NCBI GenBank assembly: GCA_035601235.1
Contig: DATNOR010000186.1
Location: 279-64,278 of the forward strand
Reading direction: 5' to 3'
Length of the DNA: 64,000 nt
Source of the DNA: Gemmatimonadales bacterium
Lineage (GTDB): Bacteria > Gemmatimonadota > Gemmatimonadetes > Gemmatimonadales > GWC2-71-9
The translations under genes and the position numbers were made by a program. The notes under the pieces were generated by a model that was given only the letters and a program-made list of their open reading frames with translations, ran no database searches and was not told the DNA's origin. Of the stretch, positions 1 to 64,000 are shown piece after piece. Positions within the stretch are counted from its first letter, which is position 1. Each line of letters opens with the position of its first letter.

Positions 1-969
1 AGCGCAGCCGTCATGCAGCTGTACGAGCGCGGCAAGCTGCGCCTCGACGACCAGGTCTCGAAATACATTCCCGCGTTCGCGGGCGTGAAGGTCTACGCTG
101 GCGGCGGCGCCGCGACGCCCGTGCTGCACGATCCCGAGCGGCCTATGACCCTGGCCGATCTGCTCACTCACACCTCGGGCCTGACGTACGGCTTCATCGG
201 CAACACGCCGGCGGATTCGATCTATCGCCGCGCGGGCCTCAACGACCCCCACTGGACTCTCGCCCAGCTGTCCGACAGCCTGGCGCACCTCCCGCTGGCA
301 TTCTCACCAGGGTCACGGTGGAATTACGGCTACTCCATCGATGTCCTCGCCCGGGTCCTCGAGGTCGTGTCGGGCATGCCGTTCGATCGCTACCTCGACA
401 GCGCCCTGCTCCGGCCGCTCGGCATGTCGATGACCGCCTTCCACGTCACGCCCGCGATGGAGGGGCATGTGACGACGGCGTACATGCGTGGACCCGATGG
501 GAAACTGCAGGCGACCGCGCCCGCGATCGCACCGGAGTTTACGTCCGAGGGGAGGATGCTCTCCGGCGGTGGCGGCCTGCTCTCGACGGCTAGCGACTAC
601 CTCCGCTTCGCCCAAATGCTCCTGAACGGCGGTGAGCTGGACGGGCACCGGGTGCTCGAGCGCGAGACCGTGGCCCTGATGATGCAGAACCACCTGCCGC
701 CCGTGCTTACGCCGATCCCCCCGATCACCGCCGACTGGCCTCCCGGCAGGAACGGCTTCGGGTACGGAGGCGCCGTGCGCGTGGATTCGGACACCACGGT
801 CCCCGGATCACCAGGCACGTTCCGCTGGGCGGGAGCGGCGTCGACCTTTTTCTGGGTCGATCCCCGAGCCGATCTGGTGGCAATGGTGTGGACGCAGCAC
901 CTCCCGCCCGCGTGGTCGCTGGACGCGCGGTTCCAGCGCCTGGTGTACGCGAGCGTGAAGGGGAAGTGA
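1..969 (+). CDS. serine hydrolase of the beta-lactamase/PBP-like family (5' end cut by window edge)
   Basis: ORF 13..969 stays open to the window start. Family-like stretches LLTHTSGL, NYGYSIDVLA and GGGGLLSTASDYLRF. G/C-rich third codon positions. Confidence 0.75.
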   Translation, partial: SAAVMQLYERGKLRLDDQVSKYIPAFAGVKVYAGGGAATPVLHDPERPMTLADLLTHTSGLTYGFIGNTPADSIYRRAGLNDPHWTLAQLSDSLAHLPLAFSPGSRWNYGYSIDVLARVLEVVSGMPFDRYLDSALLRPLGMSMTAFHVTPAMEGHVTTAYMRGPDGKLQATAPAIAPEFTSEGRMLSGGGGLLSTASDYLRFAQMLLNGGELDGHRVLERETVALMMQNHLPPVLTPIPPITADWPPGRNGFGYGGAVRVDSDTTVPGSPGTFRWAGAASTFFWVDPRADLVAMVWTQHLPPAWSLDARFQRLVYASVKGK

Positions 970-2738
970 GCATCACCCGAGCCGCCCTCGGCCTGCTGCT
1001 CGCCGTGGGTCCGCTCGCGGCCCAGACCACGCCGCTCGACGCCTTTCGCGGCAACATCGCGGCCATTCATTCCCGCAACCGCGCCGCCTATCTCTCGCAC
1101 TACCTCCATACCCCCGCACTCGCGCGCGTCGGCCCCGACGGTCTGCGCCAGGGCTATGACTCCTTTGCCGCGGGGGTCGGTACCGCGTGGCCGGATACGC
1201 TCGTGGCCACGCAGTTGCGCATCGTTCCGGTCACGCCGGACGTCGCCTACGGCGTCTACCGCTACCGCGCCGTGGACTCGACCGGCGGCGTACGCGGCGT
1301 GAGCGAGCGCGTCTTCGTTCACACGCCCGCGGGGTGGAAGATCGCCGTCACGACCGCGTTTCCCACGCCGGACGCGACGCCGCCGCCCTTGGCGATCGTC
1401 GGGGCGACGCTCCTGGACGGCAGCGGCGCCGCCCCGGTGCGCGATGCCGTAGTCGTGACGCGCAACGGGCGCATTGCCTGCGCGGGGGCTCGCTCCAGTT
1501 GTCCCGTTCCCGCCGACGCCGACACGCTGCGCGCCGCCGGCAAGTGGATCGTCCCGGGCCTGATCGACACCCACGTGCATTTCTCCCAGACCGGGTGGGT
1601 GGACGGGCGACCCGACGCCCTCGACCTGCGGGCCACCTATGCGTACGAGACGGTGGAGGCTGAGCTGCACCGGCGGCCGGAGCGATTCTTTCGCTCCTAC
1701 CTGTGCAGCGGCGTCACCTCGGTGTTCGACGTCGGCGGCTACCCCTGGACGCTCGACCTCCAGCAACGCACCGCGCGCTCGACCACTGCACCGCGCGTCG
1801 TGGCCGCCGGGCCGCTGCTCTCGACCATCGACCCCTGGCTCAACCTGCCCGATCAACGCCAGTTCGTTTACATGGCGGACGAGGCCACGGTGCGTCAGGC
1901 GGTCCGCGCCCACAAGGCGTGGGGCGCCGCGGCCATCAAAGTGTGGTACATCATGCCGCCCCAGCCGCCGGACAGCGCGCGCATGTCGGCGCTGGTGCAT
2001 GCCGCCGGCGACGAAGCCCGCAAGGTCGGGCTGCCGCTGATCGTCCACGCCACCGGCCTGTGGGAGGCGAAGGACGCGCTCCGCGCCGGGGCGCGTGTCC
2101 TGGTGCACTCGGTGTGGTCCGGGCCGGTGGACGACGAGTTTCTCGCGCTCGCCCGTCGCGCGGGGGCGATCTATGTGCCCACGCTCACCGTGCTGGACGG
2201 CTATGGCCAGGTGACGGCGCGCCACTTCCTGCCCGACCGCGGGGCGCTGCGGTGCGTCGATCGCGCTACGCGCGCCAAGGCGTTCGCCACTGATACGGTC
2301 GCGCTCGCACAGCGCCCGCCGCCGTCGCTGCGCCAGCGGCTCGGCCGCATCGTCCGCTCCCTTGCGCCCGGACTCGGCAGCACCCGGCGCCACGACCAGG
2401 GCGCCCTGAACCTGAAGCGGGTGTTCGACGCCGGTATCCCCGTGGCGCTCGGAACCGACGCCGGGAACCCGCTCACGCTGCACGGCGCGTCGGTGTTCCG
2501 GGAGCTCGAGGCGATGCAGGCGTCGGGGCTCGCACCGCGTGATGTGCTCGTCGCCGCGACGCGCAACGCCGCGCGGGCGCTCGACCTCGACAGCACGGGG
2601 ACGGTCACCGGCGGCGCCGTGGCCGACCTGCTCGTCCTGGACGCCGACCCGCTCACCGACATTCGGCATCTGCGCGACATCGCCCTCGTCATTCACCGGG
2701 GCGAGGCGTACACCCGGCGCGAGCTGGAATACCCGTAG
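966..2738 (+). CDS. secreted metal-dependent amidohydrolase with an extra N-terminal domain
   Basis: GTG 966 overlaps the upstream TGA (GTGA). Signal-like VSITRAALGLLLAVGPLAAQ. Amidohydrolase motifs GLIDTHVHF, LGTDAGN and DLLVLDADPL. Confidence 0.8.
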   Translation: MSITRAALGLLLAVGPLAAQTTPLDAFRGNIAAIHSRNRAAYLSHYLHTPALARVGPDGLRQGYDSFAAGVGTAWPDTLVATQLRIVPVTPDVAYGVYRYRAVDSTGGVRGVSERVFVHTPAGWKIAVTTAFPTPDATPPPLAIVGATLLDGSGAAPVRDAVVVTRNGRIACAGARSSCPVPADADTLRAAGKWIVPGLIDTHVHFSQTGWVDGRPDALDLRATYAYETVEAELHRRPERFFRSYLCSGVTSVFDVGGYPWTLDLQQRTARSTTAPRVVAAGPLLSTIDPWLNLPDQRQFVYMADEATVRQAVRAHKAWGAAAIKVWYIMPPQPPDSARMSALVHAAGDEARKVGLPLIVHATGLWEAKDALRAGARVLVHSVWSGPVDDEFLALARRAGAIYVPTLTVLDGYGQVTARHFLPDRGALRCVDRATRAKAFATDTVALAQRPPPSLRQRLGRIVRSLAPGLGSTRRHDQGALNLKRVFDAGIPVALGTDAGNPLTLHGASVFRELEAMQASGLAPRDVLVAATRNAARALDLDSTGTVTGGAVADLLVLDADPLTDIRHLRDIALVIHRGEAYTRRELEYP

Positions 2739-2818
2739 CGCAGACGCGAAACCGGCGGCAACTTTCCCGCGAGCATCGCTCGTCACCGTTCCTTCTTGCA
2801 CACGAGGTTCTGCCCCGC

Positions 2819-5092
2819 ATGCACACGATCGCCCGCGCGCTCGTTGCGTCCGCCCTCGGCGCGCTGCTCCTCGCCGCCGCTCCTTCCCCCACCGCCGACC
2901 TGCGCGGCTACTCCACCGACGCGGCGAAGGCCGAGCGGGACTGGGAGGCCAAGCTCCGCGCTGTCCCGTCGCCCGACTCGTTGCGCGAGTACATGCGCCG
3001 CCTCTCGGCGCGGCCGCACCACGTCGGCTCGCCGTACGACAAGGACAACGCCGAGTGGATCCTCGCCAAGTTCAAGGGCTTCGGGTTGGACGCGCGGATC
3101 GAGACGTTCGACGTGCTGTTCCCCACGCCCAAGGAGCGCGTCGTGGAGCTGGTGGCACCCACGAAGTTCGTCGCCAAGCTGCAGGAGCCCCCGGTCGTGG
3201 GCGACCCCACCTCGAGTCAGCAGGCGGAGCAGCTGCCGACCTACAACGCCTACTCGATCGACGGCGACGTCACCGCCCCGCTGGTGTACGTGAATTACGG
3301 CGTGCCGGCGGATTATGAGCAGCTCGAGCGCATGGGCATCTCCGTCAAGGGCGCCATCGTGATCGCGCGCTATTTCGGATCGTGGCGCGGCATCAAGCCC
3401 AAGGTGGCGGCCGAGCACGGGGCCGTGGGCTGCATCATCTACTCCGATCCGCGGGAGGATGGGTACGCCCATGGCGAGGTGTACCCGCAGGGTCCGTGGC
3501 GGCCCAAGGACGGCGTGCAGCGCGGCAGCGTGATGGACATGCCGCTCTATCCCGGCGATCCGCTCACCCCCGGGATCGGGGCGACCAAGGACGCCAAGCG
3601 CCTGGCGGTGAGTGAAGCCCCCACGATCACCAAGATTCCCGTGCTGCCGATTTCCTACGGCGACGCGCAGCCGCTGCTGGCGGCGCTGCGCGGTCGCGTG
3701 GCGCCGGCCGAGTGGCGCGGCGCCCTCGGCATCACCTACCGCCTCGGTCCCGGGCCCGCCCGCGTGCATCTGCGGGTCAAGTCCGACTGGAATCTCAAGC
3801 CCCTGTACGACGTGATCGCGCGCATCCCAGGCGCGGTCGCGCCGGACGAGTGGGTGGTCCGCGGCAATCATCACGACGCCTGGGTGAACGGCGCGGAAGA
3901 TCCGATCTCGGGACTGGTGCCGCTGCTGGAAGAGGCGCGCGCCTACGGGCAGCTCCTCAAGCAGGGCTGGAAGCCGCGCCGCACCATCATCTACGCCGCC
4001 TGGGACGGCGAGGAGCCGGCGTTGCTCGGCTCGACCGAGTGGGTCGAGGCCCATGCCGACGAGCTGGCCGCCAAGGCCGTCGCGTACCTGAACAGCGACA
4101 CCAACAACCGCGGGTACCTGAACATCGGCGGCTCGCACTCGCTCGAGAATTTCATCAACGACGTGGCGCGCGATATCGAAGATCCCGAAACCAAGCTCAC
4201 CGTATGGAAGCGGGCCCAGCTCCGTGCCATTGCCGACGCGACCTCCGCGGACGCCCGCCAGGAAGCGCGCCAGCGTGCCGACCTGCGCATCGACGCCCTC
4301 GGGTCCGGGTCGGATTTCACGCCGTTCCTGCAGCACGTCGGCGTCGCCACGTTGAACCTCGGCTACGGCGGGGAGGGCGGCGGCGGGATCTATCATTCGA
4401 TCTACGATGACTTCAAGTGGTTCACCACCTTCGACGACACGTCGTTCGTGTACGGGCGCGCCCTGGCCCAGACCGTGGGCACCGCGGTGTTGCGCCTGGC
4501 CGACGCCGAAGTCCTGCCCTATCAATTCACCGGGCTGGCCGAGACGGTGGCGAAGTACACCAAAGAGGTGGAGAAGCTCGCGAAGGACAAGCAGGACGAG
4601 ATCCGCGAGCGGACCCGCGAGCTCGACGAGGGCCTGTTCACGGCCACCGCCGATCCGCGCGAGCCCGACGTGCCCCCGGCGCGCGAGGCGCTGCCGCCGT
4701 TTCTCAACTTCGCGCCGCTCGACAACGCGACCGACGCGCTGACACGCGTGGCCGAGCGCTACGAGAAAGCCCTGGGGCGCGCTCAGGCCAACGGCGGCGC
4801 GGCGCTGGCCAAGCCGGACGTGCAGGCCGTGAACGCCACCCTGCTCCGCTCGGAACGGGCGCTGACGACCGCAGCCGGACTGCCGCGCCGGCCGTGGTAT
4901 CGTCACGCGGTCTATGCGCCAGGCTTCTACACGGGCTACGGCGTGAAAACACTTCCAGGCGTGCGCGAGGCGATCGAGCAGAAAAACTGGTCCGAGGGCG
5001 ACGCGCAAATCGAAGCCGCCGGCAAGGCGCTCCAGGCCACCGCTGACGTGATCGGGCGTGCGGCCGAGCAGCTGGAGAAGGCGGCGCCGTGA
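2819..5092 (+). CDS. M28-family peptidase, glutamate carboxypeptidase II / NAALADase-like (PA domain plus TfR-like dimerisation domain)
   Basis: 757-aa ORF with signal peptide MHTIARALVASALGALLLAAA. Stretches typical of the family: GAIVIARYFGSWRGIKP, RGNHHDAWVNGAEDP, AAWDGEEPALLGSTEW, YHSIYDDF. Confidence 0.8.
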   Translation: MHTIARALVASALGALLLAAAPSPTADLRGYSTDAAKAERDWEAKLRAVPSPDSLREYMRRLSARPHHVGSPYDKDNAEWILAKFKGFGLDARIETFDVLFPTPKERVVELVAPTKFVAKLQEPPVVGDPTSSQQAEQLPTYNAYSIDGDVTAPLVYVNYGVPADYEQLERMGISVKGAIVIARYFGSWRGIKPKVAAEHGAVGCIIYSDPREDGYAHGEVYPQGPWRPKDGVQRGSVMDMPLYPGDPLTPGIGATKDAKRLAVSEAPTITKIPVLPISYGDAQPLLAALRGRVAPAEWRGALGITYRLGPGPARVHLRVKSDWNLKPLYDVIARIPGAVAPDEWVVRGNHHDAWVNGAEDPISGLVPLLEEARAYGQLLKQGWKPRRTIIYAAWDGEEPALLGSTEWVEAHADELAAKAVAYLNSDTNNRGYLNIGGSHSLENFINDVARDIEDPETKLTVWKRAQLRAIADATSADARQEARQRADLRIDALGSGSDFTPFLQHVGVATLNLGYGGEGGGGIYHSIYDDFKWFTTFDDTSFVYGRALAQTVGTAVLRLADAEVLPYQFTGLAETVAKYTKEVEKLAKDKQDEIRERTRELDEGLFTATADPREPDVPPAREALPPFLNFAPLDNATDALTRVAERYEKALGRAQANGGAALAKPDVQAVNATLLRSERALTTAAGLPRRPWYRHAVYAPGFYTGYGVKTLPGVREAIEQKNWSEGDAQIEAAGKALQATADVIGRAAEQLEKAAP

Positions 5093-5153
5093 GGGTTGAC
5101 TGACAGTCGTCCCCGTCGCCAGTTTGCTGGGCACGAGGTACGCGGAGGAGCGC

Positions 5154-5516
5154 ATGCAGAGCCGCAGTCGCACCGTGGCGTTCAGCGCCATCCTGTTGTT
5201 GCCCGTCGCCACGTACGCCCCGGTCGATCGACACCCGCAGACGGCCGCGCAACCCGGCGCGTCGTACACCTACCAGGGCACCGTGCGCGCCTTCACGGCG
5301 AAGACGGGATCACTCGAGCTGATAACCGGCGTCGGCATGGCCTTGCGCATCGTACAGATCAGCGTCGCGCCGGCGGCTCACGCCGGCGGCGGAACCGCCG
5401 CCCGCCTCGCGGGCCTCGAGTTCAAGCCCGGAGACGTGGTGCGGGTCGAGGGCCACCGCACCGGCGCGGGACTCGTCGCGGACCGCATCGAGAAGATCGA
5501 GGTGCCGAAGCCGTGA
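5154..5516 (+). CDS. hypothetical small secreted protein
   Basis: ATG 5154 is preceded by GGAGGAG. Hydrophobic N-terminus TVAFSAILLLPVATYA. Its stop overlaps the GTG of the next gene (GTGA at 5513-5516). No family recognised. Confidence 0.45.
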   Translation: MQSRSRTVAFSAILLLPVATYAPVDRHPQTAAQPGASYTYQGTVRAFTAKTGSLELITGVGMALRIVQISVAPAAHAGGGTAARLAGLEFKPGDVVRVEGHRTGAGLVADRIEKIEVPKP

Positions 5517-6655
5517 CCCGGCAGCGGGTCGCGGCTCTCTTCCTGCTCTTGCTCGCTGGCTGCGCCAAGCCGGTGAAGCCGGGCGACCCCGTGCCCGGCC
5601 TCACGCGCGACCAACGCGACCGCTTCGCCCGCGGCAAGGTGGTGTTCGACAGCACGTTCACCCCGGCGACCGGGCTCGGGCCGCTCTTCAACTCGACCGG
5701 GTGCGGCGAGTGCCATGAGGACCCCGCGGCGGGCGGGCGCGGCGACGAAATCGAGGTGCACGCCACCGCGTTCCACGCCCCCGCCTGCGATCCCCTGGTG
5801 CAGGAAGGCGGACCGGTGGTGCAGCAGCACACCACGCCGGCCCTCAAACAGGCGCTCGGGATCGACAGCGAGCCCTTCCCCCCGTCCGCCACGGCCCGTG
5901 CTCACCGCACCTCGCCCGTGGTGTTCGGCCGGGGACTGCTCGATCTCGTCCCGGACTCGGCCATCCTTTCGTACGCCGACCCGGACGACCGGAATCACGA
6001 CGGCATCCGGGGGCGCCCGGGGCGCTCGCTGGACGGGCGGATCGGTCGCTTCGGCCGCAAGGCCTTGGTTCCCACGTTGCGCGAGTTCAACGCCGGCGCG
6101 TTCCCCACCGAGACGGGGGTGACCGACCCCGAGCAGCCTACCGAAGAGAACATCGGCGGCAAGCCCATCCCGCCCGGCGTCGATCCGGTGGCCGAGCCCG
6201 AGATCACACAGGAGGGGCTCGCTCTGGCGGACGATTTCGTGCGTTTCCTGGGCGCCCCCACGCCCGCCAAGCTGGGCAAGGACGGGCGGCGCGGGCGCGA
6301 CCTGTTCTCGCAGATCGGCTGCGCCTCCTGCCACATCCCGACGCTGCGCACGGGGGCGAGCCCCATTGCGGCGCTCGCCTACCGCGAGTTCCCCGCCTAC
6401 ACCGACTTGCTGCTCCACGATATGGGAGCGGAGCTGGCCGACATCTGCCTCGGCAGCGCGACCCCCCGGGATTTCCGCACCGAGCCCCTGCTCGATCTGC
6501 GCGACGCCAAGACCTTCCTGCATGACGGACAGGCCGCCACCCTGGAGCAGGCCGTCGAGCGCCACGGCGGGGAAGCCGCGGGCGTCCGCGACCGCTTCAA
6601 GGCCCTCCCCGTCGCGGACCGGAACGCCATCGTCGCGTTTCTCAAGTCCCTTTAA
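5513..6655 (+). CDS. di-haem cytochrome c oxidoreductase-like lipoprotein (DUF1111-type)
   Basis: In-frame GTG 5513 gives the lipoprotein-like N-terminus VTRQRVAALFLLLLAGCAKP. Two CxxCH haem motifs (CGECH, CASCH). GLGPLFN block typical of DUF1111. Confidence 0.8.
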   Translation: MTRQRVAALFLLLLAGCAKPVKPGDPVPGLTRDQRDRFARGKVVFDSTFTPATGLGPLFNSTGCGECHEDPAAGGRGDEIEVHATAFHAPACDPLVQEGGPVVQQHTTPALKQALGIDSEPFPPSATARAHRTSPVVFGRGLLDLVPDSAILSYADPDDRNHDGIRGRPGRSLDGRIGRFGRKALVPTLREFNAGAFPTETGVTDPEQPTEENIGGKPIPPGVDPVAEPEITQEGLALADDFVRFLGAPTPAKLGKDGRRGRDLFSQIGCASCHIPTLRTGASPIAALAYREFPAYTDLLLHDMGAELADICLGSATPRDFRTEPLLDLRDAKTFLHDGQAATLEQAVERHGGEAAGVRDRFKALPVADRNAIVAFLKSL

Positions 6656-6700
6656 AGAGGAATCCGGGGACTGCCGGGGGACTTGATGAAGGCGGGCCGG

Positions 6701-6716
6701 TGTGATTAGCATCACT
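6701..6716. promoter_or_regulatory. CRP-type palindrome TGTGA-ttagca-TCACt upstream of the ABC transporter operon
   Basis: 9 of 10 match to TGTGA-N6-TCACA, read directly. The centre is 36 nt upstream of ATG 6745. It overlaps a possible TTGATG(6683)-N18-TAGCAT(6707) promoter. Confidence 0.45.
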
Positions 6717-6744
6717 CCGCCCATACACACATTCGCTGGTCGGT

Positions 6745-7707
6745 ATGCCTCTCCTCTCAGTCGAAGGCGTTTCCAAGCGGTTCGACGGCGTGACGGCCGT
6801 CGACCAGGTCTCGTTCGCCGTGGACCGCGGTCAGGTGGTGGGATTCCTTGGCCCGAACGGGGCCGGGAAATCCACGACCATGCGGATGATCACCCAGTAC
6901 TACGAGCCGGACACGGGTGGCATCAAGCTCGACGGCGTACCGCTCGCCGACGTGGGGCGCCAGGCGAAGCGCCGCATCGGCTACCTCGCTGAGAACAATC
7001 CATTGTATGGCGACATGCTGGTGTGCGATTACCTGGGCTTCATCGCCGACCTGCGGGAGCTCGCCGGTGTCGGGCGCCGCCAAGCGCTCGACGAGGCGGT
7101 CACCGGCACGGGCATCGAGACGGTGTACTACCGGCCCATCGGCGAGTTGTCGAAGGGGTACCGCCAGCGGGTGGGCCTCGCGCAAGCGATCCTGCACCGC
7201 CCCGATCTGCTGGTCCTGGACGAGCCCACCGAAGGGCTCGACCCCAACCAGCGCCTGGAGATCCGCAGGCTGATCGGCGCGCTCGGCAAGGACCGCACCG
7301 TGATCCTGTCGACGCACGTGCTCCCGGAGGTGCAGCACACCTGCTCGCGCCTGCTCATCATCAGCCGCGGTAAGATCGTGGCCGACGGACCCGTGGAGCG
7401 GCTCATCCAGCAGGCGGAAGGGGCGGTCGAGATCGCCGTCGAGGCCGCCGGCACGGGCGTCGCGGAAGCGCTGGGCCAGCTCCCCGGGGTGCGCCGGGTG
7501 AGTCCGGCAGGCCCGGCCACGAATGGCCGAGTGGCGGTGACGCTCACCGCCGATCGCTCCACCGACCTGCGGCCCGAGATCTTCGGACTCGCCAAGGCCC
7601 GCGGCTGGACGCTGTACGAGCTGCATCAGGCGGCCGGCCGCCTCGAGGACCTGTTCCACCAGCTCACGAGTCAGCCACCTGACGAGTCAGGCGGAGCGGT
7701 GACGTGA
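6745..7707 (+). CDS. ABC transporter ATP-binding protein (GldA-like, ABC-2 type)
   Basis: Walker A GPNGAGKST, signature LSKGYRQR, Walker B LLVLDEPTEGLD. Confidence 0.9.
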   Translation: MPLLSVEGVSKRFDGVTAVDQVSFAVDRGQVVGFLGPNGAGKSTTMRMITQYYEPDTGGIKLDGVPLADVGRQAKRRIGYLAENNPLYGDMLVCDYLGFIADLRELAGVGRRQALDEAVTGTGIETVYYRPIGELSKGYRQRVGLAQAILHRPDLLVLDEPTEGLDPNQRLEIRRLIGALGKDRTVILSTHVLPEVQHTCSRLLIISRGKIVADGPVERLIQQAEGAVEIAVEAAGTGVAEALGQLPGVRRVSPAGPATNGRVAVTLTADRSTDLRPEIFGLAKARGWTLYELHQAAGRLEDLFHQLTSQPPDESGGAVT

Positions 7708-9941
7708 GCCCGATCCGTACCATCGCGCGACGCGAGCTGAAGGCGTTGTTCGACCAGCCGATCGCCTACATCCTGCTCGTCGTGTTCACCGGGGTGAACG
7801 CGCTGCTGTTCTTCCGCGAGGCGGAGGTCTACAACATCGCCTCCTTGCGGCCGATGCTCGACTTCCTTCCCTGGCTGCTGCTGTTCCTGGTCCCGGCCGT
7901 GACGATGCGGGCCCTGGCGGAGGACCTGCGCTCGGGCACCCTCGAGGTTGTGCTGGCGCAGCCGATCACTGAGCTCGAGCTGCTGCTCGGCAAGTACTTC
8001 GGTCAGCTGCTGTTCCTGCTCATCGCCCTCGCGATCACCCTCACGGTCCCGCTCGGCCTCGCGCTCGGGACCGCACCGGAGCTCGGCATCATCGTGGCCC
8101 AGTACGTGGGAGCGGCCCTGCTCGTCGCGGGATTGGCGGCCGTGGGCGTGTGGGCGTCGAGCGTGAGTCAGAACCAGATCACGGCATTCATCGTCGGCGT
8201 CTTCGTGATGTTCCTGCTGATCTTCGTTGGACTGGACCAGTTGCTCGTGGGATTGCCGCCCCGCCTGGGCGCCATCGCCGGCGCGCTGGGCGTGCTGTCG
8301 CATTTCAGCCAGATCGCCCGCGGTGTGATCGACCTGCGCGACGCCGTCTACTTCGTGACGCTCGCGGCCCTGTTCCTCGTGCTCGCGTACTTCGCGCTGC
8401 TCTCGCGCAAACTCACCGCGCGCGGCGAGGCGCTCAAGCGCCTCCGCCTGGGCACGGTGCTGCTCGCGCTGGCCGTCATCGTCGTGAACCTGCTCGGCGG
8501 AAACATCGGCGGCCGGATCGACCTGACGCCCGGCCGGGCCTTCACGCTCGCACCGGCCACCCGGCTGCTGCTGCGCACCCTGCCGGATCTCGTCACCATC
8601 AAGCTGTTCGCCTCGAGCGCCCTGCCCAAGGAGATCGAGTCCACCCGGCGCGACGTGGACGACTTGCTGCGCGACTACCGCGCGGCGGGGCGCGGCAAGG
8701 TGAAACTCGTCATCGAGGACCCGGCGGCGGATAGCGCCGCCATGCGCGAGGCCCGCTCGAGCGGCATCCCCCCGGTGCAGTTCAACGTCCTGGGACAGGG
8801 CGAGCTGCAGGTAAAAGAAGGGTATCTGGGCCTGGCAGTCCGGTACGCCGACGCCGTCAAGACCATCCCCTTCATCCAGCAGACCAACGACCTCGAGTAC
8901 CGCCTCACGTCGGACATCCAGGCGCTCACGCATCCCGAGCGGTCCAAGGTCGCCTTCGGTGAGATCAGCGACGCCGCCGCGGCGCGCGGCCGCCGCAGCT
9001 TCGAGGAGCTGCGCGAGCAGCTCGGCGCGAACCACACGGTCACCACGTTCGCGCTCACCGACACGACCATCGCGCCCGATGTGAAGGTGCTCGCCGTCGC
9101 CGGCACGCCCGACTCGCTCATTCCCGCCCAGCTCGAGCGGCTGCACGCGTTCCTCGATCGCGGCGGCAGCCTGCTCGTGATGGCGGGCGGCATGACCCTC
9201 TCCGACCAGGGGCCGCTCGCGATGTCGCGGCGTGTGGGCTGGAACGAGCTGCTCAAACCCTACGGCCTCTCGATCGCGTCGGACATGGTGTACGACCTTG
9301 CGTCCAACACGCAGGTGGGGATCCCGGCGCAGTTCGGCCAGGTGCTCGTCCCTTATCCGTTCTGGCTGCGGGCGCTCAGCACCGGCCGCTCGCCGGTGAA
9401 CGCGGACCTGGGACCGGTGATGCTACCCTGGGCGAGCCAGATCGACACGGTCAAGGGCGCGGCGAGCGTGACGCCGCTCCTCGTGACCAGCCGGGCGGCG
9501 GGCGTGCAGGAGGCCACCGCCTTCATCCAGCCGGGCAGCCCGCTGAGCCGCGATAGCCTGCGCTCCCGAGTCGTCGCGGCGCTCGCGGCGCTCCAACCGG
9601 CCACGTCCGGCGGCGCGCCGCGCGGTCGCGTCGTGGTGATCGGCAGTGGCGACTTCGCGAGCGACCGCTACGCCCGCAATTCGCCGACCAACATCGTGCT
9701 GGTGCAGAACGCGATCGACTGGCTGTCCCAGGACGACGCCCTGATCGCGATCCGCTCCAAGGACCGATCCCCGCCGCCGCTGGTGTTCTCGAGCAGCGTG
9801 GCGCGCGGCTCCGCGAAGTACGGTAATCTCATCGGCGTCCCGGTACTGCTGATGGCGGCCGGGATCGGGCGGCTGCTGCGCCGGCGCCGGACCACCCGGC
9901 GGGTGTATCGACCGCTCGCCGCCGAGGGAGCGGCGGCATGA
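7704..9941 (+). CDS. ABC-2 permease fused to a GldG-like periplasmic domain
   Basis: GTGA overlap with the ATPase gene. The N-terminal ~240 aa are multi-TM and GldF-like. They are followed by a large soluble domain and a C-terminal TM segment, as in GldG-type proteins. Confidence 0.75.
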   Translation: MSPIRTIARRELKALFDQPIAYILLVVFTGVNALLFFREAEVYNIASLRPMLDFLPWLLLFLVPAVTMRALAEDLRSGTLEVVLAQPITELELLLGKYFGQLLFLLIALAITLTVPLGLALGTAPELGIIVAQYVGAALLVAGLAAVGVWASSVSQNQITAFIVGVFVMFLLIFVGLDQLLVGLPPRLGAIAGALGVLSHFSQIARGVIDLRDAVYFVTLAALFLVLAYFALLSRKLTARGEALKRLRLGTVLLALAVIVVNLLGGNIGGRIDLTPGRAFTLAPATRLLLRTLPDLVTIKLFASSALPKEIESTRRDVDDLLRDYRAAGRGKVKLVIEDPAADSAAMREARSSGIPPVQFNVLGQGELQVKEGYLGLAVRYADAVKTIPFIQQTNDLEYRLTSDIQALTHPERSKVAFGEISDAAAARGRRSFEELREQLGANHTVTTFALTDTTIAPDVKVLAVAGTPDSLIPAQLERLHAFLDRGGSLLVMAGGMTLSDQGPLAMSRRVGWNELLKPYGLSIASDMVYDLASNTQVGIPAQFGQVLVPYPFWLRALSTGRSPVNADLGPVMLPWASQIDTVKGAASVTPLLVTSRAAGVQEATAFIQPGSPLSRDSLRSRVVAALAALQPATSGGAPRGRVVVIGSGDFASDRYARNSPTNIVLVQNAIDWLSQDDALIAIRSKDRSPPPLVFSSSVARGSAKYGNLIGVPVLLMAAGIGRLLRRRRTTRRVYRPLAAEGAAA

Positions 9942-10864
9942 GCGCCAAGCAGCTGAAGATGGTCGCCCTCGGCCTCGCCGTGCTGCTGCTGCTGTGGGGC
10001 GGGAGCGAGCTCTTCTCGCGCGGCTCGGACACGGTCACCGGGTCGCTCGCCTTCCCGCCGCTCGCGCCAGCGGATGTCGACTCGATCGCGTTGCTGCACG
10101 GCAGCGACTCGGTGGTGCTCGCGAAGCAGTCGGCGACGGCGTGGACCGTGAACGGTCACCGCGCCGTGGCGGCGGACGTCACGGCCCTGCTCCAGGCCCT
10201 CAAAGACACCGTCCGTCCCGAGGTCGTAGCGCAGGATGTCTCGTCGTTCGCGCGCCTCCAGGTGGACAGCGCCGGGGGCCACTGGCTGTGGGTGTTCCGC
10301 GGTGGCAAACCCGTGGTCCAGGTGATCGTCGGCGGGCGCGGCAGCGATTACCAAAGCGTCTACTTGCGCCGCCCGGGCGACGCGCGCGTCTATCTGTGGC
10401 GCGGCACGCTCGTCGGGATGGCCGAGCGGCGCGCCGACGACTGGCGTGACAAGCGGATCGCCGCCCTCGTGCCCGACAGCATCAGCGCGCTGGACGTGGA
10501 GCGCGGGAAGGACCGCTATGCCGTGAGGCGCTCGGCCAGGACCTGGACGATCAACGGCCGCGCCGCCGATTCGGTGGCCGTTCACCGCTATCTCGATCGG
10601 CTCAAGTCCATCGCGGCCGCGGGGTTCGCGACACCCAAGGAAGTGGACTCGACCAAGACGCTCCGTCCTCAGCGCCGCCTCAGCGTGCGCGGGAGTGGCG
10701 GCCTGCTCCTGTCGCTCACGTTCGACTCCACCGCGACCGGCTTTGTGGTGCGCCACCTCGGCGGCGTGGGCGGCGAGGGGACCACCGTGTACCGCATGAA
10801 CACCTGGGACGTGGACGGCGTCACGCCCGCCAGCCGCTCGCTCGAGCCCGCCAAGCCGAAATAG
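9938..10864 (+). CDS. DUF4340-like accessory protein of the GldG-type ABC system
   Basis: ATGA overlap with the upstream gene. N-terminal TM anchor. This position directly after a GldG-like gene is typical for DUF4340 proteins. Confidence 0.55.
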   Translation: MSAKQLKMVALGLAVLLLLWGGSELFSRGSDTVTGSLAFPPLAPADVDSIALLHGSDSVVLAKQSATAWTVNGHRAVAADVTALLQALKDTVRPEVVAQDVSSFARLQVDSAGGHWLWVFRGGKPVVQVIVGGRGSDYQSVYLRRPGDARVYLWRGTLVGMAERRADDWRDKRIAALVPDSISALDVERGKDRYAVRRSARTWTINGRAADSVAVHRYLDRLKSIAAAGFATPKEVDSTKTLRPQRRLSVRGSGGLLLSLTFDSTATGFVVRHLGGVGGEGTTVYRMNTWDVDGVTPASRSLEPAKPK

Positions 10865-10919
10865 CACGAGTCCAACCCCTTGGCTTGGTGCAGTTTGCTT
10901 TCTATTTTGCAGGGCTCAC

Positions 10920-11873
10920 ATGGCGGACCTTTCGCTCTCGCGGAGCCAGCTGTTGCTGCTCGCCGGGACGGCCAACCGGCCGCTCGCCGAGGAGATGGCC
11001 AAGCACTTGGGGCAGCCGCTGTGTGCGGTGACGATCCGGCGGTTCGCCGACGGGGAGATTTTCGTCAAGATCGACGAGAACGTGCGCGGCCGGGATGTGT
11101 TCATCATCCAGCCGACCAACCCCCCGGCGGAGAATTGGGTCGAATTGCTGTTTCTGATCGACGCGGCGCGCCGGGCGAGCGCGGCGCGCACCACGGCGGT
11201 GCTGCCGTACTTCGGCTACGCCCGCCAGGACCGGAAGGATCAGCCGCGCGTGGCGATCAGCGCCAAGCTGATGGCGAACCTGATCACGCACGCCGGGGCG
11301 GATCGGGTGCTGGGAATGGACTTCCATTCCCACCAGCTGCAGGGGTTCTTCGACATCCCGGTGGACCACCTGTATGCGGCGCCCGTGTTCGTGAGCTACT
11401 TCCGGCAGAAGCAGCTGCACGATCCGGTCGTGGTGGCGCCCGACGTCGGGTCCGCCAAGATGGCCCGTGGATTCGCGAAGCGCCTGAACGCGTCGCTGGC
11501 GATCATCGACAAGCGGCGCCCCTCGGCGAACGTGGCCGAGGTCGTCAACGTAGTCGGCGACGTGGCCGACAAAGATTGCCTCGTCCCCGACGACATGATC
11601 GACACGGCGGGGACGGTCACCGAGGCGGCGGCGGCGCTGCAGCGGCTGGGCGCGCGCAAGATCTACGCGTTCGCGACCCACGCCCTGCTGTCGGGTCCGG
11701 CAGTGGAGCGGCTGCGCGCGTCGTGTATCGATGAGGTCGTCGTGGCGAACACGATTCGGATCCCCGAAGAGCGCCACTTCGAGAGACTGAAGGTGCTGTC
11801 GATCGCGGGCCTGATAGCCAAGGCCATCGGGTATGAGCACAGCAATCAATCGGTGAGCTCGCTGTTCGACTGA
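10920..11873 (+). CDS. prs: ribose-phosphate pyrophosphokinase
   Basis: Full-length match to the Prs pattern: FADGEIFVKI, VLPYFGYARQDRK, DMIDTAGT. Confidence 0.95.
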   Translation: MADLSLSRSQLLLLAGTANRPLAEEMAKHLGQPLCAVTIRRFADGEIFVKIDENVRGRDVFIIQPTNPPAENWVELLFLIDAARRASAARTTAVLPYFGYARQDRKDQPRVAISAKLMANLITHAGADRVLGMDFHSHQLQGFFDIPVDHLYAAPVFVSYFRQKQLHDPVVVAPDVGSAKMARGFAKRLNASLAIIDKRRPSANVAEVVNVVGDVADKDCLVPDDMIDTAGTVTEAAAALQRLGARKIYAFATHALLSGPAVERLRASCIDEVVVANTIRIPEERHFERLKVLSIAGLIAKAIGYEHSNQSVSSLFD

Positions 11874-11910
11874 TCGTGCAACCTGCAACGTATAACGGGT
11901 AACTGACTCC

Positions 11911-12690
11911 ATGGCCCAGACCATCTCTCTCGCGGCGAGCCCCCGGCAGGCGACCGGCAAGGGTGGCGCCCGCCAGGCCCGCTTCCGCGGCAAGGTCCCC
12001 GCGGTGATCTACGGGCACGGACGCGATACCCAGTCGCTCGAGCTCGAGGCCAAAGCGCTCGAGAAAGCCCTCACCGGAGTCGAGCCCGCGAGCACCATCG
12101 TCGAGCTGGCGGTGGAGGGCAAGGCGGCGGTGAAGACGCTGATCCGCGAGATCCAGCGGCACCCCCTGCGGCCCGACATCATCCACGTGGATTTTTACGA
12201 GATCCACGCCACCGAGAAGGTCAAGCTCAAGGTCCCCGTGCACCTCGTGGGCAACCCCGACGGCGTGCGCAACGCCGGCGGCGTGCTCGACCAGGTCACT
12301 CGCGAGGTGGAGATCGAGGTCCTGCCCGAGAACATCCCCGATCGGGTCGAGCTCGACGTCACCGCGCTGAAGATCGGCGACTCGCTGCACGTGCGAGAGT
12401 TGACCATCCCCAACGCCAAGATCCTCACCGACGCGAACCTCACGATCGCGACGGTGGTGCCGCCGCGCGCCGAGGAAGTGGCGGCGCCCAGCCCCGAGGC
12501 CGCGACCGAGGTGGCCGAGCCCGAGCTGATCCGCAAGGTGCGCGAAGGAGAAGAGGAAGAGGGCGAGGGAGCGGCCGAGGGCGCCGCGCCCGCCAAGCCC
12601 GAAGCCAAGGGTGGGGCGGGAGGGGGGGCGGCGGCAGCCCCGGCCAAGCCCGAGAAGGCGGAGAAGCCCAAGGGCGGCAAAGAGAGCTGA
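11911..12690 (+). CDS. rplY: 50S ribosomal protein L25 / general stress protein Ctc
   Basis: Ctc-form L25 (RxxGKGGARQxR, VPAVIYG) with a low-complexity Ala/Glu/Lys tail. Sits in the conserved prs-ctc-pth neighbourhood. Confidence 0.9.
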   Translation: MAQTISLAASPRQATGKGGARQARFRGKVPAVIYGHGRDTQSLELEAKALEKALTGVEPASTIVELAVEGKAAVKTLIREIQRHPLRPDIIHVDFYEIHATEKVKLKVPVHLVGNPDGVRNAGGVLDQVTREVEIEVLPENIPDRVELDVTALKIGDSLHVRELTIPNAKILTDANLTIATVVPPRAEEVAAPSPEAATEVAEPELIRKVREGEEEEGEGAAEGAAPAKPEAKGGAGGGAAAAPAKPEKAEKPKGGKES

Positions 12691-12693
12691 CGT

Positions 12694-13227
12694 TTGCGCG
12701 CCGTGGTCGGCCTCGGCAACCCGGGGCCAGAGTACGCGGCGACGCGGCACAATGCGGGCTTCTGGCTGGCCGACGCGCTCGTCGCGCACTGGGGGTTCCC
12801 CCCGTTCCGCCGCGGCGAGCGCGCTCGTTTCACCGAGGGTGAGGTGGACGGCGTGCCGGTCCGCATCCTCAAGCCCACGACCTACATGAACTCGAGCGGC
12901 GCCGCCCTCGCCTCGCTGCGCGCCAATCCGGCCTTCAACCCGGCGCGTGACCTGCTCATCCTCGTGGACGACTTTCAGATCCCCTGCGGCACGTTCCGGC
13001 TGCGGGGCGAGGGGTCGTCGGGCGGCCACAACGGCCTCAAGAGCATCGAGGCGGCGCTGCAGTCGCAAGCCTACCCGCGCCTGCGGATCGGCGTGGGCCC
13101 GCTCCCCGAGGGCGTGAGCGATTGGTCCGAGTACGTGCTCGCGCCGTTCGATCCTGAGCAGCTCGAGCAGCTCGAGACGCTCGAGCCCGAGCTGATCGCG
13201 GCAGTCGAGCAAGGGCTACGCACGTGA
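12694..13227 (+). CDS. pth: peptidyl-tRNA hydrolase
   Basis: VVGLGNPG, TRHNAGF and GGHNGLKS motifs. TTG start taken from the ORF track. Confidence 0.92.
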   Translation: MRAVVGLGNPGPEYAATRHNAGFWLADALVAHWGFPPFRRGERARFTEGEVDGVPVRILKPTTYMNSSGAALASLRANPAFNPARDLLILVDDFQIPCGTFRLRGEGSSGGHNGLKSIEAALQSQAYPRLRIGVGPLPEGVSDWSEYVLAPFDPEQLEQLETLEPELIAAVEQGLRT

Positions 13228-13231
13228 CGAC

Positions 13232-14335
13232 ATGCTGCGTCTCGGCATAGTCGGTCTTCCCAACGTCGGTAAGTCGACGCTCTTCAACGCGCTCACCTCG
13301 TCCAGGGCCGCGGCGGCGGAGAACTATCCGTTTTGCACCGTCGAGCCCAACGTCGGGGTGGTCGAAGTCCCCGACCCGCGGCTGGAGCAGCTGAACGCGC
13401 TCGTCAAGCCCAAAAAGAAGGTCCCCGCGGTGGTCGAGTTCGTGGACATCGCCGGGCTCGTCCGAGGCGCGTCCCAGGGCGAGGGCCTGGGCAATCAGTT
13501 CCTGTCCCACATCCGCGAGGTGGACGCCGTCGTCCATGTGATCCGCTGCTTCGACGATCCCGACGTGGTGCACGTGATGGGCCCGGTGGATCCGGTGCGC
13601 GACCACGACGTGATCACCAGCGAGCTGGCCCTGGCCGATCTCGCGGTGGTGGAGCGGCGGCTCGACAAGACCCGCAAGACCGCGCGGGCGGGTGACAAGG
13701 AGGCGCAGGCGGAGCTGGCGGTGCTCGAGCGCGTGATGGCGGAGCTGAACGCAGGTCGGGGCGCGCGCGAGGCCGGCGAGAGCGAGGAGGCCGTCCGCTT
13801 CCTGCGACAGCTCGGCCTGCTCACGGCGAAGCCGATCCTGTACGCGGCCAACGTCAACGAGCCGGACCTGGCCGCGGGCGGCGGACCCTGGCTCGACAAG
13901 CTGCGCGCCGCGGTCCAGGCGCACCACGAAGAAGCGGAGATCGTGCTGTTCTCCGCCAAGCTCGAGGCCGAGCTGGGCGAGCTGGCGGGGGACGAGCGGC
14001 GTGAGTATCTCGCGAGCGCCGGCGTGACGGAGCCGGGGCTCGACCGCCTGATTCACGCCGGGTACCGGTTGCTCGGACTGCAGACGTTCTTCACGGTGGG
14101 CGAGAACGAAGTCCGCGCCTGGACCATGCATCGGGGCGACACCGCGTTCGCGGCCGCGGGAGAGATCCACTCCGATTTCCAGCGCGGTTTCATCCGGGCC
14201 GAGACCGTGGCGTTCGCGGACTTCGTGCGGGCGGGGTCCTACAAGGCGGCCCGGGAGCAGGGCCTGGTGCGCAGCGAGGGCCGGGATTACGTGGTCAAAG
14301 ACGGCGACATCCTGCTGTTCCGGTTCAACGTGTAG
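13232..14335 (+). CDS. ychF: redox-regulated ATPase YchF
   Basis: [17 protein letters not shown]-loop and C-terminal [11 protein letters not shown], typical of YchF/OLA1. Confidence 0.95.
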
Positions 14336-14354
14336 GGAACGAGCGGGGAAAACG

Positions 14355-15632
14355 TCAGCAGATGAACCCGCGAATCGCGAGCATCGGCCCCGTATCAGGC
14401 CGCCGCCACCGAATCCAACCCTCCGCCGTACGCTGCGGCGCGGTCCCGCACCATTCGCCCGGCCAATGCACGCGCACCCTCATCCAGTCTCCGTCGATCT
14501 CGAGGGGAGCGACGCTGTACTCGGGCACGGTGCCGACCCTCCCTTCGAGCCACGCGAGCACGGCGCTGGTGTCGTCACGCGCGCCGCGCAGCGGATGTCG
14601 CCCGAGCTCCCGGAAGTACGTCGGCACGTCCTGATGCAGAAAGTGGTCCTCCCACCGTGTGACCGCCAACAGGATGTCTCCCAGCGCAAGGTATGAGCGG
14701 TGCGTCCAAACGGTTCCGTCGTCGTCCGGCGTCGGGGGCGCGTAACGGAACCGGAGCCATCCGTCGTCACGCAGCACCAGGACCGGAAGGGCGGTGCCCT
14801 CGGACGACGTGCCGATCCACCCGCCGACCGTCCATTCGCCCCAGCTCCAGCGCGGCGCGCCCCGCCGCGCCATCCACCCACGCGCCAGCCACCCCGCGAC
14901 GGGCGTGTCCGGTCCGTCGTACACGGGCACGATCACGTTGCCGAGCCATTCAAAGCCGCTGAAATTGTTGACACCATCCGCGCCGGGCGCGAGGTATCCT
15001 ACGCCGAGTGTGGAATCCCGGAAGGACCGATCAACGCTCGGCGCGCGAGGGAGCGGGCGCGGCGGCGGCGGCGCGGTCAAACTGTCGGGGAAGCGGGCGA
15101 GCGAGCCCCACGGGTCGAGCGACGCGCGGCAGCGTTCGAGGATACGGGCGGCCTGGAGAGAGGGATCGTCGAGCTGCGGCGCGTGAAACACGGTTGCCGC
15201 ATCGGCGGCGGCGGTCTGGGCCGGTAGATCGGGGATGTCGTTCTCCACCGAGCCCCGGCCCGCGTCGAAGTCGACCAGAATGATCGTGCGGCCGGCCGTG
15301 TAGCCGTACCGGTCCTCGTAATAGCGCCGTACCACACCGGCGCTGTCCGTGGCGACTTGAATCGTCCAGAACCGACGGTTTTCACCGTCACGCCGCCACA
15401 CGACCGCCCGATACCCGCGTGCGCTCCAATAGAAATCCTCGCGGCACCGCCCCCCGGTATCGACATCAGCGCGCACCCGGGGTCGAAACTCCGACAGCGC
15501 GAGCGCAGCAGGGGAAAGGCCCGGGAGGGCGATCCTATCTTGGATGACGCTGTGCCCGGGCTCCCTGCTCGGTCCGCGACAGGCGCCGAGCAGAAACGCC
15601 GGCACGGTGAGTCGGGCGAGCAGCCGTCGCAT
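14355..15632 (-). CDS. hypothetical lipoprotein (425 aa), third gene of the sigma-54 unit
   Basis: Internal ATG 15632 gives MRRLLARLTVPAFLLGAC (lipobox) and overlaps the upstream stop by 1 nt (TGATG). Trp-rich C-terminal half. No family recognised. Confidence 0.55.
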   Translation of the reverse strand: MRRLLARLTVPAFLLGACRGPSREPGHSVIQDRIALPGLSPAALALSEFRPRVRADVDTGGRCREDFYWSARGYRAVVWRRDGENRRFWTIQVATDSAGVVRRYYEDRYGYTAGRTIILVDFDAGRGSVENDIPDLPAQTAAADAATVFHAPQLDDPSLQAARILERCRASLDPWGSLARFPDSLTAPPPPRPLPRAPSVDRSFRDSTLGVGYLAPGADGVNNFSGFEWLGNVIVPVYDGPDTPVAGWLARGWMARRGAPRWSWGEWTVGGWIGTSSEGTALPVLVLRDDGWLRFRYAPPTPDDDGTVWTHRSYLALGDILLAVTRWEDHFLHQDVPTYFRELGRHPLRGARDDTSAVLAWLEGRVGTVPEYSVAPLEIDGDWMRVRVHWPGEWCGTAPQRTAEGWIRWRRPDTGPMLAIRGFIC

Positions 15633-16363
15633 CAGTACCGGCTCCACAACAGCACGGCCCCACAGCCCCCGCCGAAGCCGGTCTGGAACTCGATGGGCAC
15701 GTCGAACCCGCGCTTGTACACCTCGACCCCGGCGAGCTCGTCGACCCGTATCGTCTCGAGGAAATCGGCCGGCAGCTGCATCCCGTCGAGGAACAGCGTG
15801 AGGACGCAGCGCCGCCACAGCTCTCCACCGATGGGCAGGCAGGGTCCGATGCCGCACCGGACTTGCACCCCCGATTCACTCATCAGGCTCCGGAGCGAAA
15901 GCCCGCTGCGGCGCTCGAGGTCGGCCAACGTGTAGAACCGGCCGAAGCGCCACTTCTTGCGGTCGTAGAACCCGGCCAGGCTGCGGTCGGCGCGCCAGCT
16001 GCGTGCCTCGACCACGATCGGGCTCAACTCCACCGCGTCGACGTCGAGCAGCACCGACAGCGCCAGTGTCTTGCCGCGCTTCAGCGTGACCTCGCTGTCG
16101 TACGACAGGCTGTCGCGGTAGAGGATGCGGAGCGTCTGCCGTCCGGGCGGCAGGCCGGCAAGGGCGAAAACCCCGGCGCTATCGCTCACGCCGAACGCAC
16201 GGGCCCCGCGCACGGCGACCATTACGCCGGGGATGGGGAGGCCATTGGTGGACGACCGCGCCGTGCCCACGATCCGGGCGGTCGTGTCGCGCTGGGCCTG
16301 CCCCGGCAAACGGGACGCGCCCACGCACAGGATGAGCAGGCTGCTCAGTGCAGCGGGCTTCAC
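15632..16363 (-). CDS. secreted CarboxypepD_reg-like domain plus TonB-receptor plug-like domain, no beta-barrel
   Basis: Signal peptide MKPAALSSLLILCVGASRLPGQAQ. ARIVGTA...GLPIPGVMVAV resembles the N-terminus of SusC-type receptors. It ends ...CGAVLLWSRY at 243 aa, which is too short for a barrel. Confidence 0.55.
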   Translation of the reverse strand: MKPAALSSLLILCVGASRLPGQAQRDTTARIVGTARSSTNGLPIPGVMVAVRGARAFGVSDSAGVFALAGLPPGRQTLRILYRDSLSYDSEVTLKRGKTLALSVLLDVDAVELSPIVVEARSWRADRSLAGFYDRKKWRFGRFYTLADLERRSGLSLRSLMSESGVQVRCGIGPCLPIGGELWRRCVLTLFLDGMQLPADFLETIRVDELAGVEVYKRGFDVPIEFQTGFGGGCGAVLLWSRY

Positions 16364-16390
16364 ACACCGGAATCTACTGCGGGAAGCGGC

Positions 16391-16999
16391 TTACGGCGCG
16401 CTGGAACCGCCCTGGAGGGGGTTGCCCCGCTGGAGCCGCGGCGCGACCTGTTGCGGGTCCGGCTCGATCAGCCGCACCTGCTGTTGGGCCATGTCGCGGC
16501 TGATCCAGACCACGCGGTCACCGCACATGATGGCGTCCACCGGATAGGGCTGGCGGCCGAACGACTGGGCATCCGACGTGGCCACCTGCGTGCCCGGGAA
16601 GAAGTACCAGCAGCGCTCGCCACTGGGGTGACTGTGAATCACCCCCACGGTCCCCGTCCAGCCGGCGTCTTCACACGTCTGTTTCGGCACGACGCGCGTC
16701 TCCGTGGACTGCTTCGGATCCACGTCGGCGGGCGCGATGCGATGCACGATCACGGCGTTCCCGTGCATCTCACCGATCATGCAGCCCATGAACTCGGTCG
16801 GAAAGGACCGATACTGCAGCATCAAGTAGCGGCGCGCCTGCTCGGACAGCACCAGCGCCCGCGCGTGCGAAACCCGCGTCGCCGCAACGGCGCTGAAGCG
16901 CGCAGGCTCCGGCTGCAGCGCCAACAGGGTGATCAACCCTGCTGCCGCCCCGACGGCGCGTGTGGCGCGCGCGCGAAGCCAGAGACCCGCTGCTTGCAT
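16391..16999 (-). CDS. membrane-anchored or secreted JAB/MPN-like protein (putative metallopeptidase fold)
   Basis: The CDS is well supported. The function call rests on EFMGCMIGE ... GVIHSHPSGE ... TSDAQSF, which resembles the JAMM E / HxH / S..D layout but has non-canonical spacing. N-terminal hydrophobic segment. Confidence 0.45.
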   Translation of the reverse strand: MQAAGLWLRARATRAVGAAAGLITLLALQPEPARFSAVAATRVSHARALVLSEQARRYLMLQYRSFPTEFMGCMIGEMHGNAVIVHRIAPADVDPKQSTETRVVPKQTCEDAGWTGTVGVIHSHPSGERCWYFFPGTQVATSDAQSFGRQPYPVDAIMCGDRVVWISRDMAQQQVRLIEPDPQQVAPRLQRGNPLQGGSSAP

Positions 17000-17035
17000 G
17001 CGTCGCTTCCTGGTGCGTGTTCGTCATCGTAGTAA

Positions 17036-17052
17036 AGCAAGAGCGGTGCCAA
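17036..17052 (-). promoter_or_regulatory. sigma-54 (-24/-12) promoter
   Basis: The minus strand reads TTGGCACcgctcTTGCTt, an exact TGGCAC-N5-TTGC. The -12 GC is 38 nt upstream of ATG 16999. Confidence 0.6.
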
Positions 17053-17120
17053 TTCGCGCTCAACACCGCGCCCCGTCGCAACTCCTTATCGAAAGGATGA
17101 TTGAGCGGGGCGTCGCGTAT

Positions 17121-17136
17121 CGTGATGGTCGTCACA
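17121..17136. promoter_or_regulatory. palindrome cGTGA-tggtcg-TCACa (UAS/CRP-type box)
   Basis: 9 of 10 match to TGTGA-N6-TCACA. About 100 nt upstream of the predicted sigma-54 start and 180 nt upstream of rpsF. Confidence 0.45.
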
Positions 17137-17181
17137 CCGTGTCGCCGCGGCCTCAAAAACCCCGCATTGCGCGACGGCATA

Positions 17182-17197
17182 CGTGAGCGACATCACG
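17182..17197. promoter_or_regulatory. palindrome cGTGA-gcgaca-TCACg (UAS/CRP-type box)
   Basis: Same GTGA-N6-TCAC core. Its centre is 61 bp from the 17121 box. Confidence 0.4.
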
Positions 17198-17308
17198 CGC
17201 GCGACGCGCCCTTCCACACCCGGCGCCGCGGTTCTATCTTTCCGCCTGTTGCGATCCCTACTCGGCGCGGCACCTGCGTCGGGTCGCCTATGACCAAAGG
17301 GAGGTGGC

Positions 17309-17677
17309 ATGGCTCGTCGCTACGAGACCGTCTACATCTTCGATCCCGCACTGGAAGAGCCCGCGATCAGCGAAAAGCTGGAGCGGTTTCACGCCCTCCT
17401 CACCAAAGACGCTAAGGGCACCATTACCAACGTCGCGCAGTGGGGCAAGCGTTCCCTCGCGTTCCCCATCAAGAAGAAAGACTCCGGCTACTATGTGGTC
17501 GCACAGTACGAGACCGCGGGGGCGCTGCTCCCCGAGTACGAGCGGGCCGTGAAGCTCGACGAGGGCGTGCTGCGGTTCCTCGTGGTCGTGTCCGAAGGCC
17601 TGCCGGCCAAGCCCGCGGCCGCTCCCGCGGTCATCGCGGCCGACGTCGTGGACGAGATCGAGGAGGACGACGCATGA
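17309..17677 (+). CDS. rpsF: 30S ribosomal protein S6
   Basis: [13 protein letters not shown]... is a typical S6 N-terminus. Strong SD AGGGAGGTGG upstream. Acidic C-terminal tail. Confidence 0.95.
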
Positions 17678-17895
17678 GACGGCCCGCCAAGACGTGTCCC
17701 GTGTGCGAGTCCGGGGTGCGGGTGCTCGACTACAAGGACGACCGCACGCTCGGCCGCTTCCTGACCGAGCGCGGCAAGATTCTCCCCAGCCGGCTGTCGG
17801 GCATGTGCGCGCGGCACCAGCGCCAGCTCGCCACCGCGATCAAGCGCGCGCGCCAACTGGCGCTGCTGCCCTACATCAAGGGATACGTCGGCTGA
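17674..17895 (+). CDS. rpsR: 30S ribosomal protein S18
   Basis: ATGA overlap with rpsF. [25 protein letters not shown] and [18 protein letters not shown]. Confidence 0.95.
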
Positions 17896-17897
17896 CG

Positions 17898-18428
17898 GTG
17901 GGGCGCTGGCTCGGCCTCGTGGCGCTGTCGTTCGCCGCGCTGCGGCTGGCGGCGCGACCGGGATCGCGGGCCCAGTGGCTCGTGCTGGCCGGCGCCGCCG
18001 GAGCCGGCGTGGCGCTGCTGCTCGGGCCCGCGGCCGGATTGCTGGGCGCCCTGGACCGGGCCTGGATCGTGCTGGTGTCGGTAGCGTTCGCCGCCGGCGT
18101 CGCCGCACGCCCGGCCGGCGCGCGCTTCTGGCCGCTCGCGCTGCGGGCGTGTCTCTACACGGCGGCCGGTGTGGCGATCCTCGGGCCGCTCACCGTGGGA
18201 CCGTCGGTGTGGCAGGAAGCCCACTGGGAGGCGACGCGCGACGCGAGCGGCGCCATGCGGCGCGTGATCGAGGTCGCCCCGGGCCTGTACCCGGCGTTCG
18301 AGCCCACGGTGCGGCTGCTCGCGGCCGGCTGGCCCGTGTGGCTCGTGCTCGAGACGCTCGTCGCACTCGCGCTCGCCTGGCGGGCCACGCGGGCGTTGGC
18401 GCGCACGCCGCTCGCCGCCCCGGCGTGA
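17898..18428 (+). CDS. hypothetical polytopic membrane protein between rpsR and rplI
   Basis: In-frame GTG 17898, 2 nt after the rpsR stop. Ala/Leu-rich with several hydrophobic spans. G/C-rich third codon positions. Confidence 0.5.
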   Translation: MGRWLGLVALSFAALRLAARPGSRAQWLVLAGAAGAGVALLLGPAAGLLGALDRAWIVLVSVAFAAGVAARPAGARFWPLALRACLYTAAGVAILGPLTVGPSVWQEAHWEATRDASGAMRRVIEVAPGLYPAFEPTVRLLAAGWPVWLVLETLVALALAWRATRALARTPLAAPA

Positions 18429-18466
18429 ACCTTTTCCGCGTAATTCTTTCTTAAGGAACGCGAACC

Positions 18467-18910
18467 ATGGAAGTGATTCTGCGTGAAGCCGTGCAGCACC
18501 TGGGCACCGCGGGCGACGTCGTGAAGGTCAAGGACGGCTACGCCCGCAACTACCTGCTGCCGAAGGGACTCGCCTACCCGGCCACCGAGGCGAACAAGAA
18601 GAAGATCGCGTACGAGGCGGAGCGGATCGCGCGGCAGCGCGCCGACGAGAAGAGCGCCGCCGAGACCGAGGCCACGCGCATCGCCGAGGTCCGGCTCAGC
18701 TTCGCCGTCAAGGTCGGCGAGGAGGACAAGCTGTACGGCTCGGTCACGGCGGGCGACGTGCAGCGCAAGCTCGAGGAGCTCGGGATCAAGGTGGACAAGC
18801 GCAAGGTCGATCTCCCCGAGCCGATCCGCGAGCTGGGCGAGTTCCGCGTCGGCATCAAGCTGCACCCCGACGTGCGTCCCGAAATCCAGGTGACGGTAGT
18901 CAAGGAATAG
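18467..18910 (+). CDS. rplI: 50S ribosomal protein L9
   Basis: MEVILREAVQHLGTAGDVVKVKDGYARNYLLPKGLA is the canonical L9 N-terminus. Confidence 0.95.
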   Translation: MEVILREAVQHLGTAGDVVKVKDGYARNYLLPKGLAYPATEANKKKIAYEAERIARQRADEKSAAETEATRIAEVRLSFAVKVGEEDKLYGSVTAGDVQRKLEELGIKVDKRKVDLPEPIRELGEFRVGIKLHPDVRPEIQVTVVKE

Positions 18911-19006
18911 CCGCCCGCTCAACGTCCGGACGAGGATGGCCATACTACTGATATGCGGGCGCGGGATGCTCACGGGCGGACGGAACAAACACGCGCTCGG
19001 GGCGCT

Positions 19007-19414
19007 ATGACTAGCAGGCGCAGCGGGCGCCCCGCGGGGCGCCCCGGTGGCGATGCGCTGGCGGCGCTGCGGCGCGTGACGGCGGCCCTCGTCGACCGCA
19101 AGGGCATCGACCTGATGGTGCTCGACCTGCGTGGCTTGACGGCCGCCGCAGATTTCTTCGTGATCGTGTCGGGAACATCGGATGCGCACGTGCGGGGGAT
19201 GGCGGAGCACCTGATGACCGCGCTCGAGCCGCGCGGCATCGTGCCGCATCACGTGGAAGGCCTGGGACAGGGGCGGTGGGTGCTGCTCGACTACGTGGAT
19301 TTCGTGGTGCACGTTTTTCATCCGGAATTGCGGGAGTTCTATCAGCTCGAGCGCCTGTGGGGTGACGCCCCGGTGCTCGCGGCGGGCGCACCCGAGGGCG
19401 GGTCGAAAGGATGA
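19007..19414 (+). CDS. rsfS: ribosomal silencing factor RsfS (Iojap-like)
   Basis: DFFVIVSGTSDAHVRGMAEHL and WVLLDYVDFVVHVFHPELREFYQLERLW. ATG 19007 preferred over the longer 18953 start. Confidence 0.85.
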   Translation: MTSRRSGRPAGRPGGDALAALRRVTAALVDRKGIDLMVLDLRGLTAAADFFVIVSGTSDAHVRGMAEHLMTALEPRGIVPHHVEGLGQGRWVLLDYVDFVVHVFHPELREFYQLERLWGDAPVLAAGAPEGGSKG

Positions 19415-22400
19415 TGGTCATGCGACGCATCGGTGGGATCGTGGCGGCGCTCGCGCTGGTCGGCGCGGCGCCGCTCGTGGCGCAGTACTTCGGGCAGAAC
19501 AAGGTGCAGTACCAGTCCTTCGACTTCCACATCATTCAGACCGAGCACTTCGAAGTCTATTACTATCCGGCCGAGCGGGCGGCGGCACTGGACGGCGCGC
19601 GCATCGCCGAGCGGTGGTACGCCCGGCTGTCGCGGGTGCTGCACCACCAGTTCCAGGGCCGCAAGCCCATCATTTTCTACGCATCGCAGTCCGACTTCCA
19701 GCAGACCAACACCACGTCGGGGGACGTGGGCGAGGAGACGGGCGGCTTCACCGAGTTCTTCAAGCACCGCATGGTGCTGCCGTTCACGGGCGCGTACGAA
19801 GAGCTGGAGCACGTCGTCGGCCACGAAATGGTGCACCAGTTCCAGTACGACGTGTTCAGCCGGGGTCGCATCGGCGCCGGCATCCAGACCTACGTGAACA
19901 TCAACCCGCCCTTGTGGTTCATGGAAGGCATGGCGGAGTATCTCTCGGTCGGACCGATCGACAACCACACCGCCATGTGGCTGCGGGACGCGTCGGTGGA
20001 GGGCCACCTCCCGACGCTGCAGCAGCTGAGCTATGACGAGGTGTTCCCCTATTACTTCGGGCACGCGATCTGGGCCTACATCGGGGAAAAGTGGGGCGAC
20101 GAGGCGGTCGGCCAGATCCTGCAGGCGTCCACCACCGCGGGCGTCGAGGGCGCGTTCAAGCGCATCATCGGCGTGACGTTGGACGAGCTGATCAGCGGCT
20201 GGCGCGACGCGGTGCAAACCACGTACCTGCCACAGCTCGCCGACCACTACCGCGCCCGCCGCATCGCGCAGCCGTTGCTCACGCGCAAACGCTCGGAGGG
20301 GACGCTGCACATTGCCCCCGCGCTCACGCCCGACGGGCGGCAGATCGCCTACTTCAGCGAGAAGAACTCGTTCTTCGTCGATCTCTATCTCGCCGACGCG
20401 GAGACGGGCAAGGTGCTGCGGCGCCTGGTGAAGTCCACCCTGTCGAGCAACTACGAGAGCCTGCGCTTCATCAACTCGGCGGGCTCGTTCTCGCCCGACG
20501 GCCGCTACTTCGCCATCGCGGCCAAGCATCGGGACCGCGACGACCTCGTGATCCTCGACGTGAAAAAGGACGAGGAGGTGCGCCGCATCCCGCTGCCCTT
20601 GAACGGGCTCACGACGCCGTCCTGGTCTCCCGACGGGAAGGAGCTCGCGTTCAGCGGCTATGACGGCGGTATTTCGGACCTGTTCGTCGTCAACGCGGAC
20701 GGCTCGGGCCTGCACCGGCTCACGAACGACAAGTACGCCGACCTGCAGCCGTCCTGGGCCCCCGACGGCAAGACGATCGCCTTCGCGACGGACCGCGGGC
20801 CCAAGACCGACTTCGACGCCCTCAAGTTCGGGAACATGCGGATCGCCCTGTTCCATCTCGACAAGGGTACGATCGAGCTGCTGGGACACATGGATCAGGG
20901 GAAGAACATCGACCCCGCCTGGGCGCCCGACGGCCGGTCGCTCGCGTTCGTCTCCGACCGCTCCGGCATCAGCAACGTCTTCCTCTACGACTTGGGCGAC
21001 GCCAAGATCTACCAGCTCACCGACGTGTACACCGGCGTGTCGGGCATCACACCGCTCTCGCCCTGCCTCTCCTGGGCGCACGAGGCCGACCGGCTCGCCT
21101 TCGCGTATTACGAAGAGGGCGAGTACAACGTCTACGCCGTGGACAACCCGCGCTCGCTGCGGCGCCAGCCCTATCAGCCGCCCGCGACGATGCCGGTGAC
21201 GTCGTTGCTCGCCGCCCAGCAGCGCGAGGCCAGGCAGGCGGCGAAGCCGCCCGCTGAGGCGGCCGCGCCCGCGCCCGCGGAGGAGCAGCGCGGCGGCGCC
21301 TCCGTGTACCGGTCCCCGACGGGATTCCGTGCGTCCGGGAGCGCGCCGCAGAGCTCCGACTCGGGCGCGGGACCCGCCCCCGTGTCGGTGAAGGCGCTGC
21401 TCGACTCCTCACCCGCCCTCCCGGACACGACCGAGTTCACGTTCAAGGATTACCATACGCGCTTCACGCCTGATTACGTGGCGCGGCCGACCGTGGGGTA
21501 CGAGCGCAATAACTTTGGACGCGGCTTCTTCGGCGGCACCGCGATCTCCCTCTCGGATATTCTCGGCAACCACACGATGATATTCTCGGGCTCGCTGAAC
21601 GGGCGGCTGAGCGAGGCACAGGTGCTGGCCGCGTACATCAACCAGGCGCACCGGCTCAACTGGGCGTTCGGCGGGTCGCAGGAGCCGCTCTACTTCTACC
21701 TGCCGACCGCCGTGCAAGGCTTCAGTCACCCGGGCACCGGCGGCAAACCCGTCTTGGACTCGGTATACCAGACGCAGCAACTCGTGCGGTTCGTCATTCG
21801 CGATGTGTTCGCACAGAGCTTCTATCCGTTGAGTCGCTTCACACGCGTCGAGCTCGGCGGTCACTTCTCGAACATCAGTGTCGACACGCTGAAGCAGAGC
21901 CTCGTGCAGTACAGTCCCGCGCTGGGCGGGGGCGGCTACTACACGGATCCCTTCACCGTGGCCGGCCCATCGGTCACCTATTACGGCCCGCAGGCCGCGC
22001 TCGTGCACGACAACTCCCTCTTCGGCTTCGTGGGCCCGTTCGCGGGTTCCCGCTGGCGGTTAGAGCTTTCGCCGACCCTCGGCGACTGGCGGTTCACCCA
22101 AGGTCTCGTCGACTGGCGCCGCTACTTCTTCGCCCGTCCCTTCACCCTCGCGGTCCGCGGGCTGTTCTTCGGTCGCTACGGGCGCGACGCCGACCTGTTC
22201 CCCCAATTCCTCGGGAGCACGGAGCTGCTGCGCGGCTACACCGCGGGCTCGATCCTCAACAACGAATGTCTGAATCCATCCAGCAGCAGCAACGGCCTCA
22301 CCGGCTGCAGCAATCTGGATCAGCTCATTGGGTCGAAGATCGCCGTAGTCAACGCGGAGCTGCGCTTCCCCCTCACCCGGAGTCTCGTGCTCGGTTTCCT

Positions 22401-22677
22401 GCCCGTGGGACTGCCGCCTATCGAAGGCGCACTGTTCTACGACATGGGGCTCGCCTGGAACGGCACGTCGTGCAGCGGCTCCATCGGCTCGTGCGTCGTG
22501 TGGAACCGCGGAAGCCAGGATCCCGAGGTCTACCGGACGCCCCTGCGCAGCTGGGGCGGCTCGATCCGCATGAACTTCCTGGGCTTCGTGGTGCTGCGGT
22601 TCGACATCACCAAGCCGCTCAATCGGCAGGACCACCCCGGCGCCTACTGGACGGTGAGCCTCGGGCCGACGTTCTAA
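19411..22677 (+). CDS. 1088-aa outer-membrane protein: HExxH metallopeptidase-like domain, PD40/TolB-like propeller repeats and an Omp85-type C-terminal barrel
   Basis: Signal peptide with AQ cleavage-like site. VGHEMVHQF (HExxH). Repeated SPDG/APDG..IAF..DR motifs. C-terminus ...GALFYDMGLAW...GGSIRMNFLGFVVLRFD...WTVSLGPTF ends in Phe. Confidence 0.7.
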   Translation: MMVMRRIGGIVAALALVGAAPLVAQYFGQNKVQYQSFDFHIIQTEHFEVYYYPAERAAALDGARIAERWYARLSRVLHHQFQGRKPIIFYASQSDFQQTNTTSGDVGEETGGFTEFFKHRMVLPFTGAYEELEHVVGHEMVHQFQYDVFSRGRIGAGIQTYVNINPPLWFMEGMAEYLSVGPIDNHTAMWLRDASVEGHLPTLQQLSYDEVFPYYFGHAIWAYIGEKWGDEAVGQILQASTTAGVEGAFKRIIGVTLDELISGWRDAVQTTYLPQLADHYRARRIAQPLLTRKRSEGTLHIAPALTPDGRQIAYFSEKNSFFVDLYLADAETGKVLRRLVKSTLSSNYESLRFINSAGSFSPDGRYFAIAAKHRDRDDLVILDVKKDEEVRRIPLPLNGLTTPSWSPDGKELAFSGYDGGISDLFVVNADGSGLHRLTNDKYADLQPSWAPDGKTIAFATDRGPKTDFDALKFGNMRIALFHLDKGTIELLGHMDQGKNIDPAWAPDGRSLAFVSDRSGISNVFLYDLGDAKIYQLTDVYTGVSGITPLSPCLSWAHEADRLAFAYYEEGEYNVYAVDNPRSLRRQPYQPPATMPVTSLLAAQQREARQAAKPPAEAAAPAPAEEQRGGASVYRSPTGFRASGSAPQSSDSGAGPAPVSVKALLDSSPALPDTTEFTFKDYHTRFTPDYVARPTVGYERNNFGRGFFGGTAISLSDILGNHTMIFSGSLNGRLSEAQVLAAYINQAHRLNWAFGGSQEPLYFYLPTAVQGFSHPGTGGKPVLDSVYQTQQLVRFVIRDVFAQSFYPLSRFTRVELGGHFSNISVDTLKQSLVQYSPALGGGGYYTDPFTVAGPSVTYYGPQAALVHDNSLFGFVGPFAGSRWRLELSPTLGDWRFTQGLVDWRRYFFARPFTLAVRGLFFGRYGRDADLFPQFLGSTELLRGYTAGSILNNECLNPSSSSNGLTGCSNLDQLIGSKIAVVNAELRFPLTRSLVLGFLPVGLPPIEGALFYDMGLAWNGTSCSGSIGSCVVWNRGSQDPEVYRTPLRSWGGSIRMNFLGFVVLRFDITKPLNRQDHPGAYWTVSLGPTF

Positions 22678-22702
22678 CTCCGCACGGCTAAAACACTTGT
22701 CC

Positions 22703-22739
22703 TGGCCTCGCCGGTTGCCTATCTTGTCCGGCGAGGCCA
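22703..22739 (+). terminator. perfect 12-bp stem hairpin after the 1088-aa gene
   Basis: TGGCCTCGCCGG-13 nt-CCGGCGAGGCCA followed by only TTT. It abuts the TTG start of the next gene, so its terminator function is uncertain. Confidence 0.35.
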
Positions 22740-22740
22740 T

Positions 22741-24213
22741 TTGCGTATCCGCGGATCGTACCTCGTCCTCATCAGCCTGACGCTCTGGGGCTGCCGGTCC
22801 CGGGCGCCCGCCGCGGCATCGTCCCAACCACAAGCAAAACAAGCAGTTAGCAAGGCTGCCGCCGGAGCGGCCCGCACCGCCGGCGTCGCGATCCGCATCC
22901 CCGCCAAGGGGGGGGTCGCCCGAGTTTACCGCCTGCCGAGCCTGGCGGAGATCCCGAGCGCGATCCGAGGCCGGCTGCCCCAGGTGCGGCGCGTGATCGG
23001 GCTCGACCCGGAGGCGGAGTTCCTCTACGTCACCACGCCCCAGAGGGACACAACCAGAAAGAAGGGCGCGCGGGCGAAGAGCGATACGACGCTCAAGAGC
23101 GACGTGCTCGCGCTCGATCTTGGCAGCGCACGCGTGGACACGGTCGCGACGGCGATTGAGCAGGCGACACTCGGCCCGGACGGAACCCTGTACACGGTGG
23201 ACGGGAAAGGCCGGGTGGTGTCGTTGGCGCGGCGCGTGCGAGTCGCATGGCCGCAGCCCCTGCCCGCCGTGCCCCTGCAGCTGTTCGGGGCCGCCGACCA
23301 ACGGCTCGTCGCCGTCGACCCGCCCAAGCTCATCACCGCCGCCGCCGATCAGCCCCCAACGAGCCGGCCCCTGCCGGCGGGCAGCGACGTCGCCGCGACC
23401 CGCTGGGGTGACGTGGTGGCCGTGGCGACCGACTCGGGCGTGCTCCTGATGGATCCGTTGGGCCGGCGCGACGCCACGTTCATCGCCTTGAGCGATCACC
23501 CGCGCGCGCTGGTGTTCTCGCCGTCGGGCCACCGCATCTACGTGGCCCGGCGCACCGAGCCGGGGCTCGCCGCGATCGATCGGTTCGACCGGGAAGAGAT
23601 CGACGGCGTCGCGCTGCCGCTGCCCGCCGAGACGATCCGGCTCGACCCGCTGGGGCGCTGGCTCCTGGCCAAGCCGACCGGTGGAGACTCGGTGTGGGTG
23701 GTGGATCTTCCCGTGAAGCGGCTGGTGGGGTCGGTGCCGTCCAGGTGGCGTGTGGACCTCCCGGCGATCGGGCCGGACGGTGCGCTGCTCGTGCCGCGGG
23801 GCGACGACATCGTCTCCTACCGACCCGATTCCCTCACGGAGACGGGGCGTGTGAAGGGCGGGGCCTCGGACGTCTGGATGCTCACGGCGTGGCGGCCCCG
23901 GGGCAGCTACCGGGGCGCGTTCGCCGATGCGGATGCCGGCGCCGCCGCCCCCGCAGATCAGGCGACCGCCGCCGACACGGCGGGGCCCGAGGGTCCGATG
24001 TACGTACAGGTTTCGACATCGCAGAACGAGGCCTGGTCGTCGGAGATGGCGCAGCAGCTCACGCGCGCTGGGCTCGGGGCCCGCGTGCTCCAGCCCAAGA
24101 ATCCCGACGACGGCTACCGCGTGGTGCTCGGACCCTACCCCACGCGCGCGCAGGCCGAGGCGATCGGGCGCAAGCTCGGCCGCCCGTTCTGGATTTACCA
24201 GCCGACGCCGTGA
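22741..24213 (+). CDS. lipoprotein with propeller-like repeats and a C-terminal SPOR domain
   Basis: MRIRGSYLVLISLTLWGC lipobox. C-terminus YVQVSTSQNEAWSSEMAQQL...GYRVVLGPYPTRAQAEAIGRKL matches the SPOR pattern. Confidence 0.65.
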   Translation: MRIRGSYLVLISLTLWGCRSRAPAAASSQPQAKQAVSKAAAGAARTAGVAIRIPAKGGVARVYRLPSLAEIPSAIRGRLPQVRRVIGLDPEAEFLYVTTPQRDTTRKKGARAKSDTTLKSDVLALDLGSARVDTVATAIEQATLGPDGTLYTVDGKGRVVSLARRVRVAWPQPLPAVPLQLFGAADQRLVAVDPPKLITAAADQPPTSRPLPAGSDVAATRWGDVVAVATDSGVLLMDPLGRRDATFIALSDHPRALVFSPSGHRIYVARRTEPGLAAIDRFDREEIDGVALPLPAETIRLDPLGRWLLAKPTGGDSVWVVDLPVKRLVGSVPSRWRVDLPAIGPDGALLVPRGDDIVSYRPDSLTETGRVKGGASDVWMLTAWRPRGSYRGAFADADAGAAAPADQATAADTAGPEGPMYVQVSTSQNEAWSSEMAQQLTRAGLGARVLQPKNPDDGYRVVLGPYPTRAQAEAIGRKLGRPFWIYQPTP

Positions 24214-25502
24214 GCGGTCGTCCCCTGCCGCGCTCGCGGCTCGACGCCCTGGTGCCCTCGCTCCTGACCGGACAGGCGCTCGTGGCCCTCGTGCCGGCGA
24301 CCGGGGACCACGCGTGGGCCGCGGGGGCGGCGTGGGACGTGGCGCGCGCGGCGGCCCGGGGTGACCGCCGCGTCGCGCTCGTAGACCTGTGGCTCGAGCG
24401 TCCCACGCTCCACGAAGTGGTCGGCCTCAGCCCCGCCGAGGGCATCGTGGACGCGTTCGAGTACGACGTGTCTCTCACCAAGGCGGCGCATGAGGTTGAC
24501 CGCGTGTTTTTCATCGCCGCCGGGACGGTCACCGCACACGCGGGCGACCTGTTCGCCAATCCCCGCTGGCGCAAGCTGCACGGCGGCTTCCGTTCGGAAG
24601 ACGCCTTGCTGCTGTTGTACCTCTCCGCCGGCGCGCTGGCGCGCTTGTCGTCCGTTCCGGACGGGCTGATCGTGCTCTCGGCCGACGGCTACGAGCCCGA
24701 ATCGTCGATCGGCCAGGGGATCACCGCCGCGATGGAGCGCGGCATCCCCCTGCTCGGCGTGGTGCGCGAGCGCTGGACGCCGCTCGCGACACCGGCCCCC
24801 GATCCGCGAGCCATGGCGCCGCCGCCCGGCCGGATCTCGGCGGCGGTGCGTCCGGGCCTGCGGGCGGGCGTGTCGCACCGCCGGACCCGGCCCGTAGTCA
24901 TCGCCGCGACGCTCGTCGCCGGCACGGCCGGCGGGTGGGCGCTGCTGGCCCGCGGCGCGGAACACCGCGCCCCGAGCACCGCCGTACGCGCCGCCCCCAC
25001 CGCCGCACCGGCTCCAGCTCCGCCCGCCCCCCCGCAGCCGCGCGTCGATTCCCTCGCGTGGACCGTGCAGCTTGCGGCCTACGCACGCCTCGACCGCGCG
25101 CTGGCGCTCGCCGACCGGCTCACGGCCGACGGCATCACGCCGTTCGTCACGCCGGTCACGCTCGGCCCGCGGCGCGGTGGCACCGTGTGGTATCGCGTGC
25201 TGGCGGGCGGGTATCGCACGCGCGACTCGGCGGTCGCCGTGCGGGCCACGCTGTGGAGTCGCCGGCTCGCCCAACGCGGACAGGGCGACGTGCTGCGGGC
25301 GCCCTACTCGTACGCCGTGAGCGGCACCACCACGCCGGACGAGCTGCGGGCACGCGGCATCCCCGCCGTGGGGCGGGACGGCGACGGCCGCCTGCTCGTG
25401 GGCGCGCTCGAGACCCCCGAGCAGGGCGGCGTGCTCGAAGCGCGCCTCAAGCGTGCCGGCGTTCGCGCCAAGCTCGTCACCCGGATGGGGGCCACACCAT
25501 GA
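24210..25502 (+). CDS. degenerate P-loop (BY-kinase/ParA-like) domain fused to a TM segment and a SPOR domain
   Basis: GTGA overlap with the upstream gene. RRVALVDLWLERPTLHEVVGL...GIVD resembles the ...LLVDaDlRrP..h..gl block of BY-kinases, but the Walker A position reads PATGDHAW (no GKS/T). C-terminal WTVQLAAYARLDRALALADRL...WYRVLAGGY is SPOR-like. Confidence 0.5.
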   Translation: MSGRPLPRSRLDALVPSLLTGQALVALVPATGDHAWAAGAAWDVARAAARGDRRVALVDLWLERPTLHEVVGLSPAEGIVDAFEYDVSLTKAAHEVDRVFFIAAGTVTAHAGDLFANPRWRKLHGGFRSEDALLLLYLSAGALARLSSVPDGLIVLSADGYEPESSIGQGITAAMERGIPLLGVVRERWTPLATPAPDPRAMAPPPGRISAAVRPGLRAGVSHRRTRPVVIAATLVAGTAGGWALLARGAEHRAPSTAVRAAPTAAPAPAPPAPPQPRVDSLAWTVQLAAYARLDRALALADRLTADGITPFVTPVTLGPRRGGTVWYRVLAGGYRTRDSAVAVRATLWSRRLAQRGQGDVLRAPYSYAVSGTTTPDELRARGIPAVGRDGDGRLLVGALETPEQGGVLEARLKRAGVRAKLVTRMGATP

Positions 25503-28500
25503 GATTGACCCGGCTGGAGCTGTCGGGCTTCAAGTCGTTCGCCGGCGCGGTCGAGTTGCCGTTCGAGACCGGGGTGACGGCGATCGTGGGGCCGAACGGC
25601 TGCGGCAAGTCGAACATCTCCGACGCCGTGCGCTGGGTGCTGGGCGAGCAATCACCACGCCTGTTGCGCGGCGGGAAAATGGAGGACGTGATCTTCCAGG
25701 GCTCGACCGGCCGCCGCCCGGTGAACGTGGCGGAAGTCTCGCTCGTGTTCGACAACACGGACGGCACCCTGCCGATCGCGTACCAGGAAGTGCTCGTGAC
25801 GCGCCGGCTATCGCGCTCGGGTCAGAGCGAGTATCTGCTGAACCGATCGCCGGTGCGGCTGCGGGACATCCAGGACTTGCTCCGCGGCACGGGCCTGGGT
25901 GCGGACGCCGCGGTCGTGATGGAAGCCAGGATGATCGAGGCGCTCCTGTCGGAGAAGGCCGAGGAGCGGCGTGCCCTGTTCGAAGAAGCCGCGGGAATCG
26001 GGCTGTACCGCGACCGCAAGACGAGCACCGAGCGCCGGCTGGAAGAGACGGCGGCGGACCTCGCCCGGCTCGAGGACCTGGTGAGCGAAGTGCAGACCCA
26101 GGTGCGCAGCTTGGCGCGCCAGCGCGGCAAGGCGGAGCGCTACGGCAAGATGATCGAGGAGCGCTTCGCGATCGCGCTCACACTGGTGCGGCGCGAGCTG
26201 GAGGACTTCGATCTCGCGCTGGGAGGACTGGGGCAGCGGGCGGACCAGCTGGCGGCGGCGCTCCCGGCGGAGCGGGCGAAGTTGGCGGACGCGGAGCAGG
26301 CGCGCGAGGCGGAGGTCCAGGCCCGGCACACCGCCGAGGCGCGGCGTACGGACGTGGAGCGCCGCTTGAACGAGGCGCGGCTCGAGGTGGGCCGCCTCGA
26401 AGGCGATCTCGCGCTCGCCGCCGAGCGGATGCGCAACGCGGGCCAGCGCCGCGCCACCGCGGGCCGACGGCGCGAGCAGGAGGCCGGGCGCGCGGAGCAG
26501 ACCGAGCGTGAGCGGGCGGCCGCCGAGGCTGAGCGCGCGGCTGCGGAGCGCGACCTCGGGTCGGTGGGCCAGGAGCTGGCGGGTCGGACGGCGCTCGAGC
26601 AGGAAGTGCGCGACCGGTTGGTGGCGCAGCGCAACGCCGTGCGAGAGCTGGAGGAGGCGGTCCAGCGCCGGGCGGAGGCGTTCCGGGCGCTCGAGGTCGA
26701 GCGCGCGGCGCTCGAGCGGGAGCGCGGCGAGCTGGGCCAGCAGCTGGCCAACGCCTCGCAGGAGCGCGCCGCGCGCGCGGAAGCCGAGTGGGCGGCGACG
26801 GCCGCGGTGGGCACGCGGGCGCAGCAGGCCGCGGCGCTCGAGCTGGCCGCGGCGGAGGCCGCGGAGCAGCTGGAGCGGACCCGGCGCCAGGTCGCGGAGC
26901 TCAAGGAGCGGGAGACGCACGAGCGCGCGACGCGGCGTCAGGCAGAGGAGGCGCTGGCGCAGGTAGCGGCCCGGCGCGACGCGCTCGCGGAGCTCGAGCG
27001 CCAGCGGGTGGGCCTCGCCCCCGCGGTGCAGGCGTTGCTCAAAGAGAAGGCGCAGTTCGGCGACGCGGTGATCGGCCCGCTGTCGGATTTCGTGCGCACC
27101 GGGCGACGCGACGCGGAGCTCGCGGAACAGCTCCTGGGCGAATGGCTGCACGCGGTGCTCGTCCGGGACGCGGCGGCGGTGGACGCGATCCGCCGCTGGC
27201 ACGAGCAGGCGCAGCCGGGCCCCCTGGTGCTGCTCCCCAGCGTGCCCGGCCCGGCGCTGGCCGCCGATGGGCATCCCCTGGAAGAAGGTCTTCGCGTGGA
27301 CGGGCCGGCGGCGGCGTGGGTGCGTGCCCTGCTGGCGGGACACGAAGTGCTGGACGGCGACGGGCGCGGCAGCCGCGCGCTGCGCCGCGCCAACGGCGCC
27401 GTGTTCCTCGCGGGTCGGACGTCGGGGAAAGGCAGCCGCGGCGGACCGCTGCAGCGCCGCGCCGACCTCGAGGCGCTGGCGCAGGACGTCGGCGACGGGG
27501 AAGCGGCCCGCGCGGTCGCCACGGCCGCGCTCGAGCGCACGCTCGCCGACCTCGCCGCGGCGGAAGCCGCGTTCGCGGCGGCCGGCGAGGCGTCGGAGCG
27601 GGCCCGCCATCACGAGCTCGAGGCGGGAGCGTTGAAGGGCGACGCCGAGCGCGTCGCGGCTCACGCGCAGCGAGAGGCCGCCGACGCGACTGCCCAGGTC
27701 GAGCGCCTGTCGACGCGCCTGTCGGAAGTGGAGGCCCGGCTCGGCGCGCTGCGCGGCGAGATCGAAACCCACGACGTGGAGCGGGTGCGGCTCGACGAGC
27801 GCCTGGGCGGTGAGCGGCAGCGCCTGGTCGAGCTCGAGACCGAACAGGAAGCGGCGCGGGAGCAGCGCGTGAAATGGCAGGTGGATACGGCCCAGGTGGA
27901 CGCGCGCTTCGCCGCTGCGCGGGAGCGCGCGACTCGCGCCGCCGCCGAAACCGAGGAAGCTCGCCGCCAGGTCGCGACCCTCGTGGAGGAGATCGCGGCC
28001 CTGGACCACGATACCGCGACGCTCACCGCCCAGCAGGCGCAGTGGGAAGACACCCTGAAGGAGCGCCGTCTCGCGGTGGGCGCGCTCGAGGCCGCCGCGC
28101 GCGACGCCGAAACACAGGTGGGAGAGGCGGACGCGCAACTCGCCCGGGCGGAAGCCGCACTCGAAGTCGCCCGCGCCGCGCTCGAGGCCCGGGGCGCCGA
28201 AGAGCACAAGCTCGAGCTCGAGCGGACCGAGATTCTCGGCCGCCGGCGCGGTCTCGTGGCGCAGGTCGAGGCCGAGTGGCGCAAGCCGCTCGACCAGCTG
28301 CTCGCCGAAGCGCCCGAAGTGGCGGGAGACCTGGAGTGGCTGCGCCAGGAGAACGAGCGGCTGCGGGCGGCGATCGACGCGGTGGGGCCGGTGAACGCGC
28401 TCGCGGTCGACGAGCACGCCGAGGAGACGAAACGGCTCGAGTTCCTGATGACGCAGCGCGATGACCTCGTGGCCGCGCGCCACTCGTTGCAGCAGGCCGC

Positions 28501-28990
28501 GCGCGAGATCGACCAGACGGCGAAGGCGCTGTTTCTGGAGTCGTTCGGCAAGGTGCGCGAGAACTTCCGCACCGTGTTCCAGACGCTGTTCGGCGGAGGG
28601 GAATGCGACGTGCGGCTGGCGAACGAAGCCGAGCCGCTCGAGAGCGAGATCGAGATCCACGCGGCCCCCCGCGGCAAGCGCACACAGCGCATTCACCTGC
28701 TCTCGTCGGGTGAGCGGACGCTCGTGGCCGTGTCGCTCCTGTTCGCGATCTTCCTGACCAAGCCCAGCCCGTTCTGCCTGCTCGACGAAGTGGATGCGCC
28801 GCTCGACGACGCCAACGTCGGGCGCTACGTGCGCCTGCTGGCCGAGTTCAAGGACTTGACCCAGTTCATCGTCATCACGCACAACCCCCGTACTATGCAG
28901 GCCGCCGACGCCGTCTACGGCGTCACCATGCAGGAGCCCGGCGTCTCGACCATCGTGGGCGTCCGGCTGGGTCAGATGGAACCGGCCTGA
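25499..28990 (+). CDS. smc: chromosome segregation protein SMC
   Basis: ATGA overlap with the upstream gene. MRLTRLELSGFKSFAG...GPNGCGKSNISDAVRWVLGEQS, long coiled coils, C-terminal LSSGERTLVAVSLLFAIF...LLDEVDAPLD. Confidence 0.95.
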   Translation: MRLTRLELSGFKSFAGAVELPFETGVTAIVGPNGCGKSNISDAVRWVLGEQSPRLLRGGKMEDVIFQGSTGRRPVNVAEVSLVFDNTDGTLPIAYQEVLVTRRLSRSGQSEYLLNRSPVRLRDIQDLLRGTGLGADAAVVMEARMIEALLSEKAEERRALFEEAAGIGLYRDRKTSTERRLEETAADLARLEDLVSEVQTQVRSLARQRGKAERYGKMIEERFAIALTLVRRELEDFDLALGGLGQRADQLAAALPAERAKLADAEQAREAEVQARHTAEARRTDVERRLNEARLEVGRLEGDLALAAERMRNAGQRRATAGRRREQEAGRAEQTERERAAAEAERAAAERDLGSVGQELAGRTALEQEVRDRLVAQRNAVRELEEAVQRRAEAFRALEVERAALERERGELGQQLANASQERAARAEAEWAATAAVGTRAQQAAALELAAAEAAEQLERTRRQVAELKERETHERATRRQAEEALAQVAARRDALAELERQRVGLAPAVQALLKEKAQFGDAVIGPLSDFVRTGRRDAELAEQLLGEWLHAVLVRDAAAVDAIRRWHEQAQPGPLVLLPSVPGPALAADGHPLEEGLRVDGPAAAWVRALLAGHEVLDGDGRGSRALRRANGAVFLAGRTSGKGSRGGPLQRRADLEALAQDVGDGEAARAVATAALERTLADLAAAEAAFAAAGEASERARHHELEAGALKGDAERVAAHAQREAADATAQVERLSTRLSEVEARLGALRGEIETHDVERVRLDERLGGERQRLVELETEQEAAREQRVKWQVDTAQVDARFAAARERATRAAAETEEARRQVATLVEEIAALDHDTATLTAQQAQWEDTLKERRLAVGALEAAARDAETQVGEADAQLARAEAALEVARAALEARGAEEHKLELERTEILGRRRGLVAQVEAEWRKPLDQLLAEAPEVAGDLEWLRQENERLRAAIDAVGPVNALAVDEHAEETKRLEFLMTQRDDLVAARHSLQQAAREIDQTAKALFLESFGKVRENFRTVFQTLFGGGECDVRLANEAEPLESEIEIHAAPRGKRTQRIHLLSSGERTLVAVSLLFAIFLTKPSPFCLLDEVDAPLDDANVGRYVRLLAEFKDLTQFIVITHNPRTMQAADAVYGVTMQEPGVSTIVGVRLGQMEPA

Positions 28991-29770
28991 GTGGAGCTCG
29001 TCACCGTCGGGACCGGCACCGTCGCGCCGTCCGGAAGCCGGACCTCGGCGTGCCACTGGGTCGACCGCGGCAACTTGAAGATCCTGCTCGACTGCGGCGC
29101 GGGCGCCCTGCACCGCCTGGCGCAATTCGGCCTGCCGTGGCACCAGATCACGCACGTCGTGCTGTCGCATTTCCACCCCGACCACTGGGGCGAGCTCCCG
29201 ATGTTGGTGTACGCGCTCAAGTACACCACCGAGCCGCCACGCCAGGAACCCTTCGTGATCCTGGGGCCACCGGGCGTGGTGCGGCTCCTCAAGAAGCTCG
29301 CCGAGGGCTATGGCGCGTGGCTGCTCGACCCGGGGTTCCCCATCGGCATTCTCGACGTCCAGGCGGGCGAGCCGTTCCCGCTCGACAAGGACGTGAGCCT
29401 CGAGACGTTCCCCGTGCCGCACACCCAGGAGAGCGTCGCCCTGTCCCTCACCGCGCCGGAAGGGAGGCTCGTGTATACCGGTGACACGGGTCCCTCGACC
29501 AAGCTGGCGCGCTGGGCCGCCGGGGCCGACCTGCTGCTCGCCGAGTGCTCGCTCCCCGCCCAGCTGGCGATGGAGATTCACTTGACGCCCGAGCAGGCGG
29601 GCGACCTGGGCCGTGAGGCCGGCGCCCGGCGGCTCGTCTTGACGCACTTCTATCCGCCGGTAGAGAATTCGGACCCGGCGCGCACCGCCGCCACGCACTT
29701 CGGCGGACCGGTGACCGCCGCGCGCGACGGCGACCGGTTCACCATCGGAGCGGGAGGGGGGGGTGCGTAG
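28991..29770 (+). CDS. MBL-fold metallo-hydrolase (RNase Z/ElaC-like)
   Basis: [11 protein letters not shown] (HxHxDH) motif. GTG start directly after the smc stop. Confidence 0.75.
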
Positions 29771-29772
29771 CA

Positions 29773-30819
29773 GTGCTGATCGTGATGCGACACGGCGCGA
29801 CCGAGGAAGAAGTTCGGCGCGTGATCGCGGTGATCGAAGAGATGGGCTACAAGGCGCGGCCCATGCCGGGCGCGCAGCGCACCGCCGTGGGCCTGGTCGG
29901 CAACGACGGGCGGGTGGACGCGTCGCGCCTGGAAGGCCTCCCCGGTGTGCAGGACGTGATCCACGTCTCCAAGCCCTACAAGCAGGTGAGCCGCGAGTGG
30001 AAGAGCGAGAACACGGTGGTCCGGCTCGGGGGGGGCGGGGGGGTGACCGTGGGCGGGACCGAAGTCGTGACGATCGCGGGGCCGTGCTCGGTCGAGAGCG
30101 AGCGACAGATCATCGAAGCGGCCCGGCTCGTGAAGGACGCGGGCGCCGTGATTCTCCGGGGCGGCGCCTGGAAGCCGCGCACCTCGCCGTACGCGTTCCA
30201 GGGCCTGGGCCGACCCGGGCTCAAGCTCCTGGCCAAGGCGCGCGAGGAAACCGGTCTGCTGATCTGCACCGAGGCGATGGATCCCGACGGGATCGGCTAC
30301 GTCGCCGAAGTGGCCGACCTGATCCAGATCGGCGCCCGCAACATGCAGAATTTCTCGCTGCTCAAGATCGCGGGACGGGCCAAGAAGCCGGTGCTCTTGA
30401 AGCGCGGCATGTCCGCGACGATCGAGGAGCTGCTGTTGTCGGCCGAGTACCTGCTCGCCGAGGGGAATCACGACGTGATCCTGTGCGAGCGCGGCATCCG
30501 CGGGTTCGACACGGCCACCCGGAACGTGTTCGACCTCACCGCCATCCCCGTGGTGCACAAGCTGTCGCACCTGCCCATCATCGCCGATCCCTCGCACGGC
30601 ACGGGGCTGCGGGACAAGGTGATCCCCATGGCCCGCGCCGCGGTGGCCGCGGGAGCCGACGGGATCATGGTCGAGGTGCATCCCAATCCCGAGCAAGCTC
30701 TCTCGGACGGCGCGCAGACGCTCTATCCCGACCAGTTCGCCCAGCTGATGCGGGAAATCCGGGTGATCGCGGACGTGATCGGGAGGCGGGTGGCGGAGCC
30801 GGCGGGGGTGGGGGCGTGA
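29773..30819 (+). CDS. aroF: 3-deoxy-7-phosphoheptulonate (DAHP) synthase, type I-beta with an N-terminal regulatory domain
   Basis: [46 protein letters not shown]. Confidence 0.88.
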
Positions 30820-30821
30820 GC

Positions 30822-30941
30822 AACGCGGAACGCGGAACGCGGAACGCGGAGCAGAGGCGCAGGCATCCGGGGGAGAAGCCGAATCTGGCGCGCAGAATGG
30901 CGTACGTCTGTTCCGCGTTCCGCCTTCCGCGTTCCGCGTTC
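30822..30941. repeat. heptamer-armed palindromic element, copy A (~120 bp)
   Basis: Left arm (AACGCGG)x4 at 30822-30850, ~60-nt core, right arm TTCCGCG TTCCGCC TTCCGCG TTCCGCG at 30911-30938. The arms are complementary with 1 mismatch. Homologous to 45635..45753 in the opposite orientation. Confidence 0.8.
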
Positions 30942-31565
30942 GCGGCGATCGGCCTCTCCCTCGCGCTCCAATCCCCCGACCCCTGGCCGACCCTCGACCA
31001 CGCCGGCGCCGTCTACCAGACCATCACCAGCCTGTCGGCCGAGTTCACGCAGGTGGTGATCAATCCGATGCTCGGCGCGCCCGACACGACCCGCGGCCGG
31101 TTGTACCAGATGCGCCCCAGCCGCTTTGCCATGCGGTTCACCGATCCCAAAGGCGACCGGATCGTGGCGGACGGGCGCTTTCTCTGGCTCTACACGCCGA
31201 GTACTACGCCGGGCCAGGTGCTGCGCTCCCGCATCCCGGAGTACGGCTCGACCGGCCCCAACCTGATCGGACAGTTCGTCGAGCATCCCCGCGACCGCTA
31301 CACGGCGCGCTCCGTCCGGGCCGACTCGCTCCCGGACGGCGTGGCGGATGTCGTGGTGCTCGTGCCCAAGGCGGGCGACCAGCCCTACAGCGAGGTGACG
31401 ATCTGGGTGGGCCGTGACGACGGCCTGGTCCGCCGCCTCGACATCGTGGAGGCGTCGGGCCAGCGGCGCACGGTGCTGCTGCGGGACATCAAGGTGAACG
31501 GCGGCGTGCCGGGCCGCGAGCTCACGTTTTCGCCCCCGGCCGGAGTACGGGTGGTAGATCAGTAG
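30897..31565 (+). CDS. lolA: LolA-family outer-membrane lipoprotein carrier-like protein
   Basis: YQTITSLSAEFTQ...RGRLYQMRPSRFAMRF...DGRFLWLYTP follows the LolA pattern. ATG 30897 is the only ATG upstream of the mature domain and lies inside repeat copy A, so the start is uncertain. Confidence 0.6.
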   Translation: MAYVCSAFRLPRSAFAAIGLSLALQSPDPWPTLDHAGAVYQTITSLSAEFTQVVINPMLGAPDTTRGRLYQMRPSRFAMRFTDPKGDRIVADGRFLWLYTPSTTPGQVLRSRIPEYGSTGPNLIGQFVEHPRDRYTARSVRADSLPDGVADVVVLVPKAGDQPYSEVTIWVGRDDGLVRRLDIVEASGQRRTVLLRDIKVNGGVPGRELTFSPPAGVRVVDQ

Positions 31566-32409
31566 CGAGCGCACCGGCGACACGCGCCGCCGTGGCCTCG
31601 TCCATCCCCCGCTTCTGCGCCAGCTCGAGCGCGGCCCTCCCCAGCACGCGGTACAACGCCGCGTCGTCCTGCGTGAGCGCCTCGATGTGGCGGCGAATGG
31701 TGGCCTCGTCGCCCCGCACCACCGGACCCGTGAGCGCGCCCAACGGCCCCAGTCGCCCGAGATTCTCGAGCGTCCCTTCCACCAGCGGCCGCAGCGCCTG
31801 CCACGCCTCCGCGTCCGTGAGCCCGGCGTGTCGCAGCAGCCGCTGCGCCACCGCTTCCACCACCACGAAGTAGTTGGACGCGAAGACCGCGCCGGCGTGG
31901 TACATCGGCTTCGCCTGCGACGCGATCCGGAACGGGCGCAGCCCCACGTCCTGCGCCAGCCGTTCCGCGGCTTCCACGGCGCGCGGCATCCCTTCCACGG
32001 CGGCCCAGGCGCCCTTCAGGCGCTCCGCCGCGCGCTCGGGCTCGGAGATGGTCTGGAGCGGGTGCAGCGAGCCCAACGCCGCGCGCGATCCGACCAGGGG
32101 CCCGAGCGCTTCCTGACCGTGCACGCCGGAGAGGTGCAGCACCACCTGCTGCGAGCCGATCGCGCCGGCGTCGGCCAGTACCCCGGCAAGCGGGCGAATG
32201 GCGTCGTCGCGCACGGCGAGGAGGATGACGGCCGGCTGGGCGATCCAGGGAGGCGGCTCGTCGCCCGGGCCGACGCTCAGGGTGAGTGGCCGCGGCACGC
32301 CCTTCTTGGTGCGGCCGTGGAGCCGGACCGTGTAGCCGGCCCCAACCAGGGCGAGTCCGAGCCCCACCCCCGCCCGGCCCGGCCCGATGATGCCGACCGA
32401 AGCGTTCAG
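31522..32409 (-). CDS. Rossmann-fold protein, DUF2520 / NADP-oxidoreductase-like
   Basis: VGIIGPGRAGVGLGLAL dinucleotide-binding motif. No ATG, GTG or TTG is available upstream. The only candidate is CTG 32409, which overlaps the ctp stop (CTGA). Confidence 0.6.
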   Translation of the reverse strand: MNASVGIIGPGRAGVGLGLALVGAGYTVRLHGRTKKGVPRPLTLSVGPGDEPPPWIAQPAVILLAVRDDAIRPLAGVLADAGAIGSQQVVLHLSGVHGQEALGPLVGSRAALGSLHPLQTISEPERAAERLKGAWAAVEGMPRAVEAAERLAQDVGLRPFRIASQAKPMYHAGAVFASNYFVVVEAVAQRLLRHAGLTDAEAWQALRPLVEGTLENLGRLGPLGALTGPVVRGDEATIRRHIEALTQDDAALYRVLGRAALELAQKRGMDEATAARVAGALATDLPPVLRPGAKT

Positions 32410-34025
32410 TTGCGCGGCGTGGCCGGCGCCTGCGCGGCGGCGAGCGACAGCAGATCCTGGGGCGACTTGGCGCGGCGCGCCATCGCCAACGCGGCCTGGA
32501 CCTGACGGTCCTCGTCCATCCGGCGCCGGACCTCCGACGGCCTCCCGAACACGTAGCGCGTGATCTCGTGCCCGAGATCGTCCGCGATCAGCGTCCGGGC
32601 CCCGGCCACCACACTGTCCGGCACGGCGACGCTCCGGGCGCGCAGCCGCCGCAGCACTTCGTCCACCATGTCGGGGGTGACGCTGAACGCGGCGCTCTTC
32701 ACCCGCCCCGAGCCCTTTACCTCGAGCGCGTAGCTGGCCCGCACGTCCTGATACGTCGGGATCTTGCTGCCCAACGCCTTCATGAAGGCCCGCTCCGCGG
32801 TCGTAAACGTATCCGGCTTGATGAACACGTCGGGGCGAATGCCGCCGCCGCCCAGCACCGTGCGTCCGTGATCGGTGTGGAACACCAATGACGAATCGAC
32901 CTTCGTGGTGTCGCGCCCGAGCTCGGCCGCCTCGGCCTGCGCCACCTGATCGTCTTCGTTCTTGCTCTTGCGCTGGATGGTGCGCCCGCTGGGCGTGTAC
33001 CAGCGAGCCGTGGTCAGCTTGAGGGCCGTCTCCGGCGTGAGCTGCCACAGCGACTGCACCAGCCCTTTCCCGAACGTCGGCGTGCCGACCACCACCGCTC
33101 GGTCGTGGTCCTGGAGCGCCCCTGTGATGATCTCGGCGGCGCTGGCGGTGCCACCGTTCGCCAGCACGACCACCGGGAGGTTGGGCCAGGGCTGCGGCTT
33201 GGCGTCGCGATACGTCCGCGTGCTGTTGGGCGCCCGGCCGCGCGTGGCGACGACCTCTTCGCCCGGGTCGAGGAACAGCTCGCTCACCGCGACCCCCTGG
33301 TCCAGGAGCCCGCCCGGATTGCCGCGCAGGTCGAGGATCATGGACTTCATGCCCTTCTGCAGCAGCCCGGTCACCGCGTCGGTGAGCTCCGACGCCGACG
33401 TCTCGCTCACGGGGGTGAGCAGCACGTAGCCGACCTTGTCGTCGAGCATCATCGAGACCTGCACCGAGCGGACGTGGATCATGGCGCGGGTGAGCTTGAA
33501 CGTGAGCGCCTGCTCGATCCCCACCCGGTGCACCTTGAGCTCGACCACCGACCCCGCCTCCCCCCGCAGCTCCTTGACCGCCTGATCCTGCTTCCAGCCT
33601 TCGGTCGAGCGACCGTCGAGCCCCACGATCTGATCGCCCGTCTGGATGCCGGCGCGCTCCGCCGGCGTGTCCGGCAGGGGTGCCACGACGGTGATCCAGC
33701 CGTCGCGGACCTCGATCTGGATCCCGAGACCGCCGTAGTTGCCCGTGGTGGCTTCGTTCAGCGCCTTGAAGTCGTCGCGCTTCAGGAACACCGAGTACGG
33801 GTCGTGCAGCTGGTCGAGCATGCCGTCGATGGCCAGCTGATAGAGTCGCCGCTCGTCGATCGAATCGACGTAGTAATCGGCCACGTGCGCGAGCACGTCT
33901 TCGAACAGACGGGCCTGCTGGTACACCGTTCCCGCGGGCGCCGCCTCGTGCTGCAACAGCCACCCACCCGTGGCGAGTGCCAGGCCGGCCACCGCCGTGA
34001 CGATCACGATTTTGCGGAGCTTCAT
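32406..34025 (-). CDS. carboxy-terminal processing (S41) peptidase with a PDZ domain
   Basis: GGLGIQIE, PAERAGIQTGDQIV (PDZ), LDLRGNPGGLL, SASAAEI and FGKGLVQ, typical of Ctp/Prc. Confidence 0.9.
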   Translation of the reverse strand: MKLRKIVIVTAVAGLALATGGWLLQHEAAPAGTVYQQARLFEDVLAHVADYYVDSIDERRLYQLAIDGMLDQLHDPYSVFLKRDDFKALNEATTGNYGGLGIQIEVRDGWITVVAPLPDTPAERAGIQTGDQIVGLDGRSTEGWKQDQAVKELRGEAGSVVELKVHRVGIEQALTFKLTRAMIHVRSVQVSMMLDDKVGYVLLTPVSETSASELTDAVTGLLQKGMKSMILDLRGNPGGLLDQGVAVSELFLDPGEEVVATRGRAPNSTRTYRDAKPQPWPNLPVVVLANGGTASAAEIITGALQDHDRAVVVGTPTFGKGLVQSLWQLTPETALKLTTARWYTPSGRTIQRKSKNEDDQVAQAEAAELGRDTTKVDSSLVFHTDHGRTVLGGGGIRPDVFIKPDTFTTAERAFMKALGSKIPTYQDVRASYALEVKGSGRVKSAAFSVTPDMVDEVLRRLRARSVAVPDSVVAGARTLIADDLGHEITRYVFGRPSEVRRRMDEDRQVQAALAMARRAKSPQDLLSLAAAQAPATPRN

Positions 34026-34660
34026 GACGAGCCTCGTGTTGGAAGGGCCATCGCCGCCAGCACTTCCTTCCAGGCGGCGTCGAGCACGGCCTTTTTCGAC
34101 TGCGTGGCGTCGAGATGGACGACGCCGGGACCCCGGGCCTGGCGGTACGCCTCGAGCACCCGCCGATGAAACGCATCGTCCTGCCGTTCGAACCGGTCCT
34201 GCACTTTGTGCGCCGCCCGCTGCCGCTCTCGCCCCACCTCCACCGGGATGTCGAGCACCAGCGTGACGTCCGGCACGAGACCCCCCGTCGCCAGGCGGAT
34301 GGCCTGCGCCACGTCCTCGTATGGTAACCCCGCCCCCGCCACCTGGTAGGCCAGCGTGGACAGGTCGAAGCGGTCCGCCACCACCACGTCACCCGCCTCG
34401 AGCGCGGGACGGATGACCCGATGTACCAGATCGGCACGAGCCGCCAGAAACAGGAACAGCTCCGCAGCCGGAGCCATGTCGTGAGGGAACTTGAGCGCCA
34501 CCTCCCGCGCCGCCTCCGCCACCGGTGTCCCTCCCGGCTCACGCACTGTGATCCTCGGGCGCCCCTCCGCCTGCAGCCGGTCAGCCAGAGCGCGCACCAG
34601 AGTCGACTTCCCCGCGCCTTCGGGGCCCTCCACCACGATGAGCACGCTCGAGTCCGTCAT
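34022..34660 (-). CDS. tmk: dTMP kinase
   Basis: IVVEGPEGAGKST P-loop. DRFDLSTLAYQ. ATGA overlaps at both ends. Confidence 0.92.
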   Translation of the reverse strand: MTDSSVLIVVEGPEGAGKSTLVRALADRLQAEGRPRITVREPGGTPVAEAAREVALKFPHDMAPAAELFLFLAARADLVHRVIRPALEAGDVVVADRFDLSTLAYQVAGAGLPYEDVAQAIRLATGGLVPDVTLVLDIPVEVGRERQRAAHKVQDRFERQDDAFHRRVLEAYRQARGPGVVHLDATQSKKAVLDAAWKEVLAAMALPTRGSS

Positions 34661-35010
34661 CCCAAGGTGATAATCGGGCTGGCCGCGCCCTGCTTCATGC
34701 CGTCGTAGATGCGCGCGTTGACCTTCGCCATCAGCTTCTCGAAGTTGGCCTGCGCGGCCACGACTTGCTGGTACACCGCATTCGCCTGGACGCTCTGGAG
34801 CGCGCGGTCGTAGCGCTCCACCTGGTCTTTCGAGGGCTCGCGGCCTTCCTGAGTCGCCCGCTCGATCTCCTGGGCGATGCGCTCGACGTCGGCCAGCAGC
34901 TGCTTGCAGGTTGCATCCGCCTTCATCCGGTCGCTGGCCCGGAGCAGGATCTTGTACTCGTCGCTCTGCCCCAGCAGCCGCCCCAGCTCCTGCGCCTTCT
35001 CGTCGATCAC
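34657..35010 (-). CDS. YlbF/YmcA-family (UPF0342-like) protein
   Basis: GTG 35010 overlaps the prmC stop (GTGA). AQELGRLLGQSDEYKILLRA...VYQQVVAAQANFEKLMAKVNARI resembles the Com_YlbF helical pattern. Confidence 0.55.
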   Translation of the reverse strand: MIDEKAQELGRLLGQSDEYKILLRASDRMKADATCKQLLADVERIAQEIERATQEGREPSKDQVERYDRALQSVQANAVYQQVVAAQANFEKLMAKVNARIYDGMKQGAASPIITLG

Positions 35011-35924
35011 GCGCCCTCCTCGAGGATGGCCAGCACGTACCGCGCCCGGCCGAACAAGTCGTCGTGCACGTTCACCCGCGACCACGCCAGCTCGCGCGCG
35101 AGCCACGCGACACGCTCGGCGCGCCGCTCGTCCACCTCCAGCGCGAGCAGCCCGCCCGGCTCGAGCAGGCCGCGGGCGCCCGCGAGCAGGGCCCGCGTCG
35201 CGGCGAGCCCGTCCGGACCGCTCACCAACGCGTCGCGCGGCTCGAACAGCCGCACGGCCGGGTCGAGGCCCAGGTACTCGGCCTCGGTCAGGTACGGCGG
35301 GTTGGAGACGATGGCACGACACCGCTCGCCCGCGAGCGGGGTGAGCAGGTCGCCCTCGCGCACGTCGACCGGTACCGGCGGTCGCACCAGCGCGACGTTC
35401 TCGCGCGCCAACGCCGCGGCCTCCGCAGAGCGCTCGACCGCGATGACGCCCTCGAAGATGCCTTCGACGGCGAGCGATAACGCGATGCAGCCGCATCCGG
35501 TCCCGATGTCCGCCCCCACGCCACGTTTCCCGTTTCCCGTTTCCCCTTTCCCGACTTCCCGAAGTACCAGCTCGACCAGTCCCTCGGTCTCGGGTCGCGG
35601 AATCAGGGCGCGCGCGTCGAGCGTCAGATCGAGTGTGCGGAAGCCCACCCGGCCGACAGCGTACGCGAAGGGGACGCCGCTCGCACGCCGCTCTACGGCC
35701 CGATAGAACCGCTCTACCAGCGCCGCCGCGGCCTCCTGGTCGCGTTGCAACCACACGTCACCCGGTTTGGTCCCCGCACCGCGCACGGCTGCCCAGAGCA
35801 TCGTCGCTTCGCGCCGCGAGCGAGGCAGGCCGGCCGCTGCCAGGCGCTCGGCGGCGTCGTTCAGGGCAGCGCCGATCGAGCTCGGGTGCGCGGCAGGCTC
35901 AGGCACTGAGTCGCTCGTTCTCAC
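35007..35924 (-). CDS. prmC: release-factor glutamine N5-methyltransferase
   Basis: IVSNPPYL and DIGTGCGCIALSLA motifs. Directly downstream of prfA. Contains the heptamer array 35525..35560. Confidence 0.9.
   Translation of the reverse strand: MRTSDSVPEPAAHPSSIGAALNDAAERLAAAGLPRSRREATMLWAAVRGAGTKPGDVWLQRDQEAAAALVERFYRAVERRASGVPFAYAVGRVGFRTLDLTLDARALIPRPETEGLVELVLREVGKGETGNGKRGVGADIGTGCGCIALSLAVEGIFEGVIAVERSAEAAALARENVALVRPPVPVDVREGDLLTPLAGERCRAIVSNPPYLTEAEYLGLDPAVRLFEPRDALVSGPDGLAATRALLAGARGLLEPGGLLALEVDERRAERVAWLARELAWSRVNVHDDLFGRARYVLAILEEGA
35525..35560. repeat. tandem heptamer array (GTTTCCC)x3 plus two degenerate units, inside prmC
   Basis: Read directly. The coding strand is (GGGAAAC)n and encodes GKGETGNGKRG just before the SAM-binding GTG motif. 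Confidence 0.8.
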
Positions 35925-36957
35925 CCGCCACCCGCAAGGCGTTGACCAGGTCGTCGAGGTTGCCGCCCATCACCTCTTGAAGGTTGTGAACGGTGTAGTG
36001 AATGCGGTGATCGGTGACGCGATTCTGGGGGAAGTTGTAGGTGCGGATCTTCTGGGATCGGTCGCCGGTGCCCACCTGGGACCGGCGCTCGCGAGCGCGG
36101 GCCGCTTCCTGCTCGGCGATCATCTTGTCGAGCAGGCGCGAGCGCAGCACTTCGAGCGCCTTGATCTTGTTCTGAAGTTGGCTCTTCTGGTCCTGGCACT
36201 GGACCACGAGATTCGTAGGCAAGTGGGTGATGCGCACCGCGCTGTCGGTCGTGTTGACGCTCTGGCCGCCCGGCCCCTGCGAGCGGAACACGTCGATCCG
36301 GAGATCTTTGTCTTCGATCTTCACGTCGACCTCCTCCGCCTCGGGGAGCACCGCCACGGTGGCAGCGGACGTGTGGATGCGACCCTGCGCCTCCGTGACG
36401 GGCACGCGCTGGACACGGTGGACGCCCGACTCGTACCGTAGCGTCCCGTAGACCCCCGGGCCCCGGGCGGCAAAGATCGCCTCCTTGAGGCCGCCGAGAC
36501 TCCCTTCAGAGTGCGACAGGACCTCGACCTTCCACCCCCGGCGCTCCGCGAACCGCGTGTACATACGAAACAGCTCGGCGGCGAACAGGGCCGCCTCGTC
36601 GCCCCCCGTGCCGGCACGGATCTCTACGATCGCGTCGCGGTCGGCGAGGGGATCGACCGGCGTGAGGAGCTCGTTCAGCCGGTTCTGGAGCGGCGTGATC
36701 TCAGGGCGCAGGCGCTCGACGTCGGCCCGCGCCAGCTGCGATAGCTCGGGATCCCGGTCCTGGAGCACTTCACGCGCCTGGGCGAGCTCCCGCTCGAGCC
36801 TGTCCAGCCTGTCGTACACCTGTCGGATCTGGTCGAGGCGGGCGTGCTCCCGGCCCAGCTGCCTCAGCTTGGCCGGATTCCGCGCCGTCTCGGGGTCGGC
36901 CAGCTCCCGGGCGACCTCCTCCGCCCGTGCGAGCGCTTGGCGGAGTCGGGCCTCCAC
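35899..36957 (-). CDS. prfA: peptide chain release factor 1
   Basis: PVTEAQGRIHTS (PxT-type), GPGGQSVNTT (GGQ), overall RF1 pattern. Confidence 0.97.
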   Translation of the reverse strand: MEARLRQALARAEEVARELADPETARNPAKLRQLGREHARLDQIRQVYDRLDRLERELAQAREVLQDRDPELSQLARADVERLRPEITPLQNRLNELLTPVDPLADRDAIVEIRAGTGGDEAALFAAELFRMYTRFAERRGWKVEVLSHSEGSLGGLKEAIFAARGPGVYGTLRYESGVHRVQRVPVTEAQGRIHTSAATVAVLPEAEEVDVKIEDKDLRIDVFRSQGPGGQSVNTTDSAVRITHLPTNLVVQCQDQKSQLQNKIKALEVLRSRLLDKMIAEQEAARARERRSQVGTGDRSQKIRTYNFPQNRVTDHRIHYTVHNLQEVMGGNLDDLVNALRVAGENERLSA

Positions 36958-36960
36958 GGC

Positions 36961-37173
36961 TTACCCGGCGGCCTTCTCCGTCCCGTATTTCTGGCGGAAG
37001 CGCTCCACGCGGCCGGCGGTGTCCATCAGCTTCTGCTTGCCGGTGAAGTACGGATGGCACTTGGCGCAGACTTCGACGTGAATCACGGGCACCGTGGAGC
37101 GCGTCACGAAGCTGTTGCCGCAGGCGCACTGCACGGTCGCTCGGTGGTAGGCGGGGTGGATTCCGGCTTTCAC
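36961..37173 (-). CDS. rpmE: 50S ribosomal protein L31
   Basis: GTG 37173 gives [10 protein letters not shown]...CxC...[13 protein letters not shown]. Confidence 0.92.
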
Positions 37174-37339
37174 AGCACACGATCCTTGACTGGAAGTCGA
37201 ACGGCACGAAGTGTGGAAATATAACTGGCGCCACAAGTTGGCGGCAAGCGCCGGGCGACGCGCCGAATTGACAGCGGCTAGGCTTGTACGTAAGCTTGCC
37301 CGACCATTTCACCCCTCCACGCGTAAGGGGAAGCCTATC

Positions 37340-38011
37340 GTGTCGGTAACGGCCATCCTCCAGAAGGTGCCGCTGTTCAGCCAGTTGGCCACCACGGAGC
37401 TCGACCGGGTGGCCGAGATCACCCGCGAGCGCAGTTACCCCCGCAACTCCGTGATCCTGTTCGAAGACGACCCAGGGGACGCCCTGTACGTCGTGGCCAC
37501 CGGTCAGGTGAAGGTGGTGCTGATCGGCGAAGACGGGCGCGAGGTCATTCTGTCGGTCTTGGGGGAGGGCGACTTCTTCGGCGAGATGTCGCTCATCGAC
37601 GAGGAGCCCCGCTCGGCGCACGTGATCGCGATGGAGGACTCCAACCTCCTGGTGATCCGGCGCGAGGACTTTCAGGCCATCCTGCAGCAGTCGCCGGGCA
37701 TCGCGATGGGGCTGTTGCGCGAGCTGTCGCGCCGCCTGCGGCGCGTGGACGAGAAGGTCGGATCGCTGGTGCTGCTCGACGTGAACGGGCGCGTGGCGCA
37801 GCTGCTGCTCGATCTCGCCGACGAGGCTCGCTCCGACCGCATCACGCGCCGACTCACCCACCACACCATCGCGCAGATGATCGGGTCCTCCCGCGAGACG
37901 GTGAGCCGCACCATGCGCGAGCTGGTGGACAAGGGCTTCATCGAAATCAGCCGTCGCGAGATCCTGATTCGCGACCGCGCCGCGCTGGAAGCCTCAGCCG
38001 GACGGTCGTGA
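37340..38011 (+). CDS. Crp/Fnr-family transcriptional regulator with a cNMP-binding domain
   Basis: GTG 37340 follows AAGGGGA. GEGDFFGEMSLID...RSAHVIA (cNMP pocket). HTH IAQMIGSSRETVSRTMRELV keeps the R-E-x-x-x-R residues of E. coli CRP. Confidence 0.88.
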   Translation: MSVTAILQKVPLFSQLATTELDRVAEITRERSYPRNSVILFEDDPGDALYVVATGQVKVVLIGEDGREVILSVLGEGDFFGEMSLIDEEPRSAHVIAMEDSNLLVIRREDFQAILQQSPGIAMGLLRELSRRLRRVDEKVGSLVLLDVNGRVAQLLLDLADEARSDRITRRLTHHTIAQMIGSSRETVSRTMRELVDKGFIEISRREILIRDRAALEASAGRS

Positions 38012-38045
38012 GGTGCATCACCTCGTCGTGAGGTGCATCACCTCC
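38006..38045. promoter_or_regulatory. two tandem 20-bp repeats, each carrying cGTGA-ggtgca-TCACc
   Basis: TCGTGAGGTGCATCACCTC occurs twice (38006-38024, 38026-38044), and the first copy overlaps the crp-family stop codon. The box centres lie 41.5 and 61.5 nt upstream of the start implied by a TAACTT -10 at 38064-38069. Confidence 0.5.
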
Positions 38046-38097
38046 TAGCTCTCGAATTTTCCATAACTTAGCGACAGGTGCGGCGGTGCCGGGACGC

Positions 38098-38985
38098 ATG
38101 GCCTACACGGTGACCTTCTGGGGAACGCGAGGGTCGATCCCGACCCCTGGGGCCCACACCGCTCGCTACGGCGGCAACACGCCCTGCGTCGCGGTGGAGG
38201 GCACGGGGGGCGGGAGAGGCGACGGCCACGGCCAGCTGGTAATCCTCGACGCCGGCACGGGGATCCGACCGCTGGGGCGCGAGCTGGTGGAGCACCAGAA
38301 CGGCGCGGTGCAGGCGGAGATCCTGCTGTCGCACGCGCACTGGGACCACATCCAGGGTCTCCCGCACTTCAAGCCGTTTTTCGCCCCGGGGAACGCGGTA
38401 CGCATCTGGGGCTCGCGCCAGGGCACGACCTCGCTCGAGGCGATCCTGCGCCAGCAGATGGACCCGGCAGTGTTTCCGGTACCGCTCGATGCGCTGTCGG
38501 CGAAGCTCACGGTCCAGCAGGTCGAGCCGGGGGAGTTCACGGTCGGCTCGTTCCGTGTCCAGGCCATACGGCTGCGCCATCCGGGCACGACGCTCGGCTA
38601 CCGCCTGACCCCGGCCGCAGGGGGCCCGAGCATGGCCTACATCACGGACAACGAGCTGGGCGCGGGGGGCCGCTACAGCACGCCCGCGTCGTGGCGCAAG
38701 GAGTTCGTGGCCTTTCTCGATGGGGTACACCTGTTGATTCACGACGCCATGTACACCCCCGAGGAGCTGGAAGAGCATCGCGGCTGGGGCCATTCGACGT
38801 TCGAAGAAGCGGTCGCCCTGGCCGGCGAAGCGGGGGTGCAGCGCTTGGCCCTGTTCCACCACGAGCCGGAGCACGGCGACGAGGCCATCGATGCGCTGGT
38901 CGCCGCGGCCCGCCGCCAGGCCCGGGTGAAGGGGCTGCCGGCCGAGGTGGTGGCGGCTCAGGAAGGGATGACGTTGACCCTCTGA
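38098..38985 (+). CDS. MBL-fold metallo-hydrolase
   Basis: MAYTVTFWGTRGSIPTPG, LLSHAHWDHIQGLPHF (HxHxDH), HDAMYT, LALFHHEPEH. Confidence 0.8.
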   Translation: MAYTVTFWGTRGSIPTPGAHTARYGGNTPCVAVEGTGGGRGDGHGQLVILDAGTGIRPLGRELVEHQNGAVQAEILLSHAHWDHIQGLPHFKPFFAPGNAVRIWGSRQGTTSLEAILRQQMDPAVFPVPLDALSAKLTVQQVEPGEFTVGSFRVQAIRLRHPGTTLGYRLTPAAGGPSMAYITDNELGAGGRYSTPASWRKEFVAFLDGVHLLIHDAMYTPEELEEHRGWGHSTFEEAVALAGEAGVQRLALFHHEPEHGDEAIDALVAAARRQARVKGLPAEVVAAQEGMTLTL

Positions 38986-39011
38986 CCCATTCTGATTCGG
39001 GAGCTGATCAT

Positions 39012-39716
39012 ATGCGTTCGCTAGGCATCGTCGTGTCGCTCGTGCTGTTGGCGCCCGTGGGAGCGGGGCTCTCCGCCCAGGGACGCGGTCAGGACACGCG
39101 GCCGGGCATCGCCGTCCTGCCGTTCGACAACAGCGGCTCCTACGGCCAGGACAAGGAGAACTTCGAGGCGCTCGAGAAGGGGATCGCCGGCATGATGATT
39201 TCCGAGCTGGCCGCGAACCCTTCGGCCCGGGTGGTGGAGCGCGAGCAGATCGAGAAGCTCATCGCGGAGCAAAACCTGGGCGCCTCGGGCAAGGTGACCC
39301 CGGAGACCGCCGCCAAGGTAGGGAAGCTGGTGGGCGCGCGGTATGTGATCACGGGCGCGTTCATCGATTTCTACGGCGACTTCCGCCTCGACGCGCGGAT
39401 GATCAACGTCGAGACGAGCGAGATCGTCAAGGTCGAATCCGACCGCATGCAGCGGGACCACCTGTTCGACCTGATTCGCAACGTGTCGGGGCGCCTGATG
39501 AAGGACGCCAACCTGCCGCCGCTCCCGAAGCAAGCCTCCGACCAGCGGATGGGCCGCCAGGTGCCGACCGAAGCGCTGACTTTCTACTCCAAAGCGCTGC
39601 TGTATCAGGACCGCGGGCAACGCGACAAGGCCGTCGAGATGTACCAGAAGGCGCTGGCCGTGTTCCCGGAGTACAGCGAAGCGCAGCAGGGGCTGCAGCG
39701 CGTCAAGACCTCGTGA
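39012..39716 (+). CDS. CsgG/LpoB-like periplasmic lipoprotein-fold protein with a C-terminal TPR-like segment
   Basis: Signal peptide. GIAVLPFDNSG...VVEREQIEKLIAEQNLGASGKV...AAKVGKLVGARYVITGAF follows the CsgG-family pattern. Confidence 0.55.
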   Translation: MRSLGIVVSLVLLAPVGAGLSAQGRGQDTRPGIAVLPFDNSGSYGQDKENFEALEKGIAGMMISELAANPSARVVEREQIEKLIAEQNLGASGKVTPETAAKVGKLVGARYVITGAFIDFYGDFRLDARMINVETSEIVKVESDRMQRDHLFDLIRNVSGRLMKDANLPPLPKQASDQRMGRQVPTEALTFYSKALLYQDRGQRDKAVEMYQKALAVFPEYSEAQQGLQRVKTS

Positions 39717-39749
39717 CGGCCGGGTGACCGGGCGCGCGGGCTCCACGCC

Positions 39750-41684
39750 ATGAGGTACTTGCTGCTGCACACCTCCGCGTGGGATCCGACCAGTGTCGGC
39801 CCCGCGCTCGAGCGCGCGCAGATCGAAACGCGCCCGGCGCGTCTGCCGCGGGACCTCGCGGTGGACGAGCGGCCGACCGTCTTCATGCTCGACTCCGAAA
39901 GCCGGTCCACGTTTCCACTCGATGTGTTGCGCGCCTTCGTCGACGCGGGGGGCGCGATCGTGGCCCTGGGCCGCAACGGCGAGGTGGACGTCCCGCCGGA
40001 GATGCCGGCCGAGCTGCTCTCGGGGTTCGTGCGCCAGCCGGTCGGCACCCGGCAGCTGCTGGTGGCGGTGCGGGCGGGGTATCGCGAGGCCGCCGCCCGC
40101 GTGGAGACCGCCCGGGCCCGGGCCGAGGCGGCGAGCCGCAGCCGCGAGATCGGCGAGCTCACCCGCATCGGCGTCGCGCTCGGCACCGAGCGCGACGTGA
40201 AGTCCCTGCTCGACCTCATCCTCACGCAGGCACGCCGCATCACGTCCTCCGACGCGGGCAGCCTCTACCTCGTGGAAACGGGCGATCAGGGTCAGAAGCG
40301 CCTGCGCTTCCGGCTGGCCCAAACCTATTCCAAGCCGGAAGCGCCGTTCATCGAGTTCACGATACCCGTCGACCGCTCGAGCCTCGCAGGCTACGCCGCC
40401 GTGACGGGTGAGCCGCTCGTGATCGACGACGCGTACTTCCTGCCGCCCGACGTGGAGTACAGCATCAACCGCTCGTTCGACGAGCGGTACGGCTACCGCA
40501 CCAAGTCCATGCTGGTCATCCCCATGAAGGATCATAAGGAAGACGTGATCGGGGTGCTGCAGCTGATCAACCGCAAGCGCAACCCCGAAGCGGTGCTCGC
40601 GACGCCCGCGGACGTCGAGGCACAGGTCGTGCCGTACTCGAAGCGCACGGTGGAGCTGGTCACCGCGCTCGCCGGCCAGGCGGCGGTCGCCATCGAAAAC
40701 AGCCGCCTGTACGAGGAGATCGAGCGCCTGTTCGAGGGGTTCGTGAAGGCGGCCGTGCACGCGATCGAGCAGCGCGATCCGACCACCTTCGGCCACTCGG
40801 GGCGGGTCGCCAACATGACCGTGGGCCTCGCCGTCGTGGTGGACCGCGCCGGCGACGGCGCCTACCAGGGTGTGCGTTTCACGCGCGAGCAGATCCGCGA
40901 GCTCCGCTACGCCGGACTGCTGCACGACTTCGGGAAGGTGGGCGTACGCGAGCAGGTGCTCGTCAAAGCGAAGAAGCTGTATCCGCTGCAGCTGGAGCTC
41001 ATTCGGCAGCGCCACGACTTCGTGCGGCGCACGGCGGAGCGGGAGTTCTGGCGCCGACGCGCCGAGTTTCTCGAGGCGCACGGACGCCAGGGGTACGAAG
41101 AGTTTCTCACGCGGCTCGCGGCCGAGCACGCCGGCGAGATCGAAACGCTGGACCGCTTTCTGAACGCCGTGCTGCGGGCGAACGAGCCGACGGTCCTGCC
41201 GGCGGAGCGGTTCGAGGAGCTGCTCTCCGTGGCCCGCTGCACCTATGAGGATCTGTCCGGCGAGCTGCGCCCCTACCTGAGCGACGAGGAGATGCGCTAC
41301 CTCACGATTCCCAAAGGGTCGCTCGACGAGAGCGAGCGGCTGGAGATCGAGAGCCACGTCACCAACACCTACCGCTTCCTGCAGCAAATCCCCTGGACCC
41401 GCGAGCTGCAGCACGTGCCCCTGATCGCGTACGGGCACCACGAAAAGCTCGACGGCGGAGGCTATCCCCGCCGTGTGACGGGTGAGGCGATCCCGATTCA
41501 GACCCGCATGATGACGATCAGCGACATCTACGACGCGCTCACCGCCGCCGACCGCCCCTACAAGTCCGCGGTGGCGCCCGCGCGGGCGCTCGACATCATG
41601 GTCGAGGAGGTGCGCGCCGGCCAGCTCGACCAGGAACTGTTCCGGCTGTTCGTGGATGCCAAGGTGTTCGAGGCGAACACCTAG
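39750..41684 (+). CDS. HD-GYP phosphodiesterase with a receiver-like N-terminus and a GAF domain
   Basis: GLLHDFGKVGV (HD) and HHEKLDGGGYPRR (GYP). GAF-like block SDAGSLYLVE...SMLVIPM...VIGVLQLINRK. Confidence 0.85.
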   Translation: MRYLLLHTSAWDPTSVGPALERAQIETRPARLPRDLAVDERPTVFMLDSESRSTFPLDVLRAFVDAGGAIVALGRNGEVDVPPEMPAELLSGFVRQPVGTRQLLVAVRAGYREAAARVETARARAEAASRSREIGELTRIGVALGTERDVKSLLDLILTQARRITSSDAGSLYLVETGDQGQKRLRFRLAQTYSKPEAPFIEFTIPVDRSSLAGYAAVTGEPLVIDDAYFLPPDVEYSINRSFDERYGYRTKSMLVIPMKDHKEDVIGVLQLINRKRNPEAVLATPADVEAQVVPYSKRTVELVTALAGQAAVAIENSRLYEEIERLFEGFVKAAVHAIEQRDPTTFGHSGRVANMTVGLAVVVDRAGDGAYQGVRFTREQIRELRYAGLLHDFGKVGVREQVLVKAKKLYPLQLELIRQRHDFVRRTAEREFWRRRAEFLEAHGRQGYEEFLTRLAAEHAGEIETLDRFLNAVLRANEPTVLPAERFEELLSVARCTYEDLSGELRPYLSDEEMRYLTIPKGSLDESERLEIESHVTNTYRFLQQIPWTRELQHVPLIAYGHHEKLDGGGYPRRVTGEAIPIQTRMMTISDIYDALTAADRPYKSAVAPARALDIMVEEVRAGQLDQELFRLFVDAKVFEANT

Positions 41685-42037
41685 CGAATCAGCAGCCGGA
41701 CCGCCACGATCATCAGGAACACGCCGAACGCCCGCTGCAGCGTGGCGTCGGACAGCCTCCCCGCCAGGGTGGCGCCGAGCAGGGCGCCGACGAACAGCCC
41801 CACCGCAATGACGCCCGCGTACGGGACGTTCACCTGGCCGCGTCGGTAGTACTCCCACGCCCCGAGCAAGCCGACGGGGAGTAGCAGCGCCGCGAGCGAC
41901 GTGCCGTTCGCGGTGTGCTGGGGCAGCTTGGCGACGAGCACCAGCCCCGGGATGATCACGATCGCTCCGCCCACGCCGAACAGGCCCGACACCACACCGG
42001 CCACGAGACCGATCAGCGCCACGAGCACCCACATCAT
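41681..42037 (-). CDS. half-size TSUP (TauE/SafE) family membrane protein
   Basis: 118 aa with about 4 TM segments. GLFGVGGAIVIIP motif. ATGA overlap with the hyuB stop. Confidence 0.7.
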   Translation of the reverse strand: MMWVLVALIGLVAGVVSGLFGVGGAIVIIPGLVLVAKLPQHTANGTSLAALLLPVGLLGAWEYYRRGQVNVPYAGVIAVGLFVGALLGATLAGRLSDATLQRAFGVFLMIVAVRLLIR

Positions 42038-43587
42038 CGCTCGCCTCCTGGTTCAGGTTGTCCCCATCCGCCCCCGCCCGGTGTCTCGATGCGGACCACG
42101 TCGCCGGCCGCGAGTCGTGTGCTCACCTTGGACGGGAGCGGGGCCCCGTTCACGAGCGTACGCCCGGGAGCGCCCGCGCCGCCGCCACCGACTCCGCACG
42201 GGGCGTGGCGCCGCCGCTCCGCGAGAACGCTCGCGTCCATCGGGGCGAGCGCTTCGAATTCCCGAATCACGCCGTCCCCGCCCGACCACCGCCCAACCCC
42301 GCCGCTGCCCCGTCGTAAGCCGTACGCCTTGAGCCGCAAGGGATACTCCATCTCGAGCACCTCGACCGGCGTGTTCCGCGTGTTCGACATCCCCACGTGC
42401 ACGCCCGACGGTCCGTGAGCGCCGGAGCTCGCCCCCTGGCCACCCCCGATCGTCTCATAGTAGGTCCAGCCGGTTTCGAGCCCCGAGTCCCGAACCCCGA
42501 GTCCCCCGAACGTCACGTTGTTCATTGTGCCCTGCCCCTGCGCCGGGACCGGGAGACTGCCGGTCGCGAGCGCCCGGAACACCGTGTCCGCGATGCGCTG
42601 CGACGTCTCGACGTTCCCCGCCGCCACGGCACTGGGGAAGCGGGCATGCACGAGGCAGCCCTCGGGCGCCGTGACCCGCACGACCCGGGTCACGCCGCCG
42701 TTCGTCGGCACGTCCTCAGGCAACAGCGTGCGCACCACGAACAGCACCGCCGAGCGCGCCACGGCGAGCGGGCAGTTGACGTTGCCGTGCGCGGCAGGGG
42801 CGGTGCCGGTGAAATCCGCGTGGAACATGCCGTCCCGGATGTCCACGCGGACGCGAATCGCCAGGTCTCGGTCGTCGACGCCGTCGCCTTCCAGCCAGTC
42901 GGTCGCGGTGAGCCCGGTCGCCTCGAAGCGTGCCAGGGCCTCGCGGGCGCGCCGCTCGGCGTACGCCTGGAGGTCGCGGGCGGCGTCGCACAGCGCGGCC
43001 CAGCCGTGGCGCGCCGCGAGCGCCCGTAGCCCGTCGGCGCCGCGCTCCACGGCGGCGCGCTGGGCCGCGAGATCGGCGCGGCGCGCCTCGGGGGTGCGGA
43101 CGTTCGCGAGCAGGAAGCGCTCGACCTCCGGCGTGAGCCGCAGCGGCGGCACCACCACCCCCTCCGCAAAGATCTCGCGCGCGCCCGCGGGCATGCTCCC
43201 CGCCTGCATCCCGCCCACGTCGGAATGGTGCGCGCGCACCACGCCATAGCCGCCCACCGCGCCCTCCACCTCCACGGCACCGACGAGCGTGATGTCCGGG
43301 AGGTGCGACCCGCCGGCGTAGGGATCGTTCAAGATGAAGACGTCGCCTGGCGCGGGGGCCAGGGCCCGCACGGCCGCGACGGACTCATGCAGCGCGCCCA
43401 GATGTACGGGAATGTGGGCCGCCTGAGCGATCATCTCGCCGGCGGCGTCGAACAGCGCCGCGGAGCAGTCACGTCGCTCCCGGATGTTGGGGGAGACGGC
43501 CGAGTGAATCAGCACGAGCCCCATCTCCTCCGCGATGGAGGCGAAGGCATGCCCCATCACCTCGAGGCCCACCGCGTCGAGGCTCAT
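42034..43587 (-). CDS. hyuB: hydantoinase B / oxoprolinase family protein
   Basis: ATG 43587 overlaps the hyuA stop (ATGA). SPNIRERRDCSAALFD, ILNDPYAGGSHLPD, YYETIGGGQGA. Confidence 0.9.
   Translation of the reverse strand: MSLDAVGLEVMGHAFASIAEEMGLVLIHSAVSPNIRERRDCSAALFDAAGEMIAQAAHIPVHLGALHESVAAVRALAPAPGDVFILNDPYAGGSHLPDITLVGAVEVEGAVGGYGVVRAHHSDVGGMQAGSMPAGAREIFAEGVVVPPLRLTPEVERFLLANVRTPEARRADLAAQRAAVERGADGLRALAARHGWAALCDAARDLQAYAERRAREALARFEATGLTATDWLEGDGVDDRDLAIRVRVDIRDGMFHADFTGTAPAAHGNVNCPLAVARSAVLFVVRTLLPEDVPTNGGVTRVVRVTAPEGCLVHARFPSAVAAGNVETSQRIADTVFRALATGSLPVPAQGQGTMNNVTFGGLGVRDSGLETGWTYYETIGGGQGASSGAHGPSGVHVGMSNTRNTPVEVLEMEYPLRLKAYGLRRGSGGVGRWSGGDGVIREFEALAPMDASVLAERRRHAPCGVGGGGAGAPGRTLVNGAPLPSKVSTRLAAGDVVRIETPGGGGWGQPEPGGER
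42477..42510. repeat. heptamer array CGAGCCC CGAGTCC CGAACCC CGAGTCC, inside hyuB
   Basis: Read directly. The coding strand is G-rich (GGACTCG/GGGTTCG units) and encodes GGLGVRDSGLETG between the conserved FGG and YYET blocks. Confidence 0.7.
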
Positions 43588-45608
43588 GTGCGCGCCAGCA
43601 GCACCGCGCCCGAGGGGTGCACGGTGCCACACCAGCCGGGCTCCACGAGGGCGGTCGCGTCGCCGCCGGCCAGGATCGCCGGACCCTGCAGCGTCACTCC
43701 CGTGGCGAGCTGGTCGAGCGCCCACACCGAGCCGGTGATCCGCTCCCCACGCACGACGAAAGGACGCCGTCCCAGCGGGCGTCGCCCACTGCGGTGTTCG
43801 CCCGCGAAGCGCGGCAGCGGTCCCTCGCGCAGCACCACGACGCGCAGGTTCACAATCTCGACCGCCAGGCCGCCCCCGTGTCCGTAGCGCGCGCGGTGTG
43901 CCGCCACGAAGGCGGCACGAATCCGCTCGGGCTCGTCTCCTTCGACCGGGACCGTCACCTCGTAGCCCTGTCCCGCGAAGCGACAGTCAGCATAACGGAG
44001 CAGCGCCGCGCCGGGGATCTGGCGAGCACCCTCCGCGACGATCGGTGCGAAGGCTTGGGCCAGCGCCCGCGGCTCGAGGCCGTCCACGGGACGGTGAAAC
44101 GATGCGAGCAGATCGGCCCGCTCGGGCGCCGACGCGAGCCCCAGCGCGGACAGCGCTCCGGGATGCGGCGGGATGACGATCGTGCCCATCCCCAGCGCTT
44201 CGGCCAGCTGGCAGCCGAACAGCGCCCCCGCGCCCCCGAACGGCAACAGCGTCATGCGGCGCGGGTCGAGGCCACGCGCGACGCTCACCCGCTTCAGGGC
44301 GCGCGCCATCACGGCACCGGCGACCGCGACGACTCCAGCGGCGACCCGTGCGGCGTCGCTCCCGACCGTGGGGCCGAGCCGGCGCAGGGCCCGCTCGGCG
44401 GCGCGAGGGTCGAGCCGCACGCCGTCGGCGAGCGGGCTGTCCGCGTCGAGCCATCCCAGCGCGACACAGGCATCGGTCACGGTGGGTCGCTCGCCGCCGC
44501 GCCCGTAGCACGCCGGCCCCGGCACCGCTCCGGCGCTCTCCGGCCCGACGCGCAGGGCGCCACCCTCGTCCAGGCGCGCGATGCTGCCGCCGCCCGCGCT
44601 CACGGTCTCGATCAGCACCGCCGGCAAGGCGAGCGGGACGCCGCCGACGCTGCCCGCACCGTTGGCGAGCGGAGCACCCCCGACCACGAGGCTCGCGTCG
44701 GCGCTCGTGCCGCCCATGTCCAGGGTGAGCAGATCCGAGAGGCCCACGGCGGCGCCGATCAGACGGGCCCCGACCACACCACCCGCGGGGCCCGAGAGCG
44801 CGAGCGATGCCGCGTGCGCGGCGGCGGCGGCGGGCGTGCGCGTGCCCCCGCTCGACGTCATCACCCGCAGCGCGCCGATCGCGCGCTCGCGCAGGCCGCC
44901 GTCCAGCCGCTCGATGTAGGTCGAGACCCTGGGACGGAGGTATGCTTCGACGGTGGTCGTGCTGGTGCGCTCGAACTCACGAAACGCGGGGAGCACCTCG
45001 TGGCTCGCCGCGACCGCCACGCGCGGCAGCGCGTCGCGCAGGGCGGCGGCGAGCCGCCGCTCGTGCGTCGGGTCGCGAAACGCGAACAGCAGCGCGATGG
45101 CGACGGCTTCCGGGGCGAGCCCCCGCACAGCGGCGACCACGCGCGCGACCTCCCCCTCCGTGAGCGGCTCGAGCACCCCGGCTGGGCCGATGCGCTCCGC
45201 GACCCCCACCACGTCTCCCCGGGCGACGAGCGGTGGCGGGTGGTCGCGCGCCAGGTCGTAGAGCGCGGCGCGGTCCTGCCGGCGCAGCCACAGCAAGTCC
45301 TCGAATCCCCGGGTGGTGACGAGCACCACGCGGGCGCCGCGCCGCTCGAGCAGCACGTTGGTCGCGATGGTTGTACCGTGGATCAGCATGTCTATGGGGA
45401 CGGGGGACGAGGGAAGAGGGACGGGTGGGGATGTCGCCGCACTCGTCCCCCGTCCCTCGTCCCTCGTCTCCAGCGTATCTAGCGCCCGAAACATCCCGAC
45501 CGCCGGGTCCTCCGGCGTAGTGGCGACCTTACGGACCTCGATCGCGCCGTCGGGCGTGAGCGCGACCAGGTCGGTGAACGTTCCCCCCACATCCACCCCG
45601 ACCCTCAC
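43584..45608 (-). CDS. hyuA: hydantoinase A / oxoprolinase family protein
   Basis: GTG 45608 gives VRVGVDVGGTFTDLV. HGTTIATNVLLERRG. Contains the hairpin insertion 45396..45471. Confidence 0.9.
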   Translation of the reverse strand: MRVGVDVGGTFTDLVALTPDGAIEVRKVATTPEDPAVGMFRALDTLETRDEGRGTSAATSPPVPLPSSPVPIDMLIHGTTIATNVLLERRGARVVLVTTRGFEDLLWLRRQDRAALYDLARDHPPPLVARGDVVGVAERIGPAGVLEPLTEGEVARVVAAVRGLAPEAVAIALLFAFRDPTHERRLAAALRDALPRVAVAASHEVLPAFREFERTSTTTVEAYLRPRVSTYIERLDGGLRERAIGALRVMTSSGGTRTPAAAAAHAASLALSGPAGGVVGARLIGAAVGLSDLLTLDMGGTSADASLVVGGAPLANGAGSVGGVPLALPAVLIETVSAGGGSIARLDEGGALRVGPESAGAVPGPACYGRGGERPTVTDACVALGWLDADSPLADGVRLDPRAAERALRRLGPTVGSDAARVAAGVVAVAGAVMARALKRVSVARGLDPRRMTLLPFGGAGALFGCQLAEALGMGTIVIPPHPGALSALGLASAPERADLLASFHRPVDGLEPRALAQAFAPIVAEGARQIPGAALLRYADCRFAGQGYEVTVPVEGDEPERIRAAFVAAHRARYGHGGGLAVEIVNLRVVVLREGPLPRFAGEHRSGRRPLGRRPFVVRGERITGSVWALDQLATGVTLQGPAILAGGDATALVEPGWCGTVHPSGAVLLART
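45396..45471. repeat. heptamer hairpin (GGGGACG-type arms) inserted in frame in hyuA
   Basis: Left arm GGGGACG GGGGACG AGGGAAG AGGGACG, ~15-nt loop, right arm CTCGTCC CCCGTCC CTCGTCC CTCGTCT. Encodes roughly ETRDEGRGTSAATSPPVPLPSSPVP. Confidence 0.8.
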
Positions 45609-45634
45609 CGCTCCACCACCCCCCTCCCCGCTCC

Positions 45635-45753
45635 AACGCCGAACGCGGAAGGCGGAACGCGGAACAGAGCGTACCCAGTTCGTTCGCCCAACCTCGTGTC
45701 CGGGATCGAACTCCGCGCGATCTGTTCCGCATTCCGCGTTCCGCGTTCCGCGT
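45635..45753. repeat. heptamer-armed palindromic element, copy B (~120 bp)
   Basis: AACGCCG AACGCGG AAGGCGG AACGCGG ... TTCCGCA TTCCGCG TTCCGCG TTCCGCG. Its reverse complement aligns with copy A over both arms and the arm-proximal core. Lies between the lnt stop (45757) and the hyuA start (45608). Confidence 0.8.
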
Positions 45754-45756
45754 TTC

Positions 45757-47292
45757 TCACGCGCTCCGTCTCCAGTGCAGCACCGCCAGCGCCCCGGCGA
45801 ACCCCAAGGTCGCGAGCACACAGAGCGTTCCCACCCAATCTCCCAGCCGCACGTACGGCGGGATCACGTCGCTCGAGCGCAGCCGGCCGGAGACCGCCGC
45901 TTCGACCTCGAGACCGGTGGCCGCGTAGGTCTGGCCCAGCGGATCAACGAACTCGGAGATGCCGTCGTTCGCGGCGCGGGCGATCCCCGTCCGCGTCTCG
46001 ATCGCCCGCATCACGAGGTGCGTGGCGTGTTGATAGGGACCGGCGGTGCGGCCGTACCAGGCGTCGTTAGTGATGTTCACGAGAAAGTCGGCGCCCGCCG
46101 CGCGATAGCGGCGCGCCAGATCTTCGAACGCCGACTCGTAGCAGATGACCACCCCGAAGCGTCCCAAGGGACTGGGGTAGAGCGGCAAGGTGGACCCCGG
46201 CGAGAACCCGCCGGACCAGTTTCCCAGACCGGGGACGCTGCGAAACAGGCGCACCGGGACGAATGGGACCCGCTCGACCACGGGCACGAGATAGTGCTTG
46301 CCGTACACGGGATACGCCCGCCACTGGCCGGTCGAATCGTAGAAAAAGGCGGCGTTGTAGTAGGCGTCCCGCGTCACCGCATGCAGACCTCCCGTGAGGA
46401 TCGGCGTGTGCCGCTCGCGCGCCAGTGCGGCGATCTGTGCGTCCCACGTCGGCGTCTCCGCCAGCCAGCCGGGCACGGCGGCCTCGGGCCACACGAGGAG
46501 GTCGAGCCGGCCGCCGGACTCGAGCTGGCGCGACAGGCTGAGCAGCTTCGCCACGACGCTGTCGGCGTGCGCAGGATCCCATTTTTCGTGGAAGCCCTCG
46601 TTCGGCTGCACCAGGCCGACCGTGCCCAGCTCGCGCAGCGGCAGTGTGCGCGTGCGCCAGGCACCGTAGGCCCAGGCCGCGACGACCGTCGCGAGCACGG
46701 CAATCACCGGTCGCCACCGAATCGAGCCTCTTCCCACCGCGTCCACGATCATCACGTTGCACCAGGCGAGCCACAACGTCACTCCACGCGCGCCGGCGAG
46801 GTCGGCCCATTGCACGAGCACGGGCGCGTCGCCGAGCGACGTGCCCAGCCCGAGCCAGGGAAACCGGATATCTCCCTGATGTCCCACCGCCCATTCGACG
46901 GCGGTCCAGGCGAGCGGAAACACGAGGGCGAGCGGCACCGCCGGGAGGCGGCGGCGCACGCGCAGCACGAACCAGAAGAGCAGGCCGTGCCACAGTCCGA
47001 AGATGGCGATCGTGGCGAGGTAGCCGAGGGCCGACAACGGCGTAAAATGCCACAGCGCGACGACCAGCCAATACAGGACGGCTCCCTGCGTCACGAAGCC
47101 GTACGCGAATCCCCAGCGCAACGCGTCGCGCGGGTGGCACTCCTGCTCCAGCCGGCGCAGCAGCACGACCGCCGGGGCGACCGCGACGAAGCTCAGCAGG
47201 GGAAGGCGAAAGGGAGGGTAGCTGGCGACGAGGAGGGCGGCGCCGATCGCGATCAGCGCCGCGGACCGCCGGCTCGCCGGGGGGAGGGTCAC
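45757..47292 (-). CDS. lnt: apolipoprotein N-acyltransferase
   Basis: Multi-TM N-terminus plus a CN-hydrolase domain (LVWPE, ICYESAF, NDAWYG). Confidence 0.9.
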   Translation of the reverse strand: MTLPPASRRSAALIAIGAALLVASYPPFRLPLLSFVAVAPAVVLLRRLEQECHPRDALRWGFAYGFVTQGAVLYWLVVALWHFTPLSALGYLATIAIFGLWHGLLFWFVLRVRRRLPAVPLALVFPLAWTAVEWAVGHQGDIRFPWLGLGTSLGDAPVLVQWADLAGARGVTLWLAWCNVMIVDAVGRGSIRWRPVIAVLATVVAAWAYGAWRTRTLPLRELGTVGLVQPNEGFHEKWDPAHADSVVAKLLSLSRQLESGGRLDLLVWPEAAVPGWLAETPTWDAQIAALARERHTPILTGGLHAVTRDAYYNAAFFYDSTGQWRAYPVYGKHYLVPVVERVPFVPVRLFRSVPGLGNWSGGFSPGSTLPLYPSPLGRFGVVICYESAFEDLARRYRAAGADFLVNITNDAWYGRTAGPYQHATHLVMRAIETRTGIARAANDGISEFVDPLGQTYAATGLEVEAAVSGRLRSSDVIPPYVRLGDWVGTLCVLATLGFAGALAVLHWRRSA

Positions 47293-48296
47293 AGCAGCAC
47301 GTCACGTCCTTCGTCGGCAGACCGATAGACGGCCTCGAGCACGCGGTGCAGGGCCAGCTGGTCGCGCGGCGGGGGCGCGTTCACGTCACCCTTGATGACC
47401 GCCAGGAAATACGTCCATTCGGCGCGGTAGGATTGCGCGAACGCAGTCTCCCGCCCGCTCGCGCCGGTCGGCGTCACGTCGCTTACGTTACCGTGGATCT
47501 CCTTGAAGATGCGCAGCGGCTGCACGCTGGCCGACCCTTTCGTCCCCACCAGGTCGAACCAGAAGCGCTCGGCCTCCCCCATGTGGCGCCAGCTCACGTC
47601 GATCGACAGCGACACCCCGTTCTCGCACACCACGAGCGCCGTCGCCATGTCCTCCACGCCGTCCTTCGATGGTCGGATGGCATGCGCGGCGACGCGCTTG
47701 GCGGCGGGCCAGCCCGCGAGCCACAGGCCGAGGTCGAGCAGCTGGAGCCCGAGGTCGAGAAACGCGCCGCCCCCCGCCTCCTGGCGCCGCAGCCGCCAGC
47801 CGATGACCTGGCGGCTCGGTTGGAACGTGTACCAGCCGCCCCGGATCGCCTGCAGCACGCCGATGTCGCCGCCCGCCAGGAACCCCCGTACCGCCTGCAC
47901 GTCCGAGCGGAACCGGTGGTTCATGCCCACCATGACGCGCTTGCCGTATTTCTCGCTCGCCTGCAGCACCCGCTCGACGCCCGCCAGGGTGAGCGCGAGC
48001 GGGCGCTCGCACAGCACATGCACCCCCGCCGCGAGCGCCGAGACGACATGGATCTCGTGCAGGTGGTTGGGCGTGCAGATCGCCACCGCGTCCGCGCGGG
48101 CGTACTTGAGTACCTCTTCGATGTCGTCGAACGTCTCCTTGACTTCGAACCGGGCCGCCAGGGCCTGCGCCTTGCTGAGATCGTTGTCGCAGATCGCCGC
48201 CACCTCGACGCCGGGGAGCCGCCGCAACGACGGCAAATGGGCGACCTGCGCGATCGCTCCTGCGCCAACGACGGCGATGCGGATCGGGTCGCTCAC
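47289..48296 (-). CDS. Gfo/Idh/MocA-family oxidoreductase
   Basis: IRIAVVGAGAIAQVAHLPSL Rossmann N-terminus and EKPLA-like CERPLAL motif. Confidence 0.88.
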   Translation of the reverse strand: MSDPIRIAVVGAGAIAQVAHLPSLRRLPGVEVAAICDNDLSKAQALAARFEVKETFDDIEEVLKYARADAVAICTPNHLHEIHVVSALAAGVHVLCERPLALTLAGVERVLQASEKYGKRVMVGMNHRFRSDVQAVRGFLAGGDIGVLQAIRGGWYTFQPSRQVIGWRLRRQEAGGGAFLDLGLQLLDLGLWLAGWPAAKRVAAHAIRPSKDGVEDMATALVVCENGVSLSIDVSWRHMGEAERFWFDLVGTKGSASVQPLRIFKEIHGNVSDVTPTGASGRETAFAQSYRAEWTYFLAVIKGDVNAPPPRDQLALHRVLEAVYRSADEGRDVLL

Positions 48297-48970
48297 TTCC
48301 CGGCCCAGCGATACATGACGCCCGAGCGGAGCGACGCGGTCGAGAGCCCGCTCGAGAGCACGCCGCGCGCCTCGAGCGTGAAGCGCCAGCGTTTGGCGCC
48401 GAATTCAGCGCCGACCGTGCCGTTCAACCCGGCCGTGATCTCGTTCAGGGCGTCCTGCACGAAGGTGCCGTTGATGGCAGCGCCGCTGCCGTGACGGAAG
48501 TGGGCGCCGAGCCCGATCCCCATGTAGGCCGTGACCGCGTGCCCCTGCGGGAGCACGTACTGCAAGTCCACATCGCCGGTCACGTCGCTCCAGGTAATGC
48601 CGCCCAGCTTGATGGTATCGTCGCCCGAGGGATCGACCACGACGCTCTTGAGGCGCTGCTCGAAGCGCGCGCGGGCGGCCGACCCGAAGTCGGCCTTGAA
48701 GTAGGACACGCCGAGCAGCACGCGCACGTGCGGCGCGATGAACCCGTAGTCGAGCCGCACGCCGCCGGTGAACGCACCCCGGATGTTGTTGCCGCCGAGC
48801 GGCCCGACGTCGAGCTGGAGCGCACTGGGCTTCAGGTTGTCGTAGGAGAACTGGGAGAGCAGACCTTGGGCGGACAGGCGGACAGGCGGACTGACGGACA
48901 GCAGCAGCGCGAGCAGACCGACCGCCCGTCCGCCCCTCCGCGCGACCGCCTTAATAGAGGCGCTCGACAT
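48293..48970 (-). CDS. putative outer-membrane beta-barrel protein
   Basis: ATG 48970 gives the signal peptide ...GLLALLLSVSPPVRLSAQ. Alternating beta-strand pattern. Aromatic-rich C-terminal stretch ...GVMYRWAGK. Confidence 0.5.
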   Translation of the reverse strand: MSSASIKAVARRGGRAVGLLALLLSVSPPVRLSAQGLLSQFSYDNLKPSALQLDVGPLGGNNIRGAFTGGVRLDYGFIAPHVRVLLGVSYFKADFGSAARARFEQRLKSVVVDPSGDDTIKLGGITWSDVTGDVDLQYVLPQGHAVTAYMGIGLGAHFRHGSGAAINGTFVQDALNEITAGLNGTVGAEFGAKRWRFTLEARGVLSSGLSTASLRSGVMYRWAGK

Positions 48971-50225
48971 GGGTCCCCGGGAAGTAAGTGGTGAGAATCG
49001 TACGGTAGTCCTGGCCCGCCCGGGCGCGGCCCACCGCGCCCCACTGACACAAGCCCACGCCATGGCCCCACCCCGCGCCGGCCGCGATCACGCGCGTGAC
49101 CTGACCACCGTCCTTCGTCACGGAAAGTTGAAACGCCGCGCTCCCCAGCAGCTGATCGGGCCGGGGCCGCAGCACGGCCCGCACATCGGACCCCGGCACC
49201 CGCACGTCGCCGTGCTCGAATGCGATCCGCAGCTCGCTCACGCGTCCCGAGGGCGTCGTCCCCGTCACGGCGACGTCGGTGATGCGCTGCAGACCGCCGC
49301 CGCCCACGTTCATCACCGCCGGCAGCGTCCGCGACAATATAGCGCGCAGGGTGGCGCCATCCCATTCCTCGCGCCAGCGAAACCGGGGCGAGATGTCGCA
49401 GTAGGCGTGGCCGCCGCCGGACTCGTCCGAGACCGACCGCAGGTAGGGTCGGCCGCGCGCGGTCCGGAACGCTTCGTCGACGCCCGCGGTACGGGATCCG
49501 CACGTGGAATGGAAGTAGGCCTCGATCAACGCGTCCCCGTACCACACGACCTCCCCGCGCGTGGCGCGCAGGGCGTCCCACACCTCTCCGGTTTCTCCCG
49601 CCACGCCCGTGTACACCTGATCGCGCACGTCGGCCCAGGCGTCGAACCCCTGTCCCTCCCAGCGGCCCCGGCTCTTGAGGGCGAAGGTGCGCGACACGAC
49701 GGCCTGGGCGAGCAAGGCCTGGCGCTCGTCGCGCCGGCGCGGGCCCATCTCGCCGCCGATCACGCCCGCGAGGTAGCTCTCGACCGGCACCCGGTTCATC
49801 AGGGTGAGCCCGGCCGGGTCGCGGATCACGTTCACACGGCCGCGGTAGCGGCGCCCATTCGCCATGGCGAACCGCCCCTCGGTGACGCTCACCGCGGAGA
49901 TGCCGAGCCGCCGCTCGCCCCTCGATCCGTCGGGCTTGACGAGCCGCAACCCAGGGGTGTCGACCACCACCGTCCACGTCAGGCCCACCGGGATCGAGCC
50001 CAGCGGCTCGCCGTTCGCGTCGTCGCTCACGAACAGCTCGCCGTCGCCGCCCAGGGTGACGCCGGGCGCGCCGGCCGCAAGACCGATGCGTAACTCCGGC
50101 TCGGTGCCGGGAGTGACCGGTTGCGGCCGGGCACAGGCGCTCCCCGCCGCGGCGAGCAGGCTAACGAGCCCGCGCCTCGCCCAGTGCCGCGTCCAGTTGT
50201 GCGATGGTGAAGTCGATATCGGCAT
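48951..50225 (-). CDS. SpoIID/LytB-domain protein
   Basis: [26 protein letters not shown] and [12 protein letters not shown] follow the SpoIID pattern. The start is uncertain: ATG 50225 overlaps the hemL 3' end. Confidence 0.75.
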
Positions 50226-51447
50226 CGGTGTGTGCGCTGGAGACGAAGCCGGCCTCGAACGCCGAGGGGGCGAGGAACACGCCGCGCGCGAGCGCGGCCC
50301 GGTGCCAGCGCGCGAACACCGCCGTATCCGCGGCCTTCGCCTGCGCGAAGTTGCGCACGGGGCCGGGGGTGACATACAGCCCCCACATCGAGCCCGCGTG
50401 GCCGCTCGTGAGGGGGACCCCGCGCCGGCGCGCGGCGTCCCCTATACCCGCGACCAGTCGCGCGGTTCGCCGCTCGAGCGTCTCATAGAAACCCGGCCGC
50501 TCGGTCTCGCGCAGCGTGACGAGTCCCGCCGCCATCGCCACCGGGTTTCCCGACAGGGTCCCGGCCTGGTACACCGGGCCGTCCGGCGCGATCAGCCGCA
50601 TCAGGTCGGCACGCCCGCCGTACGCGCCCACGGGCATCCCGCCGCCGATGATCTTTCCCAGCGTGGTCAAGTCGGGGCGGATGTGCAGCCGCTGCTGCGC
50701 GCCCCCCGCCGCCACCCGGAATCCGGTCATCACTTCGTCGAAGATCAGCAGCGCACCGTGGCGGTCGCACAGCCGGCGCAGCGTCGCGTGGAAATCGGGC
50801 TCCGGCGCGATGAAGCCCGCGTTGCCCATGTAGGGCTCGACGATGACGGCCGCGAGATCCGACCCGCGCTGCCGGAACACGTCCTCCACCGCGGCGCCGT
50901 CGTTGAACGGCAGGGTCGCCGTCAACTCGGCCAGAGCGGGCGGGACGCCCGGACTATCGGGAAGCCCGAGCGTGGCCACGCCGCTCCCCGCCTTCACGAG
51001 GAAGCCGTCGGCGTGCCCGTGGTAGCAGCCCTCGAACTTGAGGATGAGGTCACGCCGGGTCGCGGCGCGCGCGAGCCGCACCGCCGCCATGGTCGCTTCC
51101 GTCCCGGAATTGACGAACCGCACCAGCTCGACCGACGGCATGCGCCGGCGCACCAGCTCCGCGAGCTCGACCTCCGCCTCGCACGGCGCCCCGTAGGTCC
51201 AGCCCTGCGCCGCCGCCGCCTGGATCGCTGCGAGCACCGCGGGGTGCCGGTGGCCGAGAATGAGCGGGCCCCAGGAGCAGACGTAGTCGACATAGGTCTT
51301 GCCGTCCACGTCGGTGAGGCGCGCGCCCTCAGCCCGCGCCACGAAAAAGGGCGTCCCGCCGACCGCCCGGAACGCCCGCACCGGTGAATTCACTCCCCCG
51401 GGAAGCACCGCTTGCGCCCGGGCGAAGAGCTCCTCCGAGCGGCTCAC
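50161..51447 (-). CDS. hemL: glutamate-1-semialdehyde 2,1-aminomutase
   Basis: [10 protein letters not shown], full-length HemL pattern, FDEVMTGFR. Confidence 0.96.
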
Positions 51448-52763
51448 GTCAGGGCGACGGCCTTGAAGTCGTAATCCTCGCTTGCGACCAATCGCGCCGA
51501 CAGGAAGCTCCCAGGGCGGGCCCAGCCACCCTGCGCCAGGTAGGTCACGCCGTCGACGTCATCCGCCTGCCAGGGAACGCGTCCGACGTGGGTCGACCCC
51601 GCCTCGTCGTCGGGATCCGCCAACCGGTCCACCAGCACCGCTACGTCGCGCCCGACGAACCGGCCGAGCCGCTCGCCCGAGATGGCGCGCTGCACTTCGA
51701 GCAGCTCCTCCAGCCGGTCGCGCTTCACTCCCTCGGGGACGTCGTCCGGGTACGCGGCGGCGCGGGTCCCCTCCTGCGGCGAGTAGGCGAAGGCGCCCAG
51801 TCGGTCGAACTGCGCCTCCTCGAGGAACTCGAGCAGCTGCCGGAAGTCCTCCTCGGTCTCGCCCGGGAATCCCACGAGGCAGGTGGTCCGGACCGCGAGA
51901 TCGGGGATGGTCCCGCGCAGCCAGCCGAGCTTTTCGCGCAGCGTGTGCCGGCGCTCGGGACGGCGCATCCGCTCGAGCATCCGGTCGGAGGCGTGCTGGA
52001 TTGGGATGTCCAAGTAAGGAACGATCCGGGACTCCCGCGCGATCAGCTCGACCAGGCGATCAGTCAGACCCGCGGAGTAGACATACAGCAGGCGGTACCA
52101 GGGGACGGCGGTTCCGGCGAGCAGCGCCTCGAGCAGATCGGGCAGCGTGGGCGCGCCCCGCCCCGCATCCCGGCCGTAGTGCCCCAGATCCTGCGCCACC
52201 AGGTTGATCTCCTTCGCCCCCTGCGCCTCGAGCAGTTGGGCCTCGCGCACCAGGCGCTCCAACGGCTCGGAGCGGTGTTTCCCGCGCATCAGCGGGATGG
52301 CGCAGAACGCGCACGTGTGGTCGCAGCCTTCGGAGATCTTGAGGTAGCGCACATGCGGCTGCTCGCCGAGGAACTGACGCACGCCGGGGTGAGTCGCAAC
52401 GGGGTCGTCGATCAAGCCGCGTTCGGCCAGGGCGGGTACGAGGTGGTGGAGGTCCGAGAATCCGAGAAACAGGTCGACCTCGGGGATCTCCTGCGCCAGC
52501 TCCCGCTTGTAGCGCTCGACCAAGCAGCCGACCGCCACCACCGCTTTCACGTCACCTTGCGCCTTGAGGCTGGCGGCTGAAAGGAGTGCATCGATCGATT
52601 CCTGCTTGGCGGCGTCGATGAACCCGCAGGTGTTGACGAGAATCACGTCGGCGTGTTGGAGGTCCGCGGTCACGACCGCGCCGTGACCCACCAGGTCGCC
52701 GACCAGGCGCTCGGAGTCGACGGTCGCTTTGTCGCAGCCGAGCGAGACCACGCCGAGCTTCAT
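51444..52763 (-). CDS. rimO: ribosomal protein S12 methylthiotransferase
   Basis: [12 protein letters not shown], radical-SAM [12 protein letters not shown]-terminal TRAM-like part. Confidence 0.9.
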
Positions 52764-53263
52764 CCGCGATAATTCCCGAACTTGAGCTCGATGCCCCAGT
52801 CCTGGGAGCGGAGAAACGCGATCACTTCCTGGAGCTCGTCCTTGGACGGCGCCTGCACGCGGATCTCCTCGCCTTGGATCGATGCCTGGGCTTTCTTGAA
52901 TTTCCTGTCTTTGATCGCCTTGACGATCGCTTTGGCTTTCTCCTGGGGGATGCCCTGGGTGAGCTTGATCTCGCGGCGCACGGTATCGTTGGCCGCCGGC
53001 GTGACGACTCCGAGCTCGAGGTTCTTCACCGGGACGCCGCGCTTGACGAGCTTCGTCTGCAGCACGTCGAGCAGCGCCTTCATTTTGAAGTCGTCGTCCG
53101 CCACGAGCGTGAGCGTCGCCTTGGGGCGATCGAACGCGATGGACGCCTTCGAGCCCTTGAAGTCGTAGCGCTGGGCGACCTCTTTGGTGGCTTGATTCAC
53201 CGCGTTGTCGACCTCTTGGAGGTCGGCGCCGGTGGAAATGTCGAACGAGGCTACGGCGGCCAT
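52760..53263 (-). CDS. yajQ: YajQ-family nucleotide (c-di-GMP)-binding protein
   Basis: SFDISTGADLQEVDNAVNQATKEVAQRYDFKGS and IKxxKxKKxQASIQGEEIRV, UPF0234 pattern. Confidence 0.9.
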   Translation of the reverse strand: MAAVASFDISTGADLQEVDNAVNQATKEVAQRYDFKGSKASIAFDRPKATLTLVADDDFKMKALLDVLQTKLVKRGVPVKNLELGVVTPAANDTVRREIKLTQGIPQEKAKAIVKAIKDRKFKKAQASIQGEEIRVQAPSKDELQEVIAFLRSQDWGIELKFGNYRG

Positions 53264-53289
53264 AGGGCGGTAATGTACCCGCCCCGGGG

Positions 53290-54147
53290 CTAGAACAGGA
53301 AGCTTTCCAGCGCCCTGGCTCTCGAGACGTGGCGGAGGCGCGCCAGCGCCTTCTCTTTGATCTGTCGCACCCGCTCGCGCGTGATGCCGAGCAGCGAGCC
53401 GATCTCCTCGAGCGTCATGGGCTCCTGCCCCTCGAGGCCGAAATACAGCCTGAGGATCTTGGCCTCGCGCTCCTTGAGCGTCGCCAGCACTTCTTCGATG
53501 GACTCGGTGAGGGCGTGCTCGAAGATCTGATCGTCGGGTCCGGGGTTCGTGGTGTCGGGGAGGTAGTCGAGCAGCTTGTTGTCCTCACCGGGGGTGAGGG
53601 GCGCGTCGAGGGAGAGATGTGCCTGCGAGATGGACAGCGTCTTGGCGACTTCTTCCTCGGAGATATCCATGCCTTCGGCGATCTCTTCCACGGTCGGCTC
53701 GCGGCCGAGCTCTTGTAGGAGCGAGGCCGAGCGCTTGCCGATGCGATGCAGCGTGCCCGCCCGGTTGAGCGGCACGCGCACGATGCGTGACTGCTCGGCG
53801 AGCGCCTGGAGGATCGCCTGGCGGATCCACCACACGGCGTAGGAGATGAATTTGATCCCCTTGGTCTCGTCGAACTTGTGGGCCGCCCGGATCAGCCCGA
53901 GGTTGCCCTCGTTGATCAGATCCGAGAGGGAGACGCCCTGGTTCTGGTATTTCTTGGCGACGGAGACGACGAACCGGAGGTTGGAGCGGACCAGCTTGTC
54001 CAACGCCTCCTCGTCGCCGCGTTTGATGCGCTGGGCCAGCGTGACCTCTTCCTCGCGCGTGATCAGGGGATACTGGCTGATCTCGCGCAAGTACTGATCG
54101 AGCGATCCCTCGTCGAACGAGGCGCGCTTCGCGGTGTTGAGTTGCAT
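53290..54147 (-). CDS. RNA polymerase sigma-70 family factor, short RpoD-like (285 aa, no region 1.1)
   Basis: NLRFVVSVAKKY, DLINEGNLGLIRAAHKFD, YAVWWIRQAI, TLEEIGSLLGITRERVRQIK. Confidence 0.9.
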   Translation of the reverse strand: MQLNTAKRASFDEGSLDQYLREISQYPLITREEEVTLAQRIKRGDEEALDKLVRSNLRFVVSVAKKYQNQGVSLSDLINEGNLGLIRAAHKFDETKGIKFISYAVWWIRQAILQALAEQSRIVRVPLNRAGTLHRIGKRSASLLQELGREPTVEEIAEGMDISEEEVAKTLSISQAHLSLDAPLTPGEDNKLLDYLPDTTNPGPDDQIFEHALTESIEEVLATLKEREAKILRLYFGLEGQEPMTLEEIGSLLGITRERVRQIKEKALARLRHVSRARALESFLF

Positions 54148-54237
54148 GGCCTAGTCCCTCCAGGCGCGAACAACGCCGCACGATGCCCGCCCCGGCCGAC
54201 GGCGCGGCCCCGGGGCCGGGACTCCCCGACGACGGCT

Positions 54238-55008
54238 CTAGCGGATGATCGAGCCGAGCCGGTGCCAGCGAATATCGGTCAACCAGGGCAGCGCATCATG
54301 CGCCTCCCGGTCGTAGCTGAAATACACGACGAGCGGTCGTCCCTTGATCGCCGCGGCGTCGACGAAGCCCCAGTAGCGGGAATCCGCCGAGTTGTCGCGG
54401 TTGTCCCCCAGCACGAAATACCTTCCGGCGGGGACGACCAGCGGACCCCACGTGTCGCGGGTCGGGTGATAATTGCGGGCCACGCTGCCACCACCGAGCA
54501 GATAGTCCCGCTGCCAGTTGAACTCCGGATCGTACACGTCGTGCCCCGGGTCCACCCGCTGCACGTAGCGCTCGGCGAGGGGGTCGCCGTTCACACGCAC
54601 TTCCCCGCCGCGCATCTCCACGGTGTCGCCCGGGAGGCCGATCACACGCTTGACGTAGTTCAGCTCGGGATTCTTGGGGTAGGCGAACACGACCACGTCG
54701 CCGCGCCGCGGGGACTCGAAGCCCGGCAGTCGTGCCTTGGTGCCGGGAATCTGCGCACCGTACACGGCTTTGTTCACGAACAGGAAGTCCCCCGCCAGCA
54801 GAGTTCGCTCCATACTGCCCGACGGGATCTGGAACGCTTCGACGAGGAAGGTCTTGATGATGACGAACAGGATGACGGCCATGCCGACCGAGCGCAGCCA
54901 GTTGTCGAACCAACGACCGAGGCGCGACTGGCGCTTCTCGACGGGGGCGACAGGGAGCGGCGCGGTGCGCGCGCCCGTACCTGCCCGCGATCCCCCCAAG
55001 TCAAGCAT
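54238..55008 (-). CDS. lepB: signal peptidase I
   Basis: IPSGSMERTL (catalytic Ser), GDVVVF, YVKRVIGLPGD, VLGDNRDNSADSRYWGFV. ATG 55008 is chosen so that it does not overlap the upstream small ORF. Confidence 0.88.
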   Translation of the reverse strand: MLDLGGSRAGTGARTAPLPVAPVEKRQSRLGRWFDNWLRSVGMAVILFVIIKTFLVEAFQIPSGSMERTLLAGDFLFVNKAVYGAQIPGTKARLPGFESPRRGDVVVFAYPKNPELNYVKRVIGLPGDTVEMRGGEVRVNGDPLAERYVQRVDPGHDVYDPEFNWQRDYLLGGGSVARNYHPTRDTWGPLVVPAGRYFVLGDNRDNSADSRYWGFVDAAAIKGRPLVVYFSYDREAHDALPWLTDIRWHRLGSIIR

Positions 55009-55018
55009 GCCATTTACT

Positions 55019-55273
55019 CTACCCACGCCGCCCGCTGGACGCAACCGTAATCGCCCATCCGCGGGCCGCTCCCCAGCGTCGCACGCGATCGCGGAACGCG
55101 TCCGGCGGCTCGCGATGCATTACCCGCGCCGCCAGGCAGGCCGTCTCGCCCTCGCGCTCGACGCGGACCCACGTCACCAACACGTCGGTCAGGGCGCCGA
55201 GCGCCGTCCGCTCGAGCGGCGAGCCGCCGAGCGACAGAATGATCAGCAGCGATTCGTGATCCACCGGACGCAC
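55019..55273 (-). CDS. hypothetical 84-aa protein
   Basis: G/C-rich third codon positions throughout. Stop is 10 nt before the lepB ATG. No family recognised. Confidence 0.4.
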   Translation of the reverse strand: MRPVDHESLLIILSLGGSPLERTALGALTDVLVTWVRVEREGETACLAARVMHREPPDAFRDRVRRWGAARGWAITVASSGRRG

Positions 55274-55287
55274 GGTAACGCGTCCGG

Positions 55288-55303
55288 CGTGAGGGGCGTC
55301 ACC
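55288..55303. promoter_or_regulatory. palindrome cGTGA-ggggcg-TCACc
   Basis: GTGA-N6-TCAC core read directly. It sits in the 66-nt gap between the aldehyde dehydrogenase stop and the small ORF / lepB unit (minus strand). Confidence 0.35.
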
Positions 55304-55339
55304 GTCTTCTTGCGGTGCGGATCAATCCTGCGCGCTACA

Positions 55340-56830
55340 CTAGGCCTCGGTGTCGATTTGGGCGCGCTGCAGCTTCCCGGAGAAGTCGACGTAGACGACT
55401 TTGGTCTCCGAATAGAAATCGTACACTTCCCACCCGCCCTCGCGGTGCCCGTTGCCTGTCTGCTTGACGCCGCCAAACGGCAGGTGCGCCTCGGCGCCGA
55501 TGGTCGGGGCGTTGACGTAGGTGATGCCCGTATCGAGCTCACCCATCGCCCGGAACGCGGCGTTCACGTCTCGCGTGTAGAGCGAGCTGGAGAGTCCGTA
55601 GGGCACATCGTTGTTGACGCGAATCGCCTCGTCGAGCGAGGCCACCTTGATCACCGCGAGCACCGGGCCGAAGATCTCCTGCTGCTCGACCCGCATGCCG
55701 GGCGCGACGCCCGACACCACGGTCGGCTGGTAGAACCAGCCGCGCTCGAGCCCCGCGCCCGTGGCCCGCTCGCCGCCGATCAGCACGCGCGCGCCGTCCT
55801 GGCGAGCGACGCCGACGTAGTACTCGACCTTCTTCAGGGCGTCCTCGTTGATGAGGGGTCCGACGTCGGTCCGCTCGTCCAGGCCGGGCCCGAGCCGCAG
55901 CCGGCCGGCGCGATCGCACAGCATCTGCAGCAGCCGGTCGTGCACCCGCTCGTGCACGAGCAGGCGGCTGGTCGCGGTGCAGCGTTGGCCGGTGGTACCG
56001 AACGCCCCCCACAGCACGCCTTCCAGCGCCAGGTCGAGATCCGCATCGTCCATCACGATCATGGCGTTTTTTCCGCCCATTTCGAGCGACAGGCGCTTGT
56101 GCATCCGGCCGCACGTGGCGCCGATGATCGCGCCGGTTTCGGTCGAGCCGGTGAACGAGATCACCGGCACGTCCGGGTGCTCGACCATCGCCCGCCCCAC
56201 GACCGACCCCTCCCCGTGTACCAGCTGCACCACCTCGGGGGGCAGGCCCGCTTCGAGAAGCAGCTCGACCAACAGGTGCGCCGTGTGGGGCACGTCCTCG
56301 GCCGGTTTGAAGATCACCGCGTTCCCGCACAACAGGGCCGGAAACATCTTCCACGTCGGAATGGCGAGCGGGAAATTGAACGGCGTGATGAGGCCGGCGA
56401 CGCCGATCGGCCGGCGGAAGCTCATCGCCCACTTGTTGCGCAGCTCCGAGGGCACGGTGCGGCCGAACAGCCGCCTCCCTTCCGTGTGAGCGTAGTGCGC
56501 GGTGTCGATCCCCTCCTGCACGTCCCCACGGGTCTCGGCCAGCACCTTGCCCATCTCGCGCGTCATGGCGCGCGCGATCGTTTCCTTGCGCTCGACCAGC
56601 AGGTCCCCCACGCGGTGCAGCACCTCGCCCCGGACCGGCGCGGGTGTCTTGGACCAGAGAGCGAACCCGCGCTGGGCCGACGCGACGGCGCGGGCCACGT
56701 CGTCCGGCCCGGAGCGCGGGAAGCAGCCGATGATGTCGTCCCGGTCGGCCGGGTTGCGGTTCTCGAAGTAGGCGCCGGTCGCGGGGGCGACCCATTGGCC
56801 ACCGATGAAGTTCTTGAAGGTCTCGGACAT
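55340..56830 (-). CDS. NAD(P)-dependent aldehyde dehydrogenase
   Basis: FNFPLAIP, VISFTGSTETG, LEMGGKNA, GQRCTA, PFGGVKQTGNG. Confidence 0.93.
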   Translation of the reverse strand: MSETFKNFIGGQWVAPATGAYFENRNPADRDDIIGCFPRSGPDDVARAVASAQRGFALWSKTPAPVRGEVLHRVGDLLVERKETIARAMTREMGKVLAETRGDVQEGIDTAHYAHTEGRRLFGRTVPSELRNKWAMSFRRPIGVAGLITPFNFPLAIPTWKMFPALLCGNAVIFKPAEDVPHTAHLLVELLLEAGLPPEVVQLVHGEGSVVGRAMVEHPDVPVISFTGSTETGAIIGATCGRMHKRLSLEMGGKNAMIVMDDADLDLALEGVLWGAFGTTGQRCTATSRLLVHERVHDRLLQMLCDRAGRLRLGPGLDERTDVGPLINEDALKKVEYYVGVARQDGARVLIGGERATGAGLERGWFYQPTVVSGVAPGMRVEQQEIFGPVLAVIKVASLDEAIRVNNDVPYGLSSSLYTRDVNAAFRAMGELDTGITYVNAPTIGAEAHLPFGGVKQTGNGHREGGWEVYDFYSETKVVYVDFSGKLQRAQIDTEA

Positions 56831-56833
56831 GGG

Positions 56834-56868
56834 AGGGATCAGGGGTCAGGGGTCGGGTGCCAGGGTGT
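56834..56868. repeat. heptamer array AGGGATC AGGGGTC AGGGGTC GGGTGCC AGGGTGT filling an intergenic spacer
   Basis: Read directly. It occupies essentially all of the 37 nt between the stop at 56868-70 and the aldh ATG at 56830. Confidence 0.75.
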
Positions 56869-57377
56869 CAGCGCTTCGGCGCCAACGTAGGCGGTGACAC
56901 GTCGGGGCAGAGCCAGAGCGCGGCCGCGTGGCTGCCGACGCGCGGCAGGACTTCCCGTGTCATCAGGAGGATGCCCCAGACGATGAGGCCCTGCGCGATC
57001 ACATGGGCGAAGCCGAGGCGTCGTTTCCAGGACGAGAGGCTGGCCCACACGCCCGCGGCCACCACGGTGGTCACGCCCAGGAGATAGAAGATCAGCCGCA
57101 ACCCGCAGCCGTGCGAATACGGCCAGACGCCGGGGGCGACCCCGATGCCGACGAGCACGCCGAGCGCCACCTTGGCCCACGTGCCGAGTCGCCCGGAGCC
57201 GCTCGGGGGTGCGACGCCGCCGCGCGGCGTCACCGTGGAGAGCGACGGCTTTTTGGCGGTCGGCTCGTAGCCAGCCCGGCGGCCCAGCGTCGGGTCCGCG
57301 TCGGGGAGCTTCTTGAGCAGCCGGTCGACCTCGGCCATCTCTTTGTCCCAGTCCCGCTCTTTATCGCTTCCCGCCAC
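56868..57377 (-). CDS. hypothetical membrane protein (charged N-terminus plus 3-4 TM segments)
   Basis: The GTG start overlaps the activator stop by 1 nt. Hydrophobic spans VALGVLVGIGVA, LIFYLLGVTTVVAAGVWA, GLIVWGILLM. Confidence 0.5.
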   Translation of the reverse strand: MAGSDKERDWDKEMAEVDRLLKKLPDADPTLGRRAGYEPTAKKPSLSTVTPRGGVAPPSGSGRLGTWAKVALGVLVGIGVAPGVWPYSHGCGLRLIFYLLGVTTVVAAGVWASLSSWKRRLGFAHVIAQGLIVWGILLMTREVLPRVGSHAAALWLCPDVSPPTLAPKR

Positions 57378-58771
57378 TACGCCCCCCCGTCCCGCGCCAG
57401 CCGGTAGCGCTCGATCTTCTTGTAGAGATTACTGCGCGGCATATCCAATGTGCGCGCCGTCTCCGACACATTCCAGTCGTTTTCCTGCAGCTTGGCGAGG
57501 ATGTAGGTCCGCTCCGCCACCTGCTTGAACTCCTCGAACGTCGCCGCCCGCATCCACGGCGCCGCGGACACGTCGACGGGCCCCGTCCCCCGTCCCCCGT
57601 CCCCCGTCCCGACGCCCGCGATCCGCTCCACATCCGATACGGTGACCGTCGGACCGGGGGCGAGAATGAGGAGGCGCTCGACGGCATTGCGCAGCTCGCG
57701 GATGTTGCCGGGCCAGTCGTACGCGGCGAGCCGTTTCAGGGCGTCGGGGTCGACGCCCTTGGCCTGGAGCCCGCCGCGCTCGGTCAAGCGAGCGGTGAAG
57801 TGCTCGACCAGCTGCGGCACGTCGGCCCGGCGGGCGCGCAGCGGCGGCACCTCGATCGGCACGACGTTGAGCCGGTAGAGCAGATCCTCCCGGAACCGAC
57901 CCGCGGCGATTTCGGCGCGCAGATCCTTGTTGGTGGCAGCGACGACCCGCACGTCCACCGCCAGCGTCTTGCCCGACCCCACGCGGGAGATGACGGCCTC
58001 CTCCAGCGCGCGCAGCACCTTGGCCTGGGCCGAGAGGCTCATGTCGCCGACCTCGTCGAGGAACAGCGTTCCTCCATCGGCCAGCTCGAACTTGCCGGCG
58101 CGGTCGGCGAATGCGCCGGTGAAGCTGCCCTTCATGTGCCCGAACAGCTCGCTCTCGATCAGCTCCGTCGGGATCGCCGCGCAGTTCACCTCCACGAACG
58201 GCTGGTCGGCGCGGGGGGAGAGCGTATGGATGGCGCGGGCGACGAGCTCCTTGCCGGTGCCGTTTTCGCCGGTGATGAGGACGCGCGCCGCGGTCGGCGC
58301 CACCTTCTCGATGCGCTCGATCACACCCTTCACGGCCCGGCTCGAGCCCACGATCTCGTACTGGGCGTGCACCTCGGCTTTGAGCCGCACGTTCTCGCTG
58401 GCGAGGTCCACGTGCTCGAGGGCGTTGCGCAGCGTGAGGAGGATGCGGTCCGTGTCGAGCGGCTTCTCGAGGAAGTCGTAGGCGCCGAGCTGGGTCGCTT
58501 CGACGGCGGTCTGGATGGTGCCGTGGCCCGAAATCATCACGACCTGCGCGCGCGAGTCGAGCTCGCGCAGCTTGCGCAGCGTCTCGAGGCCGTCCATGCC
58601 CTGCATCTTCACGTCGAGCAACACGAGGTGGGGCCGGAACTCGGGGTAGAGGCTCAGCGCCTCGGCGCCGGAGACGCACGCCCGCACGTCGATGTCCTCG
58701 TACTCGAGCAGCTGGGTCAGGGCTTCACGGATGCCCTTCTCGTCGTCCACGACCAGGACCCGCCGGCTCAC
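57377..58771 (-). CDS. sigma-54-dependent response regulator (REC - AAA+ - Fis-type HTH)
   Basis: VLVVDDE...LLDVKM receiver. GENGTGKE Walker A. GAFTGA-like GSFTGA. ESELFGH. C-terminal ARTLDMPRSNLYKKI HTH. Confidence 0.92.
   Translation of the reverse strand: MSRRVLVVDDEKGIREALTQLLEYEDIDVRACVSGAEALSLYPEFRPHLVLLDVKMQGMDGLETLRKLRELDSRAQVVMISGHGTIQTAVEATQLGAYDFLEKPLDTDRILLTLRNALEHVDLASENVRLKAEVHAQYEIVGSSRAVKGVIERIEKVAPTAARVLITGENGTGKELVARAIHTLSPRADQPFVEVNCAAIPTELIESELFGHMKGSFTGAFADRAGKFELADGGTLFLDEVGDMSLSAQAKVLRALEEAVISRVGSGKTLAVDVRVVAATNKDLRAEIAAGRFREDLLYRLNVVPIEVPPLRARRADVPQLVEHFTARLTERGGLQAKGVDPDALKRLAAYDWPGNIRELRNAVERLLILAPGPTVTVSDVERIAGVGTGDGGRGTGPVDVSAAPWMRAATFEEFKQVAERTYILAKLQENDWNVSETARTLDMPRSNLYKKIERYRLARDGGA
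57581..57608. repeat. four perfect CCCCGTC heptamers inside the activator gene
   Basis: Read directly. The coding strand is (GACGGGG)4, encoding GVGTGDGGRGTGPV in the linker between the AAA+ and HTH domains. Same unit as the hyuA hairpin arms. Confidence 0.85.
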
Positions 58772-59436
58772 GTCTTCCTCCGCTTGTAGCGGTACAGCAC
58801 CACCCCCGTCGGATGGATGGCGACATCGGTGAACGTCGGGGAGACCCGCAGCGGCACGGCGCCGCTCGAATCGGCCCCCGCCACGCGCTGCGCCAGCTGC
58901 TTCACCAGCGGCCCCGGGAACGGGAAGCCGCGCAGCGACAGCTCGGCGACCGTGAAACGGCCGACGCCGGGCCGCTCGATCGCGAGCGGGCCGGCGATGC
59001 GCAGCGGCTCCATCGGGCGCAGCATCCCGGCGAGCGGCCCCAGCGCGTCGGGCGGGATGACGCGCGTGTCGAGACGGCAGTACACGGCGAGGGTACCCTC
59101 GAGCAGCTCCACGCGCAGCGAGTCGAAACTCTTGCGCACCGACCAGTCGATCCCGCTACCGATCATCGCGGCGATCTCGTTGGGCGAGAGCACCACCGAG
59201 TCGGGACCTTCGTCATGCCTGAGGCGCTCGACCTTGGTCTGGCTGGACGAGAGTGCCTTGGGGGTGGGGGCGCCGACCGCCGTATCGGCGACGGGCGGGA
59301 GCTTGGTCGAATGGGGCCCGAGCCAGCGAGAGGCGCCGCGCAGGAGCGGCTCGCGGAACCACCACGCCACGAGCGCCACCACCAGGGCGGTGGTGAAGAG
59401 CGCGAGCCGGAAGAGTCCCTTAAGGCAGCCGTTCAC
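58768..59436 (-). CDS. hypothetical membrane-anchored protein
   Basis: N-terminal TM segment LFRLALFTTALVVALVAWW. Its stop overlaps the GTG of the activator gene (GTGA). No family recognised. Confidence 0.5.
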   Translation of the reverse strand: MNGCLKGLFRLALFTTALVVALVAWWFREPLLRGASRWLGPHSTKLPPVADTAVGAPTPKALSSSQTKVERLRHDEGPDSVVLSPNEIAAMIGSGIDWSVRKSFDSLRVELLEGTLAVYCRLDTRVIPPDALGPLAGMLRPMEPLRIAGPLAIERPGVGRFTVAELSLRGFPFPGPLVKQLAQRVAGADSSGAVPLRVSPTFTDVAIHPTGVVLYRYKRRKT

Positions 59437-59977
59437 TGTGTCTCACGTTGTACACCGCCCCGCCCGATCGGAGCGTGCTCTGCATCAGGTCGAGCCCGCT
59501 CACCACGGCCGTCTGCGCGAACTCGAGCCGCGCCAACCCGGACTCGAGCCCCGCGAAGTCGCGGGGTCGGGCCTCCCGCCGCGCGCGCCCCAGCGTCACG
59601 TGAGGCCGAAACGGCCGCGCCTCAGAGGGGAACCCGAGCGGCGCGAATTCCTGCTCCACCCGATGCTGCAGGATCTCGAGCCCCGGCTCCGGCGCGATTC
59701 CCGCCCACACCACGCGCGGCCGGTGGAAATCGGGAAACACGCCGAACCCTTGCAGCGCGAGCGCCAGGGTGCGCGCTCCCGCCGCCGCACGCCCGAGTGC
59801 CGCCGCGATCTCCGCCTCCCGGTCGTCCCCGACCTCGCCAAGAAACTTGAGCGTCAGGTGGATGCCGTCGCCGCGCACCCAATTCACGGGGAGTCCCAGC
59901 TCGCGCAGCGGTGCCGTGGCAGCCCACAGTGCTTCGCGCACGGCGGGAGGAAGATTCAACGCGACGAACAGCCTCAC
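59420..59977 (-). CDS. thpR: RNA 2',3'-cyclic phosphodiesterase (2H family)
   Basis: GTG 59977 overlaps the larE-like stop. Two HxT motifs (IHLTLKFLG and PHVTLGR). Confidence 0.82.
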   Translation of the reverse strand: MRLFVALNLPPAVREALWAATAPLRELGLPVNWVRGDGIHLTLKFLGEVGDDREAEIAAALGRAAAGARTLALALQGFGVFPDFHRPRVVWAGIAPEPGLEILQHRVEQEFAPLGFPSEARPFRPHVTLGRARREARPRDFAGLESGLARLEFAQTAVVSGLDLMQSTLRSGGAVYNVRHSERLP

Positions 59978-60789
59978 GCGCCAGGAGCGGAGGTGCGGCC
60001 GGCAAGCAGGCTGCCGCGGCGGTACCCCTTTGGATCGAGCTCGACTGCGGTGAATCCCAGCTCGCTCAGCCGCCGCACCACGGCGGGCATGCGCTCGGCG
60101 AGCCACGGGATCCAGCGCGGCTCCACCTCAATGCGGGCGCGCTCACCGTGGTGGCGCAAGCGCAGATCCCCCGTGATACCCAGCTCCCGCAGGTACGCCT
60201 CCCCCTGCTCCACCTGGGCGAGCCGGCCCGGCGTGATCGCGATGCCGTACGCGACGCGGCTCGAGAGGCACGGCGCCGCGGGCGCATCCCATATGGGGAC
60301 CCCCAGCTCGCGCGCCGCGGCGCGCACGTTCGCCTTCGTGAAGCCCGCCTCCGCGAGCGGCGAGCGGACGCCGGCCGCCACCCCCGCGGCATACCCCGGG
60401 CGATGCTCGCTCAGATCGTCCGCGTTGGTGCCGTCGCACACCACGGCGAGGCCACGCGCCCGTGCCTCGGGGACCAGCCGGCGCCACAGCTCCGTCTTAC
60501 AGAAGAAGCAGCGGTTGGTGGGATTGGCGAGGTAGCTGGGGTCGTCGAGCTCGTGTGTGTGTAGTTCGACGAGCGGCACATCGAAGCGCTCGGCCACGGC
60601 GCGGGCCGCAGCCCATTGGGCGGCGGGATAGGACGGACTCCGGCCCACCGCCGCGAGGACCCGCTCCCGCCCGAGCTCCTGGCGGAGCACCACGGCGAGC
60701 AGGGCCGAATCGACCCCGCCCGAATACCCCACCAGGGTGGAAGGAATGCGGCGGGCGAGGGCGCGCAACGCCGGAAGGGAGCCGGACAC
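59974..60789 (-). CDS. PP-loop ATP-utilising enzyme, LarE-like sulfur transferase family
   Basis: VGYSGGVDSALLA PP-loop. FCKTELW. CDGTNADD. APCLSSRV. Confidence 0.75.
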   Translation of the reverse strand: MSGSLPALRALARRIPSTLVGYSGGVDSALLAVVLRQELGRERVLAAVGRSPSYPAAQWAAARAVAERFDVPLVELHTHELDDPSYLANPTNRCFFCKTELWRRLVPEARARGLAVVCDGTNADDLSEHRPGYAAGVAAGVRSPLAEAGFTKANVRAAARELGVPIWDAPAAPCLSSRVAYGIAITPGRLAQVEQGEAYLRELGITGDLRLRHHGERARIEVEPRWIPWLAERMPAVVRRLSELGFTAVELDPKGYRRGSLLAGRTSAPGA

Positions 60790-60947
60790 GGCGGAATACT
60801 AATGACTTACACTGTCTCCATCAAAGGACATTTCCAGGGCGACCAGTGGATAGATCGTAGCCCCGGAACCGTTTATTCTTATCATACGTTGTCACGAAGC
60901 AGCTGTGGTTTACGTCTAGTAGGTCTACAGGTATCGAGGCTTTCGAA

Positions 60948-61430
60948 ATGGCACACAAGACCGAGCTGGACGCCGTGGATCGCAAGATCTTGCGGCAGCT
61001 CGCGACCGACGGGCGCGCCAGCTATCAGGCGATCGCGGACGAAGTGGGACTGTCGCGGCCAGCCGTGATGGAGCGCGTCAAGCGGCTGGAGGAGGCGGGC
61101 TACATCACCGGCTATGGGGCGCGGGTGGACCGTGCCAAGTCCGGCTTTCCGGTGACCGCCTTCGTCGCCGTGCGCTACGCCAACTCCGACTACGTCGGCG
61201 ACGAGCCGCGGATGCGGGACATGGAGAAGCATCCGGAAGTGCTCGAATGTCACCATGTGGCGGGAGAGGATTGCTACATCCTCAAGGTCGCGGCACCGGA
61301 CCTCGAGAGCCTGCAGGGTGTGCTGAAAGACCTGCGCGGCTCGTCCAAGACCCAGATGAGCACGCGGACCACCATCGTGCTGGGCACGGTGTTCGAGAAG
61401 CCGGGATTCATCCCGGTGGAGCCGGACTGA
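60948..61430 (+). CDS. Lrp/AsnC-family transcriptional regulator
   Basis: LDAVDRKILRQLATDGRASYQAIADEVGLSRPAVMERVKRLEEAGYITGY followed by a RAM-like domain. Confidence 0.9.
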   Translation: MAHKTELDAVDRKILRQLATDGRASYQAIADEVGLSRPAVMERVKRLEEAGYITGYGARVDRAKSGFPVTAFVAVRYANSDYVGDEPRMRDMEKHPEVLECHHVAGEDCYILKVAAPDLESLQGVLKDLRGSSKTQMSTRTTIVLGTVFEKPGFIPVEPD

Positions 61431-62383
61431 TGGCCGGGCTGCGTGGCAAGGCGCTGATCGCGTATCTGGTGGTGTGCGTGTTCTGGGGGTCGACTTACCT
61501 CGCGATCCGCGTCGGGGTGGGAGTGCTCCCGCCATTCCTGTTCGCGGGCATCCGGTTCCTGACAGCGGGCGTGCTGCTGCTTGGCATCGTGCTCGCGCTG
61601 GGCGACCGGCTGCCGCCGCGGCTGGTGGACTGGCGCACTCAAGCGATCGTGGGCCTGCTGCTGCTCGCCGGCGGGAATGCGTTCGTGGTGTGGGCCGAGC
61701 AGTATACGCCCTCGGGCATCGCGAGCATCTTCGTGGTGACCGTGGCCCTGTGGATGGCGTTCTTCGACGCCGTCATTCCGGGCGGGACGGGAGATCTCAA
61801 CTGGCGCGTCGTGGCGGGTCTGGCGATCGGATTCATCGGTACCGCGCTGCTCGTGGGCGCGAGCCCGGCGGAGATCCTGCACGCCGACCTGCGCGGTCCG
61901 ATCGCGCTCACGGCGGCGAGCGCCTCGTGGTCGCTCGGCTCGGTGTACGGCAAGCGGCACAAGACGGAGACCAGTCCGTACGTCGGGGCGGCGCTCCAGA
62001 TGATCGCCGGCGGCGGCGCCGTGATCGTACTCGGTACCGCCCTCGGCGAATGGAGCCGGTGGCATTTGAGCGCGAAGGGCACGGGCGCCATGGCGTACCT
62101 GGTGGTCTTCGGATCGATCCTGGGCTACAGCGCCTACACCTACGCGCTGCGGCACGCGTCGCCCACCATCGTCGGCACGTACGCCTATGTGAACCCCGTG
62201 ATCGCCGTGCTGCTGGGCTGGCTCATCCTGGCGGAGCCGGTGACGGCACGCACCTTCCTCGCGATGGCGCTGATCCTCGGCGCCGTCGTGTGGATTCAAT
62301 TCTCACACAAGATCGGGCGGTCGGTCGGGCACACGAACGGACGGCCTGAGACCACGGCAGCCGTCCAACAGGAGTCGTCGTAA
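61430..62383 (+). CDS. EamA/DMT-family transporter
   Basis: The ATG overlaps the lrp-type stop by 1 nt. About ten hydrophobic spans. WGSTYLAIRVG and VNPVIAVLLGWLILAE, typical of EamA repeats. Confidence 0.85.
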   Translation: MAGLRGKALIAYLVVCVFWGSTYLAIRVGVGVLPPFLFAGIRFLTAGVLLLGIVLALGDRLPPRLVDWRTQAIVGLLLLAGGNAFVVWAEQYTPSGIASIFVVTVALWMAFFDAVIPGGTGDLNWRVVAGLAIGFIGTALLVGASPAEILHADLRGPIALTAASASWSLGSVYGKRHKTETSPYVGAALQMIAGGGAVIVLGTALGEWSRWHLSAKGTGAMAYLVVFGSILGYSAYTYALRHASPTIVGTYAYVNPVIAVLLGWLILAEPVTARTFLAMALILGAVVWIQFSHKIGRSVGHTNGRPETTAAVQQESS

Positions 62384-62384
62384 C

Positions 62385-62744
62385 GTGCGCAGCGTGAATC
62401 TCGCGGCGAAGTTCCGCCTGTTCGACGAGTACTGGAGCCCCAAGATCGTGGGCGAGCTCAACGACGCCTACGTCAAGCTCGTCAAGGTCAAGGGCGAGTT
62501 CGTGTGGCACCACCACGAGACGGAGGACGAGCTGTTCTTCGTGGTGAAGGGCCGGCTGCTGCTCAAGTTCCGCGATCGCGACGTATGGGTGGAAGAGGGG
62601 GAATTCGTGATCGTTCCCCGGGGCGTCGAGCACCTGCCCCTCGCGGCCGAGGAGACGCACGTGATGCTGCTCGAGCCGAAGTCCACGCTCAACACGGGGA
62701 ACGTCCGCAATGAGCGCACGGTCAGCGAGCTCGACCGGATCTGA
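62385..62744 (+). CDS. cupin-domain protein
   Basis: WHHHETEDELFFVVKGRL...VIVPRGVEH cupin motifs. Confidence 0.72.
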   Translation: MRSVNLAAKFRLFDEYWSPKIVGELNDAYVKLVKVKGEFVWHHHETEDELFFVVKGRLLLKFRDRDVWVEEGEFVIVPRGVEHLPLAAEETHVMLLEPKSTLNTGNVRNERTVSELDRI

Positions 62745-62751
62745 GCGCCGG

Positions 62752-63054
62752 ATGATCGCCCGGCTGTGGCACGGCGCCGTCCCGGCCGCCAAGGGCGACG
62801 CCTACGCCGCCTACTTGCGCAAGACGGGCGTGACCGAGTGCCGGGCCACTCCCGGAAACCTGGGCGTCCAAGTGCTGCGCCGCACCGCCGGCGGCGAGAC
62901 GCATTTCCTGTTCATCTCGTTGTGGGATTCGATGGAGGCGATCCGGACGTTCGCGGGCGACGACGTCGATCGGGCGCACTACTATCCCAAAGACGGCGAG
63001 TATCTGCTCGAGCTCGAGCCCACGGTCACGCACTACGAGGTGCTGGAGCGCTAG
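62752..63054 (+). CDS. small ABM-like (dimeric alpha-beta barrel) protein
   Basis: MIARLWHG...FLFISLWDSMEAIRTFAG resembles antibiotic-biosynthesis-monooxygenase-like proteins. Weak call. Confidence 0.5.
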   Translation: MIARLWHGAVPAAKGDAYAAYLRKTGVTECRATPGNLGVQVLRRTAGGETHFLFISLWDSMEAIRTFAGDDVDRAHYYPKDGEYLLELEPTVTHYEVLER

Positions 63055-63056
63055 CG

Positions 63057-63977
63057 TCAGTCGTCGTCGACGGGAATCTCGCTCGGCAGGGGCGTCATCG
63101 TCGGCGCCCGCAGCGCCGGCTTTCCTTCATCCGTGTACTTGAATCCCCGCGTGGTGTGGTACGCCAGGTCGATGTCGGGGGCGGCGGCGAACTCGGTGAG
63201 GATCTCTTCCCAGATGGCGTGCTCGGTGCCGCGACGCTTGCGGGGCTCGATCAGGTAGCGGATGGTCAGCTGTACCCCGTCGTTCACCACCTTGGTGTAC
63301 ACGATGGGCGTGAGCTTGCGGTAGTTGATGAGGTACTGCTGGGAAGCCGCGAGCAGCTCCTGCTCGGCCTGCGCGGTAAGGTGCTCCGCGTGCTTGACGG
63401 CGATCTTGCCGAGGATCTGCTTCGCTTTCTTCCAGTCGCTCTCGAAGGTGACCACTACGGGCACCTCGTTCCAGATGTAGCGGAAGCCCTTGTTGTAATT
63501 GGCCACCGGATCGCTGAACACCTTGCCGTTCGGGATGTGAATGATCCGTCCGCTCGACTGGTCGGCGTCGACCCAGCCGCCGATCTCGTTGAGGGTGAAC
63601 TGGAACAGGCCGAGGTCGATCACGTCGCCCGCGTGCGGGCCGATCTGCACGCGGTCGCCCACCTCGAACGGGCGGCGCCAGATGATGAACGCCCAGCCGG
63701 CGACGTTGGATAATGGCTCCTTGAGGGCAATCGCCAGCCCCGCGGACACCAGCCCCAGGTAGGTCGTGAGCGCGCTGGTTCCGACGAACCACGTTTGGCT
63801 CACGAGGATCACGCCCACCGCGACCAGCGCGTAGGTCACGCCCTTGCGCCAGCGATACCGGCCCCACGGGTCCTTCACGCGGCTGTAGACGAACCCCAGC
63901 ACGAAGTGGCGGACGAGCCAGAGCCCGACGATCGTCCCCACGGTCACGAGCAGCCGCGTCTGGAGCTGGGGGCTCAT
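63057..63977 (-). CDS. mechanosensitive ion channel (MscS) family protein
   Basis: TM helices followed by RPFEVGDRVQIGPHAGDVIDLGLFQFTLN, the MscS beta-domain signature. Confidence 0.88.
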   Translation of the reverse strand: MSPQLQTRLLVTVGTIVGLWLVRHFVLGFVYSRVKDPWGRYRWRKGVTYALVAVGVILVSQTWFVGTSALTTYLGLVSAGLAIALKEPLSNVAGWAFIIWRRPFEVGDRVQIGPHAGDVIDLGLFQFTLNEIGGWVDADQSSGRIIHIPNGKVFSDPVANYNKGFRYIWNEVPVVVTFESDWKKAKQILGKIAVKHAEHLTAQAEQELLAASQQYLINYRKLTPIVYTKVVNDGVQLTIRYLIEPRKRRGTEHAIWEEILTEFAAAPDIDLAYHTTRGFKYTDEGKPALRAPTMTPLPSEIPVDDD

Positions 63978-64000
63978 GCCGAGGTGTGACTGAAGCCAGT

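Follow-up and report, generated by a model that had tools for sequence, protein, structure and literature searches.

The window, a 64,000-nucleotide stretch of Gemmatimonadales DNA, carries a sigma-54 promoter motif and two upstream palindromes in front of three tightly packed genes, designated g1, g2 and g3 (Table 1). The question raised by this locus is which of these elements belong together, and whether the palindromes serve the sigma-54 promoter, as an earlier note on the same DNA had proposed, or a promoter of their own.

Table 1. Positions in the window of the genes and regulatory elements of the g1 locus and of two regulator genes
Feature	Position	Strand	Remarks
g1, 202 aa, JAMM/MPN+ (Prok-JAB)	16391..16999	-	conserved core gene of the module
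g2, 243 aa, secreted, CarboxypepD_reg (transthyretin-like) and C-terminal alpha/beta domain	15632..16363	-	
g3, 425 aa, Trp-rich lipoprotein, near-orphan family	14355..15632	-	lineage-specific operon addition
P2, sigma-54 -24/-12 promoter core TGGCACCGCTCTTGC	17037..17051	-	TGGCAC-N5-TTGC, 17051..17037 as read; predicted start ~17025
Conserved block TAAGGAGTTG, consensus YAA-SGAS-TTG	17079..17088	-	~30 nt upstream of the -24 element
Conserved block AATCATCCTT	17093..17102	-	CATCCT at 17099..17094, putative -10 of P1; predicted start ~17087
7+5 bp inverted repeat, lineage-specific	17069..17112	-	spans the AATCATCCTT and TAAGGAGTTG blocks
Proximal CRP-type box GTGACGACCATCAC (minus-strand reading)	17122..17135	.	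exact GTGA-N6-TCAC
Distal CRP-type box GTGATGTCGCTCAC (minus-strand reading)	17183..17196	.	61 nt upstream of the proximal box
CRP-family regulator gene, candidate box binder	37211..38011	+	cNMP_binding and HTH_Crp_2 domains
NtrC/NtrX/AtoC-like response-regulator-type sigma-54 activator	57377..58771	-	loop motif GSFTGA

The three genes and their association

The product of g1 has the JAMM fold and motif. It matches Pfam Prok-JAB with 26.7 bits (cut-off 25), and the best Foldseek matches of its AlphaFold2 model (pLDDT 64) are Rpn11, PfJAMM1 and CSN5, with E values of about 1e-5, in agreement with the JAB-like character described earlier. An N-terminal hydrophobic helix is followed by an invariant LALQPEPA, and the residues E69, H122-S-H124 and S142-D143 are likewise invariant. 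All 935 homologues are from Gemmatimonadales-type sources and at 50% identity the family accounts for just 176 clusters out of 1.84 billion representatives. The protein is a putative zinc (iso)peptidase of the JAMM/MPN+ type, specific to Gemmatimonadales and with a hydrophobic anchor at its N-terminus; its secretion is uncertain.

Neighbourhoods that combine JAB and ubiquitin-like proteins have been described as a theme (PMC1779556). With its JAMM fold and E...HxH...D motif g1 resembles prokaryotic JAB/JAMM peptidases associated with ubiquitin-like proteins of the ThiS/MoaD/SAMP type, such as those of the archaeal JAMM1-SAMP and the PdtG-PdtH systems. PfJAMM1 in complex with SAMP2 is among its best structural matches, and in four genomes and five metagenome contigs the gene behind g1 instead encodes a SAMP1/MoaD-like protein of 89 aa with SGG at its end. 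Unlike those systems, g1 has the N-terminal anchor and an insertion of 8 residues that separates HxH from Ser-Asp, no E1-like gene adjoins it, and most genomes, the window included, are without a ubiquitin-like gene beside it.

The g2 protein (pLDDT of the predicted structure 83) has 259 homologues, all of about 241 aa. Its signal peptide, CarboxypepD_reg domain and IVVEA-type segment come in the same order as at the N-terminus of SusC/RagA-type TonB-dependent transporters, with which it aligns as far as the start of the plug. In contrast to those transporters the family is barrel-less (0/259), and no significant similarity of the C-terminal domain to the Plug family was found by sequence, by profile or among the best 50 structural matches. 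The previous description as a barrel-less protein with CarboxypepD_reg and a plug-like part is thus retained except for the plug-like part. The description of g3 as a Trp-rich lipoprotein of 425 aa holds, with 20 Trp residues (4.7%), an LLGAC lipobox and nothing recognisable in the domain search; it has 28 homologues among 5.8 billion proteins.

The gap between g1 and g2 is 27 nt, one less than the 28 nt given before, while the 1-nt overlap of g2 and g3 (TGATG) is as described. No promoter-like or terminator-like signals above chance were found between the three genes. Because of the short gap and the overlap the transcript in the window probably continues from g1 through g2 and g3.

The earlier note regarded the trio as one system and suggested checking its co-occurrence with the promoter and the palindromes. 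In 35 syntenic genome loci g2 is found with g1 in 19 and g3 with g1 in 2; apart from the window's own lineage, g3 adjoins g1 in L032 only. The 49 metagenome contigs that extend from g1 to ychF comprise 34 with g1 and g2, 13 with g1 but neither g2 nor g3, and two with the trio, both of which share 95% identity or more with the window. Overall, g2 accompanies g1 at about 55-75% of loci. Genes resembling g2 and g3 also occur in the same gap without g1, and there both palindromes and sigma-54 motif are missing; in L069 and L070 a g3-like gene stands alone between rpsF and ychF. Judged by these gene orders the trio is not a conserved system, and the conserved unit is g1 with its composite regulatory region. 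By the same comparison g2 is a frequent, optional partner of g1, and g2 and g3 are interchangeable cargo of a variable g1-ychF gap.

The sigma-54 promoter

The sequence TTGGCACCGCTCTTGCTT is read at 17052..17035 on the minus strand, and the GC of its -12 element lies 38 nt before the g1 ATG at 16999. Motif and distance had been noted correctly, but the span ends at 17035 and not at 17036. The exact TGGCAC-N5-TTGC occurs once in the window, with 0.06 expected from dinucleotide shuffles. With one mismatch allowed there is no enrichment in the window (1 found, 3.47 expected), so that the evidence from the window itself is modest and the strength of the case lies in conservation.

TGGCAY-N5-TTGC is found upstream of g1 orthologues in 29 of 32 syntenic Gemmatimonadales genome loci, the sole variation in the hexamer being C to T at position 6. 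It recurs at 13 of 32 loci of g1 paralogues elsewhere in the same genomes, with otherwise unrelated flanks. A weight matrix made from 40 orthologous and paralogous sites, a scoring proposed in the earlier note, gave 27.9 bits for P2 and at most 12 bits for the rest of the window. In about 700 kb of fetched loci all 41 matches of at least 17 bits are upstream of g1-type genes. The -24/-12 element is very probably a true sigma-54 promoter, because it is conserved before g1 orthologues as well as paralogous copies, and the earlier identification thereby gains in force. The activator gene reported in the window is encoded there and shows that the organism makes use of sigma-54, with no specific tie to P2. 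As far as literature searches show, sigma-54 control of JAB/ubiquitin-like peptidase genes has not been described.

The palindromic boxes and a candidate second promoter

The two GTGA-N6-TCAC palindromes are present as reported, centred about 103.5 (proximal) and 164.5 nt (distal) upstream of the predicted P2 start, close to the 100 and 160 nt first given. They are conserved upstream of g1 orthologues as expected, the proximal box in 32/32 and the distal box in 31/32 syntenic genome loci. The two boxes are mostly 40-43 or 60-65 nt apart, which corresponds to about 4 or 6 turns of the helix. The distance from the proximal box to the -24 element also falls into two classes, 56-59 or 84-88 nt, and the boxes lie at about -75 or -104 (proximal) and -140 or -165 (distal) relative to P2. 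The window holds seven copies of GTGA-N6-TCAC against 0.68 expected, six of them intergenic.

The boxes are kept in the absence of the sigma-54 motif in two genomes (L010 and L014) and in 11 of 80 g1-linked metagenome regions, from a set chosen by the pattern box-N20-ATCATCCTT whose rigid spacing is therefore partly by construction. In L010 and L014 both boxes and AATCATCCTT remain without a -24/-12 element, and the ATG, preceded by a Shine-Dalgarno sequence, lies 31-56 nt further on. The more distant g1 orthologues of L041 and L052 have one box with CTAATTCC at the same offset and no sigma-54 motif. The boxes are absent at the sigma-54 promoters of g1 paralogues, where a different upstream region is conserved, and no sigma-54 motif was found near the other boxes of the window, including four other intergenic sites.

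With these properties the boxes resemble CRP-type sites serving a second promoter that is independent of sigma-54. The CRP consensus is TGTGA-N6-TCACA, with GTGA-N6-TCAC as its core. A CRP-family gene in the window is directly followed by tandem boxes at 38008-38021 and 38028-38041. The recognition helix of its product reads SRETVSRTMRE (RETVSR), and in NCBIfam the product matches the E. coli CRP model best (5e-39), scoring 133.9 bits, which is below the equivalog cut-off of 266. The g1 boxes are probably bound by this product; the rest of the genome may encode further CRP/FNR paralogues.

The motif CATCCT follows the proximal box at a fixed 22 nt. Its C-A-T, at positions 36-38 from the start of the box, is found in 26-30 of 36 genome loci that were fetched independently, with no selection for the block. 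The block, a short leader and a Shine-Dalgarno sequence persist at loci lacking the sigma-54 motif, and the window box at 38028 has the same geometry with TAACTT at the equivalent offset. We infer a box-dependent promoter, P1, with CATCCT as its -10 element. Since the box lies exactly 22 nt before CATCCT it would be centred near -41.5 of P1, the position of the site in class II CRP geometry. As a -10 element CATCCT is poor, and a simple sigma-70 scan of 16950-17350, with a consensus that may not be that of Gemmatimonadales, found no promoter.

The YAA-SGAS-TTG block is restricted to the long-spacing class, with TTG invariant in 23 aligned long-class regions. Its resemblance to an IHF site is only partial, and no function could convincingly be assigned to it. 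Direct TTGAYGC repeats between the two boxes are conserved; these repeats and the YAA-SGAS-TTG block are unaccounted for by P1 and P2 and point to further regulators. The hairpin that had been suggested as a bending-protein site does fold in the window (MFE -15.1 kcal/mol, z = -2.9), but as a conserved site it was not recovered, with 0 consensus pairs in 23 orthologous regions.

Proposed stacked promoters and the alternatives

The conservation, spacing and co-occurrence of all these elements are observed, and a CRP-dependent P1 stacked upstream of the sigma-54 promoter P2, both driving g1, is a reasonably likely explanation. P1 would be a weak, activator-dependent promoter of the housekeeping sigma factor, its two boxes binding a CRP-family cyclic-nucleotide-binding regulator and the distal box adding a class III-like tandem arrangement. 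P2 would be driven by an AAA+ enhancer-binding protein, as all sigma-54 promoters need one. The bound CRP-type protein could also modulate P2 through DNA bending.

In the reading of the earlier note the palindromes are activator sites, from which a protein loops to the -24/-12 element and drives a secreted three-gene system. Their distances from the sigma-54 start are typical for activators, they are paired and dyad-symmetric, the distance to the -24 element is held to two classes, and an activator gene is at hand in the window. However, boxes and adjoining block survive loss of the sigma-54 motif, paralogues have the same promoter without boxes, the palindrome recurs at intergenic sites without that motif and beside a CRP-family gene, and the trio is confined to the window's own lineage. 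The boxes are probably not enhancer-binding-protein sites and this reading as a whole is decidedly unlikely. Rather unlikely, too, is a CRP-family protein that acts without any P1, bending the DNA at P2 and so either replacing IHF, which would aid an activator in contacting the closed complex, or blocking the activator. Such a role would suit boxes of CRP type, a spacing to the -24 element that falls into two discrete classes and the poor match of CATCCT, and CRP is known to act directly on the sigma-54 promoter glnAp2 by DNA bending, blocking it (PMC1865078). It leaves unexplained why boxes, CATCCT and short leader are kept without a sigma-54 motif, and the classes differ by 28-29 nt, which is not whole helical turns, while the offset from box to CATCCT is rigid.

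The boxes lie in the intergenic region shared with the divergent rpsF-rpsR-rplI operon, the distal one only some 40 nt before the -10-like TATCTT that is conserved at 17235-17240, and could regulate that operon, their closeness to g1 being incidental. This is very improbable: the distance from box to rpsF ATG varies from 102 to 607 nt, with a whole ORF between them in L006 and L008, and the g1-less genomes L069 and L071 retain the rpsF leader and TATNTT but neither boxes nor sigma-54 motif. On this comparison the boxes belong to g1 and not to rpsF. It is most improbable of all that TGGCAC-N5-TTGC is no promoter, but a chance match or the site of another factor. The missing one-mismatch enrichment would fit, as would the fact that rpoN was not found in the 64-kb window; against this, orthologues and paralogues with differing flanks have kept the GG, the GC and the 15-nt register, and the motif always has the same orientation and lies 40-110 nt from the start codon.

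The proposed P1 resembles class II/III promoters of the CRP/GlxR type in the palindrome core, in the domains (cNMP-binding and HTH_Crp_2) and the R-E-x-x-x-R recognition helix of the candidate regulator, and in a site centred some 41.5 nt before the predicted start with a second one whole helical turns further up. It differs in that the flanking T/A of the full consensus are mostly missing from the g1 boxes, to which binding is predicted from sequence. In E. coli the weak, CRP-activated sigma-70 promoter glnAp1 lies upstream of the sigma-54 promoter glnAp2, and glnHp1p2 is similar (PMC1865078). The putative order at g1 is the same, a CRP-type promoter and then a sigma-54 promoter for one gene. 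Unlike glnA and glnH, g1 belongs to another phylum, encodes a JAMM peptidase rather than a function in nitrogen assimilation, and has two helically phased boxes, of which the proximal one occupies the class II position; the predicted distance between the P1 and P2 starts is about 35 or 63 nt, compared with 115 bp at glnA. With two promoters stacked in this way, g1 would therefore integrate a cyclic-nucleotide signal with a sigma-54/activator signal, as the p1/p2 pairs do at glnA and glnH of E. coli.

The sigma-54 promoter and its occurrence in the g1 family

The sigma-54 promoter upstream of g1, the first of three minus-strand genes (g1, g2 and g3), is designated P2. The exact 15-mer TGGCAC-N5-TTGC is found once in the window, with 0.06 copies expected, and no enrichment was seen in the window when one mismatch was allowed. 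The GG and GC dinucleotides of P2 are exactly one turn apart, and in the minus-strand reading of 16900-17500 GGAAG precedes the ATG of g1 at 16999. With a family matrix built from 40 sites P2 scores 27.9 bits, and every other match in the window reaches 12 bits at most.

The scan of species-representative genomes gave 67 g1 loci. Thirty-five share the order rpsF <-> g1 ... ychF (syntenic loci), and the other 32 are paralogous copies in other contexts, with two to four copies per genome. TGGCAY-N5-TTGC is located 40-110 nt 5' of g1 in 29 of 32 close syntenic loci, and the hexamer varies in syntenic loci at position 6 only (C to T). The motif also precedes at least 13 of the 32 paralogues, whose flanking DNA is otherwise unrelated, and is present in 69 of 80 g1-linked metagenome loci. 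The approximately 700 kb of fetched loci contain 41 matrix matches of 17 bits or more, all 5' of g1-type genes. This conservation in register and orientation makes it very probable that P2 is a real sigma-54 promoter, as claimed in the earlier note, whose sequence features were confirmed with coordinates right to within one base. The P2 transcript is predicted to start at about 17025 on the minus strand.

Among the genes of the window is one for an NtrC-type activator (GSFTGA loop). This protein was rejected as the activator of P2, being generic (NtrX/NtrC/AtoC-like) and 40 kb away, with no link found. The window and the fetched loci gave no RpoN box, and rpoN itself was not seen there. A second upstream sigma-54 element (GG-N10-GC in GGGTAACGAGTTGC) was also discarded; it occurs in some loci only and is missing from the window.

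Some paralogues have upstream features of their own. One subfamily (fetched loci L033, L034, L035, L037, L039 and L045) has a conserved region about 170 nt upstream of its sigma-54 promoters with GAATC-N14-GATTC, plus TTCGCACCACTATT just 5' of the -24 element. A dedicated activator may bind in this region. In the same group a gene about 280 nt downstream of the paralogue encodes a conserved 118-aa zinc-ribbon protein. In another subfamily (L043 at about 4760-4905, L036 and L058) the short tandem repeats CGACCTCCAC / CAACCTCCA are found directly 5' of the sigma-54 promoter and downstream of a gene for a PKD-domain protein. At L048 (1023-5507) a gene for a PAS-GAF sigma-54 activator (845 aa, GAFTGA loop) is located two genes upstream of a g1 paralogue; a Ser/Thr kinase gene comes after the paralogue, and the stretch directly 5' of the paralogue gave no sigma-54 motif.

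Features of the window, and of one related locus, with their positions
Feature	Position	Strand	Remark
g1, JAMM protein	16391..16999	minus	ORF listing and codon-position GC
g2, CarboxypepD_reg protein	15632..16363	minus	ORF listing and codon-position GC
g3, Trp-rich lipoprotein	14355..15632	minus	ORF listing and codon-position GC
P2, sigma-54 core TGGCAC-N5-TTGC	17051..17037	minus	exact match; TTGGCACCGCTCTTGCTT spans 17052..17035
CATCCT, putative -10 hexamer of P1	17099..17094	minus	weak match
Proximal box GTGACGACCATCAC	17135..17122	read on minus	GTGA-N6-TCAC
Distal box GTGATGTCGCTCAC	17196..17183	read on minus	GTGA-N6-TCAC
CRP-family gene	37211..38011	plus	candidate box binder
MBL-fold hydrolase gene	38086..38985		3' of tandem boxes
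Sigma-54 activator gene	57377..58771	minus	GSFTGA loop
SAMP1/MoaD-like 89-aa gene and BNR gene	L010 5672-7059; also L017, L022, L006, L135, L142		3' of g1

The palindromic boxes and a putative second promoter

The earlier note regarded the two palindromes upstream of g1 as enhancer-binding-protein sites. The distances fit: the dyad-symmetric boxes are centred at about -103.5 and -164.5 from the predicted P2 start, inside the 80-200 nt range of activator sites. The distribution of the boxes argues against this reading. Both are found in 31 of 32 syntenic loci, and in L010 and L014 both are kept together with the adjoining AATCATCCTT block while the -24/-12 element is missing and the ATG follows 31-56 nt on. 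Among 80 g1-linked metagenome regions, picked by the pattern box-N20-ATCATCCTT, the -24 element is situated 56-59 nt from the box start in 38 and 84-88 nt in 31, and is lacking in 11. An activator site would be useless without a sigma-54 promoter. The sigma-54 promoters of the paralogues are without boxes, and a matrix scan gave no sigma-54 motif near the other boxes in the window. The more distant orthologues L041 and L052 have one box and CTAATTCC with the offset unchanged.

The boxes are situated anywhere from 102 to 607 nt from the start codon of rpsF, and L006 and L008 have an entire ORF in between. Three rpsF-ychF gaps without g1, occupied in L069 and L070 by a single g3-like gene and in L071 by two g2-like genes and an EAL gene, have neither boxes nor sigma-54 motif and retain the rpsF leader with its TATNTT. 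Boxes and promoter thus move together with g1. The boxes belong to g1 yet are not tied to sigma-54, and the natural loss of the sigma-54 element sets the box module apart from the promoter module here. Conservation and "activator distance" from a sigma-54 promoter are not enough to make a palindrome an activator site.

The CRP consensus TGTGA-N6-TCACA has GTGA-N6-TCAC at its core, and the R-E-x-x-x-R residues in E. coli CRP read GTGA. Seven copies are found in the window against 0.68 expected, six of them intergenic, and the approximately 700 kb of fetched loci have 87 against 5.3 in shuffles, mostly the g1 sites themselves. The CRP-family gene of the window encodes cNMP_binding and HTH_Crp_2 domains, with E. 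coli CRP as the best NCBIfam model. The recognition helix, SRETVSRTMRE, contains R-E-x-x-x-R (RETVSR). Directly 3' of the gene GTGAGGTGCATCAC is present twice in tandem, as identical boxes 20 nt from each other (38008 and 38028). Judged from these sequences, the boxes upstream of g1 are probably CRP-type sites, with the product of the CRP-family gene as candidate binder. The gene 3' of the tandem boxes encodes an MBL-fold hydrolase weakly like a cyclic-nucleotide phosphodiesterase (NF041851, 1.5e-11), and regulator gene, boxes and hydrolase (37211-38985) could form a cyclic-nucleotide feedback loop.

Two further intergenic boxes were noted, neither with the -41.5 geometry. The box at 6702-6715 is 30 nt before the start (6745) of an ABC-transporter operon (ABC_tran, then ABC_transp_aux). 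The one at 55289-55302 has an aldehyde dehydrogenase gene on one side and a small ORF/signal peptidase on the other, and is beside a GC-rich hairpin.

In 26-30 of 36 independently fetched genome loci C-A-T is found at positions 36-38 from the box start. CATCCT in the window, about 22 nt past the box, occupies the place of the -10 hexamer for a CRP site centred at -41.5, the class II arrangement in which the site stands in for a -35 element. CATCCT retains the A (position 2) and the T (position 6) of a -10 hexamer; overall the match is weak, and a simple consensus sigma-70 scan of the region found no promoter. TAACTT stands at this class II offset from the 38028 box. The CATCCT block and a short leader remain where the sigma-54 motif has been lost. 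The two boxes are separated by 40-43 or 60-65 nt, approximately four or six helical turns, and the offset from box to sigma-54 element falls into two classes 28-29 nt apart, which is not a whole number of turns. From the rigid box-CATCCT offset, the helical box spacing and the non-integral offset to P2 we infer a box-dependent, CRP-type promoter P1 upstream of P2, which would start at about 17087. The best model is a CRP-type promoter stacked on a sigma-54 promoter before a lineage-specific JAMM gene. The proposed design follows the same logic as glnAp1/p2 and glnHp1/p2 of E. coli, in which CRP activates the sigma-70 promoter and affects the sigma-54 promoter via DNA bending (PMC1865078). Left over by the stacked model are the conserved TTGAYGC repeats and YAA-SGAS-TTG.

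Other explanations of the conserved blocks were less successful. A sigma-70 promoter formed from the conserved TTGACG just 5' of the proximal box would have a spacer of 20-21 nt to any TAnnnT and was rejected. The blocks AATCATCCTT and TAAGGAGTTG gave only partial matches by eye to WATCAANNNNTTR as an IHF site. The hairpin at 17069-17112, suggested earlier as the place of a bending protein, does exist in the window; its conservation in that role was not borne out, as 23 loci share no consensus structure. No Rfam family, whether riboswitch or rpsF leader, matched 14000-19000 at E up to 1.

Between the boxes most orthologues have direct repeats, GAAATGCC ... TTGATGCC ... TTGACG, spaced 11-13 nt; they could be bound by a winged-helix response regulator, and the window copy (17136-17182) is degenerate. 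About 75 nt 5' of rpsF (17235-17308, plus strand) are conserved even in genomes that lack g1. This stretch includes TATCTTTC / TATTTTCC / TATGTTTC, resembling the Bacteroidota -7 motif TAnnTTTG, and is a possible clue to the type of housekeeping promoter in Gemmatimonadales.

The g1 protein and its variable neighbours

The 935 g1 homologues are all from soil Gemmatimonadales-type sources, and those with names are Mov34/MPN/PAD-1. The family is narrow: at 50% identity it forms 176 clusters among 1.84 billion representatives. The cluster look-up of distant relatives returned neither taxonomy nor informative names. Pfam Prok-JAB matches g1 just above threshold (26.7 bits, cut-off 25). In Foldseek the AlphaFold2 model, of moderate confidence (pLDDT 64), gave Rpn11, PfJAMM1-SAMP2 and CSN5 as best matches (E about 1e-5, probability 1.0). 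The model thus supports an MPN (JAMM) fold, in agreement with the JAB-like assignment made earlier. E69, H122-S-H124, S142-D143 and four Cys are invariant in the family. Compared with the canonical JAMM motif E...HxH-x7-S-x2-D, g1 keeps E and HxH but differs in the Ser/Asp spacing: these residues form the adjacent pair S142-D143, 18-19 residues past the second His, in a loop with pLDDT below 50.

The N-terminus consists of an Arg-rich tail, a 14-residue Ala/Gly/Leu helix and an invariant LALQPEPA. It could be a signal anchor, with flanking charges that fit no single topology decisively. Along residues 1-33 (16910-16999) the order of Arg cluster, hydrophobic helix and invariant Q-P-E-P-A is the reverse of the PEP-CTERM sorting signal (PEP, helix, Arg cluster), perhaps by coincidence.

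The trio is flanked by plus-strand genes, L25-pth-ychF on the left and rpsF-rpsR-rplI on the right. g2, uniformly about 241 aa in its family, has a signal peptide, a transthyretin-like CarboxypepD_reg domain and a C-terminal domain confidently folded (pLDDT 83), and its N-terminus is collinear with SusC/RagA. The CarboxypepD_reg part of the earlier description stands. The plug-like part was given up after four tests, none significant: Pfam Plug matched 3 of 63 family members (best E 0.037), a PDB profile search gave no match, hhalign against an approximate BtuB plug sequence was collinear at a probability of 1.4%, and the top 50 Foldseek matches were confined to the N-terminal domain. g3 has 28 relatives only. 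Its description as a Trp-rich lipoprotein without recognisable domain holds; a signal peptide with lipobox MRRLLARLTVPAFLLGAC (L-x-G/A-C) is read directly from the sequence, and neither Pfam nor NCBIfam gave a match.

Tight packing and the lack of internal signals make it likely that the three genes of the window are co-transcribed from the g1 promoters. The view of the trio as a system did not survive comparison with other loci. In the 35 syntenic genome loci g2 follows g1 in 19, and g3 is found with g1 in two. Among 49 metagenome contigs spanning g1 to ychF, 34 have g1 and g2, 13 have g1 without g2 or g3, and two, both at least 95% identical to the window, have the trio; the g1-g2 pair is thus present in 36. 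Besides the window, the complete trio is found only in L004, L075 and L162, and their g1 shares 90-98% identity with the g1 of the window. The closest genome (L001; g1 94%, rpsF 99% identical) has g1-g2 followed by ychF, g3 being missing, and L032 has a distant g3 homologue beyond an M2 peptidase gene. The g1-ychF gap is a variable cargo site; in other loci it contains the pair of a SAMP-like and a BNR protein, or an M2 (ACE-like) peptidase. The peptidase M2 (angiotensin-converting-enzyme family; Pfam E 4e-223) is full-length and next after g1 in L031 (3339-5189) and L032 (5672-7522).

A possible link to ubiquitin-like proteins

In L010, L017, L022, a degraded L006 and five metagenome contigs g1 is followed by a gene for an 89-aa protein ending in SGG, which overlaps by 4 nt the start of a gene for a 373-aa BNR/Sortilin-Vps10-like repeat protein. 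The 89-aa protein has matches to SAMP1 (4.9e-11) and to ThiS/MoaD. Both proteins of the pair lack a signal peptide, no E1-like gene was found near the pair, and no SAMP-like neighbour is found beside g1 in the window. JAB proteins are known to pair functionally with ubiquitin-like proteins (PMC1779556). The pairing hints that g1 cleaves after Gly-Gly and that its catalytic domain may face the cytoplasm. PADLOC gave no anti-phage defence match for g1, g2, g3, the ubiquitin-like protein or the BNR protein.

A wider proposal, which we consider unlikely, is that a small Gemmatimonadales family of anchored JAMM peptidases, with two to four paralogues per genome and each behind its own near-identical sigma-54 promoter, acts on a SAMP/MoaD-like Gly-Gly protein. 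A bacterial step of ubiquitin-like deconjugation or maturation would then be under sigma-54, with the rpsF-ychF copy also under cyclic-nucleotide (CRP-type) control. If true, neither the JAMM regulon nor the membrane-associated enzyme would have a described counterpart. Literature searches that combined sigma-54 with Gemmatimonadetes, or with JAB proteins, turned up no earlier description.

Gemmatimonadota are an abundant soil phylum for which, to our knowledge, there are hardly any experimental transcription data. From the analysis this phylum gains a well-supported sigma-54 promoter and a candidate motif for a CRP-type regulon, and the attractive "secreted trio" drops out of consideration as unsupported. 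The stacked promoters, as modelled, would be a new instance of a known regulatory design, attached to an uncharacterised enzyme family. A lineage-restricted JAMM family that is consistently sigma-54-driven and sometimes SAMP-paired is a starting point on ubiquitin-like chemistry in these bacteria.

Follow-up and report, generated by a model that had tools for sequence, protein, structure and literature searches.

A palindrome of inverted heptamer arrays at the aroF–lolA junction of Gemmatimonadales is translated into the LolA signal peptide and may maintain itself in place

That heptamer repeats are over-represented in bacteria has been known since 2007, but to our knowledge they have hardly been studied. 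The cyanobacterial STRR heptanucleotide repeats were reportedly described by Mazel et al. in 1990. The RPEs of Rickettsia, attributed to Ogata et al. in 2000, are said to be palindromic repeats tolerated in frame within genes at permissive surface positions and to form families with a conserved consensus of about 100–150 bp. In chloroplast DNA, minute hairpin-loop inversions, in which the loops between short inverted repeats flip recurrently, were reportedly described by Kelchner and Wendel in 1996, while quasipalindrome template switching in E. coli, as studied by Ripley and by the Lovett laboratory, is said to correct imperfect arms toward perfect complementarity. Both are mutational phenomena and not a named class of elements, and they do not concern tandem heptamers.

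The closest known counterparts of the locus analysed here are the inverted pairs of the GGGAATC heptamer in Xanthomonas, followed by the cyanobacterial STRR and the TAACTGA repeats. Rehm et al. (2015, PMC4692102) give 70–75 cases per genome of close arrays of one unit on opposite strands, for which a stem-loop or a cruciform is possible; they lie mostly at gene borders, and their type (single or inverted pair) is kept among related species while the lengths vary. The TAACTGA repeats of Beggiatoa and cyanobacteria are mostly single direct arrays, with one inverted case in 169 sets (MacGregor 2015, PMC4679880). REPINs and BIMEs, according to Bertels and Rainey (2011, PMC3116915) and Di Nocera (2013, PMC3733652), consist of inverted arms and a spacer forming a hairpin of about 100–120 nt between genes, and mRNA-level roles have been proposed for them.

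The window analysed here is a 64,000-nucleotide stretch of a Gemmatimonadales contig, the features of which are collected in Table 1. A preliminary description of this DNA had pointed to a palindrome with (AACGCGG)4 arms behind the DAHP synthase stop codon, and this structure, called element A below, is real. Its left arm starts 2 nt past the aroF TGA, and the inverted-repeat finder gives two arms of 34 nt (30822–30855 and 30907–30940) that are 94% complementary and 51 nt apart. TRF resolves them into arrays of 4.1 and 4.6 copies with 100% and 92% matches, respectively, the right array (30910–30941) having the unit GTTCCGC. The 14-mer AACGCGGAACGCGG, which represents two units, occurs 14 times in the window with at most two mismatches, against 2.6 ± 1.7 in shuffled sequence (14 is reached in 0 of 100 shuffles), and 12 of these matches fall within element A and copy B. 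The segment 30816–30950 folds as RNA at −84.3 kcal/mol, as compared to −58.7 ± 4.2 for shuffles (z −6.1; 0 of 200), and as DNA at −51.3 kcal/mol (z −6.3).

Table 1. Positions of the repeat elements and associated genes in the window
Feature	Position	Strand	Remarks
aroF-type DAHP synthase gene	29773..30819	+	TGA 30817-30819; ORF; Pfam DAHP_synth_1 1e-79 and DAHP_snth_FXD
GTG overlapping aroF stop (GTGA)	30816..30818	+	in frame with lolA across the whole element; candidate (ancestral) lolA start
lolA	30816..31565	+	long form 249 aa; short form from ATG 30897, 222 aa
left arm, element A	30822..30855	+	(AACGCGG)x4 at 30822-30849 plus AGCAGA extension
core (loop), element A, 51 nt	30856..30906	+	hypervariable among orthologs; holds ATG 30897, the alternative lolA start
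right arm, element A	30907..30941	+	TCTGTT plus (CCGCGTT-type)x4.6; reads CSAFRLPRSAF
single array (GGAAACG)x4	35524..35553	-	in frame in prmC, just ahead of methyltransferase motif I
period 7/14 array (GGGACTC/GGGGTTC)	42477..42505	-	in frame in hyuB
GGGGACG/GGGACGA heptamer palindrome, 78 nt	45395..45472	-	in frame in hyuA, loop of Hydant_A_N domain; -57.4 kcal/mol, z -7.0
copy B, AACGCGG palindrome	45635..45754	-	intergenic, between lnt stop TGA 45757-45759 and hyuA start GTG 45611
octamer (GGCGGACN) palindrome	48869..48950	-	encodes signal peptide of a 225-aa protein (gene 48293-48970, ATG 48970)
array (AGGGGTC)x5	56834..56871		directly upstream of aldehyde dehydrogenase start (ATG 56830, minus strand)
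single array (GGGGACG)x4	57581..57610	-	in frame, linker of sigma-54 activator

Element A is one of many period-7 and period-8 repeat palindromes in this Gemmatimonadales genome. The arrays of the window were listed by TRF, each was inspected, and the host genes were placed by Pfam; a strict detector finds six period-7 arrays in the window versus none in simulated sequence, and none at periods 8–12. The second copy reported earlier was confirmed as copy B, with arms at 45635–45665 and 45724–45754 built of the same heptamer and a fold of −85.6 kcal/mol on the minus (transcribed) strand (z −8.9). Its supposed opposite orientation holds for the loop only: the core of copy B bears a weak likeness to core A that is higher for the reverse complement (z 3.2; 0 of 500 shuffles) than for the forward sequence (z 2.2), whereas both copies read alike relative to the flanking genes.

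The palindromes located inside genes show the same architecture. In hyuA, the spacing from DVGGTFTD to HGTT is 71 aa in the window versus 47–52 in homologs free of the insert, and the loop of the homologs has either no insert (47–52 residues) or palindromes of assorted heptamers (55–76 residues). The palindrome at 48869–48950 represents a complete signal peptide, in which the left arm encodes RRGGRAVG, the core LLALLL and the right arm SVSPPVRLSAQ; this site is filled in five lineages, and its signal-peptide layout is shared by the octamer lolA alleles L140, L172 and L181.

Like the Xanthomonas type, element A combines an array of at least three copies of a 7-nt unit with a nearby opposite-strand array able to pair with it, and period-7 arrays are in excess over other periods both in the window and in 817 kb elsewhere. 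Unlike that type, AACGCGG contains at most two consecutive G and cannot form a G-quadruplex, although the GGGGACG and AGGGGTC arrays of the window have G-tracts; element A also differs in residing in Gemmatimonadales and in being translated in a signal peptide. With the STRR and TAACTGA repeats it shares the period-7 unit, the over-representation of heptamers, the frequent placement just upstream of starts and the patchy distribution across phyla, but those repeats belong to AT-richer genomes and are not known to be translated or to make up conserved palindromes. New with respect to the known heptamer repeats are the GCGG-type unit family, the different phyla, the translated copies and an allele series exposing the dynamics.

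This series was obtained by a metagenome scan with the mature LolA domain as the query, which yielded 80 loci with 79–100% identity; 77 of them were parsed, giving 62 distinct junctions. The palindrome is present at the aroF–lolA site in 59 of the 62, and its unit differs by lineage: AACGCGG, AATGCGG/AGTGCGG, ATTGCGG, or octamers such as GATAGGCG and GGGCGGAC. The junction of L115 is identical to that of the window, and in L032 (Gemmatimonadetes AG20, about 89% identical) the element occupies the matching place with conserved arms and a core that is about half identical. Because one and the same site carries different units and a hypervariable core that can be inverted, the earlier notion of a discrete 120-bp element had to be abandoned; a single conserved 120-bp family is rejected as well, since the cores differ between sites and between alleles. 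The element is dispensable at this junction. It is absent in L151, L177 and L187 (the last being a deletion remnant), and partial losses comprise 21 nt of the left arm in L141/143 and 21 nt of the right arm in L154; the losses occur sometimes in 21-nt and sometimes in other in-frame steps. In the ±4-kb flanks of 67 ortholog loci, almost no arrays were found apart from the junction.

In the 22-kb syntenic loci, which were fetched via the HD-GYP gene, site B is filled in all lineages with AACGCGG or ATTGCGG units, and at site C (the second signal peptide) there are GGCGGNNN octamers whose sequences differ. The filling of sites A and B in all syntenic relatives by lineage-specific units of equal length and register indicates descent in place and not repeated insertion. 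It bears on the view that element A is a non-autonomous mobile element (MITE, REPIN or RPE-like), the arms of which would be terminal inverted repeats for a transposase such as RAYT, with A and B as two insertions. This view is suggested by the shared unit and weakly similar cores of two copies located 15 kb apart, by a geometry like that of a REPIN, with a spacer between two inverted arms and an overall length of about 120 nt, by the identity of a 21-mer across many phyla, and by in-frame gene insertions that recall the Rickettsia RPEs.

Several features nevertheless speak against mobility. MITEs share the inverted arms, but no target-site duplication flanks A or B, none is seen in the filled L178 versus the empty L177, and there is no conserved internal sequence: cores are 35–58% identical among orthologous alleles and unrelated between sites. 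REP arms are imperfect palindromes of 20–40 nt with a GTAG/CGTC tag, one sequence genome-wide and a RAYT transposase, whereas the arms of element A are direct heptamer arrays that are not individually palindromic and have no GTAG/CGTC at either end. Only two AACGCGG copies occur per 64 kb, together with many other units, and no transposase was called in the 22-kb loci. Like RPEs, the heptamer palindromes are inserted in frame in ORFs (the lolA N-terminus, the hyuA loop, leuS of L111), but they have the architecture alone in common and no family consensus sequence. As had been supposed from the outset, no named REP, BIME, MITE or RPE family fits, and the Rfam scan of the whole window gave no matches at the family gathering score. 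A transposon-like origin of element A is poorly supported, and we consider it improbable.

Sites A and B of one genome show no co-variation in unit type: L195–197 combine octamers at site A with AACGCGG at site B, and L205 combines TTGGAAGG with ATTGCGG. This makes a single trans-acting recogniser per genome unlikely, and the idea of one genome-specific unit type was rejected on the same mixtures. It also weakens the proposal of a binding-site array for a protein that reads a motif every 7–8 nt, either a CsrA-like GGA binder on RNA or a DNA binder at every third unit (21 bp, two helical turns). In its favour, GCGG is present in all left-arm units at the lolA site and GGA in most of them, and GGA/TCC is the most over-represented trinucleotide among 43 other (non-seed) heptamer units from L001–L114 (19 observed vs 11 expected); binding of S1, Csp or CsrA has been proposed for the TAACTGA repeats upstream of start codons (MacGregor 2015, PMC4679880). 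However, this enrichment is modest, GGA is absent from some units (GGCGGGTA, AGGGGTC), many units coexist per genome, and the sites would be sequestered by the inverted partner. We regard such an array as very improbable.

The behaviour of the arms was analysed in an almost gapless alignment (A2) of 29 alleles of 160–165 nt. In the hairpin register, 89.2% of the cells pair, versus 28–52% when the partner is slid by 1–3 columns. The arms co-vary: both-side changes were found in 61 cells against 24.8 ± 3.9 after shuffling (0 of 500), while the number of pairs with a both-side change (11) is not above that in shuffles (9.3 ± 1.4; 105 of 500). The variable arm positions are bases 2 and 3 of A-N-N-GCGG and their partners. 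Among the unpaired cells, G.U exceeds A.C (44 vs 26), while by column they are equal (10 vs 10), which gives no clear sign of selection on the sense RNA over DNA-level upkeep of pairing. Between alleles, the arms are 62–97% and the core 35–58% identical, whatever the identity of the flanks (80–99%).

The loop inverts at both sites. At site A, the core of L126 (129-nt class) matches that of L160 (135-nt class) at 28 of 30 positions as the reverse complement and at 20 of 30 forward; at site B, the window core matches L199 at 56 of 64 and 40 of 64 positions, respectively. Whole alleles are also replaced. L115 and L117 are 98–99% identical over about 8 kb and have different units in the element: 65 of the 72 differences in L115 3500–4400 fall within 3845–3999, where the divergence is about 42% over 155 nt, and this interval comprises the element plus 37 nt for the hydrophobic part (h-region) of the signal peptide. 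The L117 allele resembles alleles of other lineages at the aroF–lolA locus and, judging by these sequences, the divergence looks like allelic exchange and not hypermutation limited to the palindrome. For the Xanthomonas repeats, the passages of PMC4692102 consulted do not describe unit turnover accompanied by arm co-variation, inversion of the loop or replacement of alleles, all of which are demonstrated for element A.

The right arm is translated. It keeps a single reading frame across all 62 distinct junctions (SAFRxPxSAF, SAIRNPQSAI, SALRIPHSAL), which bears out its earlier placement in the LolA signal-peptide region. Changes of its copy number are 21-nt steps (three units, seven codons), and exact 21-nt differences are seen in the right arm (135 vs 114 nt; P0063, P0118), the left arm (164 vs 143) and the core (165 vs 144). 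The long form of lolA matches Pfam LolA at 1.9e-21 over residues 69–231; lolA has 2223 homologs. That the element donates the lolA start, as the preliminary description proposed, is uncertain: no in-frame ATG other than 30897 precedes the LolA domain, but GTG 30816, which is also in the lolA frame, had been overlooked. The element-free alleles L151 and L177 use the GTG overlapping the aroF stop (MKKPIAAIG..., MKQVVLAVG...) and have a plain signal peptide MKKPIAAIGIFLGL...; in L032/L137, the closest same-type ortholog, an ATG at the overlapping position is the only start, and ATG 30897 is not conserved. The start overlapping the aroF stop is the conserved one, and it is used by public gene calls (P0001).

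Three solutions for the lolA start can be distinguished among the alleles. The first is a GTG, ATG or TTG overlapping the aroF stop and in frame throughout the element (classes 162, 129, 135, 144, 165, 126 and 99); the second is an ATG directly after the left arm in ATTGCGG-type alleles of the 164-nt class, where a mini-ORF runs from GTGA over the left arm to ATGA before the lolA ATG; the third is an ATG within an AATGCGG unit. In L118–L121 and L161, the aroF frame continues across the left arm and ends behind it, where its stop codon overlaps the TTG start of lolA; the C-terminus of aroF there is the left-arm-encoded ...EQVRNAECGVRS in place of the normal ...EPAGVGA.

Taken as a whole, element A is best read as a resident structure of two inverted arrays with one short unit and a free core, and not as a transposed copy of a fixed sequence. 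We suggest, with a probability of roughly 0.55, that it is a self-maintaining repeat palindrome tolerated in the signal-peptide N-region, which probably gates lolA translation by an mRNA hairpin. Slippage would homogenise the units inside one arm; the lasting complementarity of the two arms and the flipping of the loop would come from template switching or gene conversion between them; and homologous recombination would swap whole alleles among strains. At about 30 bp, the arms are short for recombination of the RecA type. We infer such DNA-level maintenance by analogy, the mechanism for the arms being assumed to carry over from quasipalindrome template switching in E. coli and minute hairpin inversions in chloroplasts.

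At the protein level, the element may have been absorbed into the lolA 5' end, where it would provide the signal peptide with its Arg-rich N-region in front of the hydrophobic AAIGLSLAL segment, and it would persist owing to a permissive place that the host can absorb. Tolerance in coding sequence is supported by the one-frame right arm, by the in-frame indels, and by the similar in-frame palindromes in hyuA, another signal peptide and leuS. As to the mRNA, a very stable hairpin in the aroF–lolA transcript would begin 2 nt past the aroF stop, and the lolA start (GTG 30816 or ATG 30897) would probably be reachable only when ribosomes finishing aroF open it, which would represent translational coupling. 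We infer this gating from the sequence layout: the hairpin begins 2 nt past the aroF TGA, and each start codon is located either at its foot or within its loop.

Several observations weigh against self-maintenance. The occupancy of 59 of 62 junctions over 79–100% LolA identity could also mean functional selection, the excess of G.U cells, although mild, leans to RNA pairing, and the preference for a 7-nt, sometimes 8-nt, unit across phyla is not accounted for. The high occupancy of the site makes a selected RNA role a serious rival. The structure in the aroF–lolA transcript would then provide REP/BIME-like protection against 3'-exonucleases, attenuation of read-through, or a gate setting the LolA level. 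Besides the occupancy, it agrees with the great stability of the fold (−84 kcal/mol, z −6), with the both-side changes that preserve pairing, with the prevalence of G.U over A.C cells, and with the mini-ORF of the 164-nt class, the GTGA→ATGA arrangement of which resembles a termination–reinitiation relay. It agrees also with the position of the left arm, which at sites A, B and C (the window, L195–L205) starts 0–3 nt past the upstream stop codon in every lineage examined.

On the other hand, the hairpin is not a canonical terminator, since it has neither a U-tract nor a short loop: the scan for intrinsic terminators in 30500–31300 gave no terminator-like sites, and the right arm is followed by TCGCGGCGATC. 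A canonical promoter was not found at element A either. The hairpin belongs to no Rfam family, otherwise similar genomes can lose one arm or the entire element, like palindromes lie in the coding sequence of protein loops and linkers, for which a regulatory role of the RNA is hardly to be expected, loop flipping is a DNA event, and the G.U excess vanishes when counted by column. We therefore regard a selected RNA structure as a possible but rather doubtful explanation.

Further copies, expected from the preliminary description, do exist beyond the palindromes of the orthologous junctions. The exact 21-mer (AACGCGG)3 was found in the GTDB species set in more than 114 contigs among the matches listed, and the hosts among these matches include Gemmatimonadota, Verrucomicrobiota, Planctomycetota, Acidobacteriota, Chloroflexota and Streptomyces isolates. 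Period 7 is specific: 817 kb of those contigs contain 191 period-7 arrays (63 with other units) versus at most 10 at any of periods 5, 6, 8, 9 and 10, and 55% of the arrays in these 817 kb have an inverted partner within 220 nt. In L111 (about 3669–3775), an AACGCGG palindrome lies in frame in leuS, between ...FAVAEAGD and AIPVFTTRPDT. At the end of a Streptomyces calvus scaffold (L017, 302–560), adjacent heptamer arrays of CCGGATG, CCCGCAC and AACGCGG (x5) are found near the contig end. Carriage by phages was rejected, since only two matches occur among 2.9 million viral contigs.

Such a distribution might indicate that heptamer and octamer palindromes form a distinct multi-phylum class, created and renewed by a dedicated mechanism of 7–8-nt register and wired into gene starts as hairpin-gated translational couplers and even signal-peptide cassettes. 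In a cassette of this kind, the left arm would give the Arg/Gly-rich N-region, the core the hydrophobic region and the right arm the cleavage region, and this layout is present at the octamer lolA alleles and at 48869–48950 of the window. We consider the existence of such a class unlikely.

The aroF–lolA locus represents a natural series of more than 60 alleles that shows how a palindrome behaves over time, including unit turnover with paired arms, loop flips and exchange between near-identical genomes. The neighbouring genes adjust their reading frames to its presence: lolA starts in three different ways, and one lineage has an aroF end that involves the left arm. Stable DNA palindromes can be carried in essential coding regions, such as signal peptides, LeuRS and enzyme loops. 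This matters for gene calling in metagenomes of high GC content, in which N-termini are frequently set wrongly, for the tolerance of genomes to non-B DNA, and for tests of hairpin-gated translational coupling.

Some minor features of the region may also be recorded. A variable insertion of about 1.1–1.2 kb follows directly after the lolA stop in L032 (3641–4810), L199 (561–1654) and L200 (588–1681), and it is absent from the window at about 31565; it contains an HTH_17 gene and a gene for a 270-aa membrane-like protein, and its boundary in L032 is an AT-rich stretch in which AATGTTTA motifs recur. In L205, a rhodanese gene follows the lolA stop, and L115 and L117 differ there by about 2.3 kb, so that this spot looks like a small integration hot spot. 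The 1003-aa ORF at 39021–42032 (minus strand) was judged to be a spurious antisense frame, the real gene being that for the HD-GYP protein at 39750–41684. Finally, positions 38005–38044 of the window hold a perfect 20-nt tandem duplication (GTCGTGAGGTGCATCACCTC x2), the unit of which contains the inverted repeat GAGGTGCATCACCTC.

Follow-up and report, generated by a model that had tools for sequence, protein, structure and literature searches.

What do two identical palindromes do at the very end of a gene for a Crp-family regulator, just upstream of a putative signaling operon? In the window, the whole stretch of 64,000 nucleotides analyzed here, the 19-mer TCGTGAGGTGCATCACCTC is present at 38006-38024 and again at 38026-38044, and Tandem Repeats Finder reports a repeat of period 20 with 2.0 copies and 100% matches (Table 1). 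The earlier note on this DNA had seen the tandem, its 20-bp period and the GTGA-N6-TCAC core in each copy, all of which is borne out, as is the overlap with the stop of the Crp-family gene (crp): the ORF ends at 38011, and its TGA forms part of the first GTGA, that is, of box 1. It had also read the boxes as CRP-type operators at class II and class I distances from a -10 element. The operator and the class II distance gain strong support from comparative data, and the arithmetic placing the box centers at -61.5 and -41.5 is right if transcription starts at 38076; the tandem and its class I site at -61.5 did not hold up as a conserved state and reflect a recent duplication. We consider that the boxes are probably operators of the Crp protein encoded upstream, set in a sigma-70-type promoter of an operon for an MBL-fold, a CsgG-like and a GAF-HD-GYP protein.

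Table 1. Features of the crp-MBL region and further GTGA-N6-TCAC sites of the window
Feature	Position	Strand	Evidence	Remark
Gene for the Crp-family regulator; 223 aa, start GTG, stop TGA	37340..38011	+	Pfam	
Exact 20-bp tandem duplication carrying both boxes	38005..38044	.	Tandem Repeats Finder	
Box 1, GTGAGGTGCATCAC	38008..38021	.		Center 38014.5; -61.5 if start = 38076
Box 2, GTGAGGTGCATCAC	38028..38041	.		Center 38034.5; -41.5 if start = 38076
-10-like hexamer TAACTT, candidate MBL-operon promoter	38064..38069	+	Offset conservation	
MBL-fold gene (Lactamase_B_2), predicted phosphodiesterase	38098..38985	+	Pfam 5.1e-21	HAHWDH
CsgG-like/TPR lipoprotein gene	39012..39716	+	Pfam CsgG 1e-17, TPR_1	26 nt after MBL gene
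GAF + HD-GYP (HD_5) gene	39750..41684	+	HD_5 2e-28, GAF 1.7e-15	33 nt after CsgG-like gene
Regulon box GTGATGGTCGTCAC	17122..17135	.	Conservation	JAB(-)/rpsF(+) divergent region
Second regulon box GTGAGCGACATCAC	17183..17196	.	Conserved, variable N6	61 bp from first
Candidate box	55289..55302	.	Partial conservation	24 nt upstream of conserved 81-aa ORF
GTGA-N6-TCAC match over -10 region TAGCAT	6702..6715	.		GldA/GldG-like ABC operon promoter; doubtful member

Enrichment and Conservation of the Box

An exhaustive pattern search of the window, which the earlier note had proposed together with shuffled controls, returned seven GTGA-N6-TCAC matches (6702, 17122, 17183, 38008, 38028, 55289 and 56151) against 0.68 expected (SD 0.85). 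None of 100 shuffles reached seven, and the expected number is in keeping with the earlier guess of less than one chance occurrence per 64 kb. By a crude gene map, six of the seven lie outside genes, and the only coding match, as had been claimed, is the one at 56151, within an aldehyde dehydrogenase gene. The six noncoding sites are those listed before, with coordinates that were one too low as the preceding base had been counted in; the noncoding DNA holding them was put at about 2 kb and in fact comprises up to about 8.3 kb. The matches at 38008 and 38028, previously counted as two occurrences, stem from a single duplication and are not independent events. The enrichment, with six noncoding matches, counts for the boxes being Crp operators.

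For comparison, we fetched 80 orthologous crp loci (477 kb), 77 of which could be assessed for the box. An exact box with a freely varying spacer is found at the crp stop in 72 of the 77, and 74 of the 77 exact GTGA-N6-TCAC matches in the whole set lie at or just past that stop. In loci whose crp gene ends in TAA or TAG, an intact box is found 2-13 nt farther downstream. The consensus across the relatives is YGTGA-N6-TCACR, and the N6 spacer is variable and lacks self-complementarity. These comparisons strongly support the 19-mer as carrying a conserved, predicted Crp-type operator motif that recurs across the order Gemmatimonadales, soil bacteria to which the window belongs, at the promoter of the neighboring signaling operon.

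In most relatives (60 loci), the full box is followed by a GTGA half-site at exactly +23; the ancestral layout is a full box at about -65.5 and a half-site at about -42.5. Box 1 of the window is the copy retaining the ancestral position over the stop codon, as in most orthologous loci. An autoregulatory box upstream of crp was also sought; no exact site was present in the rpmE-crp spacer in any of the 80 loci.

Geometry of the Putative Promoter

The distance from box 2 to the TAACTT hexamer is 22 nt, and the same spacing is found for the single box of the short-form loci L001, L015, L019 and L169. An nAnnnT hexamer follows the promoter-proximal GTGA by 36-37 nt in 64 of the 72 box-bearing loci, being TAACTT in 27, and this offset corresponds to class II geometry (-41.5/-42.5). 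The box, the TAACTT-type hexamer and the 22-23 nt between them are conserved across 60-70 species-level genomes, with 22-37 nt separating the end of the hexamer from the start of the MBL gene, which in the window is the ATG at 38098. At the -35 position the window has CCTCCT, which is not TTGACA-like, while long-form relatives have CTTGTT there and only a half-site. A 22-nt spacing between box and -10 combined with the lack of a -35 element is a hallmark of class II activation. The choice of TAACTT as the -10 is supported by independent promoters of the same lineage that follow the pattern TTGnnn-N17-19-TAnnnT. Against our reading counts that a scan for E. coli-type promoters, using a simple model, made no call at TAACTT.

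A sigma-54 promoter for the MBL operon of the window was rejected, as no such element is present in its crp-MBL spacer. Sigma-54-type promoters were seen only in five distant relatives, and the palindrome is degenerate in four of these five, which counts for the palindrome being a Crp operator.

A Recent Duplication of the Box

The tandem is carried by nine of the ten assemblies encoding an identical Crp and is missing in one; it is absent from L169 and L001, and the nearest relatives have one box. Its presence in nine independent assemblies shows that it is not an assembly artifact. The tandem is not ancestral; its second copy arose by a 20-bp duplication that is recent and confined to the level of strains. 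The -61.5 position arises by arithmetic in the window strain only, the distal box of the relatives being centered at about -65.5. On the same face of the helix, a second site of a class I or class III promoter is found at -61.5, -71.5, -82.5 and so on. That the distal full box of most relatives falls outside this canonical phase, that their site at -42.5 is a half-site only and that dimers bound at a distance of 20 bp might hinder each other instead of cooperating all count against our explanation.

The box 1 copy could be a neutral by-product of replication slippage, leaving one functional box and no role for a site at -61.5. We see this as a possibility of less than even weight. It would fit a duplication that is exact, polymorphic among strains and missing in the nearest relatives, as well as the single-box promoters of several lineages, but nine of the ten sampled assemblies carry the duplication and two sites are the rule in the order, with the +23 half-site in 60 loci and two full boxes in L006 and L065. 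The prevalence of two-site layouts suggests selection for a second site. The slippage scenario concerns the second copy only and overlaps with the main explanation.

The Regulator

By its domains (cNMP_binding PF00027, 5.2e-30; HTH_Crp_2 PF13545, 3.1e-20; Pfam), recognition helix and phosphate-binding cassette, the protein is predicted to be a cNMP-sensing CRP-type regulator. Among solved structures, that of T. thermophilus CRP comes closest (4ev0, 1.6e-38). It has 37% identity to E. coli CRP and keeps G71/E72/R82/S83 and R180/E181/R185, the last three being the residues that read GTGA in the E. coli protein (PMC10187061). The SRETVSR helix, whose conservation the earlier note had pointed out, is indeed invariant in all 81 Crp orthologs and aligns with E. 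coli SRETVGR, matching its R-E-x-x-x-R contacts. The cassette segments FGEM(S/A) and PRSA(H/T) are kept in all orthologs, but T127/S128 of E. coli CRP are replaced by V and D in the window and by V/A and D among the orthologs, which makes the effector, presumably a cyclic nucleotide, uncertain. AR3-like acidic residues are present and the inhibitory K52 is absent. The score against the NCBIfam CRP equivalog model NF008732 (134.7 bits) is below the cutoff of 266 bits, and by sequence the protein is a member of the CRP/FNR family, not an ortholog of E. coli CRP. No cyclase gene was found in the 64-kb window, which counts against a circuit of Crp operators and cNMP.

Other Boxes in the Window

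Of the other intergenic matches listed in the earlier note, the pair at 17122 and 17183 is deeply conserved across relatives, 55289 is so in part and 6702 is not. The pair lies between the divergent JAB-domain and rpsF genes and is as well conserved as the crp-MBL site, GTGA-N6-TCAC being kept in about 60 of 80 rpsF loci; the box-to-box spacing is 40-42, 60-65 or 74 bp. The 17122 box is 22 nt from a minus-strand CATCCT (plus-strand AGGATG at 17094-17099), and in about 60 metagenome loci the box, with a variable N6, stands at a fixed distance from AAGGATGAT. Its offset to the hexamer is 36, equal to that at the MBL promoter, and this recurrence counts for the Crp-operator reading. This phasing assigns the 17122 box to the JAB promoter on the minus strand and not to rpsF. 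A direct class I or class II role at rpsF was rejected, as the distance from the 17183 box to the promoter-like TATCTT (17235-17240) varies between 29, 38, 43 and >150 nt across relatives. In the window, a small ORF extends from the conserved GGATGAT across the first box and up to the TGA of the second; it was considered and likewise rejected, the box-to-box spacing not being a fixed multiple of three across relatives.

The 55289 box is exact in the window, has one mismatch in L179 and L180, is weaker in L178 and L182 and is absent from L181. It is not directly upstream of lepB; the conserved small ORF next to it (55019-55264, minus strand) precedes lepB and a sigma-70-family gene. At 6702, upstream of an ABC gene with its ATG at 6745, no relatives but the closest, L171 and L172, keep the TCAC half, and the part conserved elsewhere is CTTGAA-N18-TAGCAT; the site was dropped as a conserved regulon member, since only the -10 (TAGCAT) and -35 (CTTGAA) elements are conserved.

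Mode of Action

In the mechanism that we propose, a Crp dimer charged with a cyclic nucleotide would bind the promoter-proximal box, which is separated from the -10-like TAACTT by 22 nt, as in class II promoters (-41.5), and has no -35 element beside it; the bound dimer would recruit RNA polymerase and activate transcription from a putative start at 38076. The recent 20-bp duplication added another copy of the box at a distance of two helical turns (-61.5, upstream of the first), re-creating a two-site layout that in most relatives takes the shape of a full box at about -65.5 and a GTGA half-site at about -42.5.

The same operators might instead act negatively or biphasically, with Crp, on the box over the core promoter or on both boxes, repressing the MBL operon or blocking read-through from crp. 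Such read-through is plausible given that the genes are codirectional, 86 nt apart and separated by no detectable terminator; the ancestral arrangement of a strong distal box (about -65.5) and a weak proximal site would suit a concentration-dependent switch; and tandem sites of opposite effect, 21 bp apart, are documented for M. tuberculosis whiB1. We nevertheless hold negative action to be unlikely, for the short form has the class II hallmark of a 22-nt spacing and no -35, class II geometry recurs at the JAB promoter, and Crp keeps the AR3-like acidic residues and lacks K52.

The sites could also be read by another transcription factor, a Crp/Fnr paralog or an unrelated dimer, the adjacency to crp being coincidental. 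Genomes usually encode several Crp/Fnr paralogs with related half-sites, and our search for paralogs covered 64 kb of the genome; in that window, no second Crp-family gene was found. As the box is fused to the end of crp order-wide, even where the stop codon has changed, and the invariant helix matches the GTGA-reading residues of E. coli CRP (PMC10187061), we rate this as improbable. Least probable, and rejected, is a role of the palindromes in RNA as a terminator or a stabilizing hairpin for crp mRNA: the 3' location in the gene and flanks extending the palindrome to a 6-bp stem (GAGGTG-CAT-CACCTC) in the window strain and L001 would suit it, but no terminator is called, by prediction shuffled sequences fold just as well (z = -0.26), relatives keep only GTGA and TCAC (a 4-bp stem) with noncomplementary spacer and flanks, and the motif is also present 5' of genes, in regulatory regions (JAB/rpsF). 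A search of the whole window with Rfam at the gathering threshold gave no known RNA family.

The Downstream Operon

The presumed target of the Crp operators, described before as MBL hydrolase, CsgG-like protein and HD-GYP phosphodiesterase, was confirmed by Pfam as Lactamase_B_2, CsgG/TPR and GAF + HD_5. The MBL gene directly follows crp in 71 of 80 fetched loci, and the CsgG-like gene is present in 66 of 81 loci and also called in near-identical contigs. The GAF-HD-GYP protein gives a weak NCBIfam match to a c-di-GMP phosphodiesterase response regulator.

The HxHxDH metal motif of the MBL protein is invariant as HAHWDH. Its NCBIfam scores, 72 bits for RNase Z and 44 bits for cyclic-nucleotide-degrading phosphodiesterase (NF041851, cutoff 400), are both far below the cutoffs, and the protein stayed under the curated cutoff of every phosphodiesterase family tested, which counts against our main reading. 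No match to PF02112 (class II PDE) or PF23023 (Apyc1) was obtained at E <= 0.05, a precomputed PF23023 match being flagged "weak." The AF2 model (pLDDT 77) matched ELAC/RNase Z, the PhnP family, YhfI, yeast PDE1 and Apyc1 in Foldseek; yeast PDE1 had a TMq of 0.71 (rank 17) and Apyc1 of 0.51 (rank 38), with ELAC/RNase Z, PhnP-family and YhfI structures equal or better. On the predicted fold, the protein falls in the phosphodiesterase branch (ELAC/PhnP/YhfI/PDE1/Apyc1); assignment to one specific family was given up, as neither the sequence models nor the fold search told RNase Z/ELAC, PhnP, YhfI, PDE1 and Apyc1 apart.

Membership in this branch suggests cNMP feedback through the predicted MBL phosphodiesterase. 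If its substrate were the ligand of the regulator, the circuit would feed back negatively on that cyclic nucleotide, and the HD-GYP protein would couple the cNMP signal to the turnover of c-di-GMP. More speculatively, a Crp operator fused to the stop codon might drive an operon degrading second messengers throughout the order, with the MBL protein for the Crp ligand and the GAF-gated HD-GYP protein for c-di-GMP. This would amount to a hard-wired cNMP homeostat with c-di-GMP cross-talk, whose two-site layout is selected so strongly that one lineage, having lost the second site by deletion, regained it by tandem duplication, one- and two-box strains now coexisting in soil. We put this forward tentatively, as less likely than not.

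Relation to Known Systems

A literature search found nothing relevant on cyclic-nucleotide regulation in Gemmatimonadota. As control elements, the present sites are of an ordinary kind, though from a phylum not studied before, and they leave the CRP paradigm unchanged; what they add is a well-supported operator motif, YGTGA-N6-TCACR, for an abundant and barely cultured soil phylum, a promoter model from Gemmatimonadales (TTGnnn-N17-19-TAnnnT with the spacing of class II) and two or more regulon members that recur throughout this order. The natural polymorphism between one-box and two-box promoters could be used to relate site number to the CRP dose-response.

Class II sites of E. coli have the sequence TGTGA-N6-TCACA and are centered at -41.5; in class III promoters, a further site lies upstream (PMC10187061). 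The window resembles them in the GTGA/TCAC inverted repeat with a 6-bp spacer, in the R180/E181/R185 residues, in the 22 nt from the site to the -10-like hexamer and in the missing -35 of the short form; it differs in lacking the fixed outer T/A, in its presumed targets, which are noncatabolic, and in the divergence of Crp itself, in which T127/S128 are not conserved.

In P. aeruginosa, Vfr activates cpdA in a feedback loop, and the CpdA of the C. glutamicum GlxR system is a class II PDE; the P. aeruginosa enzyme is not known to be of the MBL type. By analogy, the CRP-type regulator of our locus is positioned so that it could control a gene of phosphodiesterase-like character and thereby provide homeostatic feedback, but unlike in those systems the target is fused to the 3' end of the regulator gene and travels with a GAF-HD-GYP gene.

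At the whiB1 promoter, M. tuberculosis Crp (Rv3676) has tandem sites at -58.5 and -37.5, 21 bp apart, of which the distal one activates and the proximal one represses at high cAMP. Both promoters have a pair of CRP sites at a distance of about two helical turns (20 bp in the window, 23 bp in relatives), and by sequence the two regulators fall in the same CRP subgroup (PDB 3d0s/3i54, about 6e-36). The positions differ by 3-4 bp, however, the proximal site of the window has class II spacing and the other full site stems from a recent duplication. The closest solved relative, T. thermophilus CRP (TTHA1437, PDB 4ev0), has an identical SRETVSR recognition helix.

The Box at the End of crp

The earlier note's description of a tandem repeat at the end of crp, a Crp-family regulator gene, proved accurate in the window sequence for the repeat (also reported by TRF), the boxes, the stop overlap and the TAACTT position alike. 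The exhaustive search for the GTGA-N6-TCAC palindrome (the box) proposed there was run on the window (70% G+C) and gave 7 matches against 0.68 expected, a number reached in 0 of 100 shuffles. By a crude gene map, six of the seven are non-coding, as had been claimed, but the non-coding DNA amounts to several kb, not about 2 kb; both copies at 38008 and 38028 are present, but reflect one duplication event, not two occurrences.

Features at the crp locus and beside the box at 55289 (window positions)
Feature	Position	Strand	Remark
Exact tandem duplication, 20 bp	38005-38044		TRF: period 20, 2.0 copies, 100% matches
Two cGTGA-GGTGCA-TCACc boxes	38008-38021 and 38028-38041		One per repeat copy
crp ORF, 223 aa	37340-38011		cNMP-binding domain and Crp-type HTH; TGA stop inside first GTGA
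TAACTT hexamer	38064-38069		22 nt 3' of second box; next gene start at 38098
81-aa ORF	55019-55264	minus	Start 24 nt 3' of 55289 box; begins VDHESLLIILSLGGSPLE

The nearest relatives of the window are Gemmatimonadales metagenome-assembled genomes. We fetched 80 orthologous crp loci (one genome per species; Crp identity 65-98%) and found 77 exact box matches in their 477 kb, 74 of them at or just past the crp stop codon; at least one box was present in 72 of the 77 assessable loci. Where crp ended in TAA or TAG instead of TGA, an intact box followed 2-13 nt further downstream, so the box is an element of its own rather than something that merely comes with the stop codon. The four-base arms were invariant and the six-base spacer and flanks freely variable, without self-complementarity, a pattern that reads as the signature of a protein-binding site. 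An RNA hairpin is disfavored by this conservation pattern, the terminator scan and a fold z-score of -0.26. We regard the crp-locus box as real and deeply conserved, a putative operator of the Crp type in a class II-like position.

The regulator shares 37% identity with E. coli CRP and scores below the NCBIfam cut-off for the E. coli CRP equivalog; among solved structures, those of T. thermophilus CRP, C. glutamicum GlxR and M. tuberculosis Crp come closest to it. Of the E. coli cNMP pocket, G71/E72 and R82/S83 are present, as are R180/E181/R185 in the recognition helix, whereas T127/S128 are replaced by V/D; the acidic residues corresponding to AR3 are retained in part and K52 is absent, features whose significance is read from established E. 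coli work. The SRETVSR helix shows no variation in 81 of 81 orthologues, which also conserve the G-E / R-S-A cassette. From this helix chemistry and the physical fusion of box and gene across the order, we infer that the boxes belong to the regulator encoded just upstream. Neither a second Crp-family gene nor a cyclase was found within the window.

Promoter Geometry and Origin of the Tandem

The gene order rpmE(-), crp, MBL (a Lactamase_B_2 gene), CsgG-like is conserved, and the crp-MBL spacer measures 64-109 nt in all loci except L068, a relative with 32 nt. Two layouts were seen. The long form (60 loci) has a full box, a second GTGA exactly 23 bp 3' over a -35-like CTTGTT, and an nAnnnT hexamer 37 nt past the second GTGA; in the short form (10 loci and the window), the full box itself lies 22-23 nt upstream of the hexamer. 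Counted from the promoter-proximal GTGA, an nAnnnT hexamer stood at offset 36-37 in 64 of the 72 box-bearing loci (TAACTT in 27, GAGGTT in 10), its end falling 22-37 nt short of the start codon. Should this hexamer be the -10, the proximal site would be centered at -41.5/-42.5 everywhere, the class II position, of which 22 bp to the -10 region is a hallmark (review PMC10187061). Although TAACTT was not called by an E. coli-style promoter scan, it is a credible -10, since other conserved promoters of the lineage read CTTGAA-N18-TAGCAT and TTGCGY-N17-TARMGT. In five crp-MBL spacers, all from distant relatives (L069, L072, L074, L078 and L079), a textbook sigma-54 -24/-12 element (TGGCAG-N5-CTTGC) replaces the TAACTT-type promoter, and four of these loci carry the degenerate palindrome GTGA-N6-GCAC, as would be expected if the box were functionally tied to a sigma-70-type promoter.

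The MBL 5' leader (38076-38097 and orthologous loci) lacks a canonical Shine-Dalgarno sequence; CGGCGTGCC is conserved approximately 10-15 nt upstream of the start codon in many relatives.

The tandem itself is a recent strain-level duplication. The exact 20-bp repeat occurs in 9 of 10 independent assemblies with an identical Crp protein, the tenth (L169) having a single box, as has L001 (Crp identity 98%), and L002 (97.8%) is of the long form. An assembly artefact is thus excluded: the duplication is genuine, and it is both young and polymorphic. The likely first step was a deletion of ~23 bp that put the full box at the class II distance; slippage duplication of 20 bp would then have restored a second site, at -61.5 compared with the ancestral -65.5. 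That two-site layouts prevail in the order (60 half-site loci; L006 and L065 with two full boxes) is a hint that the extra copy may matter.

The MBL Operon and Sign of Regulation

The MBL protein has an HAHWDH motif, with Lactamase_B_2 as its sole confident match; RNase Z and a cyclic-nucleotide-degrading phosphodiesterase model match below threshold, and a precomputed Apyc1 match is weak. Its AlphaFold model (pLDDT 77) resembles ELAC/RNase Z, PhnP-family enzymes, YhfI, the yeast class II cAMP phosphodiesterase PDE1 (TMq 0.71) and Apyc1, which would place it in the phosphodiesterase branch of the fold. Considered alongside the GAF-HD-GYP gene, these resemblances suggest that the operon turns over second messengers and is controlled by Crp in a negative feedback loop, with precedents in Vfr acting on cpdA and in the class II PDE CpdA of the GlxR system. 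The boxes could also act repressively or biphasically on the operon, since at M. tuberculosis whiB1, with tandem CRP sites ~21 bp apart, the proximal site represses. Systems of this kind are well known; literature searches turned up no description of such regulation in Gemmatimonadota.

A second Lactamase_B_2 protein (28991-29770, plus strand; weak Apyc1 match, 5.6e-05) is encoded directly 3' of the SMC gene.

Other Boxes in the Window

The pair at 17122/17183, between a JAB-domain gene (-) and rpsF (+), held up as candidate regulon sites: among 80 metagenome loci recovered by ribosomal protein S6, ~60 had two boxes with variable spacers, conservation equal to that of the crp-locus box. The 17122 box keeps a constant distance to a conserved AAGGATGAT, whose reverse complement CATCCT is at offset 36. 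As this is also the geometry of the MBL promoter, its probable target is the JAB-domain gene on the divergent side, for which synteny is kept in 62 of 81 loci. The 17183 box is 40-42, 60-65 or 74 bp from it, near whole helical turns, and its distance to the rpsF promoter-like CCTTCC-N18-TATCTT varies.

Three further elements were seen in this region. A direct-repeat-like GTCAA-N6-7-CATCAA, conserved between the boxes (17136-17182; rpsF-region loci L081-L160), is possibly another factor's site. The rpsF 5' leader (17241-17308; same loci) is highly conserved, with a CCCTACTCGGCGCCGCACCTGCGCCGGGTCGCC hairpin followed by a GGGAGGTG Shine-Dalgarno; it matched no Rfam family at gathering score and could be an S6/S18-type autoregulatory leader. 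A 291-aa ORF without Pfam match (17553-18428, plus strand) lies between rpsF and the L9 gene and is conserved at 73 of the 81 S6 loci; because the stop-to-stop map has it overlapping the end of rpsF, the position of its start is uncertain.

The 55289 box is present in the window, but among five relatives it has one mismatch in two, is weaker in two and absent in one. The adjacent conserved 81-aa ORF, between an aldehyde dehydrogenase gene and lepB (itself followed by a sigma-70-family gene), had no Pfam match; L178 and L180 have it as a gene call, L182 conserves it, and L179 and L181 lack it. The true start of lepB is at 55008 (257 aa, minus strand), and the conserved sigma-70-family gene spans 53290-54150. 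A promoter-like TTGCGY-N17-TA(A/G)(A/C)GT (55008-55050; around 960-1003 in relatives L178-L182) ends ~7 nt before the lepB ATG, a spacing that would leave the mRNA leaderless or nearly so.

The 6702 box, also listed earlier, failed as a conserved site: it is lost beyond 92%-identical relatives and overlaps the -10 of a GldA/GldG-like ABC operon, being either a chance match or a lineage-specific repressor site. The CTTGAA-N18-TAGCAT promoter of this operon (JGI: gliding motility-associated transport system) is conserved (6660-6745; relatives L171-L177) and offers a useful sigma-70-type consensus reference for the lineage.
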